DNA from: Candidatus Latescibacterota bacterium
GTDB taxonomy: Bacteria > Latescibacterota > UBA2968 > GCA-2709665
Length of the DNA stretch: 64,000 nucleotides
NCBI GenBank assembly: GCA_965116875.1
Contig: OZ220733.1
Span: 192,001-256,000, forward strand
Direction: 5' to 3'
The notes beneath the pieces were generated by a model that worked only from the letters and a program-made list of their open reading frames with translations, ran no database searches and had not been told where the DNA came from. Of the stretch, positions 1 to 64,000 are shown piece by piece. The first letter of the stretch is position 1. The number at the start of each line of letters is the position of its first letter. The position numbers and the translations under genes were made by a program.

Positions 1-20
1 TCCTTAACGGACTTGCTCAT
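1..20 (-). CDS. 5' end of a gene running off the window (MSKSVK...)
   Basis: Minus-strand ATG at 20-18 preceded by GGAGG RBS; sigma70-like promoter at 139-111. Confidence 0.5.
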
Positions 21-110
21 TCACTCGCCTCCAGATTATTGGAACGCCGGATCAATTGATTTCATCAGGTGCAGGGCGACAGTATGTTGCGATGCAGATC
101 CACGGCGAAA

Positions 111-139
111 AACATACATCGCCACCCGGCTTTTGTCAA
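111..139 (-). promoter_or_regulatory. sigma70-like promoter for the leftward gene
   Basis: TTGACA (139-134), 17-bp spacer, TATGTT (116-111). Confidence 0.6.
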
Positions 140-182
140 CGGCTATTTTCAACTGGTTGCGCCGCCGCAATCCCGATAACCG

Positions 183-211
183 TTGACTCACACAGCCCTC
201 CGGCATAGTTT
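183..211 (+). promoter_or_regulatory. sigma70-like promoter upstream of mazG
   Basis: TTGACT (183-188), 17-bp spacer, TAGTTT (206-211). Confidence 0.55.
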
Positions 212-366
212 GTCGTCACGCGAAGAACCGGCCCTACCAAGCCTGGGCCACGCCCTGGATTCGCAAGTGGCGATCTCCGGCGCCCGGTCTTCCACCGCCT
301 GTATCATCCCGTTGGAAGCGTCCATCGGATCGACCCTGTCAACGGACTGTCAACGAGGACCCCGGA

Positions 367-1173
367 ATGTCCGAACTCGATCGACTCGTCAAGCTCATGG
401 CACGGCTGCGCGGCCCTGACGGCTGTCCCTGGGACCGCGAGCAGACCCACCAGAGCCTGAAACCCTATCTGATTGAGGAAGCCTACGAAGCCCTGGATGC
501 CATCGACAGGGACGACGACGATGGTTTGCGGGACGAACTGGGCGACGTGCTCCTTCAGATCGTCTTTCACGCACAACTTGCCCGGGAAGAATGCAGGTTC
601 ACGCTCGAAGACGTGGCAGCGTCCACGTCCGAAAAGCTCATCCGCAGGCATCCGCATGTATTCGGGGACGCCTCCGCGAACACCCCCGGACAGGTCGTCG
701 AAACCTGGGAAGCCGTCAAATCGCGGGAAAAACGGGAAAGGGGCCTGAGTCCATCCATCCTCGACGGCATACCCCGGCAACTTCCCGCGCTGCTCAGGGC
801 ACGGCGCGTTCAGGAACGGGCGGCCCGTTCCGGATTCGACTGGACGGATACGGAAGAGGTTGTGAACAAAGTGCGGGAAGAAGTGGACGAGTTTCTCGAG
901 GCGTGGCGGGACGCGGACGAAAAGGGCATGGAAGAAGAACTTGGGGATCTCCTGTTCTCCTTGGTAAACCTCGCGAGGTTTCTGCGGGTCTGCCCGGAAG
1001 AAGCGCTGCGGAAGACGGTTGGAAAATTCGAGAACCGCTTCAGCTTTATAGAACAGGAACTTGAAAAGCAGGGAAAGAGCCCGCAGAGTGCCAGTCTGGA
1101 AGAAATGGACCGGCTGTGGGAGGTTTCCAAGAAAAACCAATCGAAGAATGAGATCGCCGATCGCGACTCATGA
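367..1173 (+). CDS. mazG: Nucleoside triphosphate pyrophosphohydrolase MazG (tandem domain)
   Basis: LRGPDGCPWDREQT, EEAYE...DELGDVLLQ, RRHPHVFG, second EEVDE...EELGDLLF motif. Confidence 0.95.
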   Translation: MSELDRLVKLMARLRGPDGCPWDREQTHQSLKPYLIEEAYEALDAIDRDDDDGLRDELGDVLLQIVFHAQLAREECRFTLEDVAASTSEKLIRRHPHVFGDASANTPGQVVETWEAVKSREKRERGLSPSILDGIPRQLPALLRARRVQERAARSGFDWTDTEEVVNKVREEVDEFLEAWRDADEKGMEEELGDLLFSLVNLARFLRVCPEEALRKTVGKFENRFSFIEQELEKQGKSPQSASLEEMDRLWEVSKKNQSKNEIADRDS

Positions 1174-1197
1174 CAGTCCGTTGAATGAAACCCGAAC

Positions 1198-2154
1198 TCA
1201 CCGCCCTGCCACGCGTTCATACACCTGTACAGCCGCCATCAGGTCCTGGATCGCCATTCCGGTGAAATAGGCGATCGCGCCCCGGCCGCGCCGGTCTTCC
1301 AGGCGGCCCAGCGCCGCGTCTCCAATGGTCAGCACGCGCCCCTCACGGTCTGTCGCGAACCGGTCCCCGCCCAGACCGGCCAACAGGAAATCCCCGGACT
1401 TCAGAACCTGTTCGGGATGGTCTGCGACCACCTCCCGGCTGTTCAACAGCCCGGGGTTGAGTTGAGCCGTCCTCGGGTCGCCCGCGATGACGGACAGGTG
1501 CATCGTGTCGCCCACGTCCCGCCTTCCAAGGATCGGGCGGGGCGTGGGAACCGCCGTCAGCACGGCATCGGCGCCCTCCAGGCAGTCGCCAATGGCGTTC
1601 GTACTCCGTATACGGGCGTTCACCTTCGGTTGCACGTACGCGGCGAACGCCTCGACGTTGGCCGCGCTGCGGCTGGTCGCCCTGATTTCCCGCGGACCGA
1701 GGGCAGCGTCGGCGCACAGGGCAAGCGCGCGTGATATGCGACCTGTCCCCACAATCGCCAGCGCCTCCGTACTGCCGGCAAGATAGCGGACACCGAGGGC
1801 GCCCGCGGCGCCCGTCCGCATATTGGTGAGATATTCCGCATCCAGTTCGGCGCTCCGGCCCGTGGCGACGTCCTCCAGTTCGATCACCGCGGTGCGCTCC
1901 GAAAGCCGCCCGGACGAGACATCCGACCGCTCCACGATCACCTTCCTCGCACGGTAACGCCCGGGCCACTCGGCCGGCATCTCCAGGCGAAACAGGTCCG
2001 CGCCTCCCGTCCTTCGCACCTCTTCACGTCGCGGCGGATTCAGCGCCTCACCCGACCCATAGAGGCGAAACGCCCGGTCACAGCTTTCGACAACTTCCCC
2101 CGGGGACAGGTTTTCCGCGATTTCGGTATCCGAGATCCTTAATGTTTCTTCCAC
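1198..2154 (-). CDS. Ornithine cyclodeaminase / mu-crystallin family imine reductase
   Basis: LTNMRTGAAGALG, Rossmann VGTGRIS, C-terminal FTGMAIQDL; GTG start 2154 after GGAGG. Confidence 0.85.
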   Translation of the reverse strand: MEETLRISDTEIAENLSPGEVVESCDRAFRLYGSGEALNPPRREEVRRTGGADLFRLEMPAEWPGRYRARKVIVERSDVSSGRLSERTAVIELEDVATGRSAELDAEYLTNMRTGAAGALGVRYLAGSTEALAIVGTGRISRALALCADAALGPREIRATSRSAANVEAFAAYVQPKVNARIRSTNAIGDCLEGADAVLTAVPTPRPILGRRDVGDTMHLSVIAGDPRTAQLNPGLLNSREVVADHPEQVLKSGDFLLAGLGGDRFATDREGRVLTIGDAALGRLEDRRGRGAIAYFTGMAIQDLMAAVQVYERVAGR

Positions 2155-2369
2155 TCGTCCACCCTCCATTGCATCTTCCCCGAAACGGATTCCACTCAAG
2201 CGAACTTACGCGACTGCTGGCAAAATGGAAAGCGAAATATGTGAGGAGCCCGCGAGGTTCCGACCCGTTTCAGGCGCGGAAATTCGACTTGACGGGCCCT
2301 GCCTCCGGAACAATATTGGAAGTCCGTTTCAAGAAATTCCGGCCCCAGATACCCAAAACGAGGCGCTTC

Positions 2370-3536
2370 ATGAGGATTACGGACGTTGAGACGTTTATTG
2401 CGGGCAACCCGTGGAAGAACTGGCTGTTCACACGCGTGCATACCGACGAGGGGGTATACGGCGTTGGCGAAGGCACGGTCAATTTCATGGCCAGGACCGT
2501 TGAGTCGGCGATCCACGAACTCAGGCCGCAGTGGGAAGGCCAGGACCCGTTCCAGCCCGAACGCATCGTCCAGCGGATGTACCGCGACGTGTACACGGAC
2601 GGCGGTCAGATTCACAAGCACGCGGTTGCGGCAATCGAAGTCGCGTGCTGGGACATCATGGGCAAGTGCCTGAACAAGCCCGTCTACCAGCTTCTGGGCG
2701 GCGAAATGCGCGACAGGATCCGCGCCTATGCGAACGGCTGGTATCGCGGTCCGCGGACGCCGGAGAACTTTCACGAGAAAGCGCTTGATGTCGTCCGCCG
2801 CGGGTACACGGCGCTTAAATTCGATCCTTTCGGTTCCGCCTACCAGATTACGGACCTGGATGACGAGGCGCTGGCCGTCGACATCATCGCGGCGGTCCGC
2901 GACGCCGTGGGACCGGGCGTGGACGTTCTCGTGGAGGGCCACTGCCGGTTCAACACGTCCACCGCCCTCAAATTCGCCCGCAAAATGGAATCCAGCAACC
3001 CAACCTGGTTCGAGGAACCGACACCTCACCACAAAATCGATGCCCTCGTCAGGGTCGCGAGAGAGTCGCCGGTTCCCATCGCCACGGGGGAAAGCCTCCA
3101 CACGAAATACCAGTTTGCGGAACTGCTGAAGCACGACGTCGTACATATCCTTCAGCCGGAGCCGCTGGCATGCGGCGGAATCTGGTCAACCCGGATGATC
3201 TGCGATATGGTCGACGCGCACTACGGCGTGGTCGCGCCGCACGACGCGCAGGGCCCCGTCTGCACCGCCATCTGTCTGCAGCTCGCGGCGTGTACTCCCA
3301 ACCACTTCATTCAGGAAACCTTCGACGAATTCAACGTGGCGTGGGAACGGGACCTGGTAACCGGCGAAAAGTATGAGGTCGTCGACGGGTACTTCAGCCT
3401 GCCCGCCGCACCCGGACTGGGCATCGACCTCAACGTGGAGGAGATTCGCAAACACCCCTATTCGGTGAACAACCACCTGCCGCTGTTCAGGGACGGTTGG
3501 GAACGCCGCGTTTCCCAGGAGGAGGTGATGTCATGA
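2370..3536 (+). CDS. Mandelate racemase/muconate lactonizing enzyme family, galactonate dehydratase-like
   Basis: MRITDVETF start, WDIMGK..PVYQLLGG, AYANGW, KFDPF, metal ligands EGH/WFEEP/TGE; ORF-track start 2142 is an upstream extension. Confidence 0.9.
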   Translation: MRITDVETFIAGNPWKNWLFTRVHTDEGVYGVGEGTVNFMARTVESAIHELRPQWEGQDPFQPERIVQRMYRDVYTDGGQIHKHAVAAIEVACWDIMGKCLNKPVYQLLGGEMRDRIRAYANGWYRGPRTPENFHEKALDVVRRGYTALKFDPFGSAYQITDLDDEALAVDIIAAVRDAVGPGVDVLVEGHCRFNTSTALKFARKMESSNPTWFEEPTPHHKIDALVRVARESPVPIATGESLHTKYQFAELLKHDVVHILQPEPLACGGIWSTRMICDMVDAHYGVVAPHDAQGPVCTAICLQLAACTPNHFIQETFDEFNVAWERDLVTGEKYEVVDGYFSLPAAPGLGIDLNVEEIRKHPYSVNNHLPLFRDGWERRVSQEEVMS

Positions 3537-4903
3537 ACGTCGTCTTCATTGTACTCGACAGCTTCCGACAGGATCACGTGAGCCTGTACCACCGGGGCGT
3601 ATCCGCCTTTCCAGGTATCGACCCGTGCAGGACGCCCAACATAGACGCATTCGCCGGGGAGGCGGTGGTCTTTGACAACGCCTATCCGGAAGCCTTGCCG
3701 ACGATCCCGATCCGATGCCAGCTGATGACCGGACAGCGTACGCTGCACAGCCGCGGATGGCAACCCCTGACCGCGGAAGACGTACACATCGCCCAGATCC
3801 TCTCCGAAGAGGGATACGTCTGCGGACTCGTCACCGATACCTACCACTATCGCGCACCCGGAATGAACTACCACCGAAATTTCGCTTCTTACGACTGGAT
3901 CCGAGGCCAGGAATACGATCCCTGGATCAGTGCGCCAACCCGGCGCAACCTGGATGACTACGTCAACGGAAATTTCCCGGAGACCTGGGGCCGGCGCATC
4001 TCACAGTTCCTGGCCAACACCGACGGCTTCCACACGAAGGAGGACGAATTCGCGTGGAAGGTGGTCGACAGCGCCATCAACTGGCTGGAATCGAACCGGG
4101 CGCACGAAAACGTGATGCTCTGGGTGGATTCGTTCGACCCTCACGAACCGTGGGATCCCGTTCCGGAATTCGACAGCTACACCGATCCCGGGTACCGGGG
4201 GCCACGCCTCATCATGCCAATGGGCGGACCGTCGGAAGACTGGGCCTCATTGGACGAGGTCTCCCATATCCAGGGTCTCTACGCGGGCGAATGCGCCTTT
4301 GTGGACCACTGCCTGGGGCGGCTGTTCGAAGCCCTCAGAAACCTGGGATATTACGACGACAGCGTCATCTTTCTGCTGGCCGACCACGGGCATCCCCTGA
4401 ATGACCACGGGAAATTTCTGAAGGGCGCGGACCGGATGTACAACGAATTGCTCAGGGTACCGTTCATGGTCAGACTGCCGGGAGGGAAACACGGGGGTCG
4501 TCGGACGTCGGCGATCGTACAGTACCAGGACGTGCTGCCCACCCTCCTCGACGCGCTCGGTCTGGACGGCAGCGCCGACGCCATGGCGGGACGGAGTTTC
4601 ATGTCCGTTCTCAAGGGCGATGCGGACGAACACCGGCGGACGATGATCACCGGTTATCACGGCGGAATCGACCGCTGCACCCGCGACAGGACCTGGAGCT
4701 ATATCCAGCGCCCCGCGGGCGAACCCGACGAACTGTACCATCTTGCGGACGACCCGAAGGAAGAAGACAACCTGATCGACGATCACCCGGACGAGGCCCT
4801 GCGCCTGGCCGGCGCGTTCGGCAAGGTGTTCAAGCGCCGATCTTCGAATACCGTAAAAGGCGTCCAGGGAGAATACGAAATGGCCTCGTCGAGCATCGAC
4901 TGA
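3533..4903 (+). CDS. Sulfatase-like hydrolase (alkaline phosphatase superfamily) with Thr at the nucleophile position
   Basis: VFIVLDSFRQDH, PTIPIRCQLMTG, DPHEPW, ADHG, ELYHLADDP; ATGA overlap with upstream stop. Confidence 0.9.
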   Translation: MNVVFIVLDSFRQDHVSLYHRGVSAFPGIDPCRTPNIDAFAGEAVVFDNAYPEALPTIPIRCQLMTGQRTLHSRGWQPLTAEDVHIAQILSEEGYVCGLVTDTYHYRAPGMNYHRNFASYDWIRGQEYDPWISAPTRRNLDDYVNGNFPETWGRRISQFLANTDGFHTKEDEFAWKVVDSAINWLESNRAHENVMLWVDSFDPHEPWDPVPEFDSYTDPGYRGPRLIMPMGGPSEDWASLDEVSHIQGLYAGECAFVDHCLGRLFEALRNLGYYDDSVIFLLADHGHPLNDHGKFLKGADRMYNELLRVPFMVRLPGGKHGGRRTSAIVQYQDVLPTLLDALGLDGSADAMAGRSFMSVLKGDADEHRRTMITGYHGGIDRCTRDRTWSYIQRPAGEPDELYHLADDPKEEDNLIDDHPDEALRLAGAFGKVFKRRSSNTVKGVQGEYEMASSSID

Positions 4904-4955
4904 ACCGGCGCCATTGAATTCCGCCGCGAACAACCCACCCAAAGAAGGAGACCCC

Positions 4956-5696
4956 GTGGAAAATCCCGTCAAAGCGAAACTCCTCAGGGGCGAACTGTCC
5001 CTGGGCGGCTGGCTGAACCTGGGTTCCCCACTCGCCGCAGAGGTCATGGCGGCCGCCGGATACGAGTGGCTGGCGATAGACGCGGAGCACTCGCCGTTCG
5101 ACATCCCCCTGATCGCGGACACGTTCCGCGCGATCGAGGCGCGGGGCGCCGTGCCCTTCGTCCGCGCGTGGGACCACGATCCGGTATCGCTGGCGCGCAT
5201 CCTGGACGCCGGCGCCTACGGCATCATCGTGCCGCACGTAAGCACGCCCCGGCAGGCCGAAGCCCTGGTGCAGGCCATGCGCTATCCCCCCGAAGGGGCC
5301 AGGTCCGCCGGCACGGGTCGTGTCGCCGTGTACGGCGACGCGTATCGCGGGAGCGCCAACGACGCGGTGATGATCGTACCCCAGATCGAAGACATGGAGG
5401 GGATCAACAACACGGAAGCCATCATGTCCGTCGAGGGAATCGACGTCGGATTCCTGGGGCCCGGCGACCTGGCCCTGTCAATGGGTGTGAACCGGGGGCA
5501 TCCGGACCACGAAGACGCCATACAGACGTTCGTATCGGGATGTAAGAGAGCCGGCAAGCCATACGGAATGCCGGAACGCGACCTGGAGATCGTCCGGAAA
5601 CGCATTCGCGAGGGATTCACGTTCATGGACGTCGCCAGCGATCTGCGCGCCCTGGAAGCAGCCGTACAGGGTGCGTTGGCCGATGTAAGGGTCTGA
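4956..5696 (+). CDS. HpcH/HpaI aldolase family
   Basis: WLAIDAEHS, LDAGAYGIIVPHV, RYPPEGAR, QIED, LGPGDLALSMG; GTG start after AAGGAG. Confidence 0.92.
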   Translation: MENPVKAKLLRGELSLGGWLNLGSPLAAEVMAAAGYEWLAIDAEHSPFDIPLIADTFRAIEARGAVPFVRAWDHDPVSLARILDAGAYGIIVPHVSTPRQAEALVQAMRYPPEGARSAGTGRVAVYGDAYRGSANDAVMIVPQIEDMEGINNTEAIMSVEGIDVGFLGPGDLALSMGVNRGHPDHEDAIQTFVSGCKRAGKPYGMPERDLEIVRKRIREGFTFMDVASDLRALEAAVQGALADVRV

Positions 5697-5706
5697 CGCG
5701 GCAGGC

Positions 5707-5731
5707 AGGCGACCAAAGGGGTCGCCCCTAC
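5707..5731 (-). repeat. GTAG-type REP palindrome
   Basis: Reverse complement GTAGGGGCGACCCCTTTGGTCGCCT; same family as copies at 26.9, 30.3, 31.9 and 32.0 kb. Confidence 0.7.
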
Positions 5732-5762
5732 AAATGCAACGTCGCCACGGAAGCACGATCGA

Positions 5763-6971
5763 TCAGACCAGATTCCCCTCCGCGCGACTGTTCGAACCCG
5801 TCACCACAACCGGTTCCCGCATCCCCACGCACATATTGCCGCCGATCAGGTTGTAGTCGCTGGACCCGCTCTCCACGATGCCACAGGTCTGCGTGGGAAC
5901 CGTCTGATCGTCGGCGCATCGGTTTCCCCGCACAATCGTCCGGTCCAGGTCATGCATCCGGATCCCGGGCCATCGACCCGGCGCTTCCTGCGAGTTGCTC
6001 AACAGCAGGTTTCCCGAAAGCAACTGCTCCTCGCCCCGGCTGGCGTCGATCCCGCTGCGTCCGTTGTAAGCGCAGACATTGTCGCTGACGATGTTATGAT
6101 GATCGCCTCCATTCGCCACCCCGCCGATACCGTGCTGACCGTTGCGCGAAAACACGCTGTCACTGCACACCGTATGGTGCACGCGGGCGCAGAAGAAGAA
6201 GCCGTCGCCGCCGTTGCCTTCGGCGATATTGTGGGACCAGACGCTTGCTCGCAGGGTTGTGCCGGGATGAAACCCGTGACCGCGGCACCCGTGCGCCTGG
6301 CATTGCATCACCTGGACGTCGCTGCCTCGTTGGATCCCGAAGCCGTCGCTGGGCCAGTCCGACACCGTGCAATTCACCACTCTCACGCGCCGGCATCCAA
6401 CCAGATGGACCGCCGCGTACGTAAAATCCCACCAGGGTCCCCGGTACTGTTCCGGACCCCGTATGGTCAGGCCCTGAATCTCGATATCGACCTTATGCAG
6501 TGCGTAAATCGCCGGAAAGAGGCGCACGGCCCGCGCATTGTCCGCCACCCTCAAGTCCCGTTCCACCGGCGCGTCGATCCGTACACTGGCGCCGCTTCGC
6601 TCGAGTACGATGCCGTGGGTACCGTGCCAGCCGGTCTGCCGATCGTCGCACAGCCCGACAGCGTCGCCCTCCCGGAAGGGCGGGCGCGTGCTGCAATCGA
6701 ACTCGTTCCCGCCCTCGTGTACGTCTTGCTTCAGAGCGACCGACTCCGGGGGCCGTATCGCCAGGACGGTTGCGGGCCCATCGCCGATCAGGCTCACGCT
6801 ACCGGGCAGATCAATCGACTGCCGCAACAGGTAGGCGCCCGCGGGCGCGCGGACCCGTCCTCCATCGGGAGGCAGAGACGCGATCGCGTCGGCAATCCCG
6901 CACGTGGGTGATTCCGGATCGTAGAAATCCGCGACATTGACTTCGCCGCGGGGTCCCGGCGACTCTGCCAT
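5763..6971 (-). CDS. Right-handed parallel beta-helix (pectate lyase/NosD-like) protein
   Basis: GIADAIASLP..GGRV..PAGAY N-cap, repeated N/G-rich rungs (NGGDG, NGQHGI, NGRSGI). Confidence 0.8.
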   Translation of the reverse strand: MAESPGPRGEVNVADFYDPESPTCGIADAIASLPPDGGRVRAPAGAYLLRQSIDLPGSVSLIGDGPATVLAIRPPESVALKQDVHEGGNEFDCSTRPPFREGDAVGLCDDRQTGWHGTHGIVLERSGASVRIDAPVERDLRVADNARAVRLFPAIYALHKVDIEIQGLTIRGPEQYRGPWWDFTYAAVHLVGCRRVRVVNCTVSDWPSDGFGIQRGSDVQVMQCQAHGCRGHGFHPGTTLRASVWSHNIAEGNGGDGFFFCARVHHTVCSDSVFSRNGQHGIGGVANGGDHHNIVSDNVCAYNGRSGIDASRGEEQLLSGNLLLSNSQEAPGRWPGIRMHDLDRTIVRGNRCADDQTVPTQTCGIVESGSSDYNLIGGNMCVGMREPVVVTGSNSRAEGNLV

Positions 6972-7032
6972 GACGGTCCTCCCCTTCGATCGACGGCATC
7001 CGATACCGCACCCCACACCCTGGACTGCACGC

Positions 7033-7761
7033 TCAGACCGCCGGCGGCTCCAGAAGGACCGTCACGCCCATATCCAGGTATTTCGAACGATGTTCCGCCG
7101 CGGCGATCCGGTGACACACGGCCACGCCGGTTCCCCGGAGAGACCTTGCCACGTAAGCCACGGCGTCATCGACCGACTTCAGGGCGTGATTGGGGTGCGA
7201 TCTGAGGTTGAACGCCAGGTCGGTGGGTCCGAACGAAAGGCAATCCACACCGGGCCTGGCCAGAAAATGCGCCCGGGTCGCGGCCTCCACCGACTCGACC
7301 TGCAGCCACAGCACACCGTATGCGTTCCACCAGTGCGCATATTCGAAAGGATCGGTGTACGTCGACGCACCGCGCCGCGATCGTCCGCCAATGCTCCGTA
7401 TCCCCGCCTGCGGATAGTAGAACGCGTTCACCGCCTCGATCGCCGTCTCGTCCGTCTCCGTCTGCGGCACCTCGATTCCACACGGTCCGAGATCCAGGTA
7501 ATTCCCGATGAGGTACGCGTTCCTCGTGTGTTTGATGCGGAACTGAACGAATACGTCCAATTCCTCAGCGATGCCGCAGAATTCCTCCAATCGCTCTTCA
7601 TTGAGCGCCGAATGCTGGCTGTCCGTCGATACGAAATCGTACGGTCCGCTGTCCATCACCTGCAGGAAACGCTCCCGGGTCGCATTCAGCGGCAGCATGG
7701 TACCGACGATCCGCTCTCCATCGCGAATCCTTTTCTTCAGTCCAACAGCGTTTTCGAACAT
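7033..7761 (-). CDS. HpcH/HpaI aldolase/citrate lyase family
   Basis: DSQHS, YLDLGPCGIEVPQ, YYPQAGIRS, LQVES, FGPTDL. Confidence 0.85.
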   Translation of the reverse strand: MFENAVGLKKRIRDGERIVGTMLPLNATRERFLQVMDSGPYDFVSTDSQHSALNEERLEEFCGIAEELDVFVQFRIKHTRNAYLIGNYLDLGPCGIEVPQTETDETAIEAVNAFYYPQAGIRSIGGRSRRGASTYTDPFEYAHWWNAYGVLWLQVESVEAATRAHFLARPGVDCLSFGPTDLAFNLRSHPNHALKSVDDAVAYVARSLRGTGVAVCHRIAAAEHRSKYLDMGVTVLLEPPAV

Positions 7762-7927
7762 TGTACCTCCACCATTATCGGGGTTCACGGGGCGAAAAAG
7801 CGTAAATTATCGCGGGGAGCGTGGAAAATTCGCTGTTTTTCCGTTGGTAGGGTCAGGATAACTTTCTATATTTGGTTTTAGAGGAAATAACTCGAACCGA
7901 AAGTCCCAACAGATCGGAGACACGCTT

Positions 7928-8158
7928 ATGGCAACCGCAACACCCGCCGACGCCGATTTTGACAATCGCCTGTCCGCCGTTGAATCCCGCCTGTCACGCC
8001 TGGAGGGAATCGTTGAGCAGATGGACAAACGCTTGACGGCCATCGAGCAGCGCCTTGCCAGCCTGGACTCACGCGTCGAGTCCGGTTTCCGCTGGATTAT
8101 CGGTATCCAGTTCACAACGCTTGTAGCGCTTGGCACGCTGATTCTCGTCAAGCTGTAA
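7928..8158 (+). CDS. Small coiled-coil protein with C-terminal membrane anchor
   Basis: Heptad repeats RLSAVESRLSRLE/RLTAIEQRL, then FRWIIGIQF hydrophobic tail; GGAGA RBS. Confidence 0.75.
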   Translation: MATATPADADFDNRLSAVESRLSRLEGIVEQMDKRLTAIEQRLASLDSRVESGFRWIIGIQFTTLVALGTLILVKL

Positions 8159-8288
8159 CTCCCATATCGCCGCCGTCACGGCGGGGGATGCCGTCGCGCA
8201 CCGTTTGCGGCAGGTCCTCATCGTCCCCGTTTTCGCCCGTCTTCAGGATTCGGTGTCGCGGGTGGTCGCAGATCGACCTTCCTCGCCG

Positions 8289-9527
8289 TCAGCGCAAGTC
8301 TGCCGCGTGCGTTCTCACCTTCTCAAACGCCCTGCAAAGATCCGTCATCTTCGCTTCGGAGGCGAGCAGCACCGTCTGGGACAGCCAGATCCGGTCTTTA
8401 CAGGCCGCTTCCACGTTCGGCAGATGAAGACTTCGATAGTCGGGCGCTTCATCCATCGTGGTCCAGGCGTAGGGTCTGTACGCGCCGGCCTTCCAGTCGT
8501 TCTGAAATACGGGATTCCGATAGACCGGCTCGGTATAGCCTCCACTGGCGGGCACCCCTTCCGCTCTGAGCGCCTGAAGGAACCGCTCCCGGGATACCCC
8601 GTCGAATTCCTCCGGTTCGTACCTGGCGCTGAAAATGTGCCAGCTCGCTCTTGTCGCTTCAGGAAGTCTTTCGACCGGCTCGACGCCGTCGAGCCGCGAC
8701 AGCGTCCGGGTCAGCATCGCGGCATTCTGTTCCCGGATATCCGTCTGCCTTTCAACGCGCTCCAGCTGGCACAACAGGATCGCGGCCGAAAAATCCGTCA
8801 TTCGATGGTTGCCGCCCCATCGGTGACCCTCGGGCACACGGTCGAACCGGGACTGTCCCGAGTTGATCACGCAGTTCATCCGGTCGGCCACGTCTTCGTC
8901 GTTCGTCAGCGCGATGCCGCCTTCTCCGGAAGTGATATTCTTGCTTCGCTGAAAACTGAAGCCCGATGCCAGGCCCCAACTTCCCAGCCCCCGGCCTATA
9001 TACGACGCCCCCCAGCCGTGGCAGGCGTCTTCCAGCACGACGAGATCGTGGCGATCCGCAATGCTCAGGATTCGCCGCATATCACACGCCAGGCCGCCGA
9101 AATGCACCACCATGATCGCCTTCGTTCGGGGGGTAATCGCCGCTTCAATCGCATCGGGGTCGATATTGTCCGAATTCGGAGCGATGTCCGCAAAGGTCAC
9201 CGTCGCTCCCGCGGCCAGAATTCCCATACAGGTGCCATGGAACGTATACGGACTGGTGATCACTTCGTCTCCAATGCCGATCTGTGCGCCCCGGCACGCA
9301 GCTTCCAGCGCATTGGTGCCCCCGTTGCAAACCACCCCGTATGCGGCATCCTGAAAACAGGCGAATTTCTCCTCGAATTCCTGACACCTGGGGCCATGGT
9401 TCCAGTTCCGGCTGCGCAACACCTCCAGCAACATGGTCTCTTCAGTCTCGTCGAACTGCGGCCAGGGATCCGCAATCCGCTGCGCAAGCTCGGGCTCTCC
9501 GCCAAACAATGCGAGTCGGTTGGACAT
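8289..9527 (-). CDS. DegT/DnrJ/EryC1/StrS family PLP aminotransferase
   Basis: LALFGG.P, NGGTNAL, GDEVI, AITPRTKAIMVVH, EDACH, SFQRSKNITSGEGG. Confidence 0.93.
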   Translation of the reverse strand: MSNRLALFGGEPELAQRIADPWPQFDETEETMLLEVLRSRNWNHGPRCQEFEEKFACFQDAAYGVVCNGGTNALEAACRGAQIGIGDEVITSPYTFHGTCMGILAAGATVTFADIAPNSDNIDPDAIEAAITPRTKAIMVVHFGGLACDMRRILSIADRHDLVVLEDACHGWGASYIGRGLGSWGLASGFSFQRSKNITSGEGGIALTNDEDVADRMNCVINSGQSRFDRVPEGHRWGGNHRMTDFSAAILLCQLERVERQTDIREQNAAMLTRTLSRLDGVEPVERLPEATRASWHIFSARYEPEEFDGVSRERFLQALRAEGVPASGGYTEPVYRNPVFQNDWKAGAYRPYAWTTMDEAPDYRSLHLPNVEAACKDRIWLSQTVLLASEAKMTDLCRAFEKVRTHAADLR

Positions 9528-9629
9528 CACGCGCCTTCAGGAAAGAAAAATCAGCGTTGCGTAACGGGCAGGGCGGACATAGATTTCAAGGCGCCGTAAA
9601 TCAAACGTCATTTCAAACGGAGCCTATTC

Positions 9630-10253
9630 ATGAAAGTCGAAATCAGCAGCCGGTCCACGCCGTACGAATTCCATTCGCCCCACGGGCGCGTGCCTTTCCG
9701 CATGGAAGAAGCCATGGTTTCGCACGAGCGTTTCGACGGCCGGATGAGCCCCGCGGTCAAACGGGTGCATTTCAGCCGGGGCGACAGCGTTGCAGTGCTC
9801 CTGTACGCGAGAGAAACCGACGAAGTCGTCCTCGTCGAGCAGTTCCGCTATCCCGTGTATGCGGGTTATCCTGAATCGGAACGGGACGGCAAGGGCTGGA
9901 TTTTGGAAACCGTCGCGGGCATCAAGGATGCGCGTGGACCGGATGTTGCCAGGCGCGAGATACTCGAAGAGACCGGATACGCCCTGCAAGGCGCGCTGGA
10001 ACATCTCACCACCGTCTACGTAAGCCCCGGAGGCACGTCGGAACGCACCGAACTCTATCTCGCCCGCGTGAACAGGCTTGAGGGCATCCGCAAGCACGCA
10101 GGGCTGGAATCCGAAACAGAAGACATCCGTCCGCACGCCATTCCATTCGCGGAAGCCCTCCGCATGGTTGCCGACGGACGCATCGTCGACTCGAAGACGG
10201 TGATTGCGCTGTACATGCTCAAAGAGCGGCTGGATGGAAGGCGCGAGGCGTAA
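9630..10253 (+). CDS. NUDIX hydrolase (ADP-ribose / NDP-sugar pyrophosphatase-like)
   Basis: LVEQFRYP, ETVAG...REILEETG Nudix box, SPGG, EDI, IVDSKT. Confidence 0.9.
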   Translation: MKVEISSRSTPYEFHSPHGRVPFRMEEAMVSHERFDGRMSPAVKRVHFSRGDSVAVLLYARETDEVVLVEQFRYPVYAGYPESERDGKGWILETVAGIKDARGPDVARREILEETGYALQGALEHLTTVYVSPGGTSERTELYLARVNRLEGIRKHAGLESETEDIRPHAIPFAEALRMVADGRIVDSKTVIALYMLKERLDGRREA

Positions 10254-10265
10254 CGGAACTGCACG

Positions 10266-11693
10266 TCACAGCAGCCGGCCCTTCCGCACACTGCCGGCTT
10301 CAGGGTACCGCTCGGCCAACGCATCCACCGCATTCACGAATCCTTCCGCCTGCGTCTCCGCCTGCCCCACGAAGCGTTCGCTGTCACCCAGGATGTCCTC
10401 GATCTCGTCCGCGGCAAGCGGAATCCGGCTGTCATCTCCAAGGCGCTGCACGAGGTCGTTTTTCTCCCGGCCCTCCTCGCGCATTTCCAGCGCCGCGGCT
10501 ACCGCGTGCTCCTTCAGCGCGTCATGGACCTGTTCGCGTCCGGCGCCTCGCTGGACGGATGCCATCAACAGCGTGGTTGTGGCAAGAAACGGCATATACC
10601 TGGTCAGTTCATTCCGAATGACCGCCTCATAGACGCCCATTTCGTCCAGCACGTGCAGCGTCGTTTCCAGCATCCCGTCAAATGCGAATATGGCGTCGGG
10701 CAGCGCCACGCGGCGCACCACCGAGCAGGACACGTCGCCTTCGAACCACTGGTCGCCGACGAGTCCGCCGACCATATGTACGTATCCGCCGAGAAGCACC
10801 TGAAAGCCGTTGATCCGCTCGGAGCTCCGCGTATTCATCTTGTGGGGCATGGCTGATGAACCCACCTGGCCCTTCGCGAATCCCTCGGTTGCGATCTCGG
10901 CGCCAGCCATCAATCGCAACGTGCGTGAGAGATTGGCGATACCCCCACCCATCTGGTAGAAGCAGCTGATCACTTCGAAATCCAGACCCCTCGGATACAC
11001 CTGCCCCGCCGCGTTCAGCTCGCGCCCGAACCCCAGGTAGACCCGGACTTCCTGCTGGAGGGCTTCCAGTTTCCGATGATCGCCGTCTACGAGTGTCAAC
11101 TGGTCCAGCGAAGTCCCCACCGCGCCTTTCAGCCCCCGCAGCGGGTAGTTCTCTACGAGGTGCTCAAATCGCCCGAACGCGTGCAGCATTTCCTCGCCGA
11201 ACATGGCAAATCGCTTACCCACCGTTGTCGGTTGAGCCACGGCATGATGTGTGCGGCCGACAATGGGCATCGCCTTCCATTCCCGCACCCGACGGCCAAG
11301 CCGCATCAGCACCGCCACGTACTTGGTCGCCAGGGGCCGTAGCGAGCGCAACACCTGAAACTGCTCCACGTTGTCCGTGAGGTCCCGGCTGGTCATCCCC
11401 TTGTGTATATGCTCGTATCCGGCCAGCTCACAGAATTCTTCGATGCGTGCTTTCACGTCGTGCCGGGACCGGGCTTCCCGGCGCTGAATCGAGTCCAGGT
11501 CAACGCGATCCACAACCTCCTCATAGGCGCGTATCGCCTCCTCCGGCACATCCAGCCCCAGTTTTCGCTGGGCCTTCATCACCGCGATCCAGAACCGCCG
11601 TTCCAGCACGATTCGCCCCTCTTCCGACCAGATTTCCCTGATTTCCGAACTCGCGTACCGGCCGGCCAGAACGTTTGGTATATTGTCCGACAT
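10266..11693 (-). CDS. purB: Adenylosuccinate lyase
   Basis: IPNVLAGRYAS, RHDVKA, HKGMTSRD, GRTH..AQPTT, GSSAMPHKMN signature. Confidence 0.95.
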   Translation of the reverse strand: MSDNIPNVLAGRYASSEIREIWSEEGRIVLERRFWIAVMKAQRKLGLDVPEEAIRAYEEVVDRVDLDSIQRREARSRHDVKARIEEFCELAGYEHIHKGMTSRDLTDNVEQFQVLRSLRPLATKYVAVLMRLGRRVREWKAMPIVGRTHHAVAQPTTVGKRFAMFGEEMLHAFGRFEHLVENYPLRGLKGAVGTSLDQLTLVDGDHRKLEALQQEVRVYLGFGRELNAAGQVYPRGLDFEVISCFYQMGGGIANLSRTLRLMAGAEIATEGFAKGQVGSSAMPHKMNTRSSERINGFQVLLGGYVHMVGGLVGDQWFEGDVSCSVVRRVALPDAIFAFDGMLETTLHVLDEMGVYEAVIRNELTRYMPFLATTTLLMASVQRGAGREQVHDALKEHAVAAALEMREEGREKNDLVQRLGDDSRIPLAADEIEDILGDSERFVGQAETQAEGFVNAVDALAERYPEAGSVRKGRLL

Positions 11694-11731
11694 CTCTCCG
11701 CCTGCTTTCGTTTTCCGGTGATTCGCCGATG

Positions 11732-12784
11732 TCACTCGACCGCTTCTCCGCGAGCCGGTTCCGACGGCTCGACCTGCAAGATTTCATCGGCATAGGCGAA
11801 CAGGGCCGGCGTGCCGCCGGTATGCACGAACACCACCGTCTGTCCCTTCCCCCATTGACCTTCACGGATATGCCGGACCATCGCTCCGAACGCCTTGCCG
11901 GTGTACACGGGATCCAGAACAAGCGCCTCGGTGCGTGCGGCCAGGACTACCGCTTCCCGGCCCGCGTCAGTCAGCGTTCCATACGCCTCGCCCGCAAAGG
12001 CGCCGTAGCTCTCGAAATCGTCTCCTGTGAACGACAGGTCCAGCCCCAGCATTTCGGCCACCCTGTTCGCCACGTCGGCGAGGTTCGCCGTGTCCTCCTC
12101 GTCATCCTGGGGACTGGGACTGATCCCGACGACGCGGAGCGGAACCCCCAGCGCGCGGGCGCCCACGACCAGCCCCACGTGCGTATGCACCCCCGAGCAG
12201 AGATAAAGCCCGTCCGGTCGTATTTCACGCTCCTGAAGCTGTTCCCACATTTCCAGAAATCCGTCGACGTAGGAGATGCTTCGCAGATAATATCCGTCCG
12301 TACTCGTATTGTAGACCCGTTGACCCTCCGCCTTCAGGCGCTCGATGACCCGCTCTTTCTCTTCCGGATTCTCGACGAGGTGGACCTCGGCGCCGAACAA
12401 ATGGGCAAGGAGCAGGTTTCCGTTCACCGGATGGGAATGCGCGTCCCTCCGTCCGACCATGACGGCCTTCAGCCCGAACCGCGCCGCCATCGCCGCGGTC
12501 ACGCGGGACTGATTCGACTGGGACGCCGCCCCGTGCAACAGAACGTCGTAGCCCTCCCGGATCGCCGGCGCAATCGAATACTCGAACTCCCGGATCTTGT
12601 TTCCCCCAAAGGCCATGCCGGTCAGATCCTCCCGCTTGACCAGAATCCGGGGTCCTCCCAGCTTTTCCGAGAGCCGGGGGCACTCCAGGAGCGGTGTTGG
12701 CAGGTCTGCCAGCGACAGGCGGGAAAAACGATCCAGGCGCTCCTTCAACGCTTCGGGTGCAACCACGGGCTTCACAACCGCCAT
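11732..12784 (-). CDS. D-cysteine desulfhydrase / ACC deaminase family PLP enzyme
   Basis: PTPL, KREDL..AFGGNKIR, QSNQ, LDPVYTGKA, FVHTGGTP. Confidence 0.92.
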   Translation of the reverse strand: MAVVKPVVAPEALKERLDRFSRLSLADLPTPLLECPRLSEKLGGPRILVKREDLTGMAFGGNKIREFEYSIAPAIREGYDVLLHGAASQSNQSRVTAAMAARFGLKAVMVGRRDAHSHPVNGNLLLAHLFGAEVHLVENPEEKERVIERLKAEGQRVYNTSTDGYYLRSISYVDGFLEMWEQLQEREIRPDGLYLCSGVHTHVGLVVGARALGVPLRVVGISPSPQDDEEDTANLADVANRVAEMLGLDLSFTGDDFESYGAFAGEAYGTLTDAGREAVVLAARTEALVLDPVYTGKAFGAMVRHIREGQWGKGQTVVFVHTGGTPALFAYADEILQVEPSEPARGEAVE

Positions 12785-12874
12785 TCGAGCACCTTTCCTT
12801 CACTCCGTGAATTCCTCGGGTTCCCGCGACTGCCAGCAAATATAGTCTCCGGAAATATCAGACGCAATGACTAT

Positions 12875-13034
12875 CAGTCCGTTGATAAAGTCGCTCTGCA
12901 GGCGAGGCCGAGCCATTGTGGTCGAAGACAAGGCGCGCAACCGAGTCCCATCCCTCGATTCGGCGAGGGCGCGCAACGCAGTATTTCGACCGCAAGGGCC
13001 GGCCGCAGCGCGGATGGGCTTTTTCAACGGGCTG
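12875..13034. mobile_element. 160-bp MITE with IS5/IS1182-like ends
   Basis: TIRs CAGTCCGTTGATAAAG / CAGCCCGTTGAAAAAG (14/16); CTAT direct repeat at 12871-12874 and 13035-13038. Confidence 0.75.
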
Positions 13035-13054
13035 CTATCCCCGAGGCGCCAATG

Positions 13055-13085
13055 AAAACCCCGCCGGAGCGGGGCCGGCGGGGTT
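13055..13085 (-). terminator. Intrinsic terminator after arsC
   Basis: AACCCCGCCGG/CCGGCGGGGTT stem followed by a T-run on the minus strand. Confidence 0.7.
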
Positions 13086-13129
13086 CAATTCCCGGATCTG
13101 TCAACGCGGCGTCTCTGGTGTCCTGTTCC

Positions 13130-13480
13130 TCAAAGAATCTCCAGTACGTTTTCCGGCGGTCGACCCACCCTTGCCCGGTCGCCGTTGAGAACGATCGGCC
13201 GCTCGATCAGGATGGGATGTTCCGCCATCGCCCGGATCAGCGTCTTCGGCTCGTCCGTCTTTTCGTGGAGGCCAAGCGCCCGGAATTCATCCTCCTTCGT
13301 TCGTACCAGGTCCAGCGGCTGGATTCCCAGCATGTCCAGAATGCCGGAGAGCGTCTGCTCGTCCGGGGGCGTTTTCAGGTATTCGACGATTCTTGGCTCG
13401 ATACCACGCCCTCTCAGAAGGTTCAACGTCTCCCTGCTCTTGCTGCATCTCGGATTGTGGTACATCACGATATCGCTCAC
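13130..13480 (-). CDS. arsC: Arsenate reductase (glutaredoxin-type ArsC family)
   Basis: YHNPRCSKSR, EYLKTPP, HPILIERPIV, GRPPE. Confidence 0.93.
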   Translation of the reverse strand: MSDIVMYHNPRCSKSRETLNLLRGRGIEPRIVEYLKTPPDEQTLSGILDMLGIQPLDLVRTKEDEFRALGLHEKTDEPKTLIRAMAEHPILIERPIVLNGDRARVGRPPENVLEIL

Positions 13481-13497
13481 GAAAGCCTCCTCCGTTT

Positions 13498-15201
13498 TCA
13501 GGGAATCACCGGCAAAATCACGCGGGACGGCCGGTTCCCATCGTGGAAAATCCGCTGATGCGCGGTCTGCAGGGCCGTCTCGCGGTAATCGTCGCCACCG
13601 GTATTGTGGTTCCGGTTGAAGTTCGGAAAATCACTGCTGGAAACGTCCAGCCGGATGCGGTGCCCCTTTTTGAACAGATTGCTGGTCGGATTCACTTGAA
13701 TCGTGTATTCGTACACCCTTTCGGGTTCGATTAACGACGGGTTATCGAAAGACTCGCGATACCGGGCGCGCACGATGCCATGACACAGTTCCTGGACGAA
13801 TCCGTCGGGCCATACGTCCATCAGCTTGACGACAAAGTCCGTATCGCGGGCCGACGACGACGCAAACAGACGCACTTCGACCGGTCCGGTCACCTCCATG
13901 GGAGCGCCCAGCGGCGGGGTCATATACACCATGACGTCGCGGCGTCCGTTTAGGGCCCGCTGGTCCATTGGCGCATGCTGGCCGCCCGGGGTGTAGAGGG
14001 TCATTAAAGGGTCTCTCGGATCGTAATCGTACGTGTCCGGCGTTTCCTCCCCGGGAGGCTCCACGGAAAGGCATCCCGCGCCCGCCGGCAGGTCCGCGTG
14101 GCCCGAACTGTGCAGATAGAACGGCGTATACACCGTTCGTTGCAGCGGCCATTCCCGCTCGCCGCGCCAGGTATTGGCTCCCATCACGAACAGTTGCAGC
14201 GGCGGCCAGTCCGCGGCCTCGCTCCGTCCCCCTTTGAGCCAGCGCGTAAACCACGCGTCCGCGATCTGGTAGAAATCCCGCACGGATTCCGGGCCGAAGT
14301 CCACCTCACCCACATGGCGTCCGAGGTCCAGGAGCGTGTGGGTCCAGGGCCCGACGATCATGTACTGATTCTGCCTGGCGCGTTCGCTCCCCCCGTTCTT
14401 GCGCATTCCCGTAAAGTGCTTCAAGATGCCGATCTGCTGATCGTACCATCCCGCCGTACCCAGAACGGGAACCTCCACGCGCCGGTGTTTCTTCTGAAAG
14501 CCGAAGTGGTCCGCCGCATGGTCCGCGAGCCACCGCCGCCAGTGCCTGCCCATCCCCCGCATCACATCCTCCGGAACGTCCATCAGCGGCAGATACCATA
14601 GCCATTTGCTGCGGTCGCGGTCCTGCCAGAGCCGGGACGCGTCCTCCTTGGCCTTCTCCTTCCACGTATGACCCGCCCTGCGCGCTGTATCCACCGACAG
14701 ATTGTTGATCGTCCAGTCCATCACGCGGCCGAGGCGAAGCACGCCGCTCAGTTCCCTGTCCAGCAGGTTCGCCGCAATCCCGCCCGCAAGCATCGCCACC
14801 AGATTCGGCGGCCGCGTGTGCGCGAGTTCCCACTGTGTCCACCCGTCGTACGAATTTCCGAACGTGCCCACCCTGCCGTCGGACCAGGGCAGTCCCGCCG
14901 CCCACGCGACCGAATCGAAGCCGTCCTCCGAGTCTCGGTGATCGGCGCTGAAGAATCCGGGTTGAAACGCTCCGTCCGAAGCATACCGCCCGCGCACGTC
15001 CTGCATGACCACGACGTACCCGCGCTCGGCCATTTCCGCGCCGATCTCAAGCTGTTTCTCATCTCCCTTGTCGTAGGGCGTCCGGCAAAGCAGCACCGGA
15101 AACCGCCCCGGCCCGTCGGGCCGGTACACGTCGGCGCGGAGCACCGTGCCGTCCCGCATCACTGCCTGCAGATCGCTGTCCTTTACCGTTGGATAAGACA
15201 T
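13498..15201 (-). CDS. CocE/NonD family serine hydrolase
   Basis: MRDG.VLRADVYRP, RTPY, QDVRGRYASDG, GNSYDG nucleophile, GWYD, GPWTH, SSSDFP; start MSYPTV. Confidence 0.93.
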   Translation of the reverse strand: MSYPTVKDSDLQAVMRDGTVLRADVYRPDGPGRFPVLLCRTPYDKGDEKQLEIGAEMAERGYVVVMQDVRGRYASDGAFQPGFFSADHRDSEDGFDSVAWAAGLPWSDGRVGTFGNSYDGWTQWELAHTRPPNLVAMLAGGIAANLLDRELSGVLRLGRVMDWTINNLSVDTARRAGHTWKEKAKEDASRLWQDRDRSKWLWYLPLMDVPEDVMRGMGRHWRRWLADHAADHFGFQKKHRRVEVPVLGTAGWYDQQIGILKHFTGMRKNGGSERARQNQYMIVGPWTHTLLDLGRHVGEVDFGPESVRDFYQIADAWFTRWLKGGRSEAADWPPLQLFVMGANTWRGEREWPLQRTVYTPFYLHSSGHADLPAGAGCLSVEPPGEETPDTYDYDPRDPLMTLYTPGGQHAPMDQRALNGRRDVMVYMTPPLGAPMEVTGPVEVRLFASSSARDTDFVVKLMDVWPDGFVQELCHGIVRARYRESFDNPSLIEPERVYEYTIQVNPTSNLFKKGHRIRLDVSSSDFPNFNRNHNTGGDDYRETALQTAHQRIFHDGNRPSRVILPVIP

Positions 15202-15272
15202 TCGCGTCTTCCCGTTCCCCGGTTGGCGGGACCGAATCGCAAAAGCCTGAATCGACCCTGGCCGGGCGACAA

Positions 15273-17075
15273 TCAGGTCAATCTCCAGACCAGCACGGTG
15301 GTGTCTGCGGAACCTGACAGAAGCCATCGTCCGTCCGGGCTGGCCGCAAGCGCGTGTACAGCCCCCTCGTGCCCGGTGAATTCGGCCGCCGGAGCAAGGG
15401 ATCCGGTATCCCGGACGGCCGCCCTGCCGTCCTCTCCGGCCAGACAGATCGACCCCGCTTCCGGAAGGTACAGGACTTCCTCCAGGCCGCCTCCATGCTC
15501 GTACGAACGCACCTCCCGTCCGTCCCGCAGATCCCACTCGACCACCCACCCGTCACGGCCCGCGGAGATCACATGGCCCTCAGGCCCGTAGGCCACGGAC
15601 TGGACCCAGCCACGGTGTGCGGTTGCCGTCGCGTTCAATGTCCCGGTCGCCAGGCGCCAGACCCTCACGGTGCCGTCCCGTCCACCACTCGCGAGTTGCC
15701 GCGCATCCGCCGAGACCGACAGCGCCAGCACGCCGCCCAGATGCCCTTCCAGCGTGCGCAAGGCCCGTCCTGTATCGGCATCCCACACGCGTATTGACCC
15801 GTCGTCGGCGGCGCTCACGACGTTGCGGGCGCCCGCAAAAGCCACCGCTCGAACGTATCCCCGGTGCCCTTTCAGTACGCGCACGTCCTTTCCGCTCGCA
15901 CACTCGAGAATCCTGACGCTGCCGTCCTTGCACCCCGTCGCAACCCGCGCGCCGTCGGGAGAGACCGCCAACGCGTGGACCTCGCCGCCCGTACACTCGA
16001 CCGTTCGCGTTGCCGTCCAATCCTCCGTGTCCCACCACCGGATGGTCTTGTCCGTCGATCCTGAAATCGCATGGGTACCGTCGGGAGTAACGACGAGCGC
16101 CCGCACACCCGCCATGTGCCTTTCCCACTGAAGGCGAGGCCGCCCGGTCGCCAGGCCGGTCTCCGCCAGCAGCCCGTCGCTGCCGTGTGACAGCGCCCAG
16201 TTTCCGTCGGGCGAAACCCGGATCCGGTTTACGTGGCTCTGATGCGGGTACCATCGCCGCAGGACCGTGGCGGTGTGACGGTCCCACAGCCGGATCGAAC
16301 CGTCCCTGGATCCGGTCAGGACCTGCCGGTCGTCCCGGCCATAAGCCACGGACGGCACCGCGTGCCCCAGGTGTCCTGTAAAGGTCTCAAGACACTCATG
16401 ATCGCGCAGCCGCCACTCGTTCGACTTGTGACGCGTGCCCACCAGCAGCCGCTCACCGTCTGCGGACAGGCACATATCGTAACAGACGTAGTCCTCCACG
16501 AAAGTCTTCAACCGGGCGCCGGTCGTCAGGTCGAACTGATAGACATTGCGGCCGGGTTGATGTGCTACCAGCGCCGTCCTGCCGTCCGGGGCATACAGGC
16601 AGTGATCGAAGTGCTCGCCGGCATCTGAAATCGCGATGCGACGCCGGCCCGTTTCCCGGTCCCACTCCTCCACGGTGCTCGTATCGCGGTCAAGCGTGAG
16701 CACCCGTTTTTCGTCCGGCGAAAACCGCAGTGAGACGAGCGACGCGCGTCCGGTGTCGAAGCGGACCGGTTCCCGCGTTTCTTCGGCCAGGTTCCACTCC
16801 CTTATCACGCCCGCTTCGTCGGCGAACAACGCCCTCGACACGTCGCGGTTCCATGCCGCTGCCGTGAGTCGATGCTCCGAAACCTGTTGCCGTGCAATGC
16901 AATTGCCCTGTATCAGATCCCAGATACAAAGGCATGCCCCCGAAAGCACGAATGCCCGCCCTCCGTCGGGGGAATAGGACATATCGGTCACCGACCCCCT
17001 CATCCGGCGGGTTCCCAGGCGCTGGATCGCGCGGTCCGGCAGGGGATCGCCAAGATGGTCCTTTAAACCGTTCAT
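15273..17075 (-). CDS. WD40-repeat protein (probable tandem beta-propellers)
   Basis: Many GH...SGS.DG.IR.WD repeats; N-terminal DPLP..AI.RLG motif. Confidence 0.92.
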   Translation of the reverse strand: MNGLKDHLGDPLPDRAIQRLGTRRMRGSVTDMSYSPDGGRAFVLSGACLCIWDLIQGNCIARQQVSEHRLTAAAWNRDVSRALFADEAGVIREWNLAEETREPVRFDTGRASLVSLRFSPDEKRVLTLDRDTSTVEEWDRETGRRRIAISDAGEHFDHCLYAPDGRTALVAHQPGRNVYQFDLTTGARLKTFVEDYVCYDMCLSADGERLLVGTRHKSNEWRLRDHECLETFTGHLGHAVPSVAYGRDDRQVLTGSRDGSIRLWDRHTATVLRRWYPHQSHVNRIRVSPDGNWALSHGSDGLLAETGLATGRPRLQWERHMAGVRALVVTPDGTHAISGSTDKTIRWWDTEDWTATRTVECTGGEVHALAVSPDGARVATGCKDGSVRILECASGKDVRVLKGHRGYVRAVAFAGARNVVSAADDGSIRVWDADTGRALRTLEGHLGGVLALSVSADARQLASGGRDGTVRVWRLATGTLNATATAHRGWVQSVAYGPEGHVISAGRDGWVVEWDLRDGREVRSYEHGGGLEEVLYLPEAGSICLAGEDGRAAVRDTGSLAPAAEFTGHEGAVHALAASPDGRWLLSGSADTTVLVWRLT

Positions 17076-18106
17076 GGTCCCACCCTCTGATCCGCCACGA
17101 GCTGACCCCCGGACCCCAGGAGGTTTCGGTACGCCCGCGTATTTCCCCCGGCCCGCACGACGTTTTCGGGCAGCGAACTGAGGCAGCGGTTATGGTGAAT
17201 GCGGGCATCCTGGCAGGGCGCACCCCGGATTACCACGCTGCGTACGTCCTGTGCGATAAACGTATTGTGATGAATATCCATCCAGTCGCCGGAGATCTCG
17301 GTTGCATCTCCCCGATCCTGCCCGCCGTGCATGTCGAAAAGGTGGCCGTTGGCGTGATTCAGGCAAATATTGTAACGCGCCTCGTAGCCGGAACCGGGCG
17401 TTCCGCTGGATGCGATATGGTGCCTGCACCAGTCGAACAGATTCGCCTCAACCAGCACCGTGGCGCCGTTGATGCTGACGCCGTAGCCAAGGCCGCCTTT
17501 CTGGTTGTGGTGGATAAAGTTGTGGTGCACGTAACCCCGGACCGCACCGTCGTCGAACCGGGTCGCCGCCACGCTGAATCCGCTGATCTCGCAGTTGTCG
17601 ATCTCCAGCGAGAAATGGGCGGCAAGGATTCCGTTGGATGTATGCGCCGCCCGGTCGCGGTGGGGGTAGGGGCCCCGAAGACGCAGCCCCGTTACGCGGA
17701 CGCAATCCCCCTCCGACCGGAAGAGAAAGGGCGTATCCGGCGCGTTTGAATAGACCAGACCTCCCGCCGAGCCGCCCGCGCCGCGGTCGCCGGCCAGCGT
17801 CACCGCTTCCGGAATACCCAGGCCCGGCCGACCGCCCATATCGATCTCGACGTTGGCCGGTACGAAGACCACGTCGCCCGCCGTCGCAGCTTCCAGCGCC
17901 CGCGCCAGCTCATCGTAACTGCGGACCGACCGGTCGCCGCGCCCGAACCCGTCCGTGTAGCCATCGCCTCCGCCAATCGGATTTCCCGTGGGATTGTTTT
18001 CCGCCCCGAATGTCTCCGGCCCGCCCTCCTGTTTCTCTTCACTCGCCCAGCGCGCCGTACGCGCCGTGAGAATCCCCCCGCCCGACCTCCGTTCGATTGA
18101 AATCAC
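17072..18106 (-). CDS. Right-handed beta-helix protein
   Basis: EL..AL..A..GDVVFV N-cap, IDNCEISGF, HHNFIHHN, EANLF, HHNTF rungs; GTG start after GGAGG. Confidence 0.78.
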   Translation of the reverse strand: MISIERRSGGGILTARTARWASEEKQEGGPETFGAENNPTGNPIGGGDGYTDGFGRGDRSVRSYDELARALEAATAGDVVFVPANVEIDMGGRPGLGIPEAVTLAGDRGAGGSAGGLVYSNAPDTPFLFRSEGDCVRVTGLRLRGPYPHRDRAAHTSNGILAAHFSLEIDNCEISGFSVAATRFDDGAVRGYVHHNFIHHNQKGGLGYGVSINGATVLVEANLFDWCRHHIASSGTPGSGYEARYNICLNHANGHLFDMHGGQDRGDATEISGDWMDIHHNTFIAQDVRSVVIRGAPCQDARIHHNRCLSSLPENVVRAGGNTRAYRNLLGSGGQLVADQRVGP

Positions 18107-18141
18107 GGAAACACCTCCGGTTTTCGACGTCCGCAAATCCG

Positions 18142-19323
18142 CTAGTCCACCACGCCGCAGTAGTTCATCGCGATAAGCGCGTACACCTTCGCTGCCGCCT
18201 CGATGCGCGGCACCGACACCCACTCGTCATCGGAATGGGCCGTCTCATTCGACGGACCGTAGTAGAAGGTGGGCACCCCTGTCTCGTTCATATAGATGTT
18301 GGCATCGCCCACCAGCCGTCGTCCCACGTACCTGACGTCCGCGCCGACCACCTCCCGGTGGGCCGCGGCCGCAGCCCGGACCGCCGGATCGTCCCGCGGC
18401 GTTTCAAAAGGCTCACGCTGGAGCGCCATGTCGACGGTGAGCTTCATTTCCCCCGCCCTGGCGAACGGCTCGGCCATCGACTCCAGTTCAATCAGAATCG
18501 ACGACATCGTCTTTCCCGGCAGCCAGCGCCGCGTACCCGTAAGCACGCACCGGCCCGGCGTCCGGTTGAAGTAATCGCCGGCCTGTACGATGCCCAGATC
18601 GATCCGCTCCGGTCCGGCCAGGGGATGTACGTTCCCGGCATCCAGCTCCTTCTGGCGCTCGGTGATTCTCCGGATCAGGTCGCCCACGTGGCGGATGGGG
18701 TTTTCCGCAAACGGAACGTAGTTCGTGTGGGTGCCGCCCCGTTCGGACGTCAGCGTGATTGTAAACACCATCGACCCCATGCTCATCACCCAGAGTTCGT
18801 CTCCTCCCTCCACGATGAGAATACGGTCGCAACCGAGGCGTCCGCTGTTCACGTCCGCCACGAGCGCCAGGGGGCCGTCTTTTTCCGCTTCCGGCTCCTC
18901 GTGGCCGACCACACCGGTGACCAGAAGATCGCCCTTGAGACGCACTCCCGCGTCCTGCAGCGCCTTTGCCGCACCGAGCATGGCTGCCACGCCGCCCTTC
19001 ATATCCGTTGAACCCCGCCCGTAAATGCGGTCGCCCTCCCGTCGCACCGGGGTGCAGTCGCCAATGGGAATCGTATCCAGGTGACCGTTCAGAAGAAGCG
19101 TGGGGCCTTCGTTCGCGCCCCGGATCCCGGCGTACAGATTTCGCCGCCCCGGCGTCACCTCGTGCGCGTCCACGGCAAGGCCCAGGTCGGCCAACTGCCC
19201 CTCGAAACACGCACAGACTTCGGCTTCCTCGCCGGTAACGCTTGGAATCTCCACCAGCCTGAGCGCCTGCCGGGCCATCCAATCCCCGTCTATCGCATTC
19301 AGAACCGCCTCTCTTGCGTTCAT
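18142..19323 (-). CDS. M20 family metallopeptidase/deacylase (ArgE/DapE-like)
   Basis: NGHLDT, YGRGSTDMKGG, GHEE, GDAN, YGP...AHSDDE. Confidence 0.9.
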   Translation of the reverse strand: MNAREAVLNAIDGDWMARQALRLVEIPSVTGEEAEVCACFEGQLADLGLAVDAHEVTPGRRNLYAGIRGANEGPTLLLNGHLDTIPIGDCTPVRREGDRIYGRGSTDMKGGVAAMLGAAKALQDAGVRLKGDLLVTGVVGHEEPEAEKDGPLALVADVNSGRLGCDRILIVEGGDELWVMSMGSMVFTITLTSERGGTHTNYVPFAENPIRHVGDLIRRITERQKELDAGNVHPLAGPERIDLGIVQAGDYFNRTPGRCVLTGTRRWLPGKTMSSILIELESMAEPFARAGEMKLTVDMALQREPFETPRDDPAVRAAAAAHREVVGADVRYVGRRLVGDANIYMNETGVPTFYYGPSNETAHSDDEWVSVPRIEAAAKVYALIAMNYCGVVD

Positions 19324-19324
19324 T

Positions 19325-20056
19325 TCAGACCTCGCCGCAGGCACGGACAAATGCGTCCGACGTGGAAGTATAGCCGACGTTCGCTTCGATGAAACGGATC
19401 CCGAGGAAGCCCGCCAACCCTTCTGCCTCGGTTTCCGGGTATTCGAGGGTACTGCAGCAATCCCGAAGCACGATGACGCGGTAATTCCGGTACATGGCCT
19501 CGGTAACCGTCGTCCCCAGGCAAATCCGTGTGTCGAAGCCGACCGTCACCAGGTTGCGGATCCCCAGACTTCGCAGCAGCGAGTCCAGGTGGGTCTCGAA
19601 AAAGCCGCTGTACATCTGCTTCTTTACCAGATATTCGCCGGCCTCAGGGGCGATCACATCGGAAAACACAAGGATATCATTCGGTTCGGGCCACGCATCG
19701 AGCACGTCCACACCGCAGGTCCGGATGGACATGTTGCGCCACTCGGTCCGTTCATTGGTCGAGGGCGCCAGGTAATTCGTCACGTACACGACGGGAAGCC
19801 CAAGACTTTTCGCCGCGTCCTTGGCCGGCCGGATGTGCTCCACCACAATTTTCCGGTTTTTTTCGACTGCGGCGCGATACAACTCCGGAACATTCCCCGG
19901 ATCATCGTCGGGGTCATAGCCTTTTCCGTAGACGTCCACAAGGAAAAACGCCGTATCGTCCAGGCCCAGTTCAAGCTCCTGCTCCGCGTGGCCGAGATGC
20001 CGGGCGGGCGGGTGCTGCCGGTAATATCTGCATCTCAGACGGATCTTCTTTGACAT
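19325..20056 (-). CDS. Isochorismatase-family cysteine hydrolase
   Basis: FLVDV, KKQMYSGFFET.LD..LR, GFDTRIC, RDCC. Confidence 0.88.
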   Translation of the reverse strand: MSKKIRLRCRYYRQHPPARHLGHAEQELELGLDDTAFFLVDVYGKGYDPDDDPGNVPELYRAAVEKNRKIVVEHIRPAKDAAKSLGLPVVYVTNYLAPSTNERTEWRNMSIRTCGVDVLDAWPEPNDILVFSDVIAPEAGEYLVKKQMYSGFFETHLDSLLRSLGIRNLVTVGFDTRICLGTTVTEAMYRNYRVIVLRDCCSTLEYPETEAEGLAGFLGIRFIEANVGYTSTSDAFVRACGEV

Positions 20057-20071
20057 CGACGCCTCCAGCGA

Positions 20072-21055
20072 TCAGTGAGTCTCCACCGTTACCGGCGTCC
20101 TGCGTTCCAGGGACAGATATGCGGCTTCCGAAAGCCGCGCGACCTGCAGGGCAAAGTCGGGGGCTTCGTACCCCTCACCGCCGCTCCGGATCCAGTCGAA
20201 AAACGCCGCATCGGGCGTTGTCTCGCGAATCCGATCGGGGATCGCCATGGGTTCGTCGTTCACCAGCACCGCCTTTACATCCCACTTGTAGAGATGGAAG
20301 ACGATGCATCCTTCCGACCCGTGGATGGCAATGCGCTCATCGTGATCCCTGGCGTTCCCGAAGGTGCTGATCGTGCCAACCGAGCCTCCTTCGAAGCGTA
20401 CGTTCAGAACCGCGTTGATGTCCACCTCCTTGTCGCCGTAGTCCATAAGCGCGGAGACTTCCACCGGCGCCAGCCCGGTGATCCAGAGCGTGGACGCGAC
20501 CAGGTGACTGCCGGTATCCATGAACATACCGCCGCCCGAAAGCTCCGGATCCAGGCGCCATCCCTTCACGCCCCCCCAATTCTGAGTCACGTAGGACACC
20601 ACCCCTCGCAACGCTCCGATACGCCCCTCCCGAATCAGTTCACGGGCGCACACGTGAGGCGCGAAATAGTTCCTCTGGTAGCTCACCTGCAGAAATCGTC
20701 CCTTCTGCGCCGCCAGGTCGATTAAAGCCCGTGTGTCCCTTGAGGAAACCGTCAGAGGCTTCTCCACCAGCACGTGCAATCCCGCTTCAAGCCCGAGCCG
20801 CGCCTGCTCGAAGTGCATCGAATGCGGTGAACTGATGAAGATCGCATCGAGCGCCTCGTCCTGAACCATGCGGCGGTAGTCTTCGTAGTGGGTGACTCTT
20901 CCGCCGTATCGATCCATCAACAGACGGGCCTGTTCAGGCACCGGATCCGCCACGCAGACCAGCCTCACGTCCTTTTCCGCCTGAATCCGCGGTACGTGGG
21001 CGCCGCGCATATTGCCGCCGCAACCGATCAGACCCAGTCGAATTGCTTCAGCCAT
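20072..21055 (-). CDS. Gfo/Idh/MocA family oxidoreductase
   Basis: GLIGCG, ISSPHSMH, HVLVEKP, GGGMFMDTGSH. Confidence 0.93.
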   Translation of the reverse strand: MAEAIRLGLIGCGGNMRGAHVPRIQAEKDVRLVCVADPVPEQARLLMDRYGGRVTHYEDYRRMVQDEALDAIFISSPHSMHFEQARLGLEAGLHVLVEKPLTVSSRDTRALIDLAAQKGRFLQVSYQRNYFAPHVCARELIREGRIGALRGVVSYVTQNWGGVKGWRLDPELSGGGMFMDTGSHLVASTLWITGLAPVEVSALMDYGDKEVDINAVLNVRFEGGSVGTISTFGNARDHDERIAIHGSEGCIVFHLYKWDVKAVLVNDEPMAIPDRIRETTPDAAFFDWIRSGGEGYEAPDFALQVARLSEAAYLSLERRTPVTVETH

Positions 21056-21071
21056 TCCACCCTCCATCGTG

Positions 21072-21917
21072 TCATTTGTTATCGCCCCCAGACCCGCACA
21101 AACACGATCTGACGTACTCCAGATTCCTGAGACTGTTTGCCGCCAGCCCGGTGAACGCGCTGTCGGCCACCTCAAACGCATCCGGACTGATGTCCAGATG
21201 CGTCTCCACCACAACGAAGCCGCTGAACCCGTCTGCAGAAAGGGCGCCCAACTGCCCGGGCCAGTCCACGAGCCCCGCTTCCGCCAGAGACCAGGCGCCC
21301 GTGCCCGGATCGAAATTCTTCACGTGTACGTGGGTTACCAGATCCTTCAGATTCGCATATTCCTCCGGATACGGCGACGCAGTACCCGCCCGGGCGGAAT
21401 TGCCGGGGTCCCAGCAAAGCGAGATTCTCTCTTCGCCCACCTGTCGAATCAGCCAGGCCGCCTCGGCGCCTGTCGCCCCCCAGCAGACCGCTTCGTTTTC
21501 CAGGGCCAGACGACAACCCTCCCTCGCCGCGACGTCGGCCATCTGTCCCAACCGGTCCACAGCCGCCGCGGGAGGACGGGGCGCCGCCGTCCGCTCAAAC
21601 GCGAAACAGGACATGCGATCGGTGCCCAATCGCAGCGCCCATTCGCACGCCCTGGGAAGCGATTCGCACAGGTGTGCGTCGATCCGGGGATTATCCAGCG
21701 GCCCCTTGAAAAAGCCCGGAGAAACCCCCGAAATGCCCAGACCCGCGTCCCGGACGCGCTCGTGGAAGGCTGTCAGCTCACTGTCGTCCACGGCCGGGAA
21801 CCGGCCGCCCGCGAGCTGACGCAACTCCACGTGCGAAACCCCCCAATCCGCCGCGAGGGATAGTGCCCGCGCCGGATCGTACCGATCGATTTCATCCGCA
21901 AAGATCGAAATCTCCAT
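21072..21917 (-). CDS. Sugar phosphate isomerase/epimerase (AP endonuclease 2 TIM barrel)
   Basis: FADEI, VELR, LALENE, WDPGN, HVHVKN, VVETH metal ligands. Confidence 0.88.
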   Translation of the reverse strand: MEISIFADEIDRYDPARALSLAADWGVSHVELRQLAGGRFPAVDDSELTAFHERVRDAGLGISGVSPGFFKGPLDNPRIDAHLCESLPRACEWALRLGTDRMSCFAFERTAAPRPPAAAVDRLGQMADVAAREGCRLALENEAVCWGATGAEAAWLIRQVGEERISLCWDPGNSARAGTASPYPEEYANLKDLVTHVHVKNFDPGTGAWSLAEAGLVDWPGQLGALSADGFSGFVVVETHLDISPDAFEVADSAFTGLAANSLRNLEYVRSCLCGSGGDNK

Positions 21918-21976
21918 TTTCCACTCCCCGGCGTCTCCGTCCACTGCGCCCGTTCTGCGATTTATCGCGTGTCCCT

Positions 21977-22768
21977 TCATGAATCCTGCGGCCCCACAGG
22001 TTGGAGTGCCTCGATCATCTCTGTAGAAGTGACCGAGTACTTGCCGAACATCTCCAGAAACAGAATCGCGCCGCGGGTCTGCCACAACCCGTCCTGTGTT
22101 TCGAACGACTCCATGCCCGTACCACAATCCCTCAGGATGATGACCTCGTAGCCGCGCTTGCTCATTTCGATCGTTCCATAATCCCGCAGGAGGATGCACG
22201 CGTTGGTATTGAACCCCAGAAAGAACAGGAACAGGATCCCCTCTCGTTCGCAATACCGGTGCAGCTCTTCCCCGTTGTAGATGACAACCTCTCCGTCTTC
22301 CACGTGAACCAGCGGGTGCATCCGGCGCCTGGAACGCATTTCCACGATTTCTGGCTCCCTCGGCTCATCGGGTCTGGCATAGGCCGCGTACGCTCCGGCT
22401 TTGGATCTGAACTCCCGGGGCGGCCACGTTTCCCCCGAACCGGCCGGCTTCGACGGATCGTCGATCAGCTTCACCCAGGCCGGATGATGTTCGGCCAGAC
22501 CCGGCGCCGGCGCGTGGATGAGCCGCATGCCGCCCTTGCGGCAAGCCGCGAGCAGCGGAACGATGCGCGTCTCCACGATCGCGTCCGCCCGCTCCGCCGG
22601 TTCCTTCAGGTAGTGCTCTTCCCACACGTCCACCAGCACAAGCGCGGACTGCGAAAGCGGTACCCGCCAATCCAGATGGGCGTAATCCGTATTCTTCTCC
22701 TCCCAGGATACACCGGGGTCCACGTGCCACCGGTAATACCTCGGCCTGATGTGAAGTTCCCTTTCCAT
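21977..22768 (-). CDS. Isochorismatase-family protein
   Basis: ALVLVDVW, IHAP, GFNTNACI, ILRDC. Confidence 0.82.
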   Translation of the reverse strand: MERELHIRPRYYRWHVDPGVSWEEKNTDYAHLDWRVPLSQSALVLVDVWEEHYLKEPAERADAIVETRIVPLLAACRKGGMRLIHAPAPGLAEHHPAWVKLIDDPSKPAGSGETWPPREFRSKAGAYAAYARPDEPREPEIVEMRSRRRMHPLVHVEDGEVVIYNGEELHRYCEREGILFLFFLGFNTNACILLRDYGTIEMSKRGYEVIILRDCGTGMESFETQDGLWQTRGAILFLEMFGKYSVTSTEMIEALQPVGPQDS

Positions 22769-22849
22769 AATTGCTCCATCGTTGAAGGGCAGGAAGGAAT
22801 GCGACGTTTCTGATGGTGTATCCGGATACTGCAGGTCCGCCTGATGCAG

Positions 22850-23656
22850 TTACGTATGCGCCGTCAGTGTCAGGGTGCGCTTGCCGTCCAGGCCGGAGAC
22901 CACCGGAAACGTTTTTTCGGATGGACCCTTTTCGCCCGGCACATAACGGACCGTCGGCGGGAAATAGGCATACAGCGCGGTGTGGCGCGGGCGAGGCGAC
23001 GTGTTCGGACCGGACCCGTGCACTGTCAGCGAATGAAACAGTACGGCGTCACCCGCCTTCAGCGATACGTCGATTCGGTTGGAAAGATCCACGTCTTGCC
23101 GATCCGTCAGCGATTCATCCTGACGACGGGCAATGTGTCCCCAGGACTGCAACCCCCATCTGTGGCTTCGGGGCAGGACCTGGATGCACCCGTTTTCCGG
23201 GCTGGCATCGGTCAGTGCGATACTTACGGTGACCAATGCCGGGGGCTGCATCGGCCAGTACGCGGAATCCTGGTGCAACCCGTGCGACGACCCGTGCCGG
23301 GCGGGTTTCAGCATCAGCGTACTCCGGAACAGAAGCAAGTCAGGTCCAAGAAACGACCCGACGAGGCGAATGAGCCGTGGATGCGCCGCCAGATCCCTGA
23401 AGATCTCGGAAAATTCCCGAGTCTGTTCGATTTTACGCAACACCGGCAGACCCTTCCGCGTGGCCTTTCCTGTAAAGGGTTCGAGTTGAAAACGACCTGA
23501 TGCGGGATCGCCGCGCGCATCGAGTTCGACTGCCAGACGATGCAACCGCTCGATTTCCCGCTCGCAAGCGGCCACCTCTTCCGCGGAAAGCAACGCCCTC
23601 GCCACGAGATAGCCATCTTCCTCGAATCGAATTTTCCGTGCATCCGGTTCCATCAT
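22850..23656 (-). CDS. Phytanoyl-CoA dioxygenase (PhyH) family Fe(II)/2OG oxygenase
   Basis: FEEDGYL, LKP, HQDSAYW, ENGC...P.SH, FHSLTVHGSGPN..R. Confidence 0.93.
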   Translation of the reverse strand: MMEPDARKIRFEEDGYLVARALLSAEEVAACEREIERLHRLAVELDARGDPASGRFQLEPFTGKATRKGLPVLRKIEQTREFSEIFRDLAAHPRLIRLVGSFLGPDLLLFRSTLMLKPARHGSSHGLHQDSAYWPMQPPALVTVSIALTDASPENGCIQVLPRSHRWGLQSWGHIARRQDESLTDRQDVDLSNRIDVSLKAGDAVLFHSLTVHGSGPNTSPRPRHTALYAYFPPTVRYVPGEKGPSEKTFPVVSGLDGKRTLTLTAHT

Positions 23657-23694
23657 CAGCCTTCTGAGATGTTTACGCCGCCTGCATCCGTAAA

Positions 23695-23723
23695 ACCGTA
23701 CAAAACGAACCCGATTCTGTCAA
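23695..23723 (-). promoter_or_regulatory. sigma70-like promoter of the PhyH-led operon
   Basis: TTGACA (23723-23718), 17-bp spacer, TACGGT (23700-23695). Confidence 0.45.
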
Positions 23724-23834
23724 ACACAAAACCATAAGGCAGTCAGAGAATCTGAAATGCGACAATCAGCCTTCCACTGCGATTACACAATGGAGTTCCC
23801 GCGCGATCCGGACGACCAGTACAGCGGAACAATG

Positions 23835-24303
23835 GCCACAAAAAGCTCAGAAGGCACAGAAAACAACAAATGCAAAGCGGGATGTGTAAGAACCTCTCCT
23901 GGACCGTATTGGGTACAGCTGCCACCGGTGCTATTCGCCGGTCAACAGGGTCGTTTTTCTCATTTTGTGTTTTTGTGCCTTTTATGGCAATTGCCTTGCT
24001 GGAAAAATGACCACAAAGGGACCAAAAGCCAACCATTGTGAAGAAAAGTCGACCGTCCGAATCGGGTCTTTGCCTTATACGTAACCATCCTGCGGTTCAC
24101 GGAATATGGTATTTTGCATTTGTGTTCTTGTGCATCTTGTGGCAGATTGACCTACTAAAGTATGATTTCCTTACCTGGAGTTTTGGTGCCCCAGGGTGCG
24201 ACGAAACGCCCTGTGTCCATGTGGAGTTTTCGCAATATTCTTAACCATTTAATGGTTCACGGAGTAAGGCCTATCCCACACTGTGTCTTGCGCCCTTTGT
24301 GGC
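23835..24303. repeat. Cluster of about five degenerate ~25-bp GCCACAAA..GCACAA..ACACA repeats in both orientations
   Basis: Copies near 23835(+), 23963(-), 24009(+), 24119(-), 24281(-). Confidence 0.6.
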
Positions 24304-24319
24304 AATGGGAGGACCGCTA

Positions 24320-24607
24320 ATGCGATTTCCAGTTGCGATTCACAAAGACGACGGTACTGGCTATGGCGTCACCGTGCCGGACCTTCCGGGGTGCTTCTCG
24401 GCAGGAGAAACTCTGGAAGACGCCATTGTCTCAGCTCACGAAGCCATCGCCTGCCACATTGAGGGGCTGTTGATGGATGGTGAGCCGATTCCCGATCAGG
24501 CGCCCATCGAGAACCACCGGGCTCGCGAAGCCGGAGATCCGACCTGGGCAATCGTGTCCGTCGACGTATCCAGGCTGTCGAGTGCGATCCAACGAGACGA
24601 ATCTTGA
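24320..24607 (+). CDS. hicB: HicB-family antitoxin (N-terminal domain only)
   Basis: YGVTVPDLPGCFSAGETLEDA...EAIACHIEG...GEPIP; GGAGG RBS. Confidence 0.88.
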   Translation: MRFPVAIHKDDGTGYGVTVPDLPGCFSAGETLEDAIVSAHEAIACHIEGLLMDGEPIPDQAPIENHRAREAGDPTWAIVSVDVSRLSSAIQRDES

Positions 24608-24644
24608 GCGTCGGAGGAGGCCGCAAACCCCGTCTCAAGGGTCC

Positions 24645-26831
24645 TCACCCCGGATTCATAGCCAGCCAGGATCTCAGCGCCGGCGCCTGCGGGTGGTTTG
24701 GTGCAAGGGTCAAAACTTTCCTGAAATTCGTGCGGGTTTTCTCCACGTCCCCCAACGTGTGATAGACTACGCCCAGGTTGTAGAAGCCCTCGGCGTACCC
24801 GGGGTCCAGCGCCACGGCCTGCTCGTAGGCGGAAATGGCCTGTTGAACCTTCCTCAGGCCGTGATACGCGTTCCCGAGATTCGAATGCGCCCTCGCATTG
24901 CCGGGATTCAGCTCAATCGCTTTTCGGTATGCGCCAACGGCCGCGTCGAACTGTCCCGTTCTATAGTACAGATCGCCCACATTGTAATAGGCCGCCACGA
25001 ACTGCGGATTCAATCCAATCGCGTCCTCGAAATAACCTGCCGCCCGGTCATATTCCCTCAGACCGTACAAAGCGTTGCCCATCTGGAACCGGGCTTCCGC
25101 GAAGTCCGGCTTCAGCGCAATCACCTTCTCAAAGTGTTCGATCGCCAGTTCGTACTTCCCGGTATCGTAGTAAAGATTCCCAAGGTTATAGTGGGCTTCC
25201 GCGAAGTCCGGCTGCAGCGCAATACCCTTCTGAAAATAAGCCGCCGCGCGATCGTACTGCTTCAAATCGTAATACAGATTGCCGAGATTGTAATAGCCGC
25301 CCGCGAATTCCGGATCGGCATCAACGACGCTTTCATACGCCCGGATTGCCTGAACGCCCCTGCCGTGATCCCTGTGATATACCGCAAGCGTCTCCCATCC
25401 GTGCGAGCGGGCGTGCGCCGACAGATATCTCCCCTTCAGATGGCTGGAAAACCGCGCTTTTGCCGATAATTCGTCCGCGTTGACGCCAATCCAGGACACC
25501 GTGTGCAGGACCGCGGCCGCGCAGATCAATCCGGCGGTGTCCGCCGAGACAAAGCGATCCCGAAGCTCGCGGACCAGAGTAAGCGCCGCCCACAACGTCA
25601 TGGGCAATGCCGCAAAAGCGAACACATCCCAATCCCTGAAAGCGCCAAGTTCGGGGTTCGCGACTACGGTAAACAGAATCGGAAACAGCGCGGCGATCAA
25701 AACAAACTGCCGATCGGGCCCCTGCAGCCAGCGCGTCCTTCGGCATAGAAGCAAAACCATCAGAGAAGCTGGCGCAACGAGGAAGGTTTGATTCACGAAA
25801 TCAACCCATTTTCCCATCGAAAACAACCTGTAGTGCTGTTTGGGGCCGGGTTCCGCAAACAGGTTCAGGATATAAAACCCCTGTCTCTTTTGAAGATACG
25901 CGAACAGGTCGAACTGGATCAGCAGGAGCGCACCGAAGAAAACCACCGCGCTTAACAGCATGGCGAATGCCGCTCTTGCGGCCGACCGCCCGGAAACCGT
26001 TGTACCGGAGAAGCCATGCGCCCGGCCTTTGAGTATCGCCAGCGCCAGCAGGGAAGGCGCAAGCGTCATCATCGTAATGTGGAGCGCCATCAGGACGCCC
26101 AGCAACGCCGCGGGCCACCAGATCGCCAGCCTGCCTTCGAGCACGCGAATGCCCAGGAGCAGGTAAAGCAACATAAACGGGAACAGAAACGCGTAATTCT
26201 CAACGTATGCAAAAAAGAGTTGCATATACCCGGCCCCCAACAGCAGAGCCAGAATCAGAAACCGCTCGAGGGCGTCTTTTCCAAGGTGCCGTGCGGCATA
26301 TCTGGCAACAACCAGAAACAGAACCCCGGAAAGACAACTGAATATGCGATACGTGGTCTCGGCGGAAGTCCAGGCGAACGCCCCGGCACGGTGCAGCCCC
26401 CTCACGGTCCAGAACGTCAGAGGCGCGCGGTCCGTCCTCGGGATTTCCGACCAGAAATCCTCCAATTCGCGCATCAGCATCATTCCGTCGCCGAGCAGAT
26501 GCACAGCGGAACGCATGCCCAGGAATAACAGGAGGCCGCCCGACAAGAGCAGGACCCACGAAAGAACCGCTTGCCGGGCGCTGTCTCCGCTGTCGAAAAG
26601 CCGCGCAAAGCCCCACGTCCATCTCCCCAGGCGACCACGAGCGGCCAGAATAAGCAGCGCCACGCTCAACAGAACGAATATCAAACGGAACACGGAGTCG
26701 TGGAACCGAAGGGAATCGGCGCCCCAGACTGACACGGGTTGCCAGTAGGCGAACAGAACGTGCAGCCCGAGAAAAAACCCGACCACAACAATCGGCTTGC
26801 CGGAACCCGAGCCATCTTCTTTGCGGGGCAT
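24645..26831 (-). CDS. Polytopic membrane protein (GT-C-like) with C-terminal TPR array
   Basis: Many TM segments, LLGDG and FAYVENY loops, repeated P.FAEAHYNLGNLY TPR units. Confidence 0.8.
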   Translation of the reverse strand: MPRKEDGSGSGKPIVVVGFFLGLHVLFAYWQPVSVWGADSLRFHDSVFRLIFVLLSVALLILAARGRLGRWTWGFARLFDSGDSARQAVLSWVLLLSGGLLLFLGMRSAVHLLGDGMMLMRELEDFWSEIPRTDRAPLTFWTVRGLHRAGAFAWTSAETTYRIFSCLSGVLFLVVARYAARHLGKDALERFLILALLLGAGYMQLFFAYVENYAFLFPFMLLYLLLGIRVLEGRLAIWWPAALLGVLMALHITMMTLAPSLLALAILKGRAHGFSGTTVSGRSAARAAFAMLLSAVVFFGALLLIQFDLFAYLQKRQGFYILNLFAEPGPKQHYRLFSMGKWVDFVNQTFLVAPASLMVLLLCRRTRWLQGPDRQFVLIAALFPILFTVVANPELGAFRDWDVFAFAALPMTLWAALTLVRELRDRFVSADTAGLICAAAVLHTVSWIGVNADELSAKARFSSHLKGRYLSAHARSHGWETLAVYHRDHGRGVQAIRAYESVVDADPEFAGGYYNLGNLYYDLKQYDRAAAYFQKGIALQPDFAEAHYNLGNLYYDTGKYELAIEHFEKVIALKPDFAEARFQMGNALYGLREYDRAAGYFEDAIGLNPQFVAAYYNVGDLYYRTGQFDAAVGAYRKAIELNPGNARAHSNLGNAYHGLRKVQQAISAYEQAVALDPGYAEGFYNLGVVYHTLGDVEKTRTNFRKVLTLAPNHPQAPALRSWLAMNPG

Positions 26832-26861
26832 AATCGCTCGCTCTCTGTGCAGCCGGTAGGC

Positions 26862-26965
26862 GCGCGCCCATAAGGGACGCGCCTGCAAGACCAGGTATCC
26901 ACGAATTGAACGCTCAGGGTTCGACGCCGGCGTCAGAATTGCAGGGGCGTCCCATGTGGGCGCCC
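26862..26965. repeat. Inverted pair of GTAG-type REP variants
   Basis: GCGCGCCCATAAGGGACGCGCCTGC (26862-26886) and GCAGGGGCGTCCCATGTGGGCGCCC (26941-26965). Confidence 0.7.
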
Positions 26966-27011
26966 GGACAATGGTGCTGACAACCGTGAGTCAATTGCGC
27001 AGGGGGAGAGG

Positions 27012-29546
27012 TCACCGCGGCGTCCGTTGCACGATCCGCCGCCCCACCAATACCACAGCCGCCGCGAGCAGCAGGACGACGTCTACGATCAACAGGGAGA
27101 ACCGCAGCGGCGAAAGCGTGGGTTCCAGTACAATCCGGTTCTCGCCGGGACCCAGTTTCAACGCCACAAACCGACCGGCCGTCGTGTACGGCTGCACGTC
27201 ACGGCCGTTCAGGGTGATGCGCTGATGCGGATAGGCCGTATATGCCAGCCGCGCAAAACAGGCCGCGCTGGCGTGTACGACCAGTTCGACCCGCTGGTTC
27301 CATACCCGATGCGCCAGAACGTCCACCCGCGGCGACGTGTCCAGGTCTTCCTTCACGTGCTCGTCTGTCACAAGAATCTGCTTGCACGTACGGTTCCCTG
27401 CATCGACTTCCATCGCCTGCAGCATCTTCACGAAGTTGCTCAATGCGAAGCTCTTCATTCTGCGCGCTTCCCGTTCATCCACGTTGGACCCGGACCGGGC
27501 GCGCGCCCGGTCCAGTTCACGAACCGGATAGGGCCATCCGGAGATCCTCGACGAAACGACGACAGGACTGGCTTCCGGGAACTCTTCGTGAAAGATCCGG
27601 TCCTGTTCGGAATCTGAATACAACAGGTGGCGCGTGTTCATCAGGAAGAATCCCGCGCGGATGAGATCGTATCCCGTCATCTCGTTCAGGCTCGAACCTT
27701 CTTCCAAGCGCTGCAGCGAAAGGTGAAGCAGATCCTGGAAACGACGGACAAAAGCAGGTACCGACAGCGGGTATTGCGTGAACGTATCCAGAGGTGTTGC
27801 CAGACCCGTCCGGAGGGCCATCCAGGGAATGATGAAGTGATAATAGATCCTGTTGGTCGTATGGAACAGCCGATGGCCTGGAATCTGCCCGTCTTCATAG
27901 GTCGCAAGTTCCTCCCGGAACCGTCTGTACACGGGATGATGCTGCAGGGGAAGCGGCTTCACAACCGGCCAGGCGTTCGGGTCCCGTCGCAGGTCCTGCA
28001 AATCGCGCGGGCCGATTCCGGACGCCACGCCGGAAGACCGGTAGGGCTGCTGGAAGGTGGTTGGCCCCAGGTCCGCCAGCACCACCACGAGAATTGCCAC
28101 GAAGACCCCGACGGGGCGTTTTCGCCCGGCGGCTCGCGCGGCCGCAAACAAACCAACCAGCACGGCGATAAAGAACACCGTAAACAGCAGGTAGCGAGAG
28201 GCGCTCATCGCCTGCACAACCTCGAGGGACTTGAGAACCGGCCACCGGTAACCGAATACCAGGAGCAGCGACCCGATCAGACAGATGCCGATCGGAAATC
28301 CCCATTTCCGCACTTCAGCCCGTTCGCTCCGGACTGTTTGCACCAATCCCCACAACGCAATCGCTGCGAGACTCACCCCAAGGTATCCGCCGTACCAGTG
28401 GTCCTGCGCCTGAAAGAGGCGGAAGCGGTAGTTGGACCAGAGCAACAGATGCCGCCACGTGGGCACCGGAAAGTCGGACATGTAGAACCCGGCGTGAAGC
28501 CCCGTCAATCCCCGTTCCAGAACCATCGGAATCGTCAGATAAGCGCCCAGCATCGTGCCCCCGCCGAAGAGCAGCAGACCGTGCCGGACTGAAAAAGGCG
28601 TGTCTCCCCGTCGGGTCATCCGGTACCTGACGACCGCGTACAGGAGCAGAAAGAACGTCGCCCAGAATCCGTACCCGGGATGCGTAACGTGCAGACAGCC
28701 CAGCGCGATCCCGCCGCCTATGGCCTGGGCAAGCCGGTTCGCATGGTTCCGTAGCCCCTCCCAGAAGAAGAACGGAAACGGCAGCAGGGCATAGAACAGC
28801 GACAGCGGCAGCCTGCCCATGATGAGAACCTGCTGCGTATGCCAGAAACTCAACACGTATGCCAGCCCCGCGGCGAATCCGGCCTGTCGCGACCCGGTAA
28901 GCCGCCTCACGAAGAGATATACGCCGAGCCCGGAAAGCGCGTGCGTGGCGCCAAGCGCGAATTTGATTGAAACGAACGGCGCCTGAAGCACGAGATTGAC
29001 CAGCCCGACCAGGTAGTAGAACAGGAAGCCGTAAAACTGCAGGTAGGGTGTGCCGTTGCAGAAATAGTGCGTCCAGATCGGGACTTCACCCTGCATCATC
29101 GACGTGGCCGCCAGCCAGGCGTACGTCACGTGCAAATACGTATCTGCGCCGTGCGCAAATTCCCCCCCGGCAAAATAAAAGCGAACCAGTATCAGACTCC
29201 CCAGAACAAGGAGTACGACCGTTCGCCTTTCGCTTTCGAAAACATGCTCGAAAAACGCCGAGAGCCGCCGCCCGCGCCACTCGATACCGACCAGCAGTAT
29301 GCAAACGGAAAGAATCAGCACCAGCAGCGATGCATCAACGGCGCTGAGATCCACGAACCGCGATACAACGGAAAGGAATCCCTGTAGACTTTGATACCTC
29401 AGGCCCGGTCGGAGAACGCCGAACTTGCCAAGCGTCACAACCTGGAACAAAATCAACAGCCCTGCCAGCAACGCCAGCAGGGCCGACACGTCCAGGGGCC
29501 ATCCGGTCCGTTTACGTCCCTCAGGCCGATTCAAATTGTTGTCCAC
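27012..29546 (-). CDS. YfhO / PTPS-related GT-C-type membrane glycosyltransferase-like protein
   Basis: GADTYLH, P.WT..FCNGTPYLQFYG, multiple TMs, YLG, RYL, C-terminal RLAY..YP....LNG...LGPGENRI.L domain. Confidence 0.72.
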   Translation of the reverse strand: MDNNLNRPEGRKRTGWPLDVSALLALLAGLLILFQVVTLGKFGVLRPGLRYQSLQGFLSVVSRFVDLSAVDASLLVLILSVCILLVGIEWRGRRLSAFFEHVFESERRTVVLLVLGSLILVRFYFAGGEFAHGADTYLHVTYAWLAATSMMQGEVPIWTHYFCNGTPYLQFYGFLFYYLVGLVNLVLQAPFVSIKFALGATHALSGLGVYLFVRRLTGSRQAGFAAGLAYVLSFWHTQQVLIMGRLPLSLFYALLPFPFFFWEGLRNHANRLAQAIGGGIALGCLHVTHPGYGFWATFFLLLYAVVRYRMTRRGDTPFSVRHGLLLFGGGTMLGAYLTIPMVLERGLTGLHAGFYMSDFPVPTWRHLLLWSNYRFRLFQAQDHWYGGYLGVSLAAIALWGLVQTVRSERAEVRKWGFPIGICLIGSLLLVFGYRWPVLKSLEVVQAMSASRYLLFTVFFIAVLVGLFAAARAAGRKRPVGVFVAILVVVLADLGPTTFQQPYRSSGVASGIGPRDLQDLRRDPNAWPVVKPLPLQHHPVYRRFREELATYEDGQIPGHRLFHTTNRIYYHFIIPWMALRTGLATPLDTFTQYPLSVPAFVRRFQDLLHLSLQRLEEGSSLNEMTGYDLIRAGFFLMNTRHLLYSDSEQDRIFHEEFPEASPVVVSSRISGWPYPVRELDRARARSGSNVDEREARRMKSFALSNFVKMLQAMEVDAGNRTCKQILVTDEHVKEDLDTSPRVDVLAHRVWNQRVELVVHASAACFARLAYTAYPHQRITLNGRDVQPYTTAGRFVALKLGPGENRIVLEPTLSPLRFSLLIVDVVLLLAAAVVLVGRRIVQRTPR

Positions 29547-29617
29547 ACCTGTATTCCGTTCGTCTGCCAGGACCGGCGCATGCCGTGTGCCAATTGTCCT
29601 GCCACCCGTCCGCAGGT

Positions 29618-30256
29618 TTATTCAAAAGAAATTCCGACGCGAGCGGGGAAGAGCTGTGTGCTACCCCGCTCTCCCGAGGTAAATCCGACTTCGAACCGTC
29701 CTTCAACAAAGAGATGTACCCGGTCCGTCATCCGGATGTCGATCCCCGCGCCCGCGTTAATTGCAAATCCTGTCCCTGATTGCCCGGGCACCTCTATCTC
29801 CACGCCGCCAATCTCGGTACCCTGGATATCCACTTCCGAATACGACAGGATCCCGATCCCGCCAACCGCATACGGTACCGCCCGTACATCCACGTCGTCC
29901 GAATCGATCGCCTTCGTATATTTCATACTGGCGAATGCGCTGAAGAGGTGTTTTTCTCCACCTGACGTGGCGATCAACACTTCGAGCGCTTCGTTTTCCG
30001 CCTTGAATTTGCCTTCATCCAGTGCGAAACGGGCGTAACCGAACCTGCCCTGGACGGCCACGCTGGGGTGAATGAAATACTCGACGCCGGCGCCTGCACC
30101 GATACCCGGAAACCAGAATTCCGATACGGAAATGGATGCTGGCGCGGCGATTCCCGCCGTAACAAAATAGATCGGCTTCTGTTGCGCTTCCGCGTCGCCG
30201 CCCCCTCCGCCGGCCAGCAACTGTGCTGCAAGAAAAATCGACAACAATCGCGTCAT
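29618..30256 (-). CDS. Small outer-membrane beta-barrel protein (OmpA/OmpW-like)
   Basis: Signal peptide (AEA), PYAVGGIG, NAGAGID, LFVEGRF, terminal GISFE. Confidence 0.82.
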   Translation of the reverse strand: MTRLLSIFLAAQLLAGGGGGDAEAQQKPIYFVTAGIAAPASISVSEFWFPGIGAGAGVEYFIHPSVAVQGRFGYARFALDEGKFKAENEALEVLIATSGGEKHLFSAFASMKYTKAIDSDDVDVRAVPYAVGGIGILSYSEVDIQGTEIGGVEIEVPGQSGTGFAINAGAGIDIRMTDRVHLFVEGRFEVGFTSGERGSTQLFPARVGISFE

Positions 30257-30295
30257 ATTATTTCTCCTTTTTCGATATGACTGCGGCGGAAAGGC

Positions 30296-30320
30296 GGGCA
30301 CCCACAAGGGGCGCCCCTAC
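30296..30320 (-). repeat. GTAG-type REP
   Basis: Reverse complement GTAGGGGCGCCCCTTGTGGGTGCCC. Confidence 0.75.
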
Positions 30321-30580
30321 AACGGTCGAGGGAATGATCGCAAGGTAAAGGCGCTCGATAAGCCAACGCAAATGCAAACGCGGATCTGCTTTTACGGGAT
30401 TTCCGATAAGCTGCGGACGAAGCGCCTCTGTTGCTTTTCGCGTTGCGCAAGATCTACGTGAGCAGACAGGAATGTCCGCTGCACCCTCGAATCATCGTTC
30501 GCCCCGTTCAATTCCCACACAGTCACAGGCCCGGAGAAAATCACATAAAGGGCCATCAGATCCTTCTCACGTCTAACGTC

Positions 30581-31933
30581 TTACCTCTTGCCGCCTTGCC
30601 CCAGCCTGCGCCATCCCTGAAGTATTGACGGGATCATCTGTTCGGGTTGTCCGGCCTTACGGAAGACGGCCCACATGACGTCCCAGACCTGCGGATTCCA
30701 CTGGCACAGATCGATCCAGTCCGCGCACGGCGTACTATCCCCTTCCTTTGAATCCACGCGCCCGCCAATCACGGGATTATCCACCGACCCGTTCCACATC
30801 TGTTCCAACAGGGTATGCCCGAACCGCTTCATATCGGCGTTGTTGAATACGACGCCACTCCGGCACGCATCGACTGCAAATCCGACGTCGATTCGCCCGT
30901 GGCTGGTATCTTCAATGGCGCTGTGCCCGTGTACGCCGCCTTCGTTCCAGTCCCAGTAGTACCAGGTATACGCCCGGCCTGTTTTCCACAGGTGCCGCTT
31001 GTAATTTTTCGCCATCCGCTGCGCCCGGTCCGCGAACAGGCGTTTCCGCGATACGCTCTGCAAACACAGGTACGCCCGACCCAGCGCGAGATACTGATTG
31101 TGCGGCATAATCCGGTTCGGAAACCGTTCCGTCATCCACGGAGAAAACCGGTATCCGCCTGAGGAAGGGGACGCGTCCACCCAGTCACGTTCGTGCTTGT
31201 CCGCGATCTGCTTTCCGATAAAGCGAAGATACGTCCGGGCGCTGGTTCCAAATCCGGCCTTGAGCCGGTCATTCTTCAGGACGTGCTCGACAAACCTGCT
31301 CACGGGATGCAGGAACATCCCCTGGTGGACGATATATTCCAGCGGCTCACCCGCGAAAACCTGCACCCAGAACCGGTCACCGGCGCGCACAGCGCCATCG
31401 ATGCGTATCTTGAACGGAGCAAAACCGTTCAGCGCGGCGCCTGACCGAAATCGGCCGCCGGCCAACTCCTTCCGTGTACCATACTCCTGGACGACGTACC
31501 GGCGTCCGGGGAGGACCTCCACGACTCGAATGCAATTCTTCGCCATGTCGCCGCCTCGGATCACCCACACCCGATCCTCTCCAGGTGTAATCCGGGCCGT
31601 TCCCCGGTTGTGCATCGATCCCGTTCTCACCAGCGCCACCGAATAGGTCGGTGTAACCCAGGTCGGATGACCGTCGGCAAAGTGGTCCCGGCTTGTTCCG
31701 ATCATCCTGTCGAAATGGTTTACGATCTTCTCCAGCCACTCCTCGTCTCCGGTTGATTCGTACAATTTCACGTACGCATCCAGGAAACCGCTTTCGCCCC
31801 ATCCCAGGCTCCCGGAGTCCGGTACGTCGGCCTGTCCCCGGCCCCGATTATGCGACCGGTCATAGCCGGCGAACCTCTCGACCATTTCCTCGAGATCAAA
31901 TGGCGCTTCGCGCGTGTTCACGGATGCCTCCAC
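30581..31933 (-). CDS. Hypothetical protein, probable (alpha/alpha)-toroid enzyme
   Basis: W.ES.FL.AY..LYE.TGD..WL helix-hairpin, YTWYYW, EDTSH; start may be GTG 31921. Confidence 0.65.
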   Translation of the reverse strand: MEASVNTREAPFDLEEMVERFAGYDRSHNRGRGQADVPDSGSLGWGESGFLDAYVKLYESTGDEEWLEKIVNHFDRMIGTSRDHFADGHPTWVTPTYSVALVRTGSMHNRGTARITPGEDRVWVIRGGDMAKNCIRVVEVLPGRRYVVQEYGTRKELAGGRFRSGAALNGFAPFKIRIDGAVRAGDRFWVQVFAGEPLEYIVHQGMFLHPVSRFVEHVLKNDRLKAGFGTSARTYLRFIGKQIADKHERDWVDASPSSGGYRFSPWMTERFPNRIMPHNQYLALGRAYLCLQSVSRKRLFADRAQRMAKNYKRHLWKTGRAYTWYYWDWNEGGVHGHSAIEDTSHGRIDVGFAVDACRSGVVFNNADMKRFGHTLLEQMWNGSVDNPVIGGRVDSKEGDSTPCADWIDLCQWNPQVWDVMWAVFRKAGQPEQMIPSILQGWRRLGQGGKR

Positions 31934-31940
31934 TATGTAC

Positions 31941-32036
31941 GGGCGCCCACAAGGGACGCCCCTACACGGTAAGGGGCGAATAATTCGCTATATAGCAGGA
32001 TAATTGAAATCGGAGGGGCGTCCCTTGTGGGCGCCC
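31941..32036. repeat. Inverted pair of GTAG-type REPs
   Basis: GGGCGCCCACAAGGGACGCCCCTAC (31941-31965) and GGAGGGGCGTCCCTTGTGGGCGCCC (32012-32036). Confidence 0.78.
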
Positions 32037-32130
32037 CTGGACTATTCTGACCACTTGCCACCGGCCACTGCTTTTCGCCTTTGATCTTCTCTCTCTCCTC
32101 ACTCCTCTTTTCTCACTCCTCGCCTGCTGC

Positions 32131-35100
32131 TCACTGAACGTAGAATCCGGTCTCTCTGTTGGATGTCAGCCCGCTGTTCAGATCGGTTACGTCGATTTCC
32201 AGAATATACTGTCCGGGTTTTGTGGACTTCAGATCCAGCTCCATGTACACCTCTTCCGATTCCGAATTGCCGATCTGCTCGTATCCAACTGCAAGTTCCT
32301 GCTTCTTGCCGGTGAGCACACGTACCAATTGCGAGACGACCCCTCTGGCCTTCCGCCCCTGGACGCCCTTGGGTCGAATGGTATACCCCACCTTGTACCG
32401 GGTCTGCCCGAATTCGTCTCTCCTCAGGTGGTAGATCTCATAGTAGACGAATACGCCCTGGTTCCTGCCGAACGTACGCGTAGGAATCGGTATTACGTGG
32501 AGACCGCCCTTCCTGAATTTCCCCGCTTCGTCGGACTCCGCTACCGAATACGCCAACTGCAACTCACTCAACTGCAGGAATTCCCTGTCGTAGTTGTCGA
32601 TGACCACTTCCTGGCGGTACCTGCCCTGCCTTCCGGACAACCTGTCCCTGACCTGCACCTCCATCCTGTACGTGCCTGGGGGGACGTACAGACCCACCAG
32701 GTCGGGGACAAAGCCGCCGCGCATGCCTGTCAGGTCGCCGCCTCCGCGGAATACCAGGTTGCCCTGTCTGCGATAGACCGCGCCGGTACGGGGGTTGTTC
32801 AATGCCACGGAACGTTCCAGAAACATCTCGGTTTCGTCGTCGTCCCGCGAGTACTTGCCCAGTGTGTAAGGCGCGCCGAAATACACCTCCAGAACGGACC
32901 CGGCCCCCGGGTCGTCCTCCCTGAAGTTGGCCAGATCGTAATAGAACTCCAGCGGCAATTTGTTCTCGGGCGGCTTGTAGTAGTCCGGCGTCACGAGGGA
33001 CGCCTGTTTGGCCACGGACCGTGGATTGAACTGGTTGAACCGCGCCAACTGCTGCATGGGTATGCGCACGTCCATCGGCGGAGGGGCGTAATCGAACTCG
33101 CCGCGCATGTGCTCGTCGGTAAAGGTAATTTCAATTCCGCCATTCACGTCTGTATAGACCCAGACTTCCCACGGAACCATCGAGGCGTCGTCCTGGGAGG
33201 TTACGGCCTTGAATGCAAAATCGTTTCGGGTGTCACCCACCGCCAGGGCGCCCTCATTCATCTGGACATTCTCGAACCGAAGCAATTCCAGGGAAGCATC
33301 CGAAACCTCGTTGTCCGCGGTAATGCCCGATTCGAATGTGATGCCCGTCCGCTGGTTCTGGCCGCCGGAAACCACCCGCGCGGCCTCGGTGTTACGGTCG
33401 GCGATGCTGAGATCCGCGACCTGCCGGTCGGCGGCGAACCCGTCGCCCAGGTTGGCGCCACCGCTGAGATTGGCTTTCAGGCTGCGAACCGCGTACACGG
33501 GCCCGCCCATGAAGGTCATCTGCAGGGCAGCCTGTCCGTACATTTGCCGGGCAATGCGTTCCCGGACCCGCTGCACCTTCAGGCTCTGGTTGTAATTCTT
33601 CATGTCGGAAGTTGACCGGTAATCGGGTTCCCCGAACCGGATGTACACCTCGCCCCGCCGGTCCCACGGCTGCTTGCCGTTCGAATAGGCGCCGAGCGCG
33701 TACCACACCCGCCGGTAGTGTTCCAGCAGACGCTCGTTAATGGTCGTGGTCAGGTCCGGATCGTGCGCCGACCAGAACCGCTTGACCAGTTCGACGCGGT
33801 CCGAACCGTGGGCCTGTTCATAGGCCTCGCGTTCCTCACCGGACATCAGCAGGACCGGATCGCGGTACAGCGCCTGCTCGTGGGGTGTGGCCGCCTGCAG
33901 GTACTCTCTGAAATACCGGTCCGCCCACTCCAATCGTCCCAGCTGTACGCACGCCTGGGCCAGCACGGCCATTACGCCGGTTTCATCCGGATTTTCGTGG
34001 ACGTAATCTGTAAGAAGATTCACGATCCGTTCATAGTTCCGGGACCGCAGATATACCGCGGCCAGGCGCTTCCGTCCCTCCGGATCCTCCGGTTTCAGCG
34101 TCATGTATCGCGCGTAGAGAAGCGCCGCCCGTTCGAAGTCCTCCTCGTGGACCTCGTACCATTCTCCAAGCAGCAGGTAGGCCGGCGCATATGTTGGATC
34201 TATATCGATGACTTTCTCAATGTCGTATTTCGCGTCGTGCTCCCTCAGGCTGCGGCGAAGCCGGGCGATGTTGAAGCGCGCCTCCAGGTAGTCACGGTTG
34301 TACTGCAGCGCCTTTGTATAGAATCGGATCGCGTCGTACCGGGCCTTCGGACGCTTTTCGTAAACCAGACCCAGCCCGTTATACGCTTCGGACAGCCTGT
34401 GATCCAGCCGAACCGCGCGCTCGAACGAACGCAGTGCTGCATCGGGATTCCTGGACTTCAAATAGGCGTATCCCAGCCGGGAATGCCCGCGCGCTGATCC
34501 GGGCGCCATCAGCGTGACCACCTGCAGCACCGGCACGGACGCCGCCGGCGCCGTTTCCAGCACCCGGCTGCCCACGTCCAGCAACGAATCGACCTGTACT
34601 TTTCCGGCGGCCCTGTCCACCACGTCGAAACCGTCCCCGTGGCGGACAAGCTCCAACAGCCGCCCACGGTGATAGGGACTGATCACCATTGCCTCGCCGT
34701 CTGCGGCGCCAGATCGATAGAAATAGCTGACGGTGCGTTGCTCCCGATCTTCAGGAGACCGGAACACCTGTTTGAGGATCCGTTCCTCCGCTTCGTCCAA
34801 TCCGCCAGCGCGAGCAGATGCCATCAAGACCTGCAGGTTGACAGGCGAATTGCCGTTATGAAGTCGCCGGTACTCCCGGATCATCTCACCGATCGCGGAG
34901 AGATTCTCCCTGCCCACCCACCGGGCGCCTTCGGACGCCGCCATCCGAGATCTACCGGCCAACATTTTCGCGTAAGCCATTGCCGGCTTCGAATAAAGCA
35001 GGTGTTCCCTCCCAAGTGCCTCGAATTGCTGGGCCGCATCCCGATAGAGACGTTGTGCCTGGCGAAAATCCCACCGATGCAGGGCCGCGTAGGCCATTTT

Positions 35101-35658
35101 CACGGTCATCATCGCCTTCTCAACGCCCGAGAGAGAGCCGTTGGGCCCATTGCGCGGATCCCCGTTCCGTGCGGATTCCCAAACAACGTCGAGGTATCCG
35201 AACTCGACTTCCCCCGGACGCCGGACCACCGTGCCGTTGACCATCACCTCCCAGACCTGGCTGTCCACCATCGGCACCGCCGCCTGACCCAGCCCGGAGA
35301 GACGATAGTCCCGCAACGGGCGGTCCTTGTAGAACAGCCGCCTCCCGTCCGCGGTCCAGCCCAATTGTCCCGGCGGGCCCGGAAAGGCGCCCAGTTTGTG
35401 CTGGTTTCCTGCCGTATCCGCGGACCAGATCTCGGTCAGAGCCGCCTGCCCGTTTTCGTAGGAAGCTGTCCAGATCCGCCGGTTATCGGACTCTGCCTGG
35501 CCCGGCATCGCGACTCCCGCCAGGAACCACCAGGCAGTGAATACACGCAATGCAATTGGACCGAAGTCTGTTTTTCCTGGGCCCCGCACGACCGGCTCCT
35601 CCCCGAATTTTCGGGGTCTGGTGTGACGCGAGGAATAACCAATTTTAATGGCCATCAT
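32131..35658 (-). CDS. Exported TPR + GWxTD-domain protein (paralog 1)
   Basis: Signal-like segment, TPR array, FW..HDPD.TT.INE...EHYRRV.YA, PWDRRGEVYIRFGEPD, WEVWVY, two C-terminal Ig-like blocks; start may be GTG 35589. Confidence 0.85.
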   Translation of the reverse strand: MMAIKIGYSSRHTRPRKFGEEPVVRGPGKTDFGPIALRVFTAWWFLAGVAMPGQAESDNRRIWTASYENGQAALTEIWSADTAGNQHKLGAFPGPPGQLGWTADGRRLFYKDRPLRDYRLSGLGQAAVPMVDSQVWEVMVNGTVVRRPGEVEFGYLDVVWESARNGDPRNGPNGSLSGVEKAMMTVKMAYAALHRWDFRQAQRLYRDAAQQFEALGREHLLYSKPAMAYAKMLAGRSRMAASEGARWVGRENLSAIGEMIREYRRLHNGNSPVNLQVLMASARAGGLDEAEERILKQVFRSPEDREQRTVSYFYRSGAADGEAMVISPYHRGRLLELVRHGDGFDVVDRAAGKVQVDSLLDVGSRVLETAPAASVPVLQVVTLMAPGSARGHSRLGYAYLKSRNPDAALRSFERAVRLDHRLSEAYNGLGLVYEKRPKARYDAIRFYTKALQYNRDYLEARFNIARLRRSLREHDAKYDIEKVIDIDPTYAPAYLLLGEWYEVHEEDFERAALLYARYMTLKPEDPEGRKRLAAVYLRSRNYERIVNLLTDYVHENPDETGVMAVLAQACVQLGRLEWADRYFREYLQAATPHEQALYRDPVLLMSGEEREAYEQAHGSDRVELVKRFWSAHDPDLTTTINERLLEHYRRVWYALGAYSNGKQPWDRRGEVYIRFGEPDYRSTSDMKNYNQSLKVQRVRERIARQMYGQAALQMTFMGGPVYAVRSLKANLSGGANLGDGFAADRQVADLSIADRNTEAARVVSGGQNQRTGITFESGITADNEVSDASLELLRFENVQMNEGALAVGDTRNDFAFKAVTSQDDASMVPWEVWVYTDVNGGIEITFTDEHMRGEFDYAPPPMDVRIPMQQLARFNQFNPRSVAKQASLVTPDYYKPPENKLPLEFYYDLANFREDDPGAGSVLEVYFGAPYTLGKYSRDDDETEMFLERSVALNNPRTGAVYRRQGNLVFRGGGDLTGMRGGFVPDLVGLYVPPGTYRMEVQVRDRLSGRQGRYRQEVVIDNYDREFLQLSELQLAYSVAESDEAGKFRKGGLHVIPIPTRTFGRNQGVFVYYEIYHLRRDEFGQTRYKVGYTIRPKGVQGRKARGVVSQLVRVLTGKKQELAVGYEQIGNSESEEVYMELDLKSTKPGQYILEIDVTDLNSGLTSNRETGFYVQ

Positions 35659-35912
35659 ATTACAATAAGAAATATGGAGGCAAATTCAAAACTGATTTTA
35701 GGCCTGTTGTGAAAACCGGACTCGACTCTGACTTGGTCAATGCGTCTGAATTTGATGTTTTACAACAGGCTGAATTACGTTTCCTGGACCGACGACAAGC
35801 GATCATTCTCCCGACCAATCCTTCCACTTCAATGTGTTCATTCATAGCCAGTGGTGTGCTTGTCAGCGCGAACTTGCCGAAACGTGGTCATTGAGCATGC
35901 CTGCATTGAGCT

Positions 35913-36268
35913 CGGTCCCTGAGCCTGTCGAAGGGTGTCGAAATGTCGAAATGCCCGCGTTTCGCTACCCATTGACTCATCCACAAACTCAGGAATCGAA
36001 AGCTCAGGATCCACCGTTTAGCCTTAATTCCGCAAAAGCCGCAACGCGGCACCGCGACGAAACCTTTCGAAACGGGCCGAAATGGTCGTCATGAAGGACA
36101 TTTTTTCCGTTCACGTACAGTGTCCTGGTGTATCCTGGTAATCAGCAGTTAAATCGCCTTTTTAACTGACACATATTCGAATTAACGTCCTCGAAAAATG
36201 AGGAATCAAGGTTAGCTTCTTTAGTACCCTTCGCCGACCCTTCGACCCTTCGACAGGCTCAGGGACCG
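35913..36268. repeat. Perfect 24-bp inverted repeat pair (CTTCGACAGGCTCAG-type) with degenerate copies nearby
   Basis: CGGTCCCTGAGCCTGTCGAAGGGT 35913-35936 and its exact reverse complement 36245-36268. Confidence 0.8.
36022..36211. mobile_element. 190-bp MITE of the IS1380 family
   Basis: Left end CCTTAATTCCGCAAAA identical to IS1380 end at 50801-50816; right end reverse complement CCTTGATTCCTCA; TTAG duplication at 36018-36021 and 36212-36215. Confidence 0.82.
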
Positions 36269-36404
36269 CAAGCTCAGGGAGCGGCTCAGGTTGCACGCCA
36301 CGGCACCTAAGCCTGCCGAAGGATGCGATCCACGCGAATCATTGACCGGACCTCAAAGATGTATTTCGGGGTCATAACGCGACATTCCGGTCTCGTCCGC
36401 GAAC

Positions 36405-38372
36405 CTACTGGCGCGCCAACAACCGAATTCGGCGACGGGCTTCGGATAGCGCCTTTGGATCGCCCCGCCATTGCTTCAGAAACGCGCGGTAGGCCGCGAT
36501 CGCATCCTCCGACTGTCTCAGGTCCTCAAGCACCGTACCCAGGTTGAAAAACGCCTTTACGTCGCCCAGCGCCGCGGACCTGCGATAGGCCGCCGCGGCC
36601 TCCTCCGGCTTGCCCGTCTTCTCAAGGGCCACACCGAGGTTGAAGTGAGCCTCGCTATCCTTCGGCAGCAGGACAGCCGCCTGCCTGAATCCTTCGGCGG
36701 CTATCGCCGGTTTGCCGGCGCGCATGGCCGTCACGCCCAGATTCATCCATGCCTCTGCATATTGCGGGTCCAGACCCACGGCCTTCCGATACGCCGCGAC
36801 CGCCGGTCCAAAGGAACCTTTCACGCCGTACGCGTTGCCCAGGTTGTTATAGGTCATGGCCTCTTCCCGGATGGACAGCGCCCGTCGAAAGGCCAGAATT
36901 GCCTGATCCATCAGTCCCCGCTCGGCATGCACCTGACCCACTGCCTGGTGCATCTTGGCGCTCTCCGGGTATGCGCTGGCTGCACTCGAAAACAGGCTGA
37001 GTTCGTCTCTCCAATCTTCGTTTCGCGCCACCGTACGCGCGGCATACCCGATGCATACGAGACCCGCCGCGACAACGACGCCGAACCCGAACCTCCGGTA
37101 CAGCCACTCTGTTCCGATCCCGGCCATCGCGAATACACCGAGCACGGGGATATACAGGAACCGTTCCTGGACCATCGAGTTCAGCAGCACAAGGATCTGC
37201 GACACCCCCAAATAGGGAACCCAGAAAAGCGCTCCACAGAAAAACAGATTCGGCCACCTTTCCAGCGACCGCACCCACAACCACAGTCCCGAAAGCCCCA
37301 ACGCCAGTCCCGCAAACACGTCGGGCGCCAAAAGTGAATGGGCAACCGGAATCGCATTGTACGAGTAGTCCACGGAAAGCCGCCACGGCAAAATGAGAAG
37401 CATTGCATAGTGCCAGAAGATCCTCCCGGCGGTCAGAATGCGTGCCTCAACCGGTGCGCCATAGAGCGGATTCACCAGTTCCGTCATCCCGCCGGGTGTA
37501 AAGCCGACCCCCGCCGCGGTGTTGCGCACAACCAGACAGATCGCGAAACCGCCCGCGAAGCCCAGCCACCGTGGCCATCTTGTCCGGCAGACGTACAGAA
37601 TGCTACTGAAAACCCCCTCCCCCCGCGGTTCTCCCCCCGATCGGGCCGGATCCGACGTAGACGGACCTCTCCTTGGACCATTCTCGTCCGATGAATTCCC
37701 GTCCCTTGCGCGCCCCATCCCAACCGCAAGGTCATATACGACAACCAGGCCCAACAGCGCGAGTGCGCTCTCCTTGCTGAGCAATCCAAAGAAGAAAGCG
37801 ACGAGGGAGAGGAGATAGTCCCACCGTGAACCGGATCGACGCATGTAAAACAACAGGCCCGTCAGCAAAAAAGCGCCGGCGAGCAGGTCGGACCGGCCGA
37901 ACGTCACGCCCGCGGCCACTTCCGAGTGGATCGGATGTACGGCAAACAGCAGGCCTGCGAGCCCCGCCGCAAAACGGCTCAGGCCCACGCGCCTGCACAC
38001 CATCCACGCCAGCAGGCTGCAACACACGTGAAGAAGCAGGTTGGTCAGATGAAACCGAAACGGGCTAATGCCTCCAAGGGCGTCCAGCAGAAACGTCAGC
38101 ACCGTCAGGGGACGGTATTGCCCGGTTTCGTTTCCTGGATAACCCGCCCAGTAGTGGGTGGTGAATACGCTCCCGAAATCCATCCGCTCCACGATCCAGC
38201 TTCGCACAATGAGAAACTGGTCGTCGTAAACCAGCCCGTTGTCCAGGGCGTTGGCATAAACCGCAAACGCCGCGACGCCCACCAGAACGGGCCACGCCCA
38301 CGTGTACTTTCCATCCGCGCCGGCGGCCCTAAACGTAGGCGCCTTGTGTTTACGGGAATTGCGTTTCGCCAT
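36405..38372 (-). CDS. TMTC-like (DUF1736) GT-C protein O-mannosyltransferase homolog with TPRs
   Basis: YDD, YW.G....YRPLT, HPIHSE..AG..GRSDLL, SKE, P.RLS.DYS, ERFLY.P, RN.DW, C-terminal TPRs. Confidence 0.88.
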   Translation of the reverse strand: MAKRNSRKHKAPTFRAAGADGKYTWAWPVLVGVAAFAVYANALDNGLVYDDQFLIVRSWIVERMDFGSVFTTHYWAGYPGNETGQYRPLTVLTFLLDALGGISPFRFHLTNLLLHVCCSLLAWMVCRRVGLSRFAAGLAGLLFAVHPIHSEVAAGVTFGRSDLLAGAFLLTGLLFYMRRSGSRWDYLLSLVAFFFGLLSKESALALLGLVVVYDLAVGMGRARDGNSSDENGPRRGPSTSDPARSGGEPRGEGVFSSILYVCRTRWPRWLGFAGGFAICLVVRNTAAGVGFTPGGMTELVNPLYGAPVEARILTAGRIFWHYAMLLILPWRLSVDYSYNAIPVAHSLLAPDVFAGLALGLSGLWLWVRSLERWPNLFFCGALFWVPYLGVSQILVLLNSMVQERFLYIPVLGVFAMAGIGTEWLYRRFGFGVVVAAGLVCIGYAARTVARNEDWRDELSLFSSAASAYPESAKMHQAVGQVHAERGLMDQAILAFRRALSIREEAMTYNNLGNAYGVKGSFGPAVAAYRKAVGLDPQYAEAWMNLGVTAMRAGKPAIAAEGFRQAAVLLPKDSEAHFNLGVALEKTGKPEEAAAAYRRSAALGDVKAFFNLGTVLEDLRQSEDAIAAYRAFLKQWRGDPKALSEARRRIRLLARQ

Positions 38373-38514
38373 GTGTTCTTTCAATTCACCCGGGCGCCCC
38401 TACAACGTCAGGACCCGTTATCGGGAGTCAACGAGAATCGATGAGTTTGCACAGATCAGGCGTCATGCGAAATAGGGTCGTTGGGCTGGTACCTTCATAG
38501 CATCGAGCAAAATG

Positions 38515-38562
38515 AAAAAAGAACGGGCGGCGTCCGGGCTCAGAGTCCCGGTCGCCGCCCGT
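38515..38562 (-). terminator. Intrinsic terminator of the TonB receptor-PorV operon
   Basis: ACGGGCGGCG/CGCCGCCCGT stem followed by TCTTTTTT on the minus strand. Confidence 0.75.
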
Positions 38563-38632
38563 CGGTTCATACGCCGACAAAGCGCCGGATTACGTCAGAT
38601 TCGATGGTCTCCAACGCCTTGAAAAGCCAACG

Positions 38633-39625
38633 TTAGAACGTGCCTCCCACGGAGACGCGAATCGGTGGATCGAACATAACGACACCGTCGTTCTTCTGCA
38701 ACAGCGATACCGCTACGTCCGCAGTGACCGTGCGTCCCCCGAACGTCTGCTTCAGCCCGGCGCCCACCGCGATGCTCTCGAGGTCGTAGTTCCACTTCCA
38801 ACCGGCGCGCAACGCGAGCGCATTCTGCAGCCACAACTCGGCGCCGAAGTGCCACCGCTGCTCGAAGTCCACGAAGAACGCGCTCTCCACCGAGGCGGTG
38901 AGGTAGGACGGATCGCCCTTTTCGCCGTATACTTCGGCAGCCACGCCGATATTATAGACGAGCGGCAACAGGTATGCCCGGTCGCCCGATTTGCGGTCAG
39001 GACCGAAATTCTTGAACGCCATTGCAATACGAAGGCTTCTGAAGCCCGTATAGAAGAAACTGCCCACGTCCACCGTGAAGCCCGTGGTCTTTACCGTGTA
39101 GAGCTTCTCCTGGACGTAATTCGCCTTGGCGCTGAACGAGAACTTGTCGGTGAACTTGATCGCATACAGCAGACCGACCGAGATATTGTGTACGACCACG
39201 TCCTGCCCGGTTCCGTTGGGCTGATAGATCGTGGTTTCCTTCGACGGCTTCGGGTTGTGGGACACAACGGTCAACCCCAACACCTCGCCCCTGGCGGAAC
39301 GCGTATTCCAGACAGCAGACGCCGAATAGAGCTGGGTGTCGAGCAGGAAGCGCGTCCAGTTCAACTGGTAGGCCACGCGTTCCACGTGTACGAGCCCCGC
39401 GCCGTTCCAGAAGATCGCGTTGATGTCGTCCGCTACCGCGGTATACGCGTCGCCCATAGCCACCGCGCGGGCGCCCTGGCCGATCTTGAGGAACTGCATC
39501 CCGGAGATATTGACTTTCTTGACACCGTACTCACCGGTCACCCCGCCCCACTTCACGGCCAAAGCCGGTGAAGCGGCAAGCAGCAGGGCCAAGACCGACG
39601 CAATGATTAGCATGCTTCTTTTCAC
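38633..39625 (-). CDS. PorV/PorQ family (FadL-like) outer-membrane barrel
   Basis: Signal peptide, FLKIG.GARA.AMGDAY.AVADD..AIFWN.AGL plug motif, terminal F. Confidence 0.9.
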   Translation of the reverse strand: MKRSMLIIASVLALLLAASPALAVKWGGVTGEYGVKKVNISGMQFLKIGQGARAVAMGDAYTAVADDINAIFWNGAGLVHVERVAYQLNWTRFLLDTQLYSASAVWNTRSARGEVLGLTVVSHNPKPSKETTIYQPNGTGQDVVVHNISVGLLYAIKFTDKFSFSAKANYVQEKLYTVKTTGFTVDVGSFFYTGFRSLRIAMAFKNFGPDRKSGDRAYLLPLVYNIGVAAEVYGEKGDPSYLTASVESAFFVDFEQRWHFGAELWLQNALALRAGWKWNYDLESIAVGAGLKQTFGGRTVTADVAVSLLQKNDGVVMFDPPIRVSVGGTF

Positions 39626-39650
39626 GTCATTTCCTCCTAGTTTGAGCCCG

Positions 39651-42122
39651 CTACTTGATCAGCACGAAGCTGCCTTTTCGGGTCTCTCCGCCGGACACAA
39701 CGACAAAATAGTACAGACCGGTCTGCACTTCGCCGGCGATATTGAACGTGATCTGCCGAAACTCGGTCTCACCCTTGGTGAGCGGGGTCCGGTCCGTGGT
39801 TTCAACGCGGTCGCCTGAGGCCGAGTAAATGTGAATGATCGCGTCTGAGGTCAGGCCCACGATGCGAAGGTTGCGGGAGTTGGGATACTGGTGCACGCCG
39901 TCAACGTAGTACGGGTTCGGCACGATGAGCACCTCATCCGGGAGGCCCGACAACAGGGCCTGGAACGGCTTGCGGTTGTCCCCGTCGTAGGTCCTGGCCG
40001 TGGAGGGGCCCCATCCACTTTCATACCCCCTCTTGATATTGGCCTGCACGCGCGCGCTGGGGATGTCGTCTATGGTCATCCCGCTGTTCCACGTGTACGA
40101 CTCCACGCCCCTGGCATACGGGCGGGCGGAGTAGAAGTAGGAAAAGCCTGCCGTGGTCTCCAGGTCCTCGTATTCATAGACGCCGTCGGCATTGATGCCC
40201 CATTCGCCCCGGGGCAGTCCCGCCGGATTGGTGGAAGATCCGCTCGAACCGTTTTCGATGATCCCGTACAGCTCCCAGGGACCCCATGAAAACCACTCGG
40301 ACTTGTACAGCCTGACCCCGAGGATATCCTGCTCGCCCGTATACGGGTTCACAGCGGACTCGGATTCCCTGCCCCACCGGATCAATTGCTTGGCCCTGGT
40401 GGAAGAGGTAAGGTTGTCGGGCGAAATGTACGCCTCGGTGGGCGAGGTGGGCACCTGGTAGTTGTTGTCATACACCCAATGGGCCAACTTCAGATTCTCC
40501 AGGGCGGCCTTCTCGCCGTCCGTCTTTATCTTCTGGATCTTGTTCTCGGGGCTGTCGCTGGACCGGTCCCACTTGATCAGCCCGATGTCCTGCTCGTTGG
40601 CGGGAATCGGCGCGAGCAAGGAAGGGTGCCCGGCGCCCCAGGAGAACACGAGCTTCACGGACTCATCCACGCCCACGTTGTAGGGCCCGTAAACCGTCAT
40701 GTCGTGGAACACCTTGCGCGTGGAAATGTCGCCCTCGTCCGGATTGGCCTGAAAACCCGTCGTTGTTATGACGCTGGCCAACTGCTCGGCGCTGTGCGTG
40801 GTATAGGTGGGATCGTCGAAGTCACCCGTGGAACGCGCCAGCCACCACTGGAACGAACGCGGCTGCATGTCTTCCCCGGGCTGCACGAATTTCCCGCGGT
40901 CGGCTTCGTTGAACGAGAACTTGCCCGCGTCGTCGGCATAGGCGAGCGGCGCCATGAAATAGGTGCTCGGCGCTCTTGGCTGGCCTTCCGTCTGCAGAAT
41001 GTTGTAGTTGGAGGGCACGATCGCCTTGAAGAACGGATCGCCCGTGTCGTCGTGCGAGGAAAACGGGTTGTCCGAGTCTCTCCGGATGACCGCGCGCATA
41101 TCCTCGCCCGCGAACGCGCCGTTCTGCGAGAATGCATTCGGATAGCCGTCGGCTTCCGTAAACCACAACGTATCGTCCATGCCGCGGGCATTGGACGCGT
41201 AGAAGTTCCACCCGAACTCCTCGAGAATGCCCATTGCCGTCATGGCGGCCACGTTCTTGAACGCGATGTAAAGGTTGTTGATGGGCCCCGGCGCTTCACC
41301 CACGCCGTCGCCATCGAAGTCGCCGATGTTCTTGAAGGTGAGGTCCACGATGTAGAAGTCGTCGAAATCCGGGTTGGACCAACTGTAGACGCGCCGCTGC
41401 ATCAGCAAACCGTTCTGCTTGTCGATCCACTGGGCGATGATCGTCTCTTCCGGAAGGTTCACGTCCACCAGGTTGTGCGCGCCCAGGTTGTAGTTGGCGA
41501 TGTGGGCCGGCGGTGTGCTAACCGGGTCCCAGTTGGCGCCGTAGATGCTGCCCCGATCGTCTTTGGTGACCCCCGGCCAGTAATTGGAGAGGGCACCCTG
41601 ATTATCCAGTTCCCCGGGAGAAATAGCGCTGTTCGGCGTCTCGGCGAGCTCCTGCAGCGGGTTGGGCTGCCCCCAGCTTTCCTCGGGATTGCCCAAGGGA
41701 TCGTAGGGGAACGCCTGGTTGTGTTCCACGATCTGCAGATTCTCACGAGGTCCGGTTACCGTAACGGTACCGGCGTCGGCGTTCAGGATCCAGATGCCCT
41801 CGCCGCCCGAAACCTTGTAGTCGTTGTACATCTGCGACTTCTGGTTGGACGTGAACTGGGAGAGCACGGCGCCGAACGAACCCGGGCCGTTGCCGTTCCA
41901 CGGATAGGCGTTGCGCCGGTAGCCGCGCCCCCACTCCTGGTTTCCGCCCATGCCGCCGATGTTGTTGTAGCTGTTGGAAATCAGCGACCTGAGGTTGTAC
42001 CTGCTGGAAATATTGTCGGGAGTGGCCTGCGCATCGACCGGGACTGGCTGAAATACAACCGCAACCAGCGCAAGGCAGGCGACTGCAACCAGCCCCTTAC
42101 CAATGAAATTCAATCGTTTCAT
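39651..42122 (-). CDS. Exported surface protein with T9SS type A-like C-terminal sorting domain
   Basis: Sec signal (VDA-Q), Fn3-like segment, C-terminus VPNPY...IHIYS.SG...TGLYYFVV...KGSFVLIK. Confidence 0.82.
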   Translation of the reverse strand: MKRLNFIGKGLVAVACLALVAVVFQPVPVDAQATPDNISSRYNLRSLISNSYNNIGGMGGNQEWGRGYRRNAYPWNGNGPGSFGAVLSQFTSNQKSQMYNDYKVSGGEGIWILNADAGTVTVTGPRENLQIVEHNQAFPYDPLGNPEESWGQPNPLQELAETPNSAISPGELDNQGALSNYWPGVTKDDRGSIYGANWDPVSTPPAHIANYNLGAHNLVDVNLPEETIIAQWIDKQNGLLMQRRVYSWSNPDFDDFYIVDLTFKNIGDFDGDGVGEAPGPINNLYIAFKNVAAMTAMGILEEFGWNFYASNARGMDDTLWFTEADGYPNAFSQNGAFAGEDMRAVIRRDSDNPFSSHDDTGDPFFKAIVPSNYNILQTEGQPRAPSTYFMAPLAYADDAGKFSFNEADRGKFVQPGEDMQPRSFQWWLARSTGDFDDPTYTTHSAEQLASVITTTGFQANPDEGDISTRKVFHDMTVYGPYNVGVDESVKLVFSWGAGHPSLLAPIPANEQDIGLIKWDRSSDSPENKIQKIKTDGEKAALENLKLAHWVYDNNYQVPTSPTEAYISPDNLTSSTRAKQLIRWGRESESAVNPYTGEQDILGVRLYKSEWFSWGPWELYGIIENGSSGSSTNPAGLPRGEWGINADGVYEYEDLETTAGFSYFYSARPYARGVESYTWNSGMTIDDIPSARVQANIKRGYESGWGPSTARTYDGDNRKPFQALLSGLPDEVLIVPNPYYVDGVHQYPNSRNLRIVGLTSDAIIHIYSASGDRVETTDRTPLTKGETEFRQITFNIAGEVQTGLYYFVVVSGGETRKGSFVLIK

Positions 42123-42161
42123 ATCCTTCTCTGCCTCCATTCGAAAGCACTGCGGAACAGA

Positions 42162-42191
42162 CGCGCCGGAAGCGAAACTGCTTCCGGCGCG
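42162..42191. other. Intercistronic 12-bp perfect stem-loop
   Basis: CGCGCCGGAAGC / GCTTCCGGCGCG just after the TonB receptor stop, no poly-T tail. Confidence 0.7.
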
Positions 42192-42199
42192 CCATTTCC

Positions 42200-45100
42200 T
42201 TACCAGTTAACGCGCAGCCCGAACTGGGCAAGACGCGGCGAATGCGCGTAAGACCGATCCCGGCTGTCGCCGTAATTCAGATAGTTCTTGTCGTCCGGGG
42301 TCGGCCCGTCCAGTCCGATGTACGTCCAGAGGTTTCTGTTCGACGGGCTGGTGCGGTCCTTCTGGTTGAAAACGTTGCGGATATCGGCGAAGAGGGTGGG
42401 CTGCACCCTGCCGGTCACGTTGAACGTCTTTTCGACGGCCAGGTCGGTACGGGAATCCAGCGCGAGGTCGCGGTAATACCGGTTGCCGCCTTCAGGCGGG
42501 GCGTAGTTGAAGATACCGCCCGTCTGGATACGGGAGGTGACGTTCAGACGGAGATTCTTGAGTACGGAACCGATAAAGGAATGGCCGAACTCGAAATCGT
42601 CCGGGAACGACGCCAGGAGCGAGAAACTTCCGAAATTCCGCCGGTCGCCGCTCTTTGGACGGAAGAACAGCGTGGTATAGCTGCCCGAGTTGATCTTGAC
42701 CGAACAGTTCTGGCCGCAGTTCCCAAGGGCGGGGTTGTCGACCGGCCGGAGGCCGTCCCACACGCCCGTGCCCAATTGGCCGCCCTTCGCCCGCGCATTG
42801 TCGTGGAAGTTCTGCCCCTGCTGCGCGTATTTGACGAGGTCGTCGCCCGTCAGCCGGCGAGGCGCCTCGCTGCCGTCCGGAAGCGCATCCCAGTAAATCC
42901 AGAAATTGGGAACGGTAATGCCGCGGTCCGTAAATGCGTTGGTTGTGGAAAGATGGACCACCGTTGCCGAGTCCATATACACGTTGCGGATCACGTTACC
43001 CAGCTTGCCCGTGGTGACCTGCGACCACTGGTAGTTGTAGGAAACGTTGAACGAGAAGTTGTGCGAGAAGGACTTGCGCATGGACAGTTCCACGCCGCGA
43101 GTGTCGCCGTACGCGCCGTTGTCCAGGGTCCGGGAATAGGGAATCCAGAAGTCCCTGGGTCCGACCCACGTCTCGTTGGGATACGATGTGAAGTGGTCCA
43201 CCTCGCTCTTGTAATACGCCGTTAAGGTGGCCGTGTAGTCGCTCACGAAGTTCCAGTCAGCGCCCACCTCGAAGGCCGTAGTCTTGGCGGGTTGCAGCAG
43301 GTGCAGCCCGTTCTGGCCCGAATACGTGGTGCGGAAGTTGTTCATCCGCTCGGTGGCGTCGATCCGGCCGTTCTCGTTCACGTCACGGTCGCCGGCGTCG
43401 CCGGAGGTCCAGTAGTCCTCGCCGAAATAATACCAGAGGTCCGCCCACTGGAGGAACACGCCCGTGGAGAAGCGCATCTGCGACCGCTCGGTGATCGGAT
43501 GGGAAACACCGATCCGCGGGCTGAACTTCACGTGCCAGGGCGCGTCCGTGACCCACAGAGAGCCTTCCTGATACGCCCAGTCGCGTGCGCGGGTATAGTA
43601 GCGGAACATGGAACTCCCGCGGTACGCGCCGAAGGTCAGCTGGCGAGAGTTCGGGTTGAACGTATCCAGGCGGACGCCCAGGTTCACGATCATCCCCTGG
43701 AATTCCATTTTATCCTGGACGTAGGCGTTGAGGAAGAAGGGTTTGACCTTCTCGCCCATCTGACCCTCGTTCATGATCACCCGCAGGTTCCGGGCGGCGG
43801 GGGTGGTGTCGTACCGCAGGATCATCGTGATGGCGCTGGTCTGGTACTCGACCCCCGCCTTCATGAAGTTACCCTTGGTGATCTGGGACGACAGGTCGAC
43901 CTTGGCGCCGATGCGCTGCCGGTCGTACTGGCCGTAACGCGCGGCCTGCCGGCCGATGTTGAACCAGCCCGCCTGGTCCCGGTAGATATCACCGGTCACT
44001 TCATGGGTACCGCTGAGGGTATCCATCTTCGAACGGGAATGCGAAACCCGCACTTCGTAGAACGTCCTTGGGGACAGCGTGTGCGTAAACACCGCGTACT
44101 GCAACTCTTCCCTGAGGTCGTGCAGACCGGCCGCCGACCACTTCTCGGGCAGGAACAGGTTGCGCCCGGAGCCGCGCACCATCGCGCCGCCGCCGCTGCC
44201 GTGACGCCCGCCGAAGAGGTCCGGATTGCCGTTCGAATACCAGTCCCAACCCAGGTACATCCCCCCCACTTTCAACTTGAGGTTGGCGCTCGGCTTGATG
44301 GTGATGCTTCCCGAAACGTTGATATTGCCCGGATCGTCCTGGAAGCTTCCGCGATCATTGTAGAAGCCGATGCGCTCGGCGCGAGGCGTTACGGCCGCAT
44401 AGCGTTCGTGCTTGGCCGTTGCCACGAAGGACGCCCTGTCGCCGATCGGGCCGGACAGGTTGCCTTCGACGCCGAAGCCGGTCCACTCCGTGTAGTTCGT
44501 ACGGACGTGAATCAGTTCGCCCGCGACCTCTTCGAAAATGGGATGGTTGATCTTGTCCGAAAGGTCCGGATATTTCTCGTTGGCCCAGACGGGGTTGTCC
44601 CATTGCACCTTGTCCTGGTGCTGCGGGGAGTCGTAGACGTTTTCGCCCCAGTGCTTCTTGCTGGCGGGCTCGTAGCGGAACTCGCCCCAGCCGTTCACCT
44701 CGCCGCCGCCTTCCTTGGTGATGATCTGGACCACGCCGCCCTGGGCATTGCCGTATTCAGCGGGGGTTACGCCCGTGAGCACGGACAATTCCTGGATGGC
44801 GCCCCGGTTCACCTGGCGGAAGCGTCCGCCTCGCCCGCGGCCGTCGTTGTGGTTCATCCGGACGCCGTCCACCACGTACGCGACGTCGCTGGCGTACCAG
44901 CCCCTGTCGACGTAGGCGCCGCGAATCCGGTTGGACCCGTCAACCGCCACGCCCGGCTGCAACTGCAGCAACTCGGACGTCCTGCGCGCGGCCGCCAGGT
45001 TCCGCTCGGTCTCTTCGAGCGTCACCGTGTATTTGCTGGTGGTCTTGTCGGGCTCCACCAGCGGACGGCCAGCCGTGACCACCAACTCACCCAGTTCGAG

Positions 45101-45433
45101 GGCGGTCTCTTTCAAATTGTAATTGATGGTGGTGGTATGGTCCGTCGATACGTCCACGCCCGTCTGCGACACGGTTTCGTAACCGATGAGGGACGCTGAA
45201 AGGGTATAGACACCGGGCGGGATATTGATGATGACGTAATACCCGTCGGCATCGGCTGTGGAACCCAGATTGAGTTCCTTGATCACCACGTTGGCGCCGG
45301 GCAGGACTTCGCCGGCCTGGTCGCGTACCACGCCGTTGATTTTGCCCGTAACGCCTGCCTGCAGTTCGCCGGCAACAAAACCGACGGCCGCAACGGCAAC
45401 TGCGATTCCGAAAAACAGAAGCTTACGCTTCAT
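42200..45433 (-). CDS. TonB-dependent receptor with N-terminal CarboxypepD_reg-like domain
   Basis: GKI.G.V.D..GE.LPGANV, DADGYY.I.NIPPG.Y, plug LQPGV...IRG...YVVDG...AEYGNAQGGVVQIITKEG, C-terminal PR..QFGLRVNW. Confidence 0.92.
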   Translation of the reverse strand: MKRKLLFFGIAVAVAAVGFVAGELQAGVTGKINGVVRDQAGEVLPGANVVIKELNLGSTADADGYYVIINIPPGVYTLSASLIGYETVSQTGVDVSTDHTTTINYNLKETALELGELVVTAGRPLVEPDKTTSKYTVTLEETERNLAAARRTSELLQLQPGVAVDGSNRIRGAYVDRGWYASDVAYVVDGVRMNHNDGRGRGGRFRQVNRGAIQELSVLTGVTPAEYGNAQGGVVQIITKEGGGEVNGWGEFRYEPASKKHWGENVYDSPQHQDKVQWDNPVWANEKYPDLSDKINHPIFEEVAGELIHVRTNYTEWTGFGVEGNLSGPIGDRASFVATAKHERYAAVTPRAERIGFYNDRGSFQDDPGNINVSGSITIKPSANLKLKVGGMYLGWDWYSNGNPDLFGGRHGSGGGAMVRGSGRNLFLPEKWSAAGLHDLREELQYAVFTHTLSPRTFYEVRVSHSRSKMDTLSGTHEVTGDIYRDQAGWFNIGRQAARYGQYDRQRIGAKVDLSSQITKGNFMKAGVEYQTSAITMILRYDTTPAARNLRVIMNEGQMGEKVKPFFLNAYVQDKMEFQGMIVNLGVRLDTFNPNSRQLTFGAYRGSSMFRYYTRARDWAYQEGSLWVTDAPWHVKFSPRIGVSHPITERSQMRFSTGVFLQWADLWYYFGEDYWTSGDAGDRDVNENGRIDATERMNNFRTTYSGQNGLHLLQPAKTTAFEVGADWNFVSDYTATLTAYYKSEVDHFTSYPNETWVGPRDFWIPYSRTLDNGAYGDTRGVELSMRKSFSHNFSFNVSYNYQWSQVTTGKLGNVIRNVYMDSATVVHLSTTNAFTDRGITVPNFWIYWDALPDGSEAPRRLTGDDLVKYAQQGQNFHDNARAKGGQLGTGVWDGLRPVDNPALGNCGQNCSVKINSGSYTTLFFRPKSGDRRNFGSFSLLASFPDDFEFGHSFIGSVLKNLRLNVTSRIQTGGIFNYAPPEGGNRYYRDLALDSRTDLAVEKTFNVTGRVQPTLFADIRNVFNQKDRTSPSNRNLWTYIGLDGPTPDDKNYLNYGDSRDRSYAHSPRLAQFGLRVNW

Positions 45434-45476
45434 TGTGATACCTCCTCCGTTGAGTTGTTACCCCGGCTGCGTCAAA

Positions 45477-46196
45477 TTAACGCCAGAAGTAAAACTTCAT
45501 CTGCACGCCGACGTCGACCATGTGAATCGGTCGCACCTTCTCCAGCCCGTAGAACAGCATATTGCGCAACTCCCCCACAACGAAATTGTAGCGCGCGCGC
45601 AGGTCGATGGCCAGGTTCTGGGTGACGAAACCCTCGACACCGGCGCCGGCATTGGCGCCAATGGTGTACCGCTGATCTACCTGGTCTTCCATGACGAAGT
45701 CCAGATCTATGGGATCATTCGTCTGGCGGGAATAAACCAGGTTGCTGTTGATCGCGTAATAGCGATAGAGACCGCCGCCAACCAGAAGATAATACCTGTA
45801 GTCCCTGGCTTTGAACCCGTGGGTGGCGTTCTCTTCGCCGACGAAAAGCAGCCCGTTCACGATCAGGTTGTTCCACGTGATTTCGGACTTGCCGTTCGGG
45901 TGCGGGTACGACTGCTGGTCGATCGGGTATTCCCAGAGATCGGATGCCGGTTTTCCGTTTTCAAACTTCGAGTAATTGTACTCGATTTCAATAACGGTGC
46001 GTTGGCTGGCTACGTAGCTCAACGTGGCGCCGTATTTTCCCGTGGCGTCCCAGCGTTCTCCAAGCCGATGCATCGGGATATTGTAATCGGCGATCCCGCC
46101 AATCCCCCATCTACCTTCCTGGGCCAATGCGCTGTCTGACAGACCCGCTGCCGCCAGCACAAAAACAGCCAGAAAAGCAATACGCACAACTTTCAT
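45477..46196 (-). CDS. Small outer-membrane beta-barrel protein
   Basis: Signal peptide (ALA-Q), alternating strands, GANAGAGVE, terminal KFYFW. Confidence 0.8.
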   Translation of the reverse strand: MKVVRIAFLAVFVLAAAGLSDSALAQEGRWGIGGIADYNIPMHRLGERWDATGKYGATLSYVASQRTVIEIEYNYSKFENGKPASDLWEYPIDQQSYPHPNGKSEITWNNLIVNGLLFVGEENATHGFKARDYRYYLLVGGGLYRYYAINSNLVYSRQTNDPIDLDFVMEDQVDQRYTIGANAGAGVEGFVTQNLAIDLRARYNFVVGELRNMLFYGLEKVRPIHMVDVGVQMKFYFWR

Positions 46197-46538
46197 CTAC
46201 TCACCTCCCCATCTGAGAGTGAATGATGCGGAAACCCCCCTCCGCCCATCACTACGTCCCACGAACGGAATTTGCGAAGCGGACACCTCTAATCTCGATA
46301 GACAATCCTCCTTTCGTCAATTCAGGAAACATGGATGCACAGGATGAATTCAGAACCTGCTTGAGACTTGCTTGCACGGGTACATAAAAGGGCGCAATGC
46401 TTCATGATAGGATCATTGCGATTGCGCCCCGGTGTTCGCCAAACATTGGTGTGGAGTGCAGAAGAAACATTATAGAAACCGATTCCACGTGATGTTTTCA
46501 ATATGGCGCACTTCGCCTTTTTTTTACTGATCCCATAA

Positions 46539-46567
46539 AATTTAGTTGGCGCAAATGAATTTGTCAA
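46539..46567 (-). promoter_or_regulatory. sigma70-like promoter of the barrel-TonB receptor-cargo-PorV operon
   Basis: TTGACA (46567-46562), 17-bp spacer, TAAATT (46544-46539), upstream A-tract. Confidence 0.6.
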
Positions 46568-46759
46568 GTTTTTTTTGTCGGCCGGTTTTGGAAGCGTTTT
46601 GAATGCCCTGCTTTTATTCGAACAGCACCTGACGGCGTTTTGGGAAGCGGCCGGCGAAACCCGGAACTTTGTTCAGCCCCAATATAAACAGGGACGAATC
46701 GCAAATCAACCGCGATTCGTCCCTGTAAGCAAGAACATTTTGACCGGAGGCCGTGTGTT

Positions 46760-49198
46760 CTATTTCTCCAGGATCTGAAAACGACCCTCGCGAACCGTCT
46801 GCCGATCGCTCACGAGATCCTTTACGGTCATTTTCACCCGATAGCGCCCGGGTCTGCCCTTACGCAGATCCAGCTCGACGTAGTCGGACTCGTCCGGCGA
46901 CGTGCCCACCTGCCTGTAGCTGACCGAGACCATTTCGCCCGATCCCTTCCGGGCAAGCGTTTTCAGTTTCTTCCGCCCGCGGCGCACTTCGTACCCCACC
47001 TCATAACGGGTGTTTCCGAAGGAATCCCTCGTCAGATTATATATTTCGAAATATACGTAAACCGGTTCGCCCGAGCGGAAAGCCCGCGACGGCGCCGCGG
47101 CGATTTCCCATCGCCCCCGGACCGATTTCGAATCGGCGTCCGGGCCCGCCTCGACGACCCGGTATGCCACCTGAAGGTCGCTGAGGAGCAACTCCCCGCT
47201 ATCGTAGTCGGGTATTTCGACCTCCTGGTGATACGCCTGAAGCCGGTTCGTATTCATCCTGGACATCTGCAACGCCAGCCTGTAAGCGCCGGGCGCCGCC
47301 GTCAGGTCGACCCGGTCCACGGCCAGCAATCCCGTCCCCCGTGACGACGGCGATATCCGCAGGTCCAGCCGGTCGCGGGTTTTCCGCACCTCCTCGGTCC
47401 GGTCTTCGATCAACGCGATGCGCCTCTCCAGCGTCACGGTCGTGTCGCGGTCGCCGTCCACAAGGACGTTGTCCAGCGGCAGTCCCAGATTCAACTGAAG
47501 GTCCGCTTCACCGTTGCGGCCGCGGAATGAAAGCGCTTCATAGTAAAACTCCATGGGATCCAGATGGGACAGATCGTACCGCTCCGGCAGATCCTTCGAG
47601 ATTCTCGCCACGCGGGCGCCCGGGGCCAGGTTGGGCAACCGCATCATCAGCCGGCGCATGGGACCCATGCGCTGCATGGAGAGTTCGTCCAGATCGTACC
47701 CGTCCGGCGTGGGCTCCGGCGCGAAATCGTAGATGCCGCTGTACAACTCGTCCGTAAACACGACCTCCAGACCGTTCTCGATGTCCGCATAGACCCAGAC
47801 CTCCCAACCCACCTTCGAGTAGTCCATGCTCGTGGTGACCGGCTTGTAGAACGTGAGTCCCACGTCGGTTTCCTCAGGTCCGCCCAGCGGCTTGCTGTTG
47901 GTCCCCCACTCCGACTGGGAAAGCCTTTTTTCGGCCGAACGGTCGGAGCGGATGGGGTACACCGGGCCGATGAACGTCATGTCCATTCCGCGCCGTCCGT
48001 AGAGTTGAAACGCCAGCCTTTCCTGCACGCGCTGCACCTTGATGGGCACCTGCGCGTTGACTTGCTTCCAACTGGACTTCCAGTCGGGCTCTCCGTATCG
48101 GACGAACACGCGGCCGCGGGCGTCGAAGGGCCATGCGATTTCGCCATAGAGCGTCATTGCACGCCAGACGCGGCGGTAATGCTCCACGCGCCGCATCGCG
48201 CCGCCGCTCGTCTGGAACGGGTCGCGCTTCAGCCAGAAGCCCCTCAGAAATGCCTCACGATGTTCCGGCGGTGTGTTCTGGTATGCCGCAACATCCTCCG
48301 GCCCACCGACGTTGGAGATATCGTAATACGCCGACCGCTCCTTTACGGGGAGAAGCGAGATGTACCTTTCGAACACACCGAGGGCCTCTTCGTGATCCCC
48401 CCACGCCGCCAATACCTGGGCCTCGAGTGGCAACCCGCGCTCGCGGCCCATCAGCGCGGTCAGTTGAAGCACTTCGTCGTACCGCTCGATTTTCAGAAGG
48501 TGCACCGCGAAGTCGAACGCCGAGTCCTCGTCGTCGGGTTCGTGCGAAAGGAACTCCCGGAAATACCGGATGGCGTCCGGCGTGTTTCCCAGCGAAAGAT
48601 AATAGTCGGCCAGAAGCATATACGAAGGCGCATGGTCGGGGTCGTGACGGAGCGCCGCCCGCGCCGAGGCAAGCACTTCCTCCTTCTTGCCCATTTTCAA
48701 GTGGGCGCGTCCCATCAGCTGATGGGCGTCCGCGTAGGTGGAATCGATGCGAATGGCGCGTTCGAGGTTCTTCAGCGCCCGCCTGGGATTATTCATCAGC
48801 TCCAGATAGACCCGTCCCAGTCCGTACCTCGCGGCAACGAGCGTTGAATCCTGAACCAGAGCGTCTCTGAAACGCGCGCGCGCGCGCTGGGCGTCCTTCG
48901 CCTCCAAATAGAGCATTCCGATCCGTACCCGCAGCAGCGCAGGATTGGGATATGCATCCAGGGCGCCCTCCAGCTTTCCGATCGCCATCCTGATCGAATC
49001 GGGATCGTCCGATTTCATGCTGCGGATGTAGACGCCGTCGATTTCACCGGGCGCCAGCGCGTCGGCTCGGGCGGATATCGCCCACCATCCATTAACGGCA
49101 AGGACCAAAACAGACAAAAGACCAAGGCACACCAGACTCGCGCGGTCATTTTCAATAAATAACATATTCTTAAGACTCGTGTAATGAACTCGATTCAT
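46760..49198 (-). CDS. Exported TPR + GWxTD-domain protein (paralog 2)
   Basis: Hydrophobic leader, TPRs, FWLKRDP, EHYRRV, PFDARGRVFVRYGEPD, WEVWVY, YFEIYNL..D.FGNTRY; start uncertain (49198 or 49165). Confidence 0.85.
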   Translation of the reverse strand: MNRVHYTSLKNMLFIENDRASLVCLGLLSVLVLAVNGWWAISARADALAPGEIDGVYIRSMKSDDPDSIRMAIGKLEGALDAYPNPALLRVRIGMLYLEAKDAQRARARFRDALVQDSTLVAARYGLGRVYLELMNNPRRALKNLERAIRIDSTYADAHQLMGRAHLKMGKKEEVLASARAALRHDPDHAPSYMLLADYYLSLGNTPDAIRYFREFLSHEPDDEDSAFDFAVHLLKIERYDEVLQLTALMGRERGLPLEAQVLAAWGDHEEALGVFERYISLLPVKERSAYYDISNVGGPEDVAAYQNTPPEHREAFLRGFWLKRDPFQTSGGAMRRVEHYRRVWRAMTLYGEIAWPFDARGRVFVRYGEPDWKSSWKQVNAQVPIKVQRVQERLAFQLYGRRGMDMTFIGPVYPIRSDRSAEKRLSQSEWGTNSKPLGGPEETDVGLTFYKPVTTSMDYSKVGWEVWVYADIENGLEVVFTDELYSGIYDFAPEPTPDGYDLDELSMQRMGPMRRLMMRLPNLAPGARVARISKDLPERYDLSHLDPMEFYYEALSFRGRNGEADLQLNLGLPLDNVLVDGDRDTTVTLERRIALIEDRTEEVRKTRDRLDLRISPSSRGTGLLAVDRVDLTAAPGAYRLALQMSRMNTNRLQAYHQEVEIPDYDSGELLLSDLQVAYRVVEAGPDADSKSVRGRWEIAAAPSRAFRSGEPVYVYFEIYNLTRDSFGNTRYEVGYEVRRGRKKLKTLARKGSGEMVSVSYRQVGTSPDESDYVELDLRKGRPGRYRVKMTVKDLVSDRQTVREGRFQILEK

Positions 49199-49545
49199 TA
49201 TACCTGTGAGGCCAAGCTGACGATGGCTCCGCTCGAATGTGTCCTTCGCGGGTTTCTGCCGAAAGAACAATCGAGTGGACGGGAGATTCTTAGACTGCGC
49301 TTAGAATCTCAAGTCGGCAACCAGCTACGTGAGATCCTCATTTGACGATCGTAGAATGCGGCTGTAACCACTTTCTCAAAGGAATTTAACGCCCCTTGCC
49401 ACGCTGACGGCCCACCGCCTAAACAGATCATGTTGAATTTGCAGAAAATATATACAAGTGGAAAAATAAGGCAATAGTCAGTCTGCCTCCCCAAGCAAAT
49501 GACCTTGAACCATTTTTTAAAGAATCTGGTTCTGCTACTTGGATC

Positions 49546-49900
49546 CCCCCGCGGCCTGGATAGCGCCTTGAGCGTCCCCTCACGACGCGCACGACGCCAT
49601 TGGGTCAACTGCGAGGAATACAACCCTTCGTGACGCAGCAACGCACCGACTTCACCAGGGGCCCGGCAAGCGTCCGCCTCTTCCAGAATGCGAAGCTTGT
49701 ACCGGGCGGTGAACCGGCGACGCTTCGCACGCGCCGGCACCTCCGGATCCGGCCTCGTGTTCCTGGTGGTCCCGTGCGGGACCTCCACAACCAGAGACCC
49801 CTTGCCGCCGTTGTCTCCAACATAGGTTCTTGAATTCACTTCGTGCTCTCATCCCCGCCCAATATACGACGACATTGAACTCGGACAGAAAACTGTCTCA
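49546..49900 (-). mobile_element. Truncated IS3-family element (left end + orfA fragment)
   Basis: Terminus TGAGACAG at 49900; [38 protein letters not shown]; no orfB integrase. Confidence 0.8.
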
Positions 49901-50503
49901 CTCTATATTGGCACGTACGGAAGAAAGCATCCGTCGTAGGGTCAACGCAAAGACGTGCATACCAGGATTGTCTGGAAGTTCGATGGCAGCGAGTGGCATG
50001 CGTGTGTCAATAGGCACTCGTTGTATCCAGATGCCATAGTCAACGCCGAGCCGATCTGTATAAACGTGACGAGTGGGACAGTGAACTCCTGAGCACCTTA
50101 CCGCGACCCTTTCTCCGTATTGAAGGCGGTTGCCCTTATGCCACGAGCTCAGCCCGACAAGAGAGCTAACCCTACACCCATCAGCAGTGATAAACGAAAC
50201 GTTGTCCTCGAAGTCTCGTTCAGCTGCCCCAAGAACGTATAATGTGTCGTACGTGTCTTCAGGAATCGCGATATGTTGACCTTCCATAGAGACGTTGTTG
50301 TTCATGCCGTCTCTCTTATCGGGAAATCGAAACACAATACCATCGCAATCGAACAGCGAATTCGAACTGGGCAGGTCCTCTTCCGGGTAAGTTTGGCCAA
50401 TGCCGTTGAAGTCACCGTCCGTACGATCGGAATCTGAAGACACGGCATCACTATTGTAGTAACGGCGGAGATCTATCATATGATATACGTCAGATTTGCC
50501 CAT
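49898..50503 (-). CDS. Hypothetical beta-sandwich protein
   Basis: IDL..YYN.D......DGDF.G.G..YP.E.LP, F.FP......NNV...GQ.I; resembles accessory modules of some glycoside hydrolases (from memory, unverified). Confidence 0.65.
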   Translation of the reverse strand: MGKSDVYHMIDLRRYYNSDAVSSDSDRTDGDFNGIGQTYPEEDLPSSNSLFDCDGIVFRFPDKRDGMNNNVSMEGQHIAIPEDTYDTLYVLGAAERDFEDNVSFITADGCRVSSLVGLSSWHKGNRLQYGERVAVRCSGVHCPTRHVYTDRLGVDYGIWIQRVPIDTRMPLAAIELPDNPGMHVFALTLRRMLSSVRANIE

Positions 50504-50800
50504 ATTTGCCTCTGGATAGGTTCTTGTTCATGGATTGTTGGAAGTTACAGGGGTTATTCACTCGGATGGCGACAGATTCTCGAACCGTTATTAACTTGAT
50601 ATTTATTGAAACTGTCCAATGTTCTCTCTACGAACTTCTCGCACCCATCGGAAAAGGAGAGAACCACCGGACGCGGTCGTCCTCGGAAGCCCATTGTGTT
50701 GTATGACCAGGTCCGTGAGGAATTTTTCTCACTTTAAAGTTCTCGTACGTTGCCGCACCGTCTCGTGTGAAGGGCTATGATTGTCGTGCTGAGCGCCTAA

Positions 50801-52353
50801 CCTTAATTCCGCAAAAATCAGGCGGCGTTGCGTAGGAAGTTGAAGATTTTTCGGTATTGTTTTTCGGTGTGTTTGTTGGGTTGCAGGCGCAGGGTAAGCC
50901 GCCCCTGGAGTCGTAGGAGGAAGCCGGCACGATTGATGAGTTCGAAGCGCAGGGTGCGTATGGATTTGAGTGGCCATCGGTTAGTGATTTTCCAGGTGCG
51001 ATTGCGTTTTGTCAACCCGGTTTCGATCTGGAAGTTGGTCAGGAGGTTGTGGGCGAGAATGACGAACTGTTGCCAGGCACTATTGGCGTTGTAATCGTGT
51101 GTGGGGATGGTATCGAAGCCGAGTCCGGTCTTGAGTTCGCCGATGGCTTTCTCGTGCACGCCGCGCCCTGCCATGAAGCGCCAGAGCGCGCGCAACTTGA
51201 AGGGTAGATTGGTGGCCACCGCACCGTATTCGAAGGTGCCGTCATCGGGATCAAACAGGTCCAACTGGTAGTTCTTGCGGGTTTGATGCATCACGCGTTT
51301 TCGAAAGATGGCGATATTGAGCGTGCGTTTCCATTTTTTGACCGTCAGCGTTGACGTGAAGCCGTCGACGCCTTTCTCGATGCGCTGCCAGTTGCTGCAT
51401 TGACGGATTTTGTGCTGTAGGCACAGGCCTTGCCAGAAGGGCACCTTGATGGCATACGAGGCCTTGTTCTTGATGAGCGTGTTCACCACATCCTCTTTGA
51501 AAAAGTCGCCATCCATGCGGAATCGCAGGGAGTAGGCGTGTCCCAAGCTCTCTTTGATCTGGGAAAACACGTCCTTTAGAAACCCAATGGAGGCACTGCC
51601 ATCGTTGACGTTGCCGGGCCGGTTGTGTACGCCCAGGAAATGACCACTGTCGGCCAGGTAGGCGGTGATGGGATAGTAACTGGGAACTTTGCGATGATGG
51701 GGATTATACCCACGGCGGGCACCGCCGACGCGTTTTCCCGTGCACAATACAGTGCCGTCCACGTCGATCGTCAGTTTTCGGGCGCACAACAGATGGATCT
51801 TATGGGCAACAACGTCGGCGTTGAGGGCTTTCAGGGCGTTGAGACCCTTGTCGGTAAACCGTCTCAGAAACGTGCTCATGCTGCGGGGGGTCGGTAGATC
51901 CGTCAGACCGCAAAACCCCTGCAGCAGGGGATCTCCCTTTAAGAAATCCAGATGTCGCAACCGACGGCCGCCCACCCACAGCAAACCCAACAGAACACGG
52001 CACAGGCTCACCACACCGAAGTCGCCGCCAAAGCCCACACCGCCCAGGTGGCGGCGCAATTGCCTGTTCCAATCCACGTTTCGCAAATATCGCATCAACA
52101 GCTCCAAACCCGCATACGAGGTGAGGCCCTCACCCGGGAATTCCATCTTCAAATTGTCGTTGACACGCGCGTGCAAATCCGCTTTCTTTCGTCTCACTGT
52201 ACGTGGCCTTTCGTTTCGGGTTCATTGGGGGTTTCGACGCTTACCAATATACCCAAATGGAAGGCCTTTTCCTATTGAAAAATATAGACTTACTCGCATT
52301 TTCGCTTAGTATTCAATACACCGAAATTCATCAATATTATTTTCGCATTGAGG
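50801..52353 (-). mobile_element. Intact IS1380-family insertion sequence
   Basis: Imperfect TIRs CCTTAATTCCGC / CCTCAATGCGAA; CTAA duplication at 50797-50800 and 52354-52357. Confidence 0.88.
50818..52197 (-). CDS. IS1380-family DDE transposase
   Basis: LTSYAGL, IDVDGT, GYNP, RPGN, RMDGDF, RG.HEKAIGELK, IRTLRF.LI. Confidence 0.92.
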   Translation of the reverse strand: MRRKKADLHARVNDNLKMEFPGEGLTSYAGLELLMRYLRNVDWNRQLRRHLGGVGFGGDFGVVSLCRVLLGLLWVGGRRLRHLDFLKGDPLLQGFCGLTDLPTPRSMSTFLRRFTDKGLNALKALNADVVAHKIHLLCARKLTIDVDGTVLCTGKRVGGARRGYNPHHRKVPSYYPITAYLADSGHFLGVHNRPGNVNDGSASIGFLKDVFSQIKESLGHAYSLRFRMDGDFFKEDVVNTLIKNKASYAIKVPFWQGLCLQHKIRQCSNWQRIEKGVDGFTSTLTVKKWKRTLNIAIFRKRVMHQTRKNYQLDLFDPDDGTFEYGAVATNLPFKLRALWRFMAGRGVHEKAIGELKTGLGFDTIPTHDYNANSAWQQFVILAHNLLTNFQIETGLTKRNRTWKITNRWPLKSIRTLRFELINRAGFLLRLQGRLTLRLQPNKHTEKQYRKIFNFLRNAA

Positions 52354-52410
52354 CTAATCCTGCCTATCCTATCTATCCATGTAAGTTTGAGTATTGTCAT
52401 GACAGGGAGG

Positions 52411-54927
52411 TCACCGAATAGCAAACGAAACCGACGACGATGCATGGCTTCCCGTGATCTCATCAAAAACCTTGACTTTCAACACCTGATGCCCCGGATC
52501 GGTTTTCGACATATCCAGTTCCAGGTATCCGTACTCATCGGCTCTGTCTCCCTCGTGCGCGTACTCCACGTTCACGACCTCAGCCTTTCTGTCGATGCCG
52601 ACCAGCCTGCCAAGCGCCTTCAGGATCTTCACCGCTACGTTACCTTTATTGAGCGAATGCAGTTCGTACAATACCCGGTACCTTGTCCTGCCGAACTCGT
52701 CCTTCGTCAGGTTGTAGACTTCGTAATAGACAAACACCGGCTGTCCCACGAAATAGAACAGACTCGGATTAGGCACCACCTCGATCTCGCCTTTTGTGAA
52801 TTTGCTGCCACGGCTTGGACGAATCAATGAGGCCATCTCAATATCACTCACCCTCAGCGAGTCATCGGCATATGGATGTAGCACCACTTCGCGGTTGTAG
52901 ACCTGAGACTTATCCGAAGACGAGTCCAGAATCTGCACGGATAGCCGATAAGTGCCAGGCGCGACAGAAAGCCGGTCCATCTCCGGCACAAATGCGATCT
53001 GGGTGGTATCAATCGGTCCCGACGTGTACAGCTCCATATCCTCGCTCGACCGATACACCGGCATGTTATCCTCGTCGTGCAGCGCCAGGCCCCGCTTCAA
53101 GTATGCCGTCAGCCTTCCGTCGGGTCCTTCTTTGTAGTCAAGTTCACGCGTGGGAATACCATAGTACACCTCCAGTTTTACCGAACGGTCATCTGCCTTG
53201 AATCGAGCCGCGTCATAGAAGAAATCGAGGGGGGCAGTGGCAAAGTCCTGTTCGTAAATCGCCGGCGTCTTGCGCGCCGCGCGACGCATCACCAGACCGG
53301 GGTTCATTCGCTGCCATATCAAATTTGACCTGATCGAAGTATCGATCGAAGGATGAAGGATTTCATCCATTGGCTCGTCAGTCGACATCGAAGTATCGAT
53401 CGAAGTATCGATCCAAGCATCAGGGATTTCATCCATTAGCCCGTCAGTCAACAAGGTGGTGCCGGGGTTTCGCCCTGTGATCTCGTCCACCCAGATAGCG
53501 GCGCCCGCATGCGGCACCTCTGCGTACTTGTAGGGGCCTGGGCCTGGCCCGTGTACCTGTACAAAAGTCACTTCCACGCCACCATCGACGTTCGAGTAAA
53601 TCCAGTATTCCCAGACGCCTCGAACGGGGTATACCGGGTAACCAAGAACCGTAGATAGCGTCTCCTGGTCGTCCATACCCTTCTCTACTGATCCACTCAT
53701 CGACCTGTAGAAGCTGACCATGCGCCGGCTCAACAGGAGGTGCTGCAGGGCTTCACCCGCCTGGCTCATCAGCCGGTCCTTAACTGCAAGAACCTTTGGG
53801 TCCGTCTCAAATCGGATGTTCTCCGACGCACTGATGTGATCGGGCCTTCCATAACGTACATACACCTCCCCACGTACGTCCCAGGGGAATTCGTACTCGC
53901 TGAAATGCTCCCGTGCATACGCCACCCGGCGGCAGTGCTCTATCCACCTTTCGTTGGCCGCCGTCACCGGCGCAGGGTCCCGAGTCGCCCAGAAGTTTTC
54001 AGACTGCGCCTTGCGCTCTTCATCTGGCGTCGCCTGGAAGCGGGACAGTTCATCCCTGATAACCACCAGGCTTAGATCATAGTATAATGCCTGCTCGCCG
54101 GGTGGCAGACCCTCCAGGTACGCATCCAGTATCGCATCAAACGGATCGTGGTCCCGCGCATGCTGATACATCTCCGCCAGATCCAGGAACGCGCGCCGCT
54201 GATAGGCATTCGGCGTATCCACGACTGTCCTGAGCATCCCCAACGCTTCATCCGTGCGTCCTTCTTTCTTCAACAACTGTGCAAGATAGGTCCGAGCCCC
54301 GAAATGTGCTCGATTCACCTGGAGTTGCCGGCGGAATGCTTCCTCTGCCTTTCGCGCATTTCGAAATCGACCCGCTCTTCCATCTTTGTAGATCCGACCA
54401 ATCTGGAACCAGACGTCGTGATGGTCCGGGTCCATCTTAACCAGTTTCTTGTACGTGTCCAGTTCCCTCGAATTGCCAATTTCCTGGTACGATTGGGCCA
54501 GGTTGTAGTACGCTTCCACGTAACCTCGGTCAGCCCGAACGGCCCTTCGAAAATACTTGATTGCCCAATCCAGCATTTTCTCAGTATTGCGAAACACGAG
54601 ACCCAGTCCGTTCAGGGCCGGTGCGAAGTTCTTCCGCTTTCGAAGGGCCTCTCGGAACGCTTTCTCGGCATCCTTCAGATTTCCCTTTTTCAGGTGGACA
54701 TGGCCCAGCCCGACGTAAGAAGGCGCATGTTTCGAGTTGATCTCCAGTGCCACCTGAAAACACCTCTCGGCATTCTCATATTTCCCGGATTCGAGATAGG
54801 CCAGCCCAGATTTATACGTGCTATCTACCCGTGAGATGTCCTTTGCAGTCGATCCTTCGGCCGGACTTTCGCCCAAACAAACGACAATCGTGATCGATGC
54901 AATCAAATAGTGCTTGAACCAGTTCAT
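52411..54927 (-). CDS. Exported TPR + GWxTD-domain protein (paralog 3)
   Basis: Signal peptide, TPRs, FWATRDP..VT..NER..EH.RRVAYA, PWDVRGEVYVRYGRPD, WEYWIY, YYEVYNL.KDEFGRTRY. Confidence 0.87.
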   Translation of the reverse strand: MNWFKHYLIASITIVVCLGESPAEGSTAKDISRVDSTYKSGLAYLESGKYENAERCFQVALEINSKHAPSYVGLGHVHLKKGNLKDAEKAFREALRKRKNFAPALNGLGLVFRNTEKMLDWAIKYFRRAVRADRGYVEAYYNLAQSYQEIGNSRELDTYKKLVKMDPDHHDVWFQIGRIYKDGRAGRFRNARKAEEAFRRQLQVNRAHFGARTYLAQLLKKEGRTDEALGMLRTVVDTPNAYQRRAFLDLAEMYQHARDHDPFDAILDAYLEGLPPGEQALYYDLSLVVIRDELSRFQATPDEERKAQSENFWATRDPAPVTAANERWIEHCRRVAYAREHFSEYEFPWDVRGEVYVRYGRPDHISASENIRFETDPKVLAVKDRLMSQAGEALQHLLLSRRMVSFYRSMSGSVEKGMDDQETLSTVLGYPVYPVRGVWEYWIYSNVDGGVEVTFVQVHGPGPGPYKYAEVPHAGAAIWVDEITGRNPGTTLLTDGLMDEIPDAWIDTSIDTSMSTDEPMDEILHPSIDTSIRSNLIWQRMNPGLVMRRAARKTPAIYEQDFATAPLDFFYDAARFKADDRSVKLEVYYGIPTRELDYKEGPDGRLTAYLKRGLALHDEDNMPVYRSSEDMELYTSGPIDTTQIAFVPEMDRLSVAPGTYRLSVQILDSSSDKSQVYNREVVLHPYADDSLRVSDIEMASLIRPSRGSKFTKGEIEVVPNPSLFYFVGQPVFVYYEVYNLTKDEFGRTRYRVLYELHSLNKGNVAVKILKALGRLVGIDRKAEVVNVEYAHEGDRADEYGYLELDMSKTDPGHQVLKVKVFDEITGSHASSSVSFAIR

Positions 54928-54944
54928 ATGGAACCCTCCAAAAC

Positions 54945-55285
54945 GTCCCTCAAAAACTCGATGTGCATCACATTGTCTACAACTATAGTACCCACAGACA
55001 CACCAAGGTGAAACGAAGGCTTTCGCAAAGACTCAGATACCACCTTCACGTTACCCCGACCTAGCATCCTGGCCCAACCAGGTCGAGATCTGGTTCAATA
55101 TCATCACTCAGAAGGCCATCAGGCGCGGCTGCTTCAGATCCATCAAAGAACTCATCGATAGAATACAAAGCTTCACCGACAACTACAACGAGTCGTCGAA
55201 ACCTTTCGTCTGGAACGCCACCGCACAATCCATCATCCAAAAAGCCGAATGTTTTTGTAAAGGTATTTCTGGGACGCAATACTCA
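54945..55285 (+). pseudogene. IS630-family transposase 3' relic
   Basis: LDVH.IVYNYSTH (catalytic D replaced by Y), HLHVTPT, frameshift, SWPNQVEIWF..I...AIRRG.F.S...L..I..F...YN...KPFVW. Confidence 0.82.
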
Positions 55286-55416
55286 AGTTGGAGATTAAAG
55301 GATACCCCTCACCGAAGCCCCACACCTTGCAAGGCGATCCGTAATGTGCTGCCTCCATACGACAGTGCTGAACTGCGTTCCTAGACGGCATACTGTGTTT
55401 TGGGTATAGGGGAAAC

Positions 55417-58400
55417 TCAGGCTGAGCGGATACGCAAAGAGGCGCGAGGAATCATACAAATGGGTACAACGATAACCAGCAGCGCCGATGAGACAACCAG
55501 CCCGCCGGACGTACCTATCGCGAGGGTGTACCATATTTCGGACCGATCGCCATGCAGCATCAGAGGCAGAAAACCCGCAACGGTGGTCAGTGTTGTGATA
55601 AAGATCGGTCGCAGCCGCTGGGATGCGGCCAAGACAACAGCGTCAATGGGAGACGACGGCCTCGCCTTCAATGTACGAGAAATATTATGGACCAGCAGAA
55701 TGGCGTTGTTCACTGAAATGCCCATCAGAAGCAATAGGGAGGCGTAACCGCCCTTGTTAAAGGACGCACCGAACAGGTAAATCCCAGCTCCGACCCCGAT
55801 GAGCGCCAGCGGCAATGCAATCAATACGAGGATTGGCCGCGTCCATGACTCGAACAGAGCGGACGTGATCATCCACACAAGTAGCACCGAGAGTAATACA
55901 ATGAATATCAGTTCCTTTTTTCCGCCTTCGGTTAGGTCCGTCCTCATATAACCCTTGTTCAGGCTGTAACCGTAAGGCAAGTCCGTTTTTACTATCAGAT
56001 CTTCAACTAACTTTTCGGAATAGTTGTAGTCTGCAAGGACGGTAAATCCAACCTCTTTGACGTAGCGCTGGTTGTCGCGTTCGATTGTCGGCCTCGCAAA
56101 CTGCTTTTCCAGATGGCTGATGTGGCCGATCCGCGCGGCGTGTCCCTCCAGCAAAACATGCCTAAGTTGACGGAGGTCCGTGCCGCCCTCCGCTTTCGCC
56201 GAGACGGCTGCCGGTACTTCGCGTCCGTCCACGGACATGCGCTGAATGGAAGATCCCTCATCCAGGCGGGCCTGTATTTCGTCCACAACCTTGGCGTGAT
56301 CCACGCCCAAGGGGGAGGTTCTCGCATGGTCAATCCGTGCCAGAATTTCATACCTGGGCGGACCGAAAGTGCGGTCGACCTGAATGTCGCGTACTCTCCG
56401 CGATCGGCGCTCTTTCAAGCGCTCTGCAATTCCTTCCGCAATATCTCCCACATTCCGCAGGTTGTAGCCCTGTACCTCCAGTTGTCTGCTCACGCCACTA
56501 GTGCCCAGAGGCTTACCCGACGGATCAATGTCCTGGCCCCATACACGGAATCCCACGCCGCCGATATTGTCGCCATAAACGACCAAGTGTTCATAAAGCA
56601 AATAGGGAATGGCCGACCGTTTATATTCATCCTTCAGCCGGATCTGAATGAGTCCGTACCGCCCCGAACTCTGTGTGATGATGCCACTGATGACGGAGGA
56701 GAAACTGAGAAGCTGCTTCTCGATCCCCTTAAAGATCCCATCCAGTCGACTGATGTGCGCATTGAAGGGCATCTCGAGAAACACGATGAGGGAGAATCCT
56801 TCCGCAATTTCCCTCATGATATGCCTGTGCGGCGCTCCGTCAACCCGGTGGTCTACGTCTTTGAATAGATAGTAGGTAGCGCCCCCGAGAATCAGATTCA
56901 GAGCTGGTCTCAGGAATAAGGCTGTTGGATTGCCCCAGACGTTGTTGTAGAGCCGTGCGGACCCTTCCGAAAGATGTCTCCACGGCGAGCGAGGTGTTTG
57001 TTCTTGTTCGTCTGTCACGCTGCTGTAATTGGCTGATGCGGCCATTGTGTCCCTGCTGGCGAGCCAATCTGTGTATTCCTGCCGCGTCGCGACCATTCCG
57101 GTTGATGCGTACTCATTTGGCCGATTCGCTTGGCGCTGGCCGACTTGCTCCGGGAGGAGCCAAATTGGAAAGCCCACCATCCATGCCAACAGTGCCAGTA
57201 TCAATACTCTGTGTCGGCCACACATGCCCAGGGTCCGCTGATATAGACGAAACATCGGATCAACGCTCCGAACAGCAGATTCCTGCTGGAGCACCGACCG
57301 GTAGAAAAACGTGGGAATCAGGACCAGTGCAATTAGGAGGGAAAGCAGGAGGGTTAAACCTAATGATACAACAAGAGGTTTGAAATACCGCTGCAGGTCT
57401 TCCGATAGAAAGAGAACCGGCAAAAAAGCGCCAATGGTCGTCAGATTCGAAGCCGCGACCGGGTACATAACTCCGCGCAACCCTTGAGCCACTGCCTGTT
57501 TCATGTTGACGTCGGTAGCACGCTCATCTGCGCTACGCCGGACGTAATCGTATACGACAATAGCATTGTCTACACAAACCCCGAAACCGATGGTAAAACC
57601 AGCCAATGTCACCAGGTTCAGGTGCAAACCAAACAAAAAAAACAGGCTCAGGGCCCCAAGTACGGACAATAGGACAGAAGCAAGAATCAGGATCACAGAA
57701 TGAAAGCGCCTGAATACCCCCGCCAACACCAGACATATGAGCAACATAGAGACGGCTGAACGTCGGAGCAGGAACCGCAGCTCCGCATGTATTTCGGCGC
57801 CTGCGTCATTTAGTACGATGATCTCGACACCATCCGGCATTTGCCCGGACAAATCAGAGATCTTTTCCCGAACCCGCCCGGAGGTGCGAATCATATCGCT
57901 TCCGTGCGCTCGCTCAATCCGGACGGCCACTGCGTTTCGTCCATTAATTCGGAACACGGATTCGGGATCACGGTGCCGGTACCGCACATCGGCCACGTCG
58001 CCCAGCGGGATGGCACGGGCCATTCCGGCGCCCGGCAGAGGAATCCGTCTGATCTCATCCAAGTTCTCAAAACCGCTCTTCATCTGGATGCGGCTAACGG
58101 CCCCGTGCGTCTCTGTCGCGTCTAAGGAACGAGTTTGCATTCCTCGGGCGGCCAAGGCGACCCTCAACCGATTCATATCAATACCTCTGCTCCGAGCAAG
58201 GTCCTGATCCAACTCGATCATGACGCCTCGTTCGCCTCCGCCCTGTACCGAGACGGCTCTGACCCCGGGGATAGCCAACAGCGGCAGACGAACCCGCTCT
58301 CGAACCAGGCTCCGCAGTTCCGAGGCATCCGCTTGACCGTGTACAAAGCAGACGAAAAAATCCCTTAATTCTCTGCGAAGACTTGGGGCCGACCGACGAA

Positions 58401-58785
58401 CGACAGGCCACGAGACACGCTCCGGTCTCTCGCGGAAGAAGGTATAGATCCGTTCTTTGATTTCGAGTTCCGCTCGTTCAATGTCTACCGAACGTGCAAA
58501 TTCAGCGACGACACTTGCACCACCCTCGCGGGTTGATGAGCGTATTGTAGCCACATCCCTCACGCCACGTACAAGCGACTCGACCGGGGCTGTGAGCCGG
58601 GACTCGATCGTAAGTGCAGACGCACCGGGCCACGATATGCTTATTGTGAGTTGTGACGCATCTGCTTCTTCACCTATATCGATAGGGATTAGAGGAAAAC
58701 ACATCATTCCAATGGCAAGAATCGCTCCGCAGGCAACCCCCACGGCAACCGGCCGATCCAGCATCTGGTGCGCCAATCCCAGCAT
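55417..58785 (-). CDS. RND efflux permease (AcrB/AcrD/AcrF family), divergent subunit
   Basis: WPGASA..IE...T.P.E, FRING, VDNAIVV, NNAILLV, RLRPI.ITTLTT..G.LP. Confidence 0.9.
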   Translation of the reverse strand: MLGLAHQMLDRPVAVGVACGAILAIGMMCFPLIPIDIGEEADASQLTISISWPGASALTIESRLTAPVESLVRGVRDVATIRSSTREGGASVVAEFARSVDIERAELEIKERIYTFFRERPERVSWPVVRRSAPSLRRELRDFFVCFVHGQADASELRSLVRERVRLPLLAIPGVRAVSVQGGGERGVMIELDQDLARSRGIDMNRLRVALAARGMQTRSLDATETHGAVSRIQMKSGFENLDEIRRIPLPGAGMARAIPLGDVADVRYRHRDPESVFRINGRNAVAVRIERAHGSDMIRTSGRVREKISDLSGQMPDGVEIIVLNDAGAEIHAELRFLLRRSAVSMLLICLVLAGVFRRFHSVILILASVLLSVLGALSLFFLFGLHLNLVTLAGFTIGFGVCVDNAIVVYDYVRRSADERATDVNMKQAVAQGLRGVMYPVAASNLTTIGAFLPVLFLSEDLQRYFKPLVVSLGLTLLLSLLIALVLIPTFFYRSVLQQESAVRSVDPMFRLYQRTLGMCGRHRVLILALLAWMVGFPIWLLPEQVGQRQANRPNEYASTGMVATRQEYTDWLASRDTMAASANYSSVTDEQEQTPRSPWRHLSEGSARLYNNVWGNPTALFLRPALNLILGGATYYLFKDVDHRVDGAPHRHIMREIAEGFSLIVFLEMPFNAHISRLDGIFKGIEKQLLSFSSVISGIITQSSGRYGLIQIRLKDEYKRSAIPYLLYEHLVVYGDNIGGVGFRVWGQDIDPSGKPLGTSGVSRQLEVQGYNLRNVGDIAEGIAERLKERRSRRVRDIQVDRTFGPPRYEILARIDHARTSPLGVDHAKVVDEIQARLDEGSSIQRMSVDGREVPAAVSAKAEGGTDLRQLRHVLLEGHAARIGHISHLEKQFARPTIERDNQRYVKEVGFTVLADYNYSEKLVEDLIVKTDLPYGYSLNKGYMRTDLTEGGKKELIFIVLLSVLLVWMITSALFESWTRPILVLIALPLALIGVGAGIYLFGASFNKGGYASLLLLMGISVNNAILLVHNISRTLKARPSSPIDAVVLAASQRLRPIFITTLTTVAGFLPLMLHGDRSEIWYTLAIGTSGGLVVSSALLVIVVPICMIPRASLRIRSA

Positions 58786-58787
58786 CT

Positions 58788-61700
58788 TCAGTTCTTCTTC
58801 CTGACCAATACAGCGTAGATGATGGGTACGAAAACCAAGGTTCCCAGCGTTGCCAGAGAAATACCGCCCACGATAGCCCAGGCCAGAGGACGCCGCAGTT
58901 CCGCCCCGCTGCCGCTGGACAGGGCCATAGGCAGCAAACCGCATACCGTTGTCATCGTTGTCATACAGATGGGGCGAAAACGCTTCCGCCCTGCGTCCAG
59001 AATCGCCAGCTGAAGGTCGCCGCTTGTCTGAACACGATGGTGGATAAAGTCCACCTTGACAATAGCGTCGTTCACAACGATTCCCACCAGCACGATGCAG
59101 CCCAATAGGGACATCACATTTAGTGTATTTCCCGTCAGCCAGAGGGTCGTCACAACCCCCGTGGATGCCAGTGGGACCGTCGTGATAATGACCAGAGGAA
59201 CCATAAGTGATTCGAACTGGGCGGCAAGGATGAAATACACCAGTATTAGCGATATCGCAAGAATTGAGAGGATGTTCCGGTATTGCTCAAACATGTGCGC
59301 GTATTGGGAGCCGCTCTCAATCCAATATCCATTTGGGAGGCCGATCTTGTCCACTATCCGGGCAACCAAATCACGTGCCTGGTCTCGATGAATCTCATGT
59401 AATCCGGCCGTAATGGTGACGGTACGTGCTTGTTCCTGGCGATGGATCTCCTCAAAGTCTTCAGCGGGTTCGAGATGAATCAGTTCAGAAAGAGGCACGT
59501 GAATGACACGGCCACGTTTACGTACGGGGTATTTGATGGTCAAGATGCGCTTCAGGTCAAGGTTGCCGCGGCCTTCCGCGAGCACCCGAATGTCGATCTG
59601 CTCGACAAAATCGACAAACCGGGTAGGAATACTGCCATCAAGATGCCGCTCGATAAAAAGGGAAAGTTTCTCGGGACGGACACCGTATATGATAGCGGCG
59701 TCGCGGTCCACACGTACACTATAAGCCCGCCTTCCTTGCGTCAGATCGGATTGCACATTGACAAAGCTCGGTGACTGCCGCATGAATTCGCAGATTCGTC
59801 GACTCAATGCAGCCAACGTATCCAAGTCGGAACCCACAATCTTGACATCGAACTGTGCCTGCTGAACTTGAAACAAGTGTTCAAAGACTGATTCCGGCCG
59901 AGAGAGCGTAAGGGTCAGCCCTCCGAATTCAGTGAATGCGCCCTCGAGTCGACGCGCTACCTCCACTCCCGCGGCGTCTTTCGTCAGTTCTATATCTAGA
60001 AGTGCCTTATTCAGACCCGGCTGATACCTACCGTCCATAGCCTCCCGTGTGATTCCCACCGATGCCAGAACTGACTCAACGCCACGCTCCGTTAAAACGC
60101 GTTTCTCCAGGCGGGTAACTTGCGCCGAAGTCGTCGCCAAACTCGCATCCTGCGGCAATTCGACCTGAGCGATCAGACGTTTCCTGTCCACATCCGGCAT
60201 CAGTTCCCTGTCCATCTTCAGCGCCATCCAACCGCTTACCGGAAGCGGTAAAACCGCTACGCAGATCACCTTCCATCGGTGGCGAAGGGCTATCGACAGG
60301 GCCCTTTCGTAAATTGCGAAAACACCGGCGACAATACGTTGAAAGAGTTCAATAGACCGCACGAACGGGATCAAGCCTATGGATGCATATCGATATACAA
60401 GACGAAACCGGCCTCTGTTGACGCGCTCTGGCTTCCACTGCCGGGAAGCAAGCATCGGTAGCAGCGTAATCGACACTAAGAGGGAGGCTGCCAGCGCTAA
60501 GGAGATTGTTACGGCCTGCTCGAAGAAGAGCACTCCCGCCATTCCTTTGATGTACACCAGCGGCAAAAAAACCGACATTGTGGTAAACGTAGAGGCGGTA
60601 ATCGCTAACCCGACTTCGTTGGTGCCTCTGACGGAAGCTTCTCGAGAATCGGCCTGAAGCTCCCGATGGCGAAAGATGTTTTCCAAAACCACGATAGAGT
60701 TGTCGACCAGTATCCCAATACCCAGAGCCAGTCCACCCAGCGAAATCACATTCAAATGAATATCTAGGAAGTACATACAGATGAACGTCGCAATGATCGA
60801 CACCGGAATGGAGAGACCGATGATGATTGGGTTTCTCAAGTCCCTGAGAAACAGCACAAGAGAAACAAAAGCGAAGAGTCCGCCGAGGTAAAGGGACTGC
60901 AGCACATTGTCTACAGATTCCCGTATGAACTCTGCCTGATCGAATAGCGGCCGCACCTCAAAATCAGGATAATCCCGAGAAAACCGGTAGAGATCGCCGT
61001 AGACTTTTTCCGACGTATCCACCGTGTTGGAACCCGCCTCCTTGAATAGATGCAGGGTGATTACCTCGCTGCCGTTCAAACGTGTATACCCTCTCCGGTC
61101 AGTGAAACCCTTCTCAATGCGGGCGACATCCTTGAGGCGAATCTGTTTGGGCTCATGTCGGACCGGAATACGCCCCATCTCGTCAATGCGGGTGAACTCC
61201 GCCTGAATTCGGAGGGGAAACCGTGAATACCCTTCACGGACCGCTCCACCAAAGCTAACCACATTGAATTGTTTCAGGCTACTTTCCACGTCCTCAAAGC
61301 TAACTCCATATCGCCTGCATTGTTCCGTGTCGAGGTAGACTCGAATCTCTCGCTCCTGGCCTCCTACGACCTGCACATAGGCAACACCGTCGATCTGTTC
61401 AAGGCGACGCTTGACAACGGACTCCGACACCTCCTTTAATTCCATCAGGGCTTCGTTGTAGTCCTGACGCGACCGAGGACGTTCAATTCGCGACCCAGTA
61501 ACGATTAACGTCATGATTGGGGCTGAGGCGGGATCAAAGCGCAAAATAGTTGGACGTCCTGCGGCCTGCGGAAGCATTCCCTGGTCCAAGCTGCTTCGAA
61601 CCTGAACGAATGCCAGATCCATGTCGCTTCCCCAGCGAAACGACACATCCACAAAGGAAAGGCCCTCACGGGAAACCGAACGGATTCTGTGCACTTTGCT

Positions 61701-61922
61701 CACTGCGCTCAGAACGGCTTCGAGAGGGCGAGTGACGTATTCTTCCACGTCACGAGCGTTCATCGTGGGACACTCGGTTCGCACGATAAGTCTTGGTACA
61801 TCGATATCGGGAAGGAAGTCCACGCTCAGCCGGAAGAGTGAATAAACGCCAAGCAGAATGACGGCAAGAAAGCAAACAGTGGTGGCTACCGGCCGGCTGA
61901 CCACAACGCGCACAATTCGCAT
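58788..61922 (-). CDS. RND efflux permease (AcrB/AcrD/AcrF family)
   Basis: RPVAT, LPDID.P, VEEYVT.PLE, GILVDNSIVVLENI, AQFES, RFRPI.MTTMTT; start 61922 or 61931. Confidence 0.93.
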   Translation of the reverse strand: MRIVRVVVSRPVATTVCFLAVILLGVYSLFRLSVDFLPDIDVPRLIVRTECPTMNARDVEEYVTRPLEAVLSAVSKVHRIRSVSREGLSFVDVSFRWGSDMDLAFVQVRSSLDQGMLPQAAGRPTILRFDPASAPIMTLIVTGSRIERPRSRQDYNEALMELKEVSESVVKRRLEQIDGVAYVQVVGGQEREIRVYLDTEQCRRYGVSFEDVESSLKQFNVVSFGGAVREGYSRFPLRIQAEFTRIDEMGRIPVRHEPKQIRLKDVARIEKGFTDRRGYTRLNGSEVITLHLFKEAGSNTVDTSEKVYGDLYRFSRDYPDFEVRPLFDQAEFIRESVDNVLQSLYLGGLFAFVSLVLFLRDLRNPIIIGLSIPVSIIATFICMYFLDIHLNVISLGGLALGIGILVDNSIVVLENIFRHRELQADSREASVRGTNEVGLAITASTFTTMSVFLPLVYIKGMAGVLFFEQAVTISLALAASLLVSITLLPMLASRQWKPERVNRGRFRLVYRYASIGLIPFVRSIELFQRIVAGVFAIYERALSIALRHRWKVICVAVLPLPVSGWMALKMDRELMPDVDRKRLIAQVELPQDASLATTSAQVTRLEKRVLTERGVESVLASVGITREAMDGRYQPGLNKALLDIELTKDAAGVEVARRLEGAFTEFGGLTLTLSRPESVFEHLFQVQQAQFDVKIVGSDLDTLAALSRRICEFMRQSPSFVNVQSDLTQGRRAYSVRVDRDAAIIYGVRPEKLSLFIERHLDGSIPTRFVDFVEQIDIRVLAEGRGNLDLKRILTIKYPVRKRGRVIHVPLSELIHLEPAEDFEEIHRQEQARTVTITAGLHEIHRDQARDLVARIVDKIGLPNGYWIESGSQYAHMFEQYRNILSILAISLILVYFILAAQFESLMVPLVIITTVPLASTGVVTTLWLTGNTLNVMSLLGCIVLVGIVVNDAIVKVDFIHHRVQTSGDLQLAILDAGRKRFRPICMTTMTTVCGLLPMALSSGSGAELRRPLAWAIVGGISLATLGTLVFVPIIYAVLVRKKN

Positions 61923-61934
61923 AAGCGCCAATCC

Positions 61935-63092
61935 TCAGCGTTGAACCACAATGACGCTGGCGTCGTGGGCGAGATTGAAATGTCCCGATACGATCAATTC
62001 TTCGCCTTCTATCAGACCTTCTTCAATTTCGATTAATTCATCGTTCTCCAACCCAGTTCTTACGTAACGCCATTTTGCCAAACCTCCCTCATGTACGAAA
62101 ATCAGTTTCCGGTCGTCACGGATAAGCAGAGCATCCCTTGGAATGAGTAGACGCTTCCTGAACACACGGGTTTCAACGTCGACCTTCGCGAACATACCTG
62201 GCTTGATCCTGTGTTCGGGGTTGTCGATCCAGATTTGAATGTCACACATACCGCTTTCAGAGTCAACCACCGGGTTAATTACTCGAATCGTTCCGCCGAA
62301 CTTCTCGCCGGGAAACGCGTGGAGACGTATTGATACGGGGGCGCCAATCCTCGCCAACGGCAACTCTCTCTCAAGTATTCCGACTTCAAGTGTCAGGGAA
62401 TCGAGCGCTACCAGCCGCATTAATTCCTGGCCTTGCGCGACCGTACCGCCATTACCGATTTCCAGGTCGGTCACATACGCGCTGAAACGGGCTCTGATGA
62501 CTGTATTGTCTACCTTTAGTTTCGACTCTGCGACATCCAGTCTTGCCCGCGTGAGGCCCGTACTGCTGGCAAGCCACGCCTTGCGCGAATTCTCCGACGC
62601 CAGCGCCAAGGCATCCATATCGTCAACATTGGCACTGTCGACAGTCTCTTCCATTTCCTTCATTAATCGTCCGCCCCTGTCCAAGTGGTTTCCCACAAGG
62701 GCTAGGGCGGCATATTCACGCAATGCACGGGTCATCTGATCCTTCGCCTTCATATAAGCGATACGATAGGGTTCGCCGTCAATCTCAATTACAATGTCGC
62801 CCTCGCGGACAAAACTACCCTCCTCGACATGCAAACGATGGACCTGTCCGGAGACCCGGGCGACGACACGCGTCTCGATACGAGGCCTGAAAACTCCTTC
62901 CGAAGAGATTCTTCTCACGAGATCCCGTTTACGGACCGTCTCCACCACGACTGGCGTATTCGGAGACTCGAATTCGGGAAACGCTTCCAGTGCTTTGTCT
63001 CGCGAAGTCGCGGATGGATTGAGGGCATTCCAAACCACAAACCCCACGGCTCCAAGCCCAAACCCCAGCACAATATAAAATAGACGATTCAC
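61935..63092 (-). CDS. RND periplasmic adaptor (membrane fusion protein)
   Basis: N-terminal TM, ARVSGQV..L.VEEG..V..GD, hairpin, IKPGMFAKV, IPRDAL, V.TGLEN. Confidence 0.92.
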   Translation of the reverse strand: MNRLFYIVLGFGLGAVGFVVWNALNPSATSRDKALEAFPEFESPNTPVVVETVRKRDLVRRISSEGVFRPRIETRVVARVSGQVHRLHVEEGSFVREGDIVIEIDGEPYRIAYMKAKDQMTRALREYAALALVGNHLDRGGRLMKEMEETVDSANVDDMDALALASENSRKAWLASSTGLTRARLDVAESKLKVDNTVIRARFSAYVTDLEIGNGGTVAQGQELMRLVALDSLTLEVGILERELPLARIGAPVSIRLHAFPGEKFGGTIRVINPVVDSESGMCDIQIWIDNPEHRIKPGMFAKVDVETRVFRKRLLIPRDALLIRDDRKLIFVHEGGLAKWRYVRTGLENDELIEIEEGLIEGEELIVSGHFNLAHDASVIVVQR

Positions 63093-63545
63093 TGTTTCGA
63101 CACCCGTACGCGTCCCATAGCGGTTAACCTTTGCAGACAAAGAAGGACACGGTTTTCATAGGTTCAATGTCAGTCAAAAACCATTGATCGAGAGCCGCGA
63201 ATGTGTCAAGTGGGAAGTTTCGCGACGATAATGTAACGGCGCATCGAACCCTTATTCGTCACTCTTCAGCAAACCAGAATCGGACTCTTTCAGAGATTTA
63301 AGTGCGAAATGAGAACCAAGAAGCCTGCAGTCCCAAGTACACCTGCGATATTTAGTCCGAATTGAGAAATAACACTTCCGACGTATCGAAAAGTTGATGG
63401 CAATCCCAATCAGCCGTCTCTTTGACCAGATTCGCAGTATTAGAAAAAAGTCCCCAAATACTCCAATAGTCGAGCATTCGAAGACAATGGGACGTTCAAC
63501 TTGCGGATTTATATGGTACTAATTCATCCTCCGGTCAGTCTTAAA

Positions 63546-64000
63546 TCATTCCGACGGTTCGTAATGATTGCATATTAACTCCAGGTCGTTCAATGCAGCC
63601 TCTTCGAGGTTTGCGATTTCCAAAAGACGTTTGTAAAGTTTTTCTAATGTCGGTATCAAGGCTCTTTTTTGGGCAATATAACAGAGGTTTCGGAATACAA
63701 GCCATTTTTGGGAAATCGTTTTGAATTGCCTCGCCAACTGACACAAACGACGATCTCGCAACGAGACCGCCCCGAATTCCAGAAATTTCGCGTGACCCTC
63801 ACGCTCGGGGATTACCATCTGAGTTTGTCGGAAGACCTGATCTAGCAGCTTACGTGCTTTCTCCTTCTTGAGCCATTTCCAGTGTTCCAAGTCGTTAGCG
63901 AGGGATCGCAGACCCGTCAACCCGAGACAGGTACCAGGTACGTGGAAACTGTCGCCACGCATAAATTGAATATTCTTATTAATCGATCGTTCAGTCTCGT
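63546..64000 (-). CDS. 3' part of a probable BtrH-family / DUF4872 protein (runs off window)
   Basis: Frame open to the window edge; GL.GL..LA.DL..W...R...A.FL......L...A..F..IS..W...L.EIA..EE.A pattern. Confidence 0.5.
   Translation of the reverse strand, partial: ETERSINKNIQFMRGDSFHVPGTCLGLTGLRSLANDLEHWKWLKKEKARKLLDQVFRQTQMVIPEREGHAKFLEFGAVSLRDRRLCQLARQFKTISQKWLVFRNLCYIAQKRALIPTLEKLYKRLLEIANLEEAALNDLELICNHYEPSE

Follow-up and report, generated by a model that had tools for sequence, protein, structure and literature searches.

A conserved four-gene unit of Latescibacterota that may replace the SusC/SusD pair in nutrient capture

Introduction

The SusC/SusD pair is the textbook system for the capture of large nutrients in Bacteroidota, and the partner of its receptor is a lipoprotein. 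With Slam (type XI secretion) and TbpB/TbpA of Proteobacteria, a barrel surfaces the co-receptor and is encoded together with its TonB-dependent receptor. In Oar, a TonB-dependent barrel of large size bears a CarboxypepD_reg domain at its N terminus, and a PorV-family partner is not known. Oar is needed for the secretion of PopC in Myxococcus xanthus (PMC6434023), the C-terminal domain of PorZ is not cleaved, PorZ and PorU are anchored through the outer-membrane barrels PorV and PorQ (PMC8545088), and cognate shuttle genes adjoin the genes of type B cargo proteins, as described for the PorP/SprF-like proteins of Flavobacterium johnsoniae (PMC12618676).

The locus described here lies in a stretch of 64,000 nucleotides of a Candidatus Latescibacterota genome (contig OZ220733.1), hereafter called the window. 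An earlier note on this DNA had proposed that a TonB-dependent receptor, a type IX secretion system (T9SS) cargo protein, and a private PorV form an uptake unit together with a further barrel. In this study, the genes, their boundaries, their products, and their counterparts in related genomes were analyzed and compared with the systems above.

Gene order and boundaries

The locus comprises four genes, all read from the minus strand and bounded by a promoter-like site and a strong terminator. All four open reading frames (ORFs) were confirmed where they had been placed before. In the order of reading, they encode a small beta-barrel protein (45477-46196, 239 aa), a TonB-dependent receptor (42200-45433, 1077 aa), the cargo (39651-42140, 829 aa), and a PorV/PorQ-family barrel (38633-39625, 330 aa, GTG start). 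An alignment of homologs indicates that the conserved start of the cargo is probably the ATG at 42122, and 25 nt separate the cargo stop from the last gene.

A sigma-70-like promoter (TTGACA-17-TAAATT, 46539-46567, minus strand), preceded by an A-tract, was recovered by a pattern scan. Although its consensus match is not above chance (4 in the region compared to 2.7 ± 1.5 in shuffles), the motif is conserved in relatives. The A-tract and CTTGACA are kept upstream of close and more distant loci, and in 27 of 34 sequences TTGACA occurs within the 560 nt that precede the first gene. A long 5' leader of about 340 nt follows (46197-46538, minus strand) and ends in a hairpin, in which UCACUCUC is paired with the Shine-Dalgarno sequence GGGAGGUGA. 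An alignment of 11 sequences shows conservation of its final ~110 nt. The stability of the whole leader is no greater than that of shuffles (z = +0.53). No leader match was found in Rfam; the search of 38300-46800 at E ≤ 1 gave two weak matches, both at the terminator.

The intrinsic terminator (38515-38562, minus strand), read from the sequence at the coordinates given before, consists of a long G+C hairpin (38562-38523) and a subsequent T-run, and its inner stem was picked up by a pattern scan. The earlier note had described it as the single terminator of the operon, but a second strong hairpin lies inside, between the receptor and cargo genes (42162-42191, minus strand). This G+C-rich structure has 13 pairs (-37 kcal/mol) without a U-tract. 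A strong hairpin, differing in sequence, is present at the same site in 12 of 13 other loci examined; the products of the receptor and cargo genes therefore need not be equal in amount.

The strong codon bias reported previously did not hold up. GC3 is 0.81–0.83 in three operon genes and 0.71 in the first gene, compared to 0.68–0.80 in the 19 other window genes that served as the comparison set. A high expression of the operon would thus have this modest shift and the conserved promoter as its only basis.

Conservation across related loci

The earlier note had suggested a neighborhood survey that would also span KSB1, Calditrichota, and Ignavibacteria; the one performed here covered Latescibacterota-type MAGs and one Handelsmanbacteria MAG, and synteny was found to be conserved. 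All four genes occur together in 33 of 37 loci, the remaining four being cut by contig ends. The receptor gene stands ahead of the cargo gene in 35 of 35 loci, and the small barrel gene is the first, upstream of the receptor, in all 33 loci that reach that far. A PorV-family gene follows the cargo gene in 35 of 36 related loci, and the gap between the two is 13–63 nt (33 loci). The exception is locus L034; there, the final 1 kb of the contig contains a PIN toxin-antitoxin pair behind the cargo gene instead of a barrel gene.

This gene order is kept from 98% down to 27% cargo identity, and the genes upstream of the unit vary between clades. In the Handelsmanbacteria MAG, receptor, cargo, and barrel genes carry the consecutive tags A3F84_25270, 25275, and 25280. 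Phylogenies, likewise proposed before, showed main clades common to the trees of all four proteins. In most chromosome-level assemblies, only one unit per genome was found. Judged by these comparisons, the unit is a conserved operon-like block of Latescibacterota.

Analysis of the encoded proteins

The product of the first gene carries a signal peptide ending in ALA-QE. It matched OMP_b-brl (E = 0.0038) and TIGR04565 (29.3 bits, cutoff 60), both below the cutoffs, and a structure profile search with its orthologs found no solved relative. This predicted small outer-membrane barrel is a constant fourth member of the unit.

The receptor is composed of an N-terminal CarboxypepD_reg domain (CarbopepD_reg_2, 71.5 bits), a TonB-box-like motif, a plug, and a barrel of ~830 aa. 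The plug model PF07715 scored 43.1 bits (cutoff 23.9) and was matched in 11 of 11 orthologs; the receptor profile also matched the plugs of PfeA, YncD, and PqqU and a SusC N-terminal domain in the PDB. The motif ELVVTA, at about residues 116–121, is TonB-box-like; E116 and V119 are invariant in 11 orthologs. For the barrel, no barrel model was matched at E ≤ 0.1 by the window protein or its 10 orthologs, and distant relatives of residues 250–1077 carry PF00593, PF25183, or PF14905. The SusC/RagA model TIGR04056 was matched at positions 2–207 only (84.3 bits, cutoff 368.25). On the strength of its domain order, the protein is a predicted TonB-dependent transporter of SusC-like architecture. Several paralogs of this receptor family are found on single long contigs.

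The cargo begins with a basic N-region, a hydrophobic core, and an AxA-Q site (consensus AQA-Q), as seen in the sequence and in the alignment of homologs. A lipobox was not found, and the lone Cys of the signal peptide is not kept across 20 homologs. The protein had previously been described as Sec-exported and as neither SusD nor a lipoprotein, and these features agree with that description; a SusD-like lipoprotein was accordingly rejected, as both the SusD domain and a conserved lipobox Cys are missing. The signal peptide is followed by an unannotated body of ~500 aa with a DxDxDG motif (DFDGDG, residues 274–279), by an Fn3-like domain seen as a match of the wide-family profile to an Fn3-like structure, and by a C-terminal beta-sandwich-type sorting domain (about residues 731–829). 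The sequence itself matched no Pfam or NCBIfam model. A deep search of a library that was clustered at 50% identity gave 1952 representatives (E ≤ 1e-3), with look-alike clusters labelled Gemmatimonadota, Ignavibacteriota, Fidelibacterota, and Bacteroidota. This large family has no Pfam or NCBIfam model and is entirely unannotated.

The type A-like character assigned earlier to the C-terminal domain was recovered in distant family members but not in the window protein, which failed all curated models (best match FlgD_ig, E = 0.0064). TIGR04183 was matched at E ≤ 0.1 by 45 of 67 family members, and the type B tail model by 1 of 67. The 23-bit cutoff of TIGR04183 was exceeded by 5 of 18 scanned relatives, on residues that also match the cargo profile. 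Viewed through these distant members, the domain appears to be a homolog of the type A sorting domains of the T9SS.

A similar division was seen for PorZ. Its model NF052228 was not matched by the window cargo, and 37 of 67 family members matched its C-terminal part. In relatives, the match was confined to model positions 654–757 of 757, with 14–38 bits (cutoff 260). The wide-family profile matched residues 665–758 of PDB entry 5m11 (E = 2.6e-5), which we take to be PorZ (named "Immunoreactive 84kD antigen PG93" there), and no other T9SS C-terminal domain in the PDB at E ≤ 10. This match to an uncleaved, barrel-anchored tail supports the idea of a surface-holding barrel, whereas the narrow ortholog profile does not; PorZ was unmatched at E ≤ 10, and FlgD (3osv_A, E = 1.1) was the sole match. 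A comparison with a canonical tail from locus L030 by hhalign was weak (probability 11.7%).

Conservation of the C-terminal domain and linker is no lower than that of the remainder of the cargo (55.8% compared to 40–54%). In the body, no position before residue 485 is ≥90% conserved across the wide family, save the start methionine, and therefore no residue points to a ligand.

The fourth barrel passed the PorV/PorQ family model NF033709 (138.2 bits, cutoff 90), and its profile matched F. johnsoniae PorV (6h3i_F, E = 2.3e-17); relatives carry PF19572, PF03349, or PF03687. The dedicated PorV of the earlier note therefore stands as a family member encoded close behind the cargo, but not as PorV itself, since the protein falls short of the equivalog models for PorV (NF033710, 45.5 bits, cutoff 250) and PorQ (NF033711, 64.1 bits, cutoff 220) and of the PorV2 model (40.5 bits, cutoff 325). 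It appears slightly nearer to PorQ than to PorV, by partial matches that are both far under the cutoff, and its 330 aa compare to a PorQ model length of 335.

Gene neighborhood

T9SS core families (sprA, gldK-N/porK-N, porU) were found neither among the window ORFs scanned, in agreement with the earlier note, nor in the flank ORFs of five loci. In the window, the neighbors are envelope genes of the TPR, GT-C-like, and GWxTD kinds rather than catabolic genes. In most loci, the unit is followed by a TPR protein that matches TMTC/DUF1736; the terminator described above lies between the unit and the TPR gene. A GWxTD-domain protein is encoded downstream in the window and in five of five diverse loci scanned. 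In L037, which is the most divergent unit, a ROK-family regulator-like gene and a PL17 alginate lyase-like protein come first. Glycan uptake is a probable function of some units of the family. The flanks of L030 (Por_Secre_tail, FlgD_ig) and L015 (FlgD_ig) encode canonical type A tail proteins that are not paired with such a receptor, which makes a general sorting pathway plausible.

Discussion

The locus of the earlier note is real, and the interpretation given there is supported in part. The unit resembles SusC/SusD and RagA/RagB in a receptor that combines an N-terminal CarboxypepD_reg-like extension and a plug with a predicted barrel of unusual size, in the adjacent gene for a large surface-destined partner, and in several receptor paralogs per genome. 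It differs from them in that the receptor is far under the SusC/RagA cutoff, in that the partner has no SusD domain or lipobox, is probably beta-rich, and carries an Fn3-like domain and a sorting tail, and in the two extra barrels encoded. With PorZ-PorQ/PorU-PorV, the T9SS attachment complex of Porphyromonas gingivalis, it shares a surface protein of ~800 aa with a probable type A-class beta-sandwich tail that is paired with a PorV/PorQ-family barrel of nearly PorQ model length. In contrast to PorZ, however, the tail alone and not the cargo body matches the PorZ model, the cargo and barrel genes are adjacent inside a receptor operon, and the barrel is under both the PorQ and the PorV cutoffs. 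Slam follows the same logic of a co-receptor-mounting barrel encoded with the receptor, but its barrel belongs to an unrelated family (DUF560), its co-receptors are lipoproteins, and a sorting tail is absent. Oar is likewise a large CarboxypepD_reg TonB-dependent barrel linked to protein passage through the outer membrane, but the receptor described here does not match PF25183, the model of Oar-like barrels.

Our tentative main reading, to which we assign a probability of roughly 45%, is an uptake unit with the cargo tethered by the PorQ-like barrel beside the SusC-like receptor. Domain architecture and gene linkage were shown, and the steps of the mechanism are inferred. The cargo would cross the outer membrane via a T9SS encoded elsewhere in the genome, and its C-terminal domain would be retained rather than cut off and would dock on the fourth barrel, as PorZ does on its barrel in P. 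gingivalis. Beside the receptor, the tethered cargo might then act as a substrate-capture co-receptor or lid, with import powered by TonB.

The invariant gene order wherever the contig reaches, next to differing flanks, favors such tethered uptake. For the tether, the evidence is that the barrel passes the family cutoff and that tails of cargo relatives match TIGR04183 and PorZ; as the PorZ match is to an uncleaved, barrel-anchored tail, the cargo and barrel pair looks like PorZ/PorQ, and the PorV/PorQ-type barrel probably holds the cargo on the cell surface. Uptake is favored by the plug and TonB-box-like motif, the receptor paralogs, and the alginate lyase-like neighbor in L037. The model is weakened by the failure of the window cargo tail in curated models, together with the weak narrow-profile and hhalign results, by a PorQ preference that consists of partial matches far below the cutoff, and by the lack of T9SS core families among the window ORFs scanned. 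The envelope-type neighbors in the window, the hairpin that parts the receptor from the cargo gene, a cargo body without residues pointing to a ligand, and the toxin-antitoxin pair behind the cargo of L034 weaken it as well.

The same genes could encode an ordinary cargo and its own carrier, the barrel doing no more than taking the cargo away from the translocon, like the PorP/SprF-like proteins that serve type B cargo. The tail would then be removed, the cargo released or lipid-linked as a free binding protein or enzyme, and its products imported by the receptor. The dedicated barrel beside the cargo is indeed shared with the type B systems of F. johnsoniae, some family members have type A tails that pass TIGR04183, and the synteny is equally compatible. 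We nevertheless consider this unlikely, given that the tail and linker are conserved as much as the body and that, in the PDB, the wide-family profile finds the tail of PorZ, which is uncleaved, but none of the tails of cleaved cargo; the lack of highly conserved residues before position 485 argues against an enzyme. Unlike the type B systems, the unit combines a probable type A-class tail (45/67 compared to 1/67 relatives) with a PorV/PorQ-family barrel. A role in building or maintaining a surface layer or outer-membrane structure, for which the four proteins would act with the TPR/GT-C-like and GWxTD proteins and the plug-bearing barrel would import no nutrient ligand captured by the cargo, appears quite unlikely. 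It would fit the TMTC/DUF1736 TPR and GWxTD proteins downstream, the single unit in most chromosome-level assemblies, and the conserved, strong-looking promoter, but the plug and TonB-box-like motif point to TonB-driven transport, single contigs carry several receptor paralogs, L037 adjoins alginate lyase-like and ROK-family genes, and the TPR gene lies beyond a terminator.

It is very unlikely that the unit is a self-contained, TonB-powered export and display device in which the receptor serves as the exit channel of the cargo, much as PopC secretion in Myxococcus requires Oar, and the PorQ-like barrel as the landing site, with no SprA translocon. Receptor, cargo, and barrel are always linked where the DNA reaches, except in L034, and the window ORFs scanned lack T9SS core families. 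On the other side, these genomes encode canonical type A tail proteins away from such receptor pairing, PF25183 is unmatched, and PMC12611786 describes SprA as an FCB-superphylum-specific channel that, of the phyla in its table, Chlorobiota alone lacks. That the four genes are mere neighbors with no shared function is hardly credible, as order, orientation, and short spacing are kept at 27–50% cargo identity while the flanks differ.

For nutrient capture, the unit may be an alternative to SusC/SusD. If tethered uptake is true, other phyla of the same superphylum capture large nutrients otherwise than by SusC/SusD, with a secreted protein held by an uncleaved sorting tail on a dedicated PorQ-like barrel, and PorZ/PorQ-type anchoring would widen from a component of the secretion apparatus into a general co-receptor mount. 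If self-contained display were true instead, TonB-dependent transporters and type IX secretion would be tied mechanistically, and perhaps in evolution. As the cargo family is large and unannotated, its function would annotate many genes in uncultured lineages.

Conservation of the unit

The four genes form a conserved operon-like unit. The co-orientation claimed in the earlier note was borne out by minus-strand open reading frames (ORFs) occupying 38633-46196: a predicted small beta-barrel gene (gene 1, 45477-46196, 239 aa), a receptor gene (gene 2, 42200-45433, 1077 aa), a cargo gene (gene 3, 39651-42140, 829 aa) and a PorV/PorQ-family barrel gene (gene 4, 38633-39625, 330 aa). The start codon of gene 4 is GTG, as it is in 33 of 35 orthologs; such constancy is unusual for a non-ATG start.

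A genome scan returned 37 related loci, in MAGs titled Latescibacterota or Latescibacteria and in some titled Gemmatimonadota, Gemmatimonadetes, 'uncultured Gemmatimonas sp.' or 'uncultured bacterium'. As counted by tblastn and ORF calling, a PorV-family gene lies directly 3' of the cargo gene in 35 of the 36 loci with DNA past the cargo, the receptor directly 5' of it in 35/35, and the small barrel ahead of the receptor in 33/33. The complete set of four genes is present in 33 of the 37 loci, and the synteny of the triad, which the earlier note had put forward for a survey, is conserved across these loci. Cargo and barrel genes are separated by 13-63 nt (33 loci). The order is kept down to the most divergent locus, L037, where identity to the window proteins falls to 27% (cargo), 31% (receptor), 44% (barrel) and 38% (small barrel); in loci L016-L027 the identities are 68-70% (barrel), 59-60% (receptor), 50-56% (small barrel) and 49-51% (cargo). 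In a Candidatus Handelsmaniibacteriota MAG (NCBI placement), three of the genes carry the consecutive tags A3F84_25270, 25275 and 25280. The genes upstream of the unit vary by clade (GWxTD-TPR, cohesin-like tail protein, TolB-like propeller, small tail protein, ROK-family).

The single exception downstream of the cargo is locus L034, where a putative, inverted PIN-type toxin-antitoxin pair lies in the last 1031 nt before the contig end (L034:4135-5017, read from ORF translations). A split TnpB is inserted after the barrel gene in L029 (L029:13899-15049). These are mobile or selfish genes inserted beside the unit.

Quick trees for each of the four proteins (16 loci) agreed in their main clades; the sequences are orthologs from different genomes, so the agreement reflects common descent of the block rather than co-evolution as such. 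Several receptor paralogs occur per genome: a 5,462,556-nt contig carries the receptor relatives P0319, P0324 and P0327, an 8,082,295-nt contig carries P0323, P0339 and P0347, and each has two PorV-family relatives. Four units, partial or whole, came from one binned MAG; their cargo proteins share 58-68% identity, and the units may be paralogs or stem from mixed populations.

Signals in the operon

Upstream of the unit, the preceding gene ends with a terminator-like hairpin (46726-46688), and a promoter-type site, TTGACA-17-TAAATT, follows at 46567-46539. The pattern scan recovered the proposed promoter, and an A-tract with CTTGACA is repeated 5' of the first gene in related loci, TTGACA lying ≤560 nt upstream in 27 of 34 sequences (implied leaders 175-475 nt); the consensus match alone, however, is not above chance (4 sites observed vs 2.7 ± 1.5 in shuffles). 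At the 3' end, the terminator placed at 38515-38562 was matched by a long G+C hairpin (38562-38523) with a T-run.

The first description, of one promoter, four genes and one terminator, had overlooked a G+C-rich hairpin of 13 pairs between genes 2 and 3 (42162-42191). It directly follows the receptor stop codon and has no U-tract. A hairpin of differing sequence, varying by clade, occupies the same position in 12 of 13 other loci examined (L001, L010-L012, L016, L018, L020, L028-L030, L032 and L037), and all are strong (-28 to -85 kcal/mol). These hairpins may tune the ratio of receptor to cargo plus barrel, or shield an mRNA end.

The 5' leader (46197-46538, ~340 nt) ends in an invariant hairpin of ~30 nt, which pairs UCACUCUC with the Shine-Dalgarno sequence GGGAGGUGA of the first gene. 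Rfam had no match in the leader; across 38300-46800 it returned only two weak ones, which fall at the terminator and lie far under the gathering scores. Folding of the whole leader was no more stable than that of shuffles, and its candidacy as a substrate-naming riboswitch was rejected on these two results.

The strong codon bias reported from the first reading proved modest. GC3 is slightly shifted in genes 2-4 (0.83, 0.82 and 0.81), but gene 1 (0.71) falls within the range of 19 other window genes (0.68-0.80).

Receptor and barrels

The unit contains a plug-bearing, SusC-like receptor. The product of gene 2 is assigned as a TonB-dependent receptor; it carries CarboxypepD_reg and Plug domains, and the plug is preceded by the motif ELVVTA. 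Its score on the SusC/RagA model (84.3 bits vs a cutoff of 368) indicates a SusC-like layout, yet places it outside that subfamily. No Pfam barrel model matched the last ~830 residues of the gene 2 product or of 10 orthologs; more distant relatives of this region, some of them named as TonB-dependent receptors, carry PF00593, PF25183 or PF14905. A single-sequence search of the PDB with the receptor gave no match.

The gene 1 product is classed as a small beta-barrel from two sub-cutoff family matches (OMP_b-brl, E = 0.0038; TIGR04565, 29.3 bits vs 60), and its profile found no meaningful match in the PDB. Gene 1 and the second OMP_b-brl gene of the window (29618-30307) are not paralogs of each other.

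The PorV/PorQ barrel that had been recognized right after the cargo gene was corroborated. Its score on the PorV/PorQ family model is 138.2 bits vs a cutoff of 90, and a profile from 26 relatives matches the solved Flavobacterium PorV (6h3i_F, E = 2.3e-17). The PorQ (64.1 bits) and PorV (45.5 bits) models both score far under their cutoffs.

The cargo and its tail

Immediately before this barrel gene, the unit encodes a large secreted protein that lacks annotation and whose tail is probably of the type A class. Pfam and NCBIfam assigned no family to the cargo sequence itself, its signal peptide has a consensus AQA-Q site, and the lone cysteine in the signal peptide is not kept in 20 homologs, so that the cargo is not a lipoprotein; the description of a Sec-type secreted protein that is neither SusD nor a lipoprotein is upheld. 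Searched against 1.84 billion cluster representatives, the 20-homolog cargo profile retrieved 1952 at E ≤ 1e-3; of these, 533 reached E ≤ 1e-10 and 59 reached E ≤ 1e-30.

The type A-like C-terminal domain was supported in part. In the window cargo, the last 101 residues matched only FlgD_ig (E = 0.0064), but distant family members pass the type A sorting-domain model TIGR04183. Among 67 family members of 19-31% identity, TIGR04183 was matched at E ≤ 0.1 by 45, the PorZ model by 37 and the PorU model by 27; the Pfam matches were CHU_C (20), Por_Secre_tail (12), FlgD_ig (7) and fn3 (3). When 18 members were scanned singly at E ≤ 0.01, TIGR04183 was found in 10, above its 23-bit cutoff in 5, and the PorZ model in 9, always at positions 654-757 of 757, which are the PorZ tail. 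The residues of the relatives that match PorZ or TIGR04183 coincide with those aligned by the cargo profile.

A wide-family profile had three meaningful matches in the PDB: the Fn3-like protein 3mpc_A (E = 2.3e-6), residues 665-758 of 5m11_A (E = 2.6e-5) and the Fn3 region of 5g56_A. The entry 5m11 is listed as 'Immunoreactive 84kD antigen PG93'; we take it to be PorZ, and at 758 residues it is consistent with the 757-position PorZ model. Besides 5m11, no T9SS tail was matched at E ≤ 10. A narrow profile of window-orthologous tails did not find PorZ in the PDB at E ≤ 10, its sole match being FlgD 3osv_A (E = 1.1), and its hhalign comparison with the canonical tail encoded by a flanking gene gave a probability of 11.7% (E = 0.0025), although the PNP, IY..G..V and G.Y motifs were in register. 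The narrow-profile result and the low hhalign probability caution against over-reading the likeness of the tail to PorZ.

Within the close family, conservation of the tail equals or exceeds that of the body: averaged over the 12 most distant rows, identity is 55.8% in the tail vs 39.5-54.0% in the other regions, and the linker preceding the tail is near-invariant. For the N-terminal body, a look-alike search gave no usable named match, and the close cargo profile (A1) matched nothing in the PDB at E ≤ 10. Pfam at E ≤ 0.001 found no family in 31 of 35 distant cargo relatives; three others had weak tail-type matches only, and one has unrelated Ig-like domains and aligns with the cargo profile solely in its tail. 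An Atlas look-alike search, with the homologue P0021 as query in place of the window cargo, returned clusters labelled Gemmatimonadota, Bacteroidota, Ignavibacteriota and Fidelibacterota, all 'hypothetical'; Por_Secre_tail occurs in 17% of the members of one.

Genomic surroundings

In agreement with the earlier note, no T9SS core family was found among the window ORFs scanned, nor among 39 ORFs in the flanks of five diverse loci. Canonical sorting-tail proteins are present in genomes carrying the unit. A family-tail HMM run over 6481 stop-to-stop ORFs (804 kb) found two proteins beyond the cargo orthologs, both small, secreted and encoded just upstream of the unit. One (L030:5090-5833) passes Por_Secre_tail (33.5 bits vs 27) and FlgD_ig; the other (L015:4210-5019) passes FlgD_ig alone and matches cohesin weakly. 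SprA is presented in one study as an FCB-superphylum-specific channel, with Chlorobiota the only phylum without it among those tabulated; the accessible supplement text does not mention Latescibacterota (PMC12611786). Two further papers (PMC11495043, PMC4454575) contained nothing on type IX secretion in Latescibacterota.

Upstream of the L037 unit are genes for a 983-aa protein resembling PL17 alginate lyases (L037:11-2962; 9irq_A, E = 1e-12; 8bdd_A, E = 3.2e-7) and a ROK-family NagC/Mlc-like protein (L037:3817-5079). By these similarities the setting appears polysaccharide-utilisation-like; two further L037 flank proteins had no match in the PDB.

In the window, the unit is neighboured by TPR, GT-C-like and GWxTD proteins. 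GWxTD-domain proteins (TIGR04514) are encoded at 32131-35658 and 46760-49270, and elsewhere at L012:15514-19059, L016:16501-20280, L029:14959-18831, L030:13593-17201 and L037:12988-14445. Such proteins, mostly with TPR repeats, were found near the unit in all of the diverse loci scanned, L037 included. A GWxTD protein may be a fifth functional partner; a literature search for 'GWxTD' found no paper using the word. The window also encodes a 659-aa protein (36405-38384) that looks like a GT-C-type glycosyltransferase, matches TMTC/DUF1736 and contains TPR repeats, a gene type found 3' of the unit's terminator in most related loci, and a second GT-C-like membrane protein (PTPS_related, 27012-29546). 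Transposase genes lie at 49309-52197 (DDE_Tnp_1_4, with a weak HTH_Tnp_1 match nearby), where G+C drops from about 0.58-0.60 to about 0.52-0.55; past them, a tandem pair of AcrB-type pump genes lies with a membrane-fusion gene at 55417-63140.

Proposed function

We tentatively propose, at a rough probability of 45% for the whole chain, that the cargo would be exported via a T9SS encoded elsewhere in the genome, that its tail would be retained and docked on the gene 4 barrel in the fashion of PorZ, that the tethered cargo would act as co-receptor or lid for the receptor, and that the substrates would include glycans.

The C-terminal domain of PorZ is, according to PMC8545088, similar to canonical tails yet uncleaved by PorU, and the barrels PorV and PorQ anchor PorZ and PorU on the cell surface. 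A cargo that has its own shuttle and is cleaved in the ordinary way would be compatible with the TIGR04183 matches of distant members; the wide-family match to the uncleaved PorZ tail speaks against it, and we consider it doubtful. Slightly less likely is an envelope-structure module formed with the GWxTD and TPR neighbours, which are recurrent. A self-contained export unit powered by TonB would have a precedent, by analogy, in Oar (PMC6434023); we regard this account as improbable. That the genes are merely neighbours is hardly credible: upstream genes change from clade to clade, and the order within the unit is kept.

As proposed, the unit resembles SusC/SusD in its working outline and differs in a receptor under the SusC subfamily cutoff and in the absence of SusD. 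The closest likeness of the cargo-barrel pair is PorZ-PorQ, but neither protein falls within those equivalog families. Cargo and shuttle genes also lie side by side where type B tails are served by PorP/SprF-like proteins, according to PMC12618676; the present unit differs in tail class and barrel family. A literature search found no description of a cluster of receptor, tail protein and PorV-family genes. With a cargo body domain of no recognised fold, the unit brings known parts together in a new, conserved combination.
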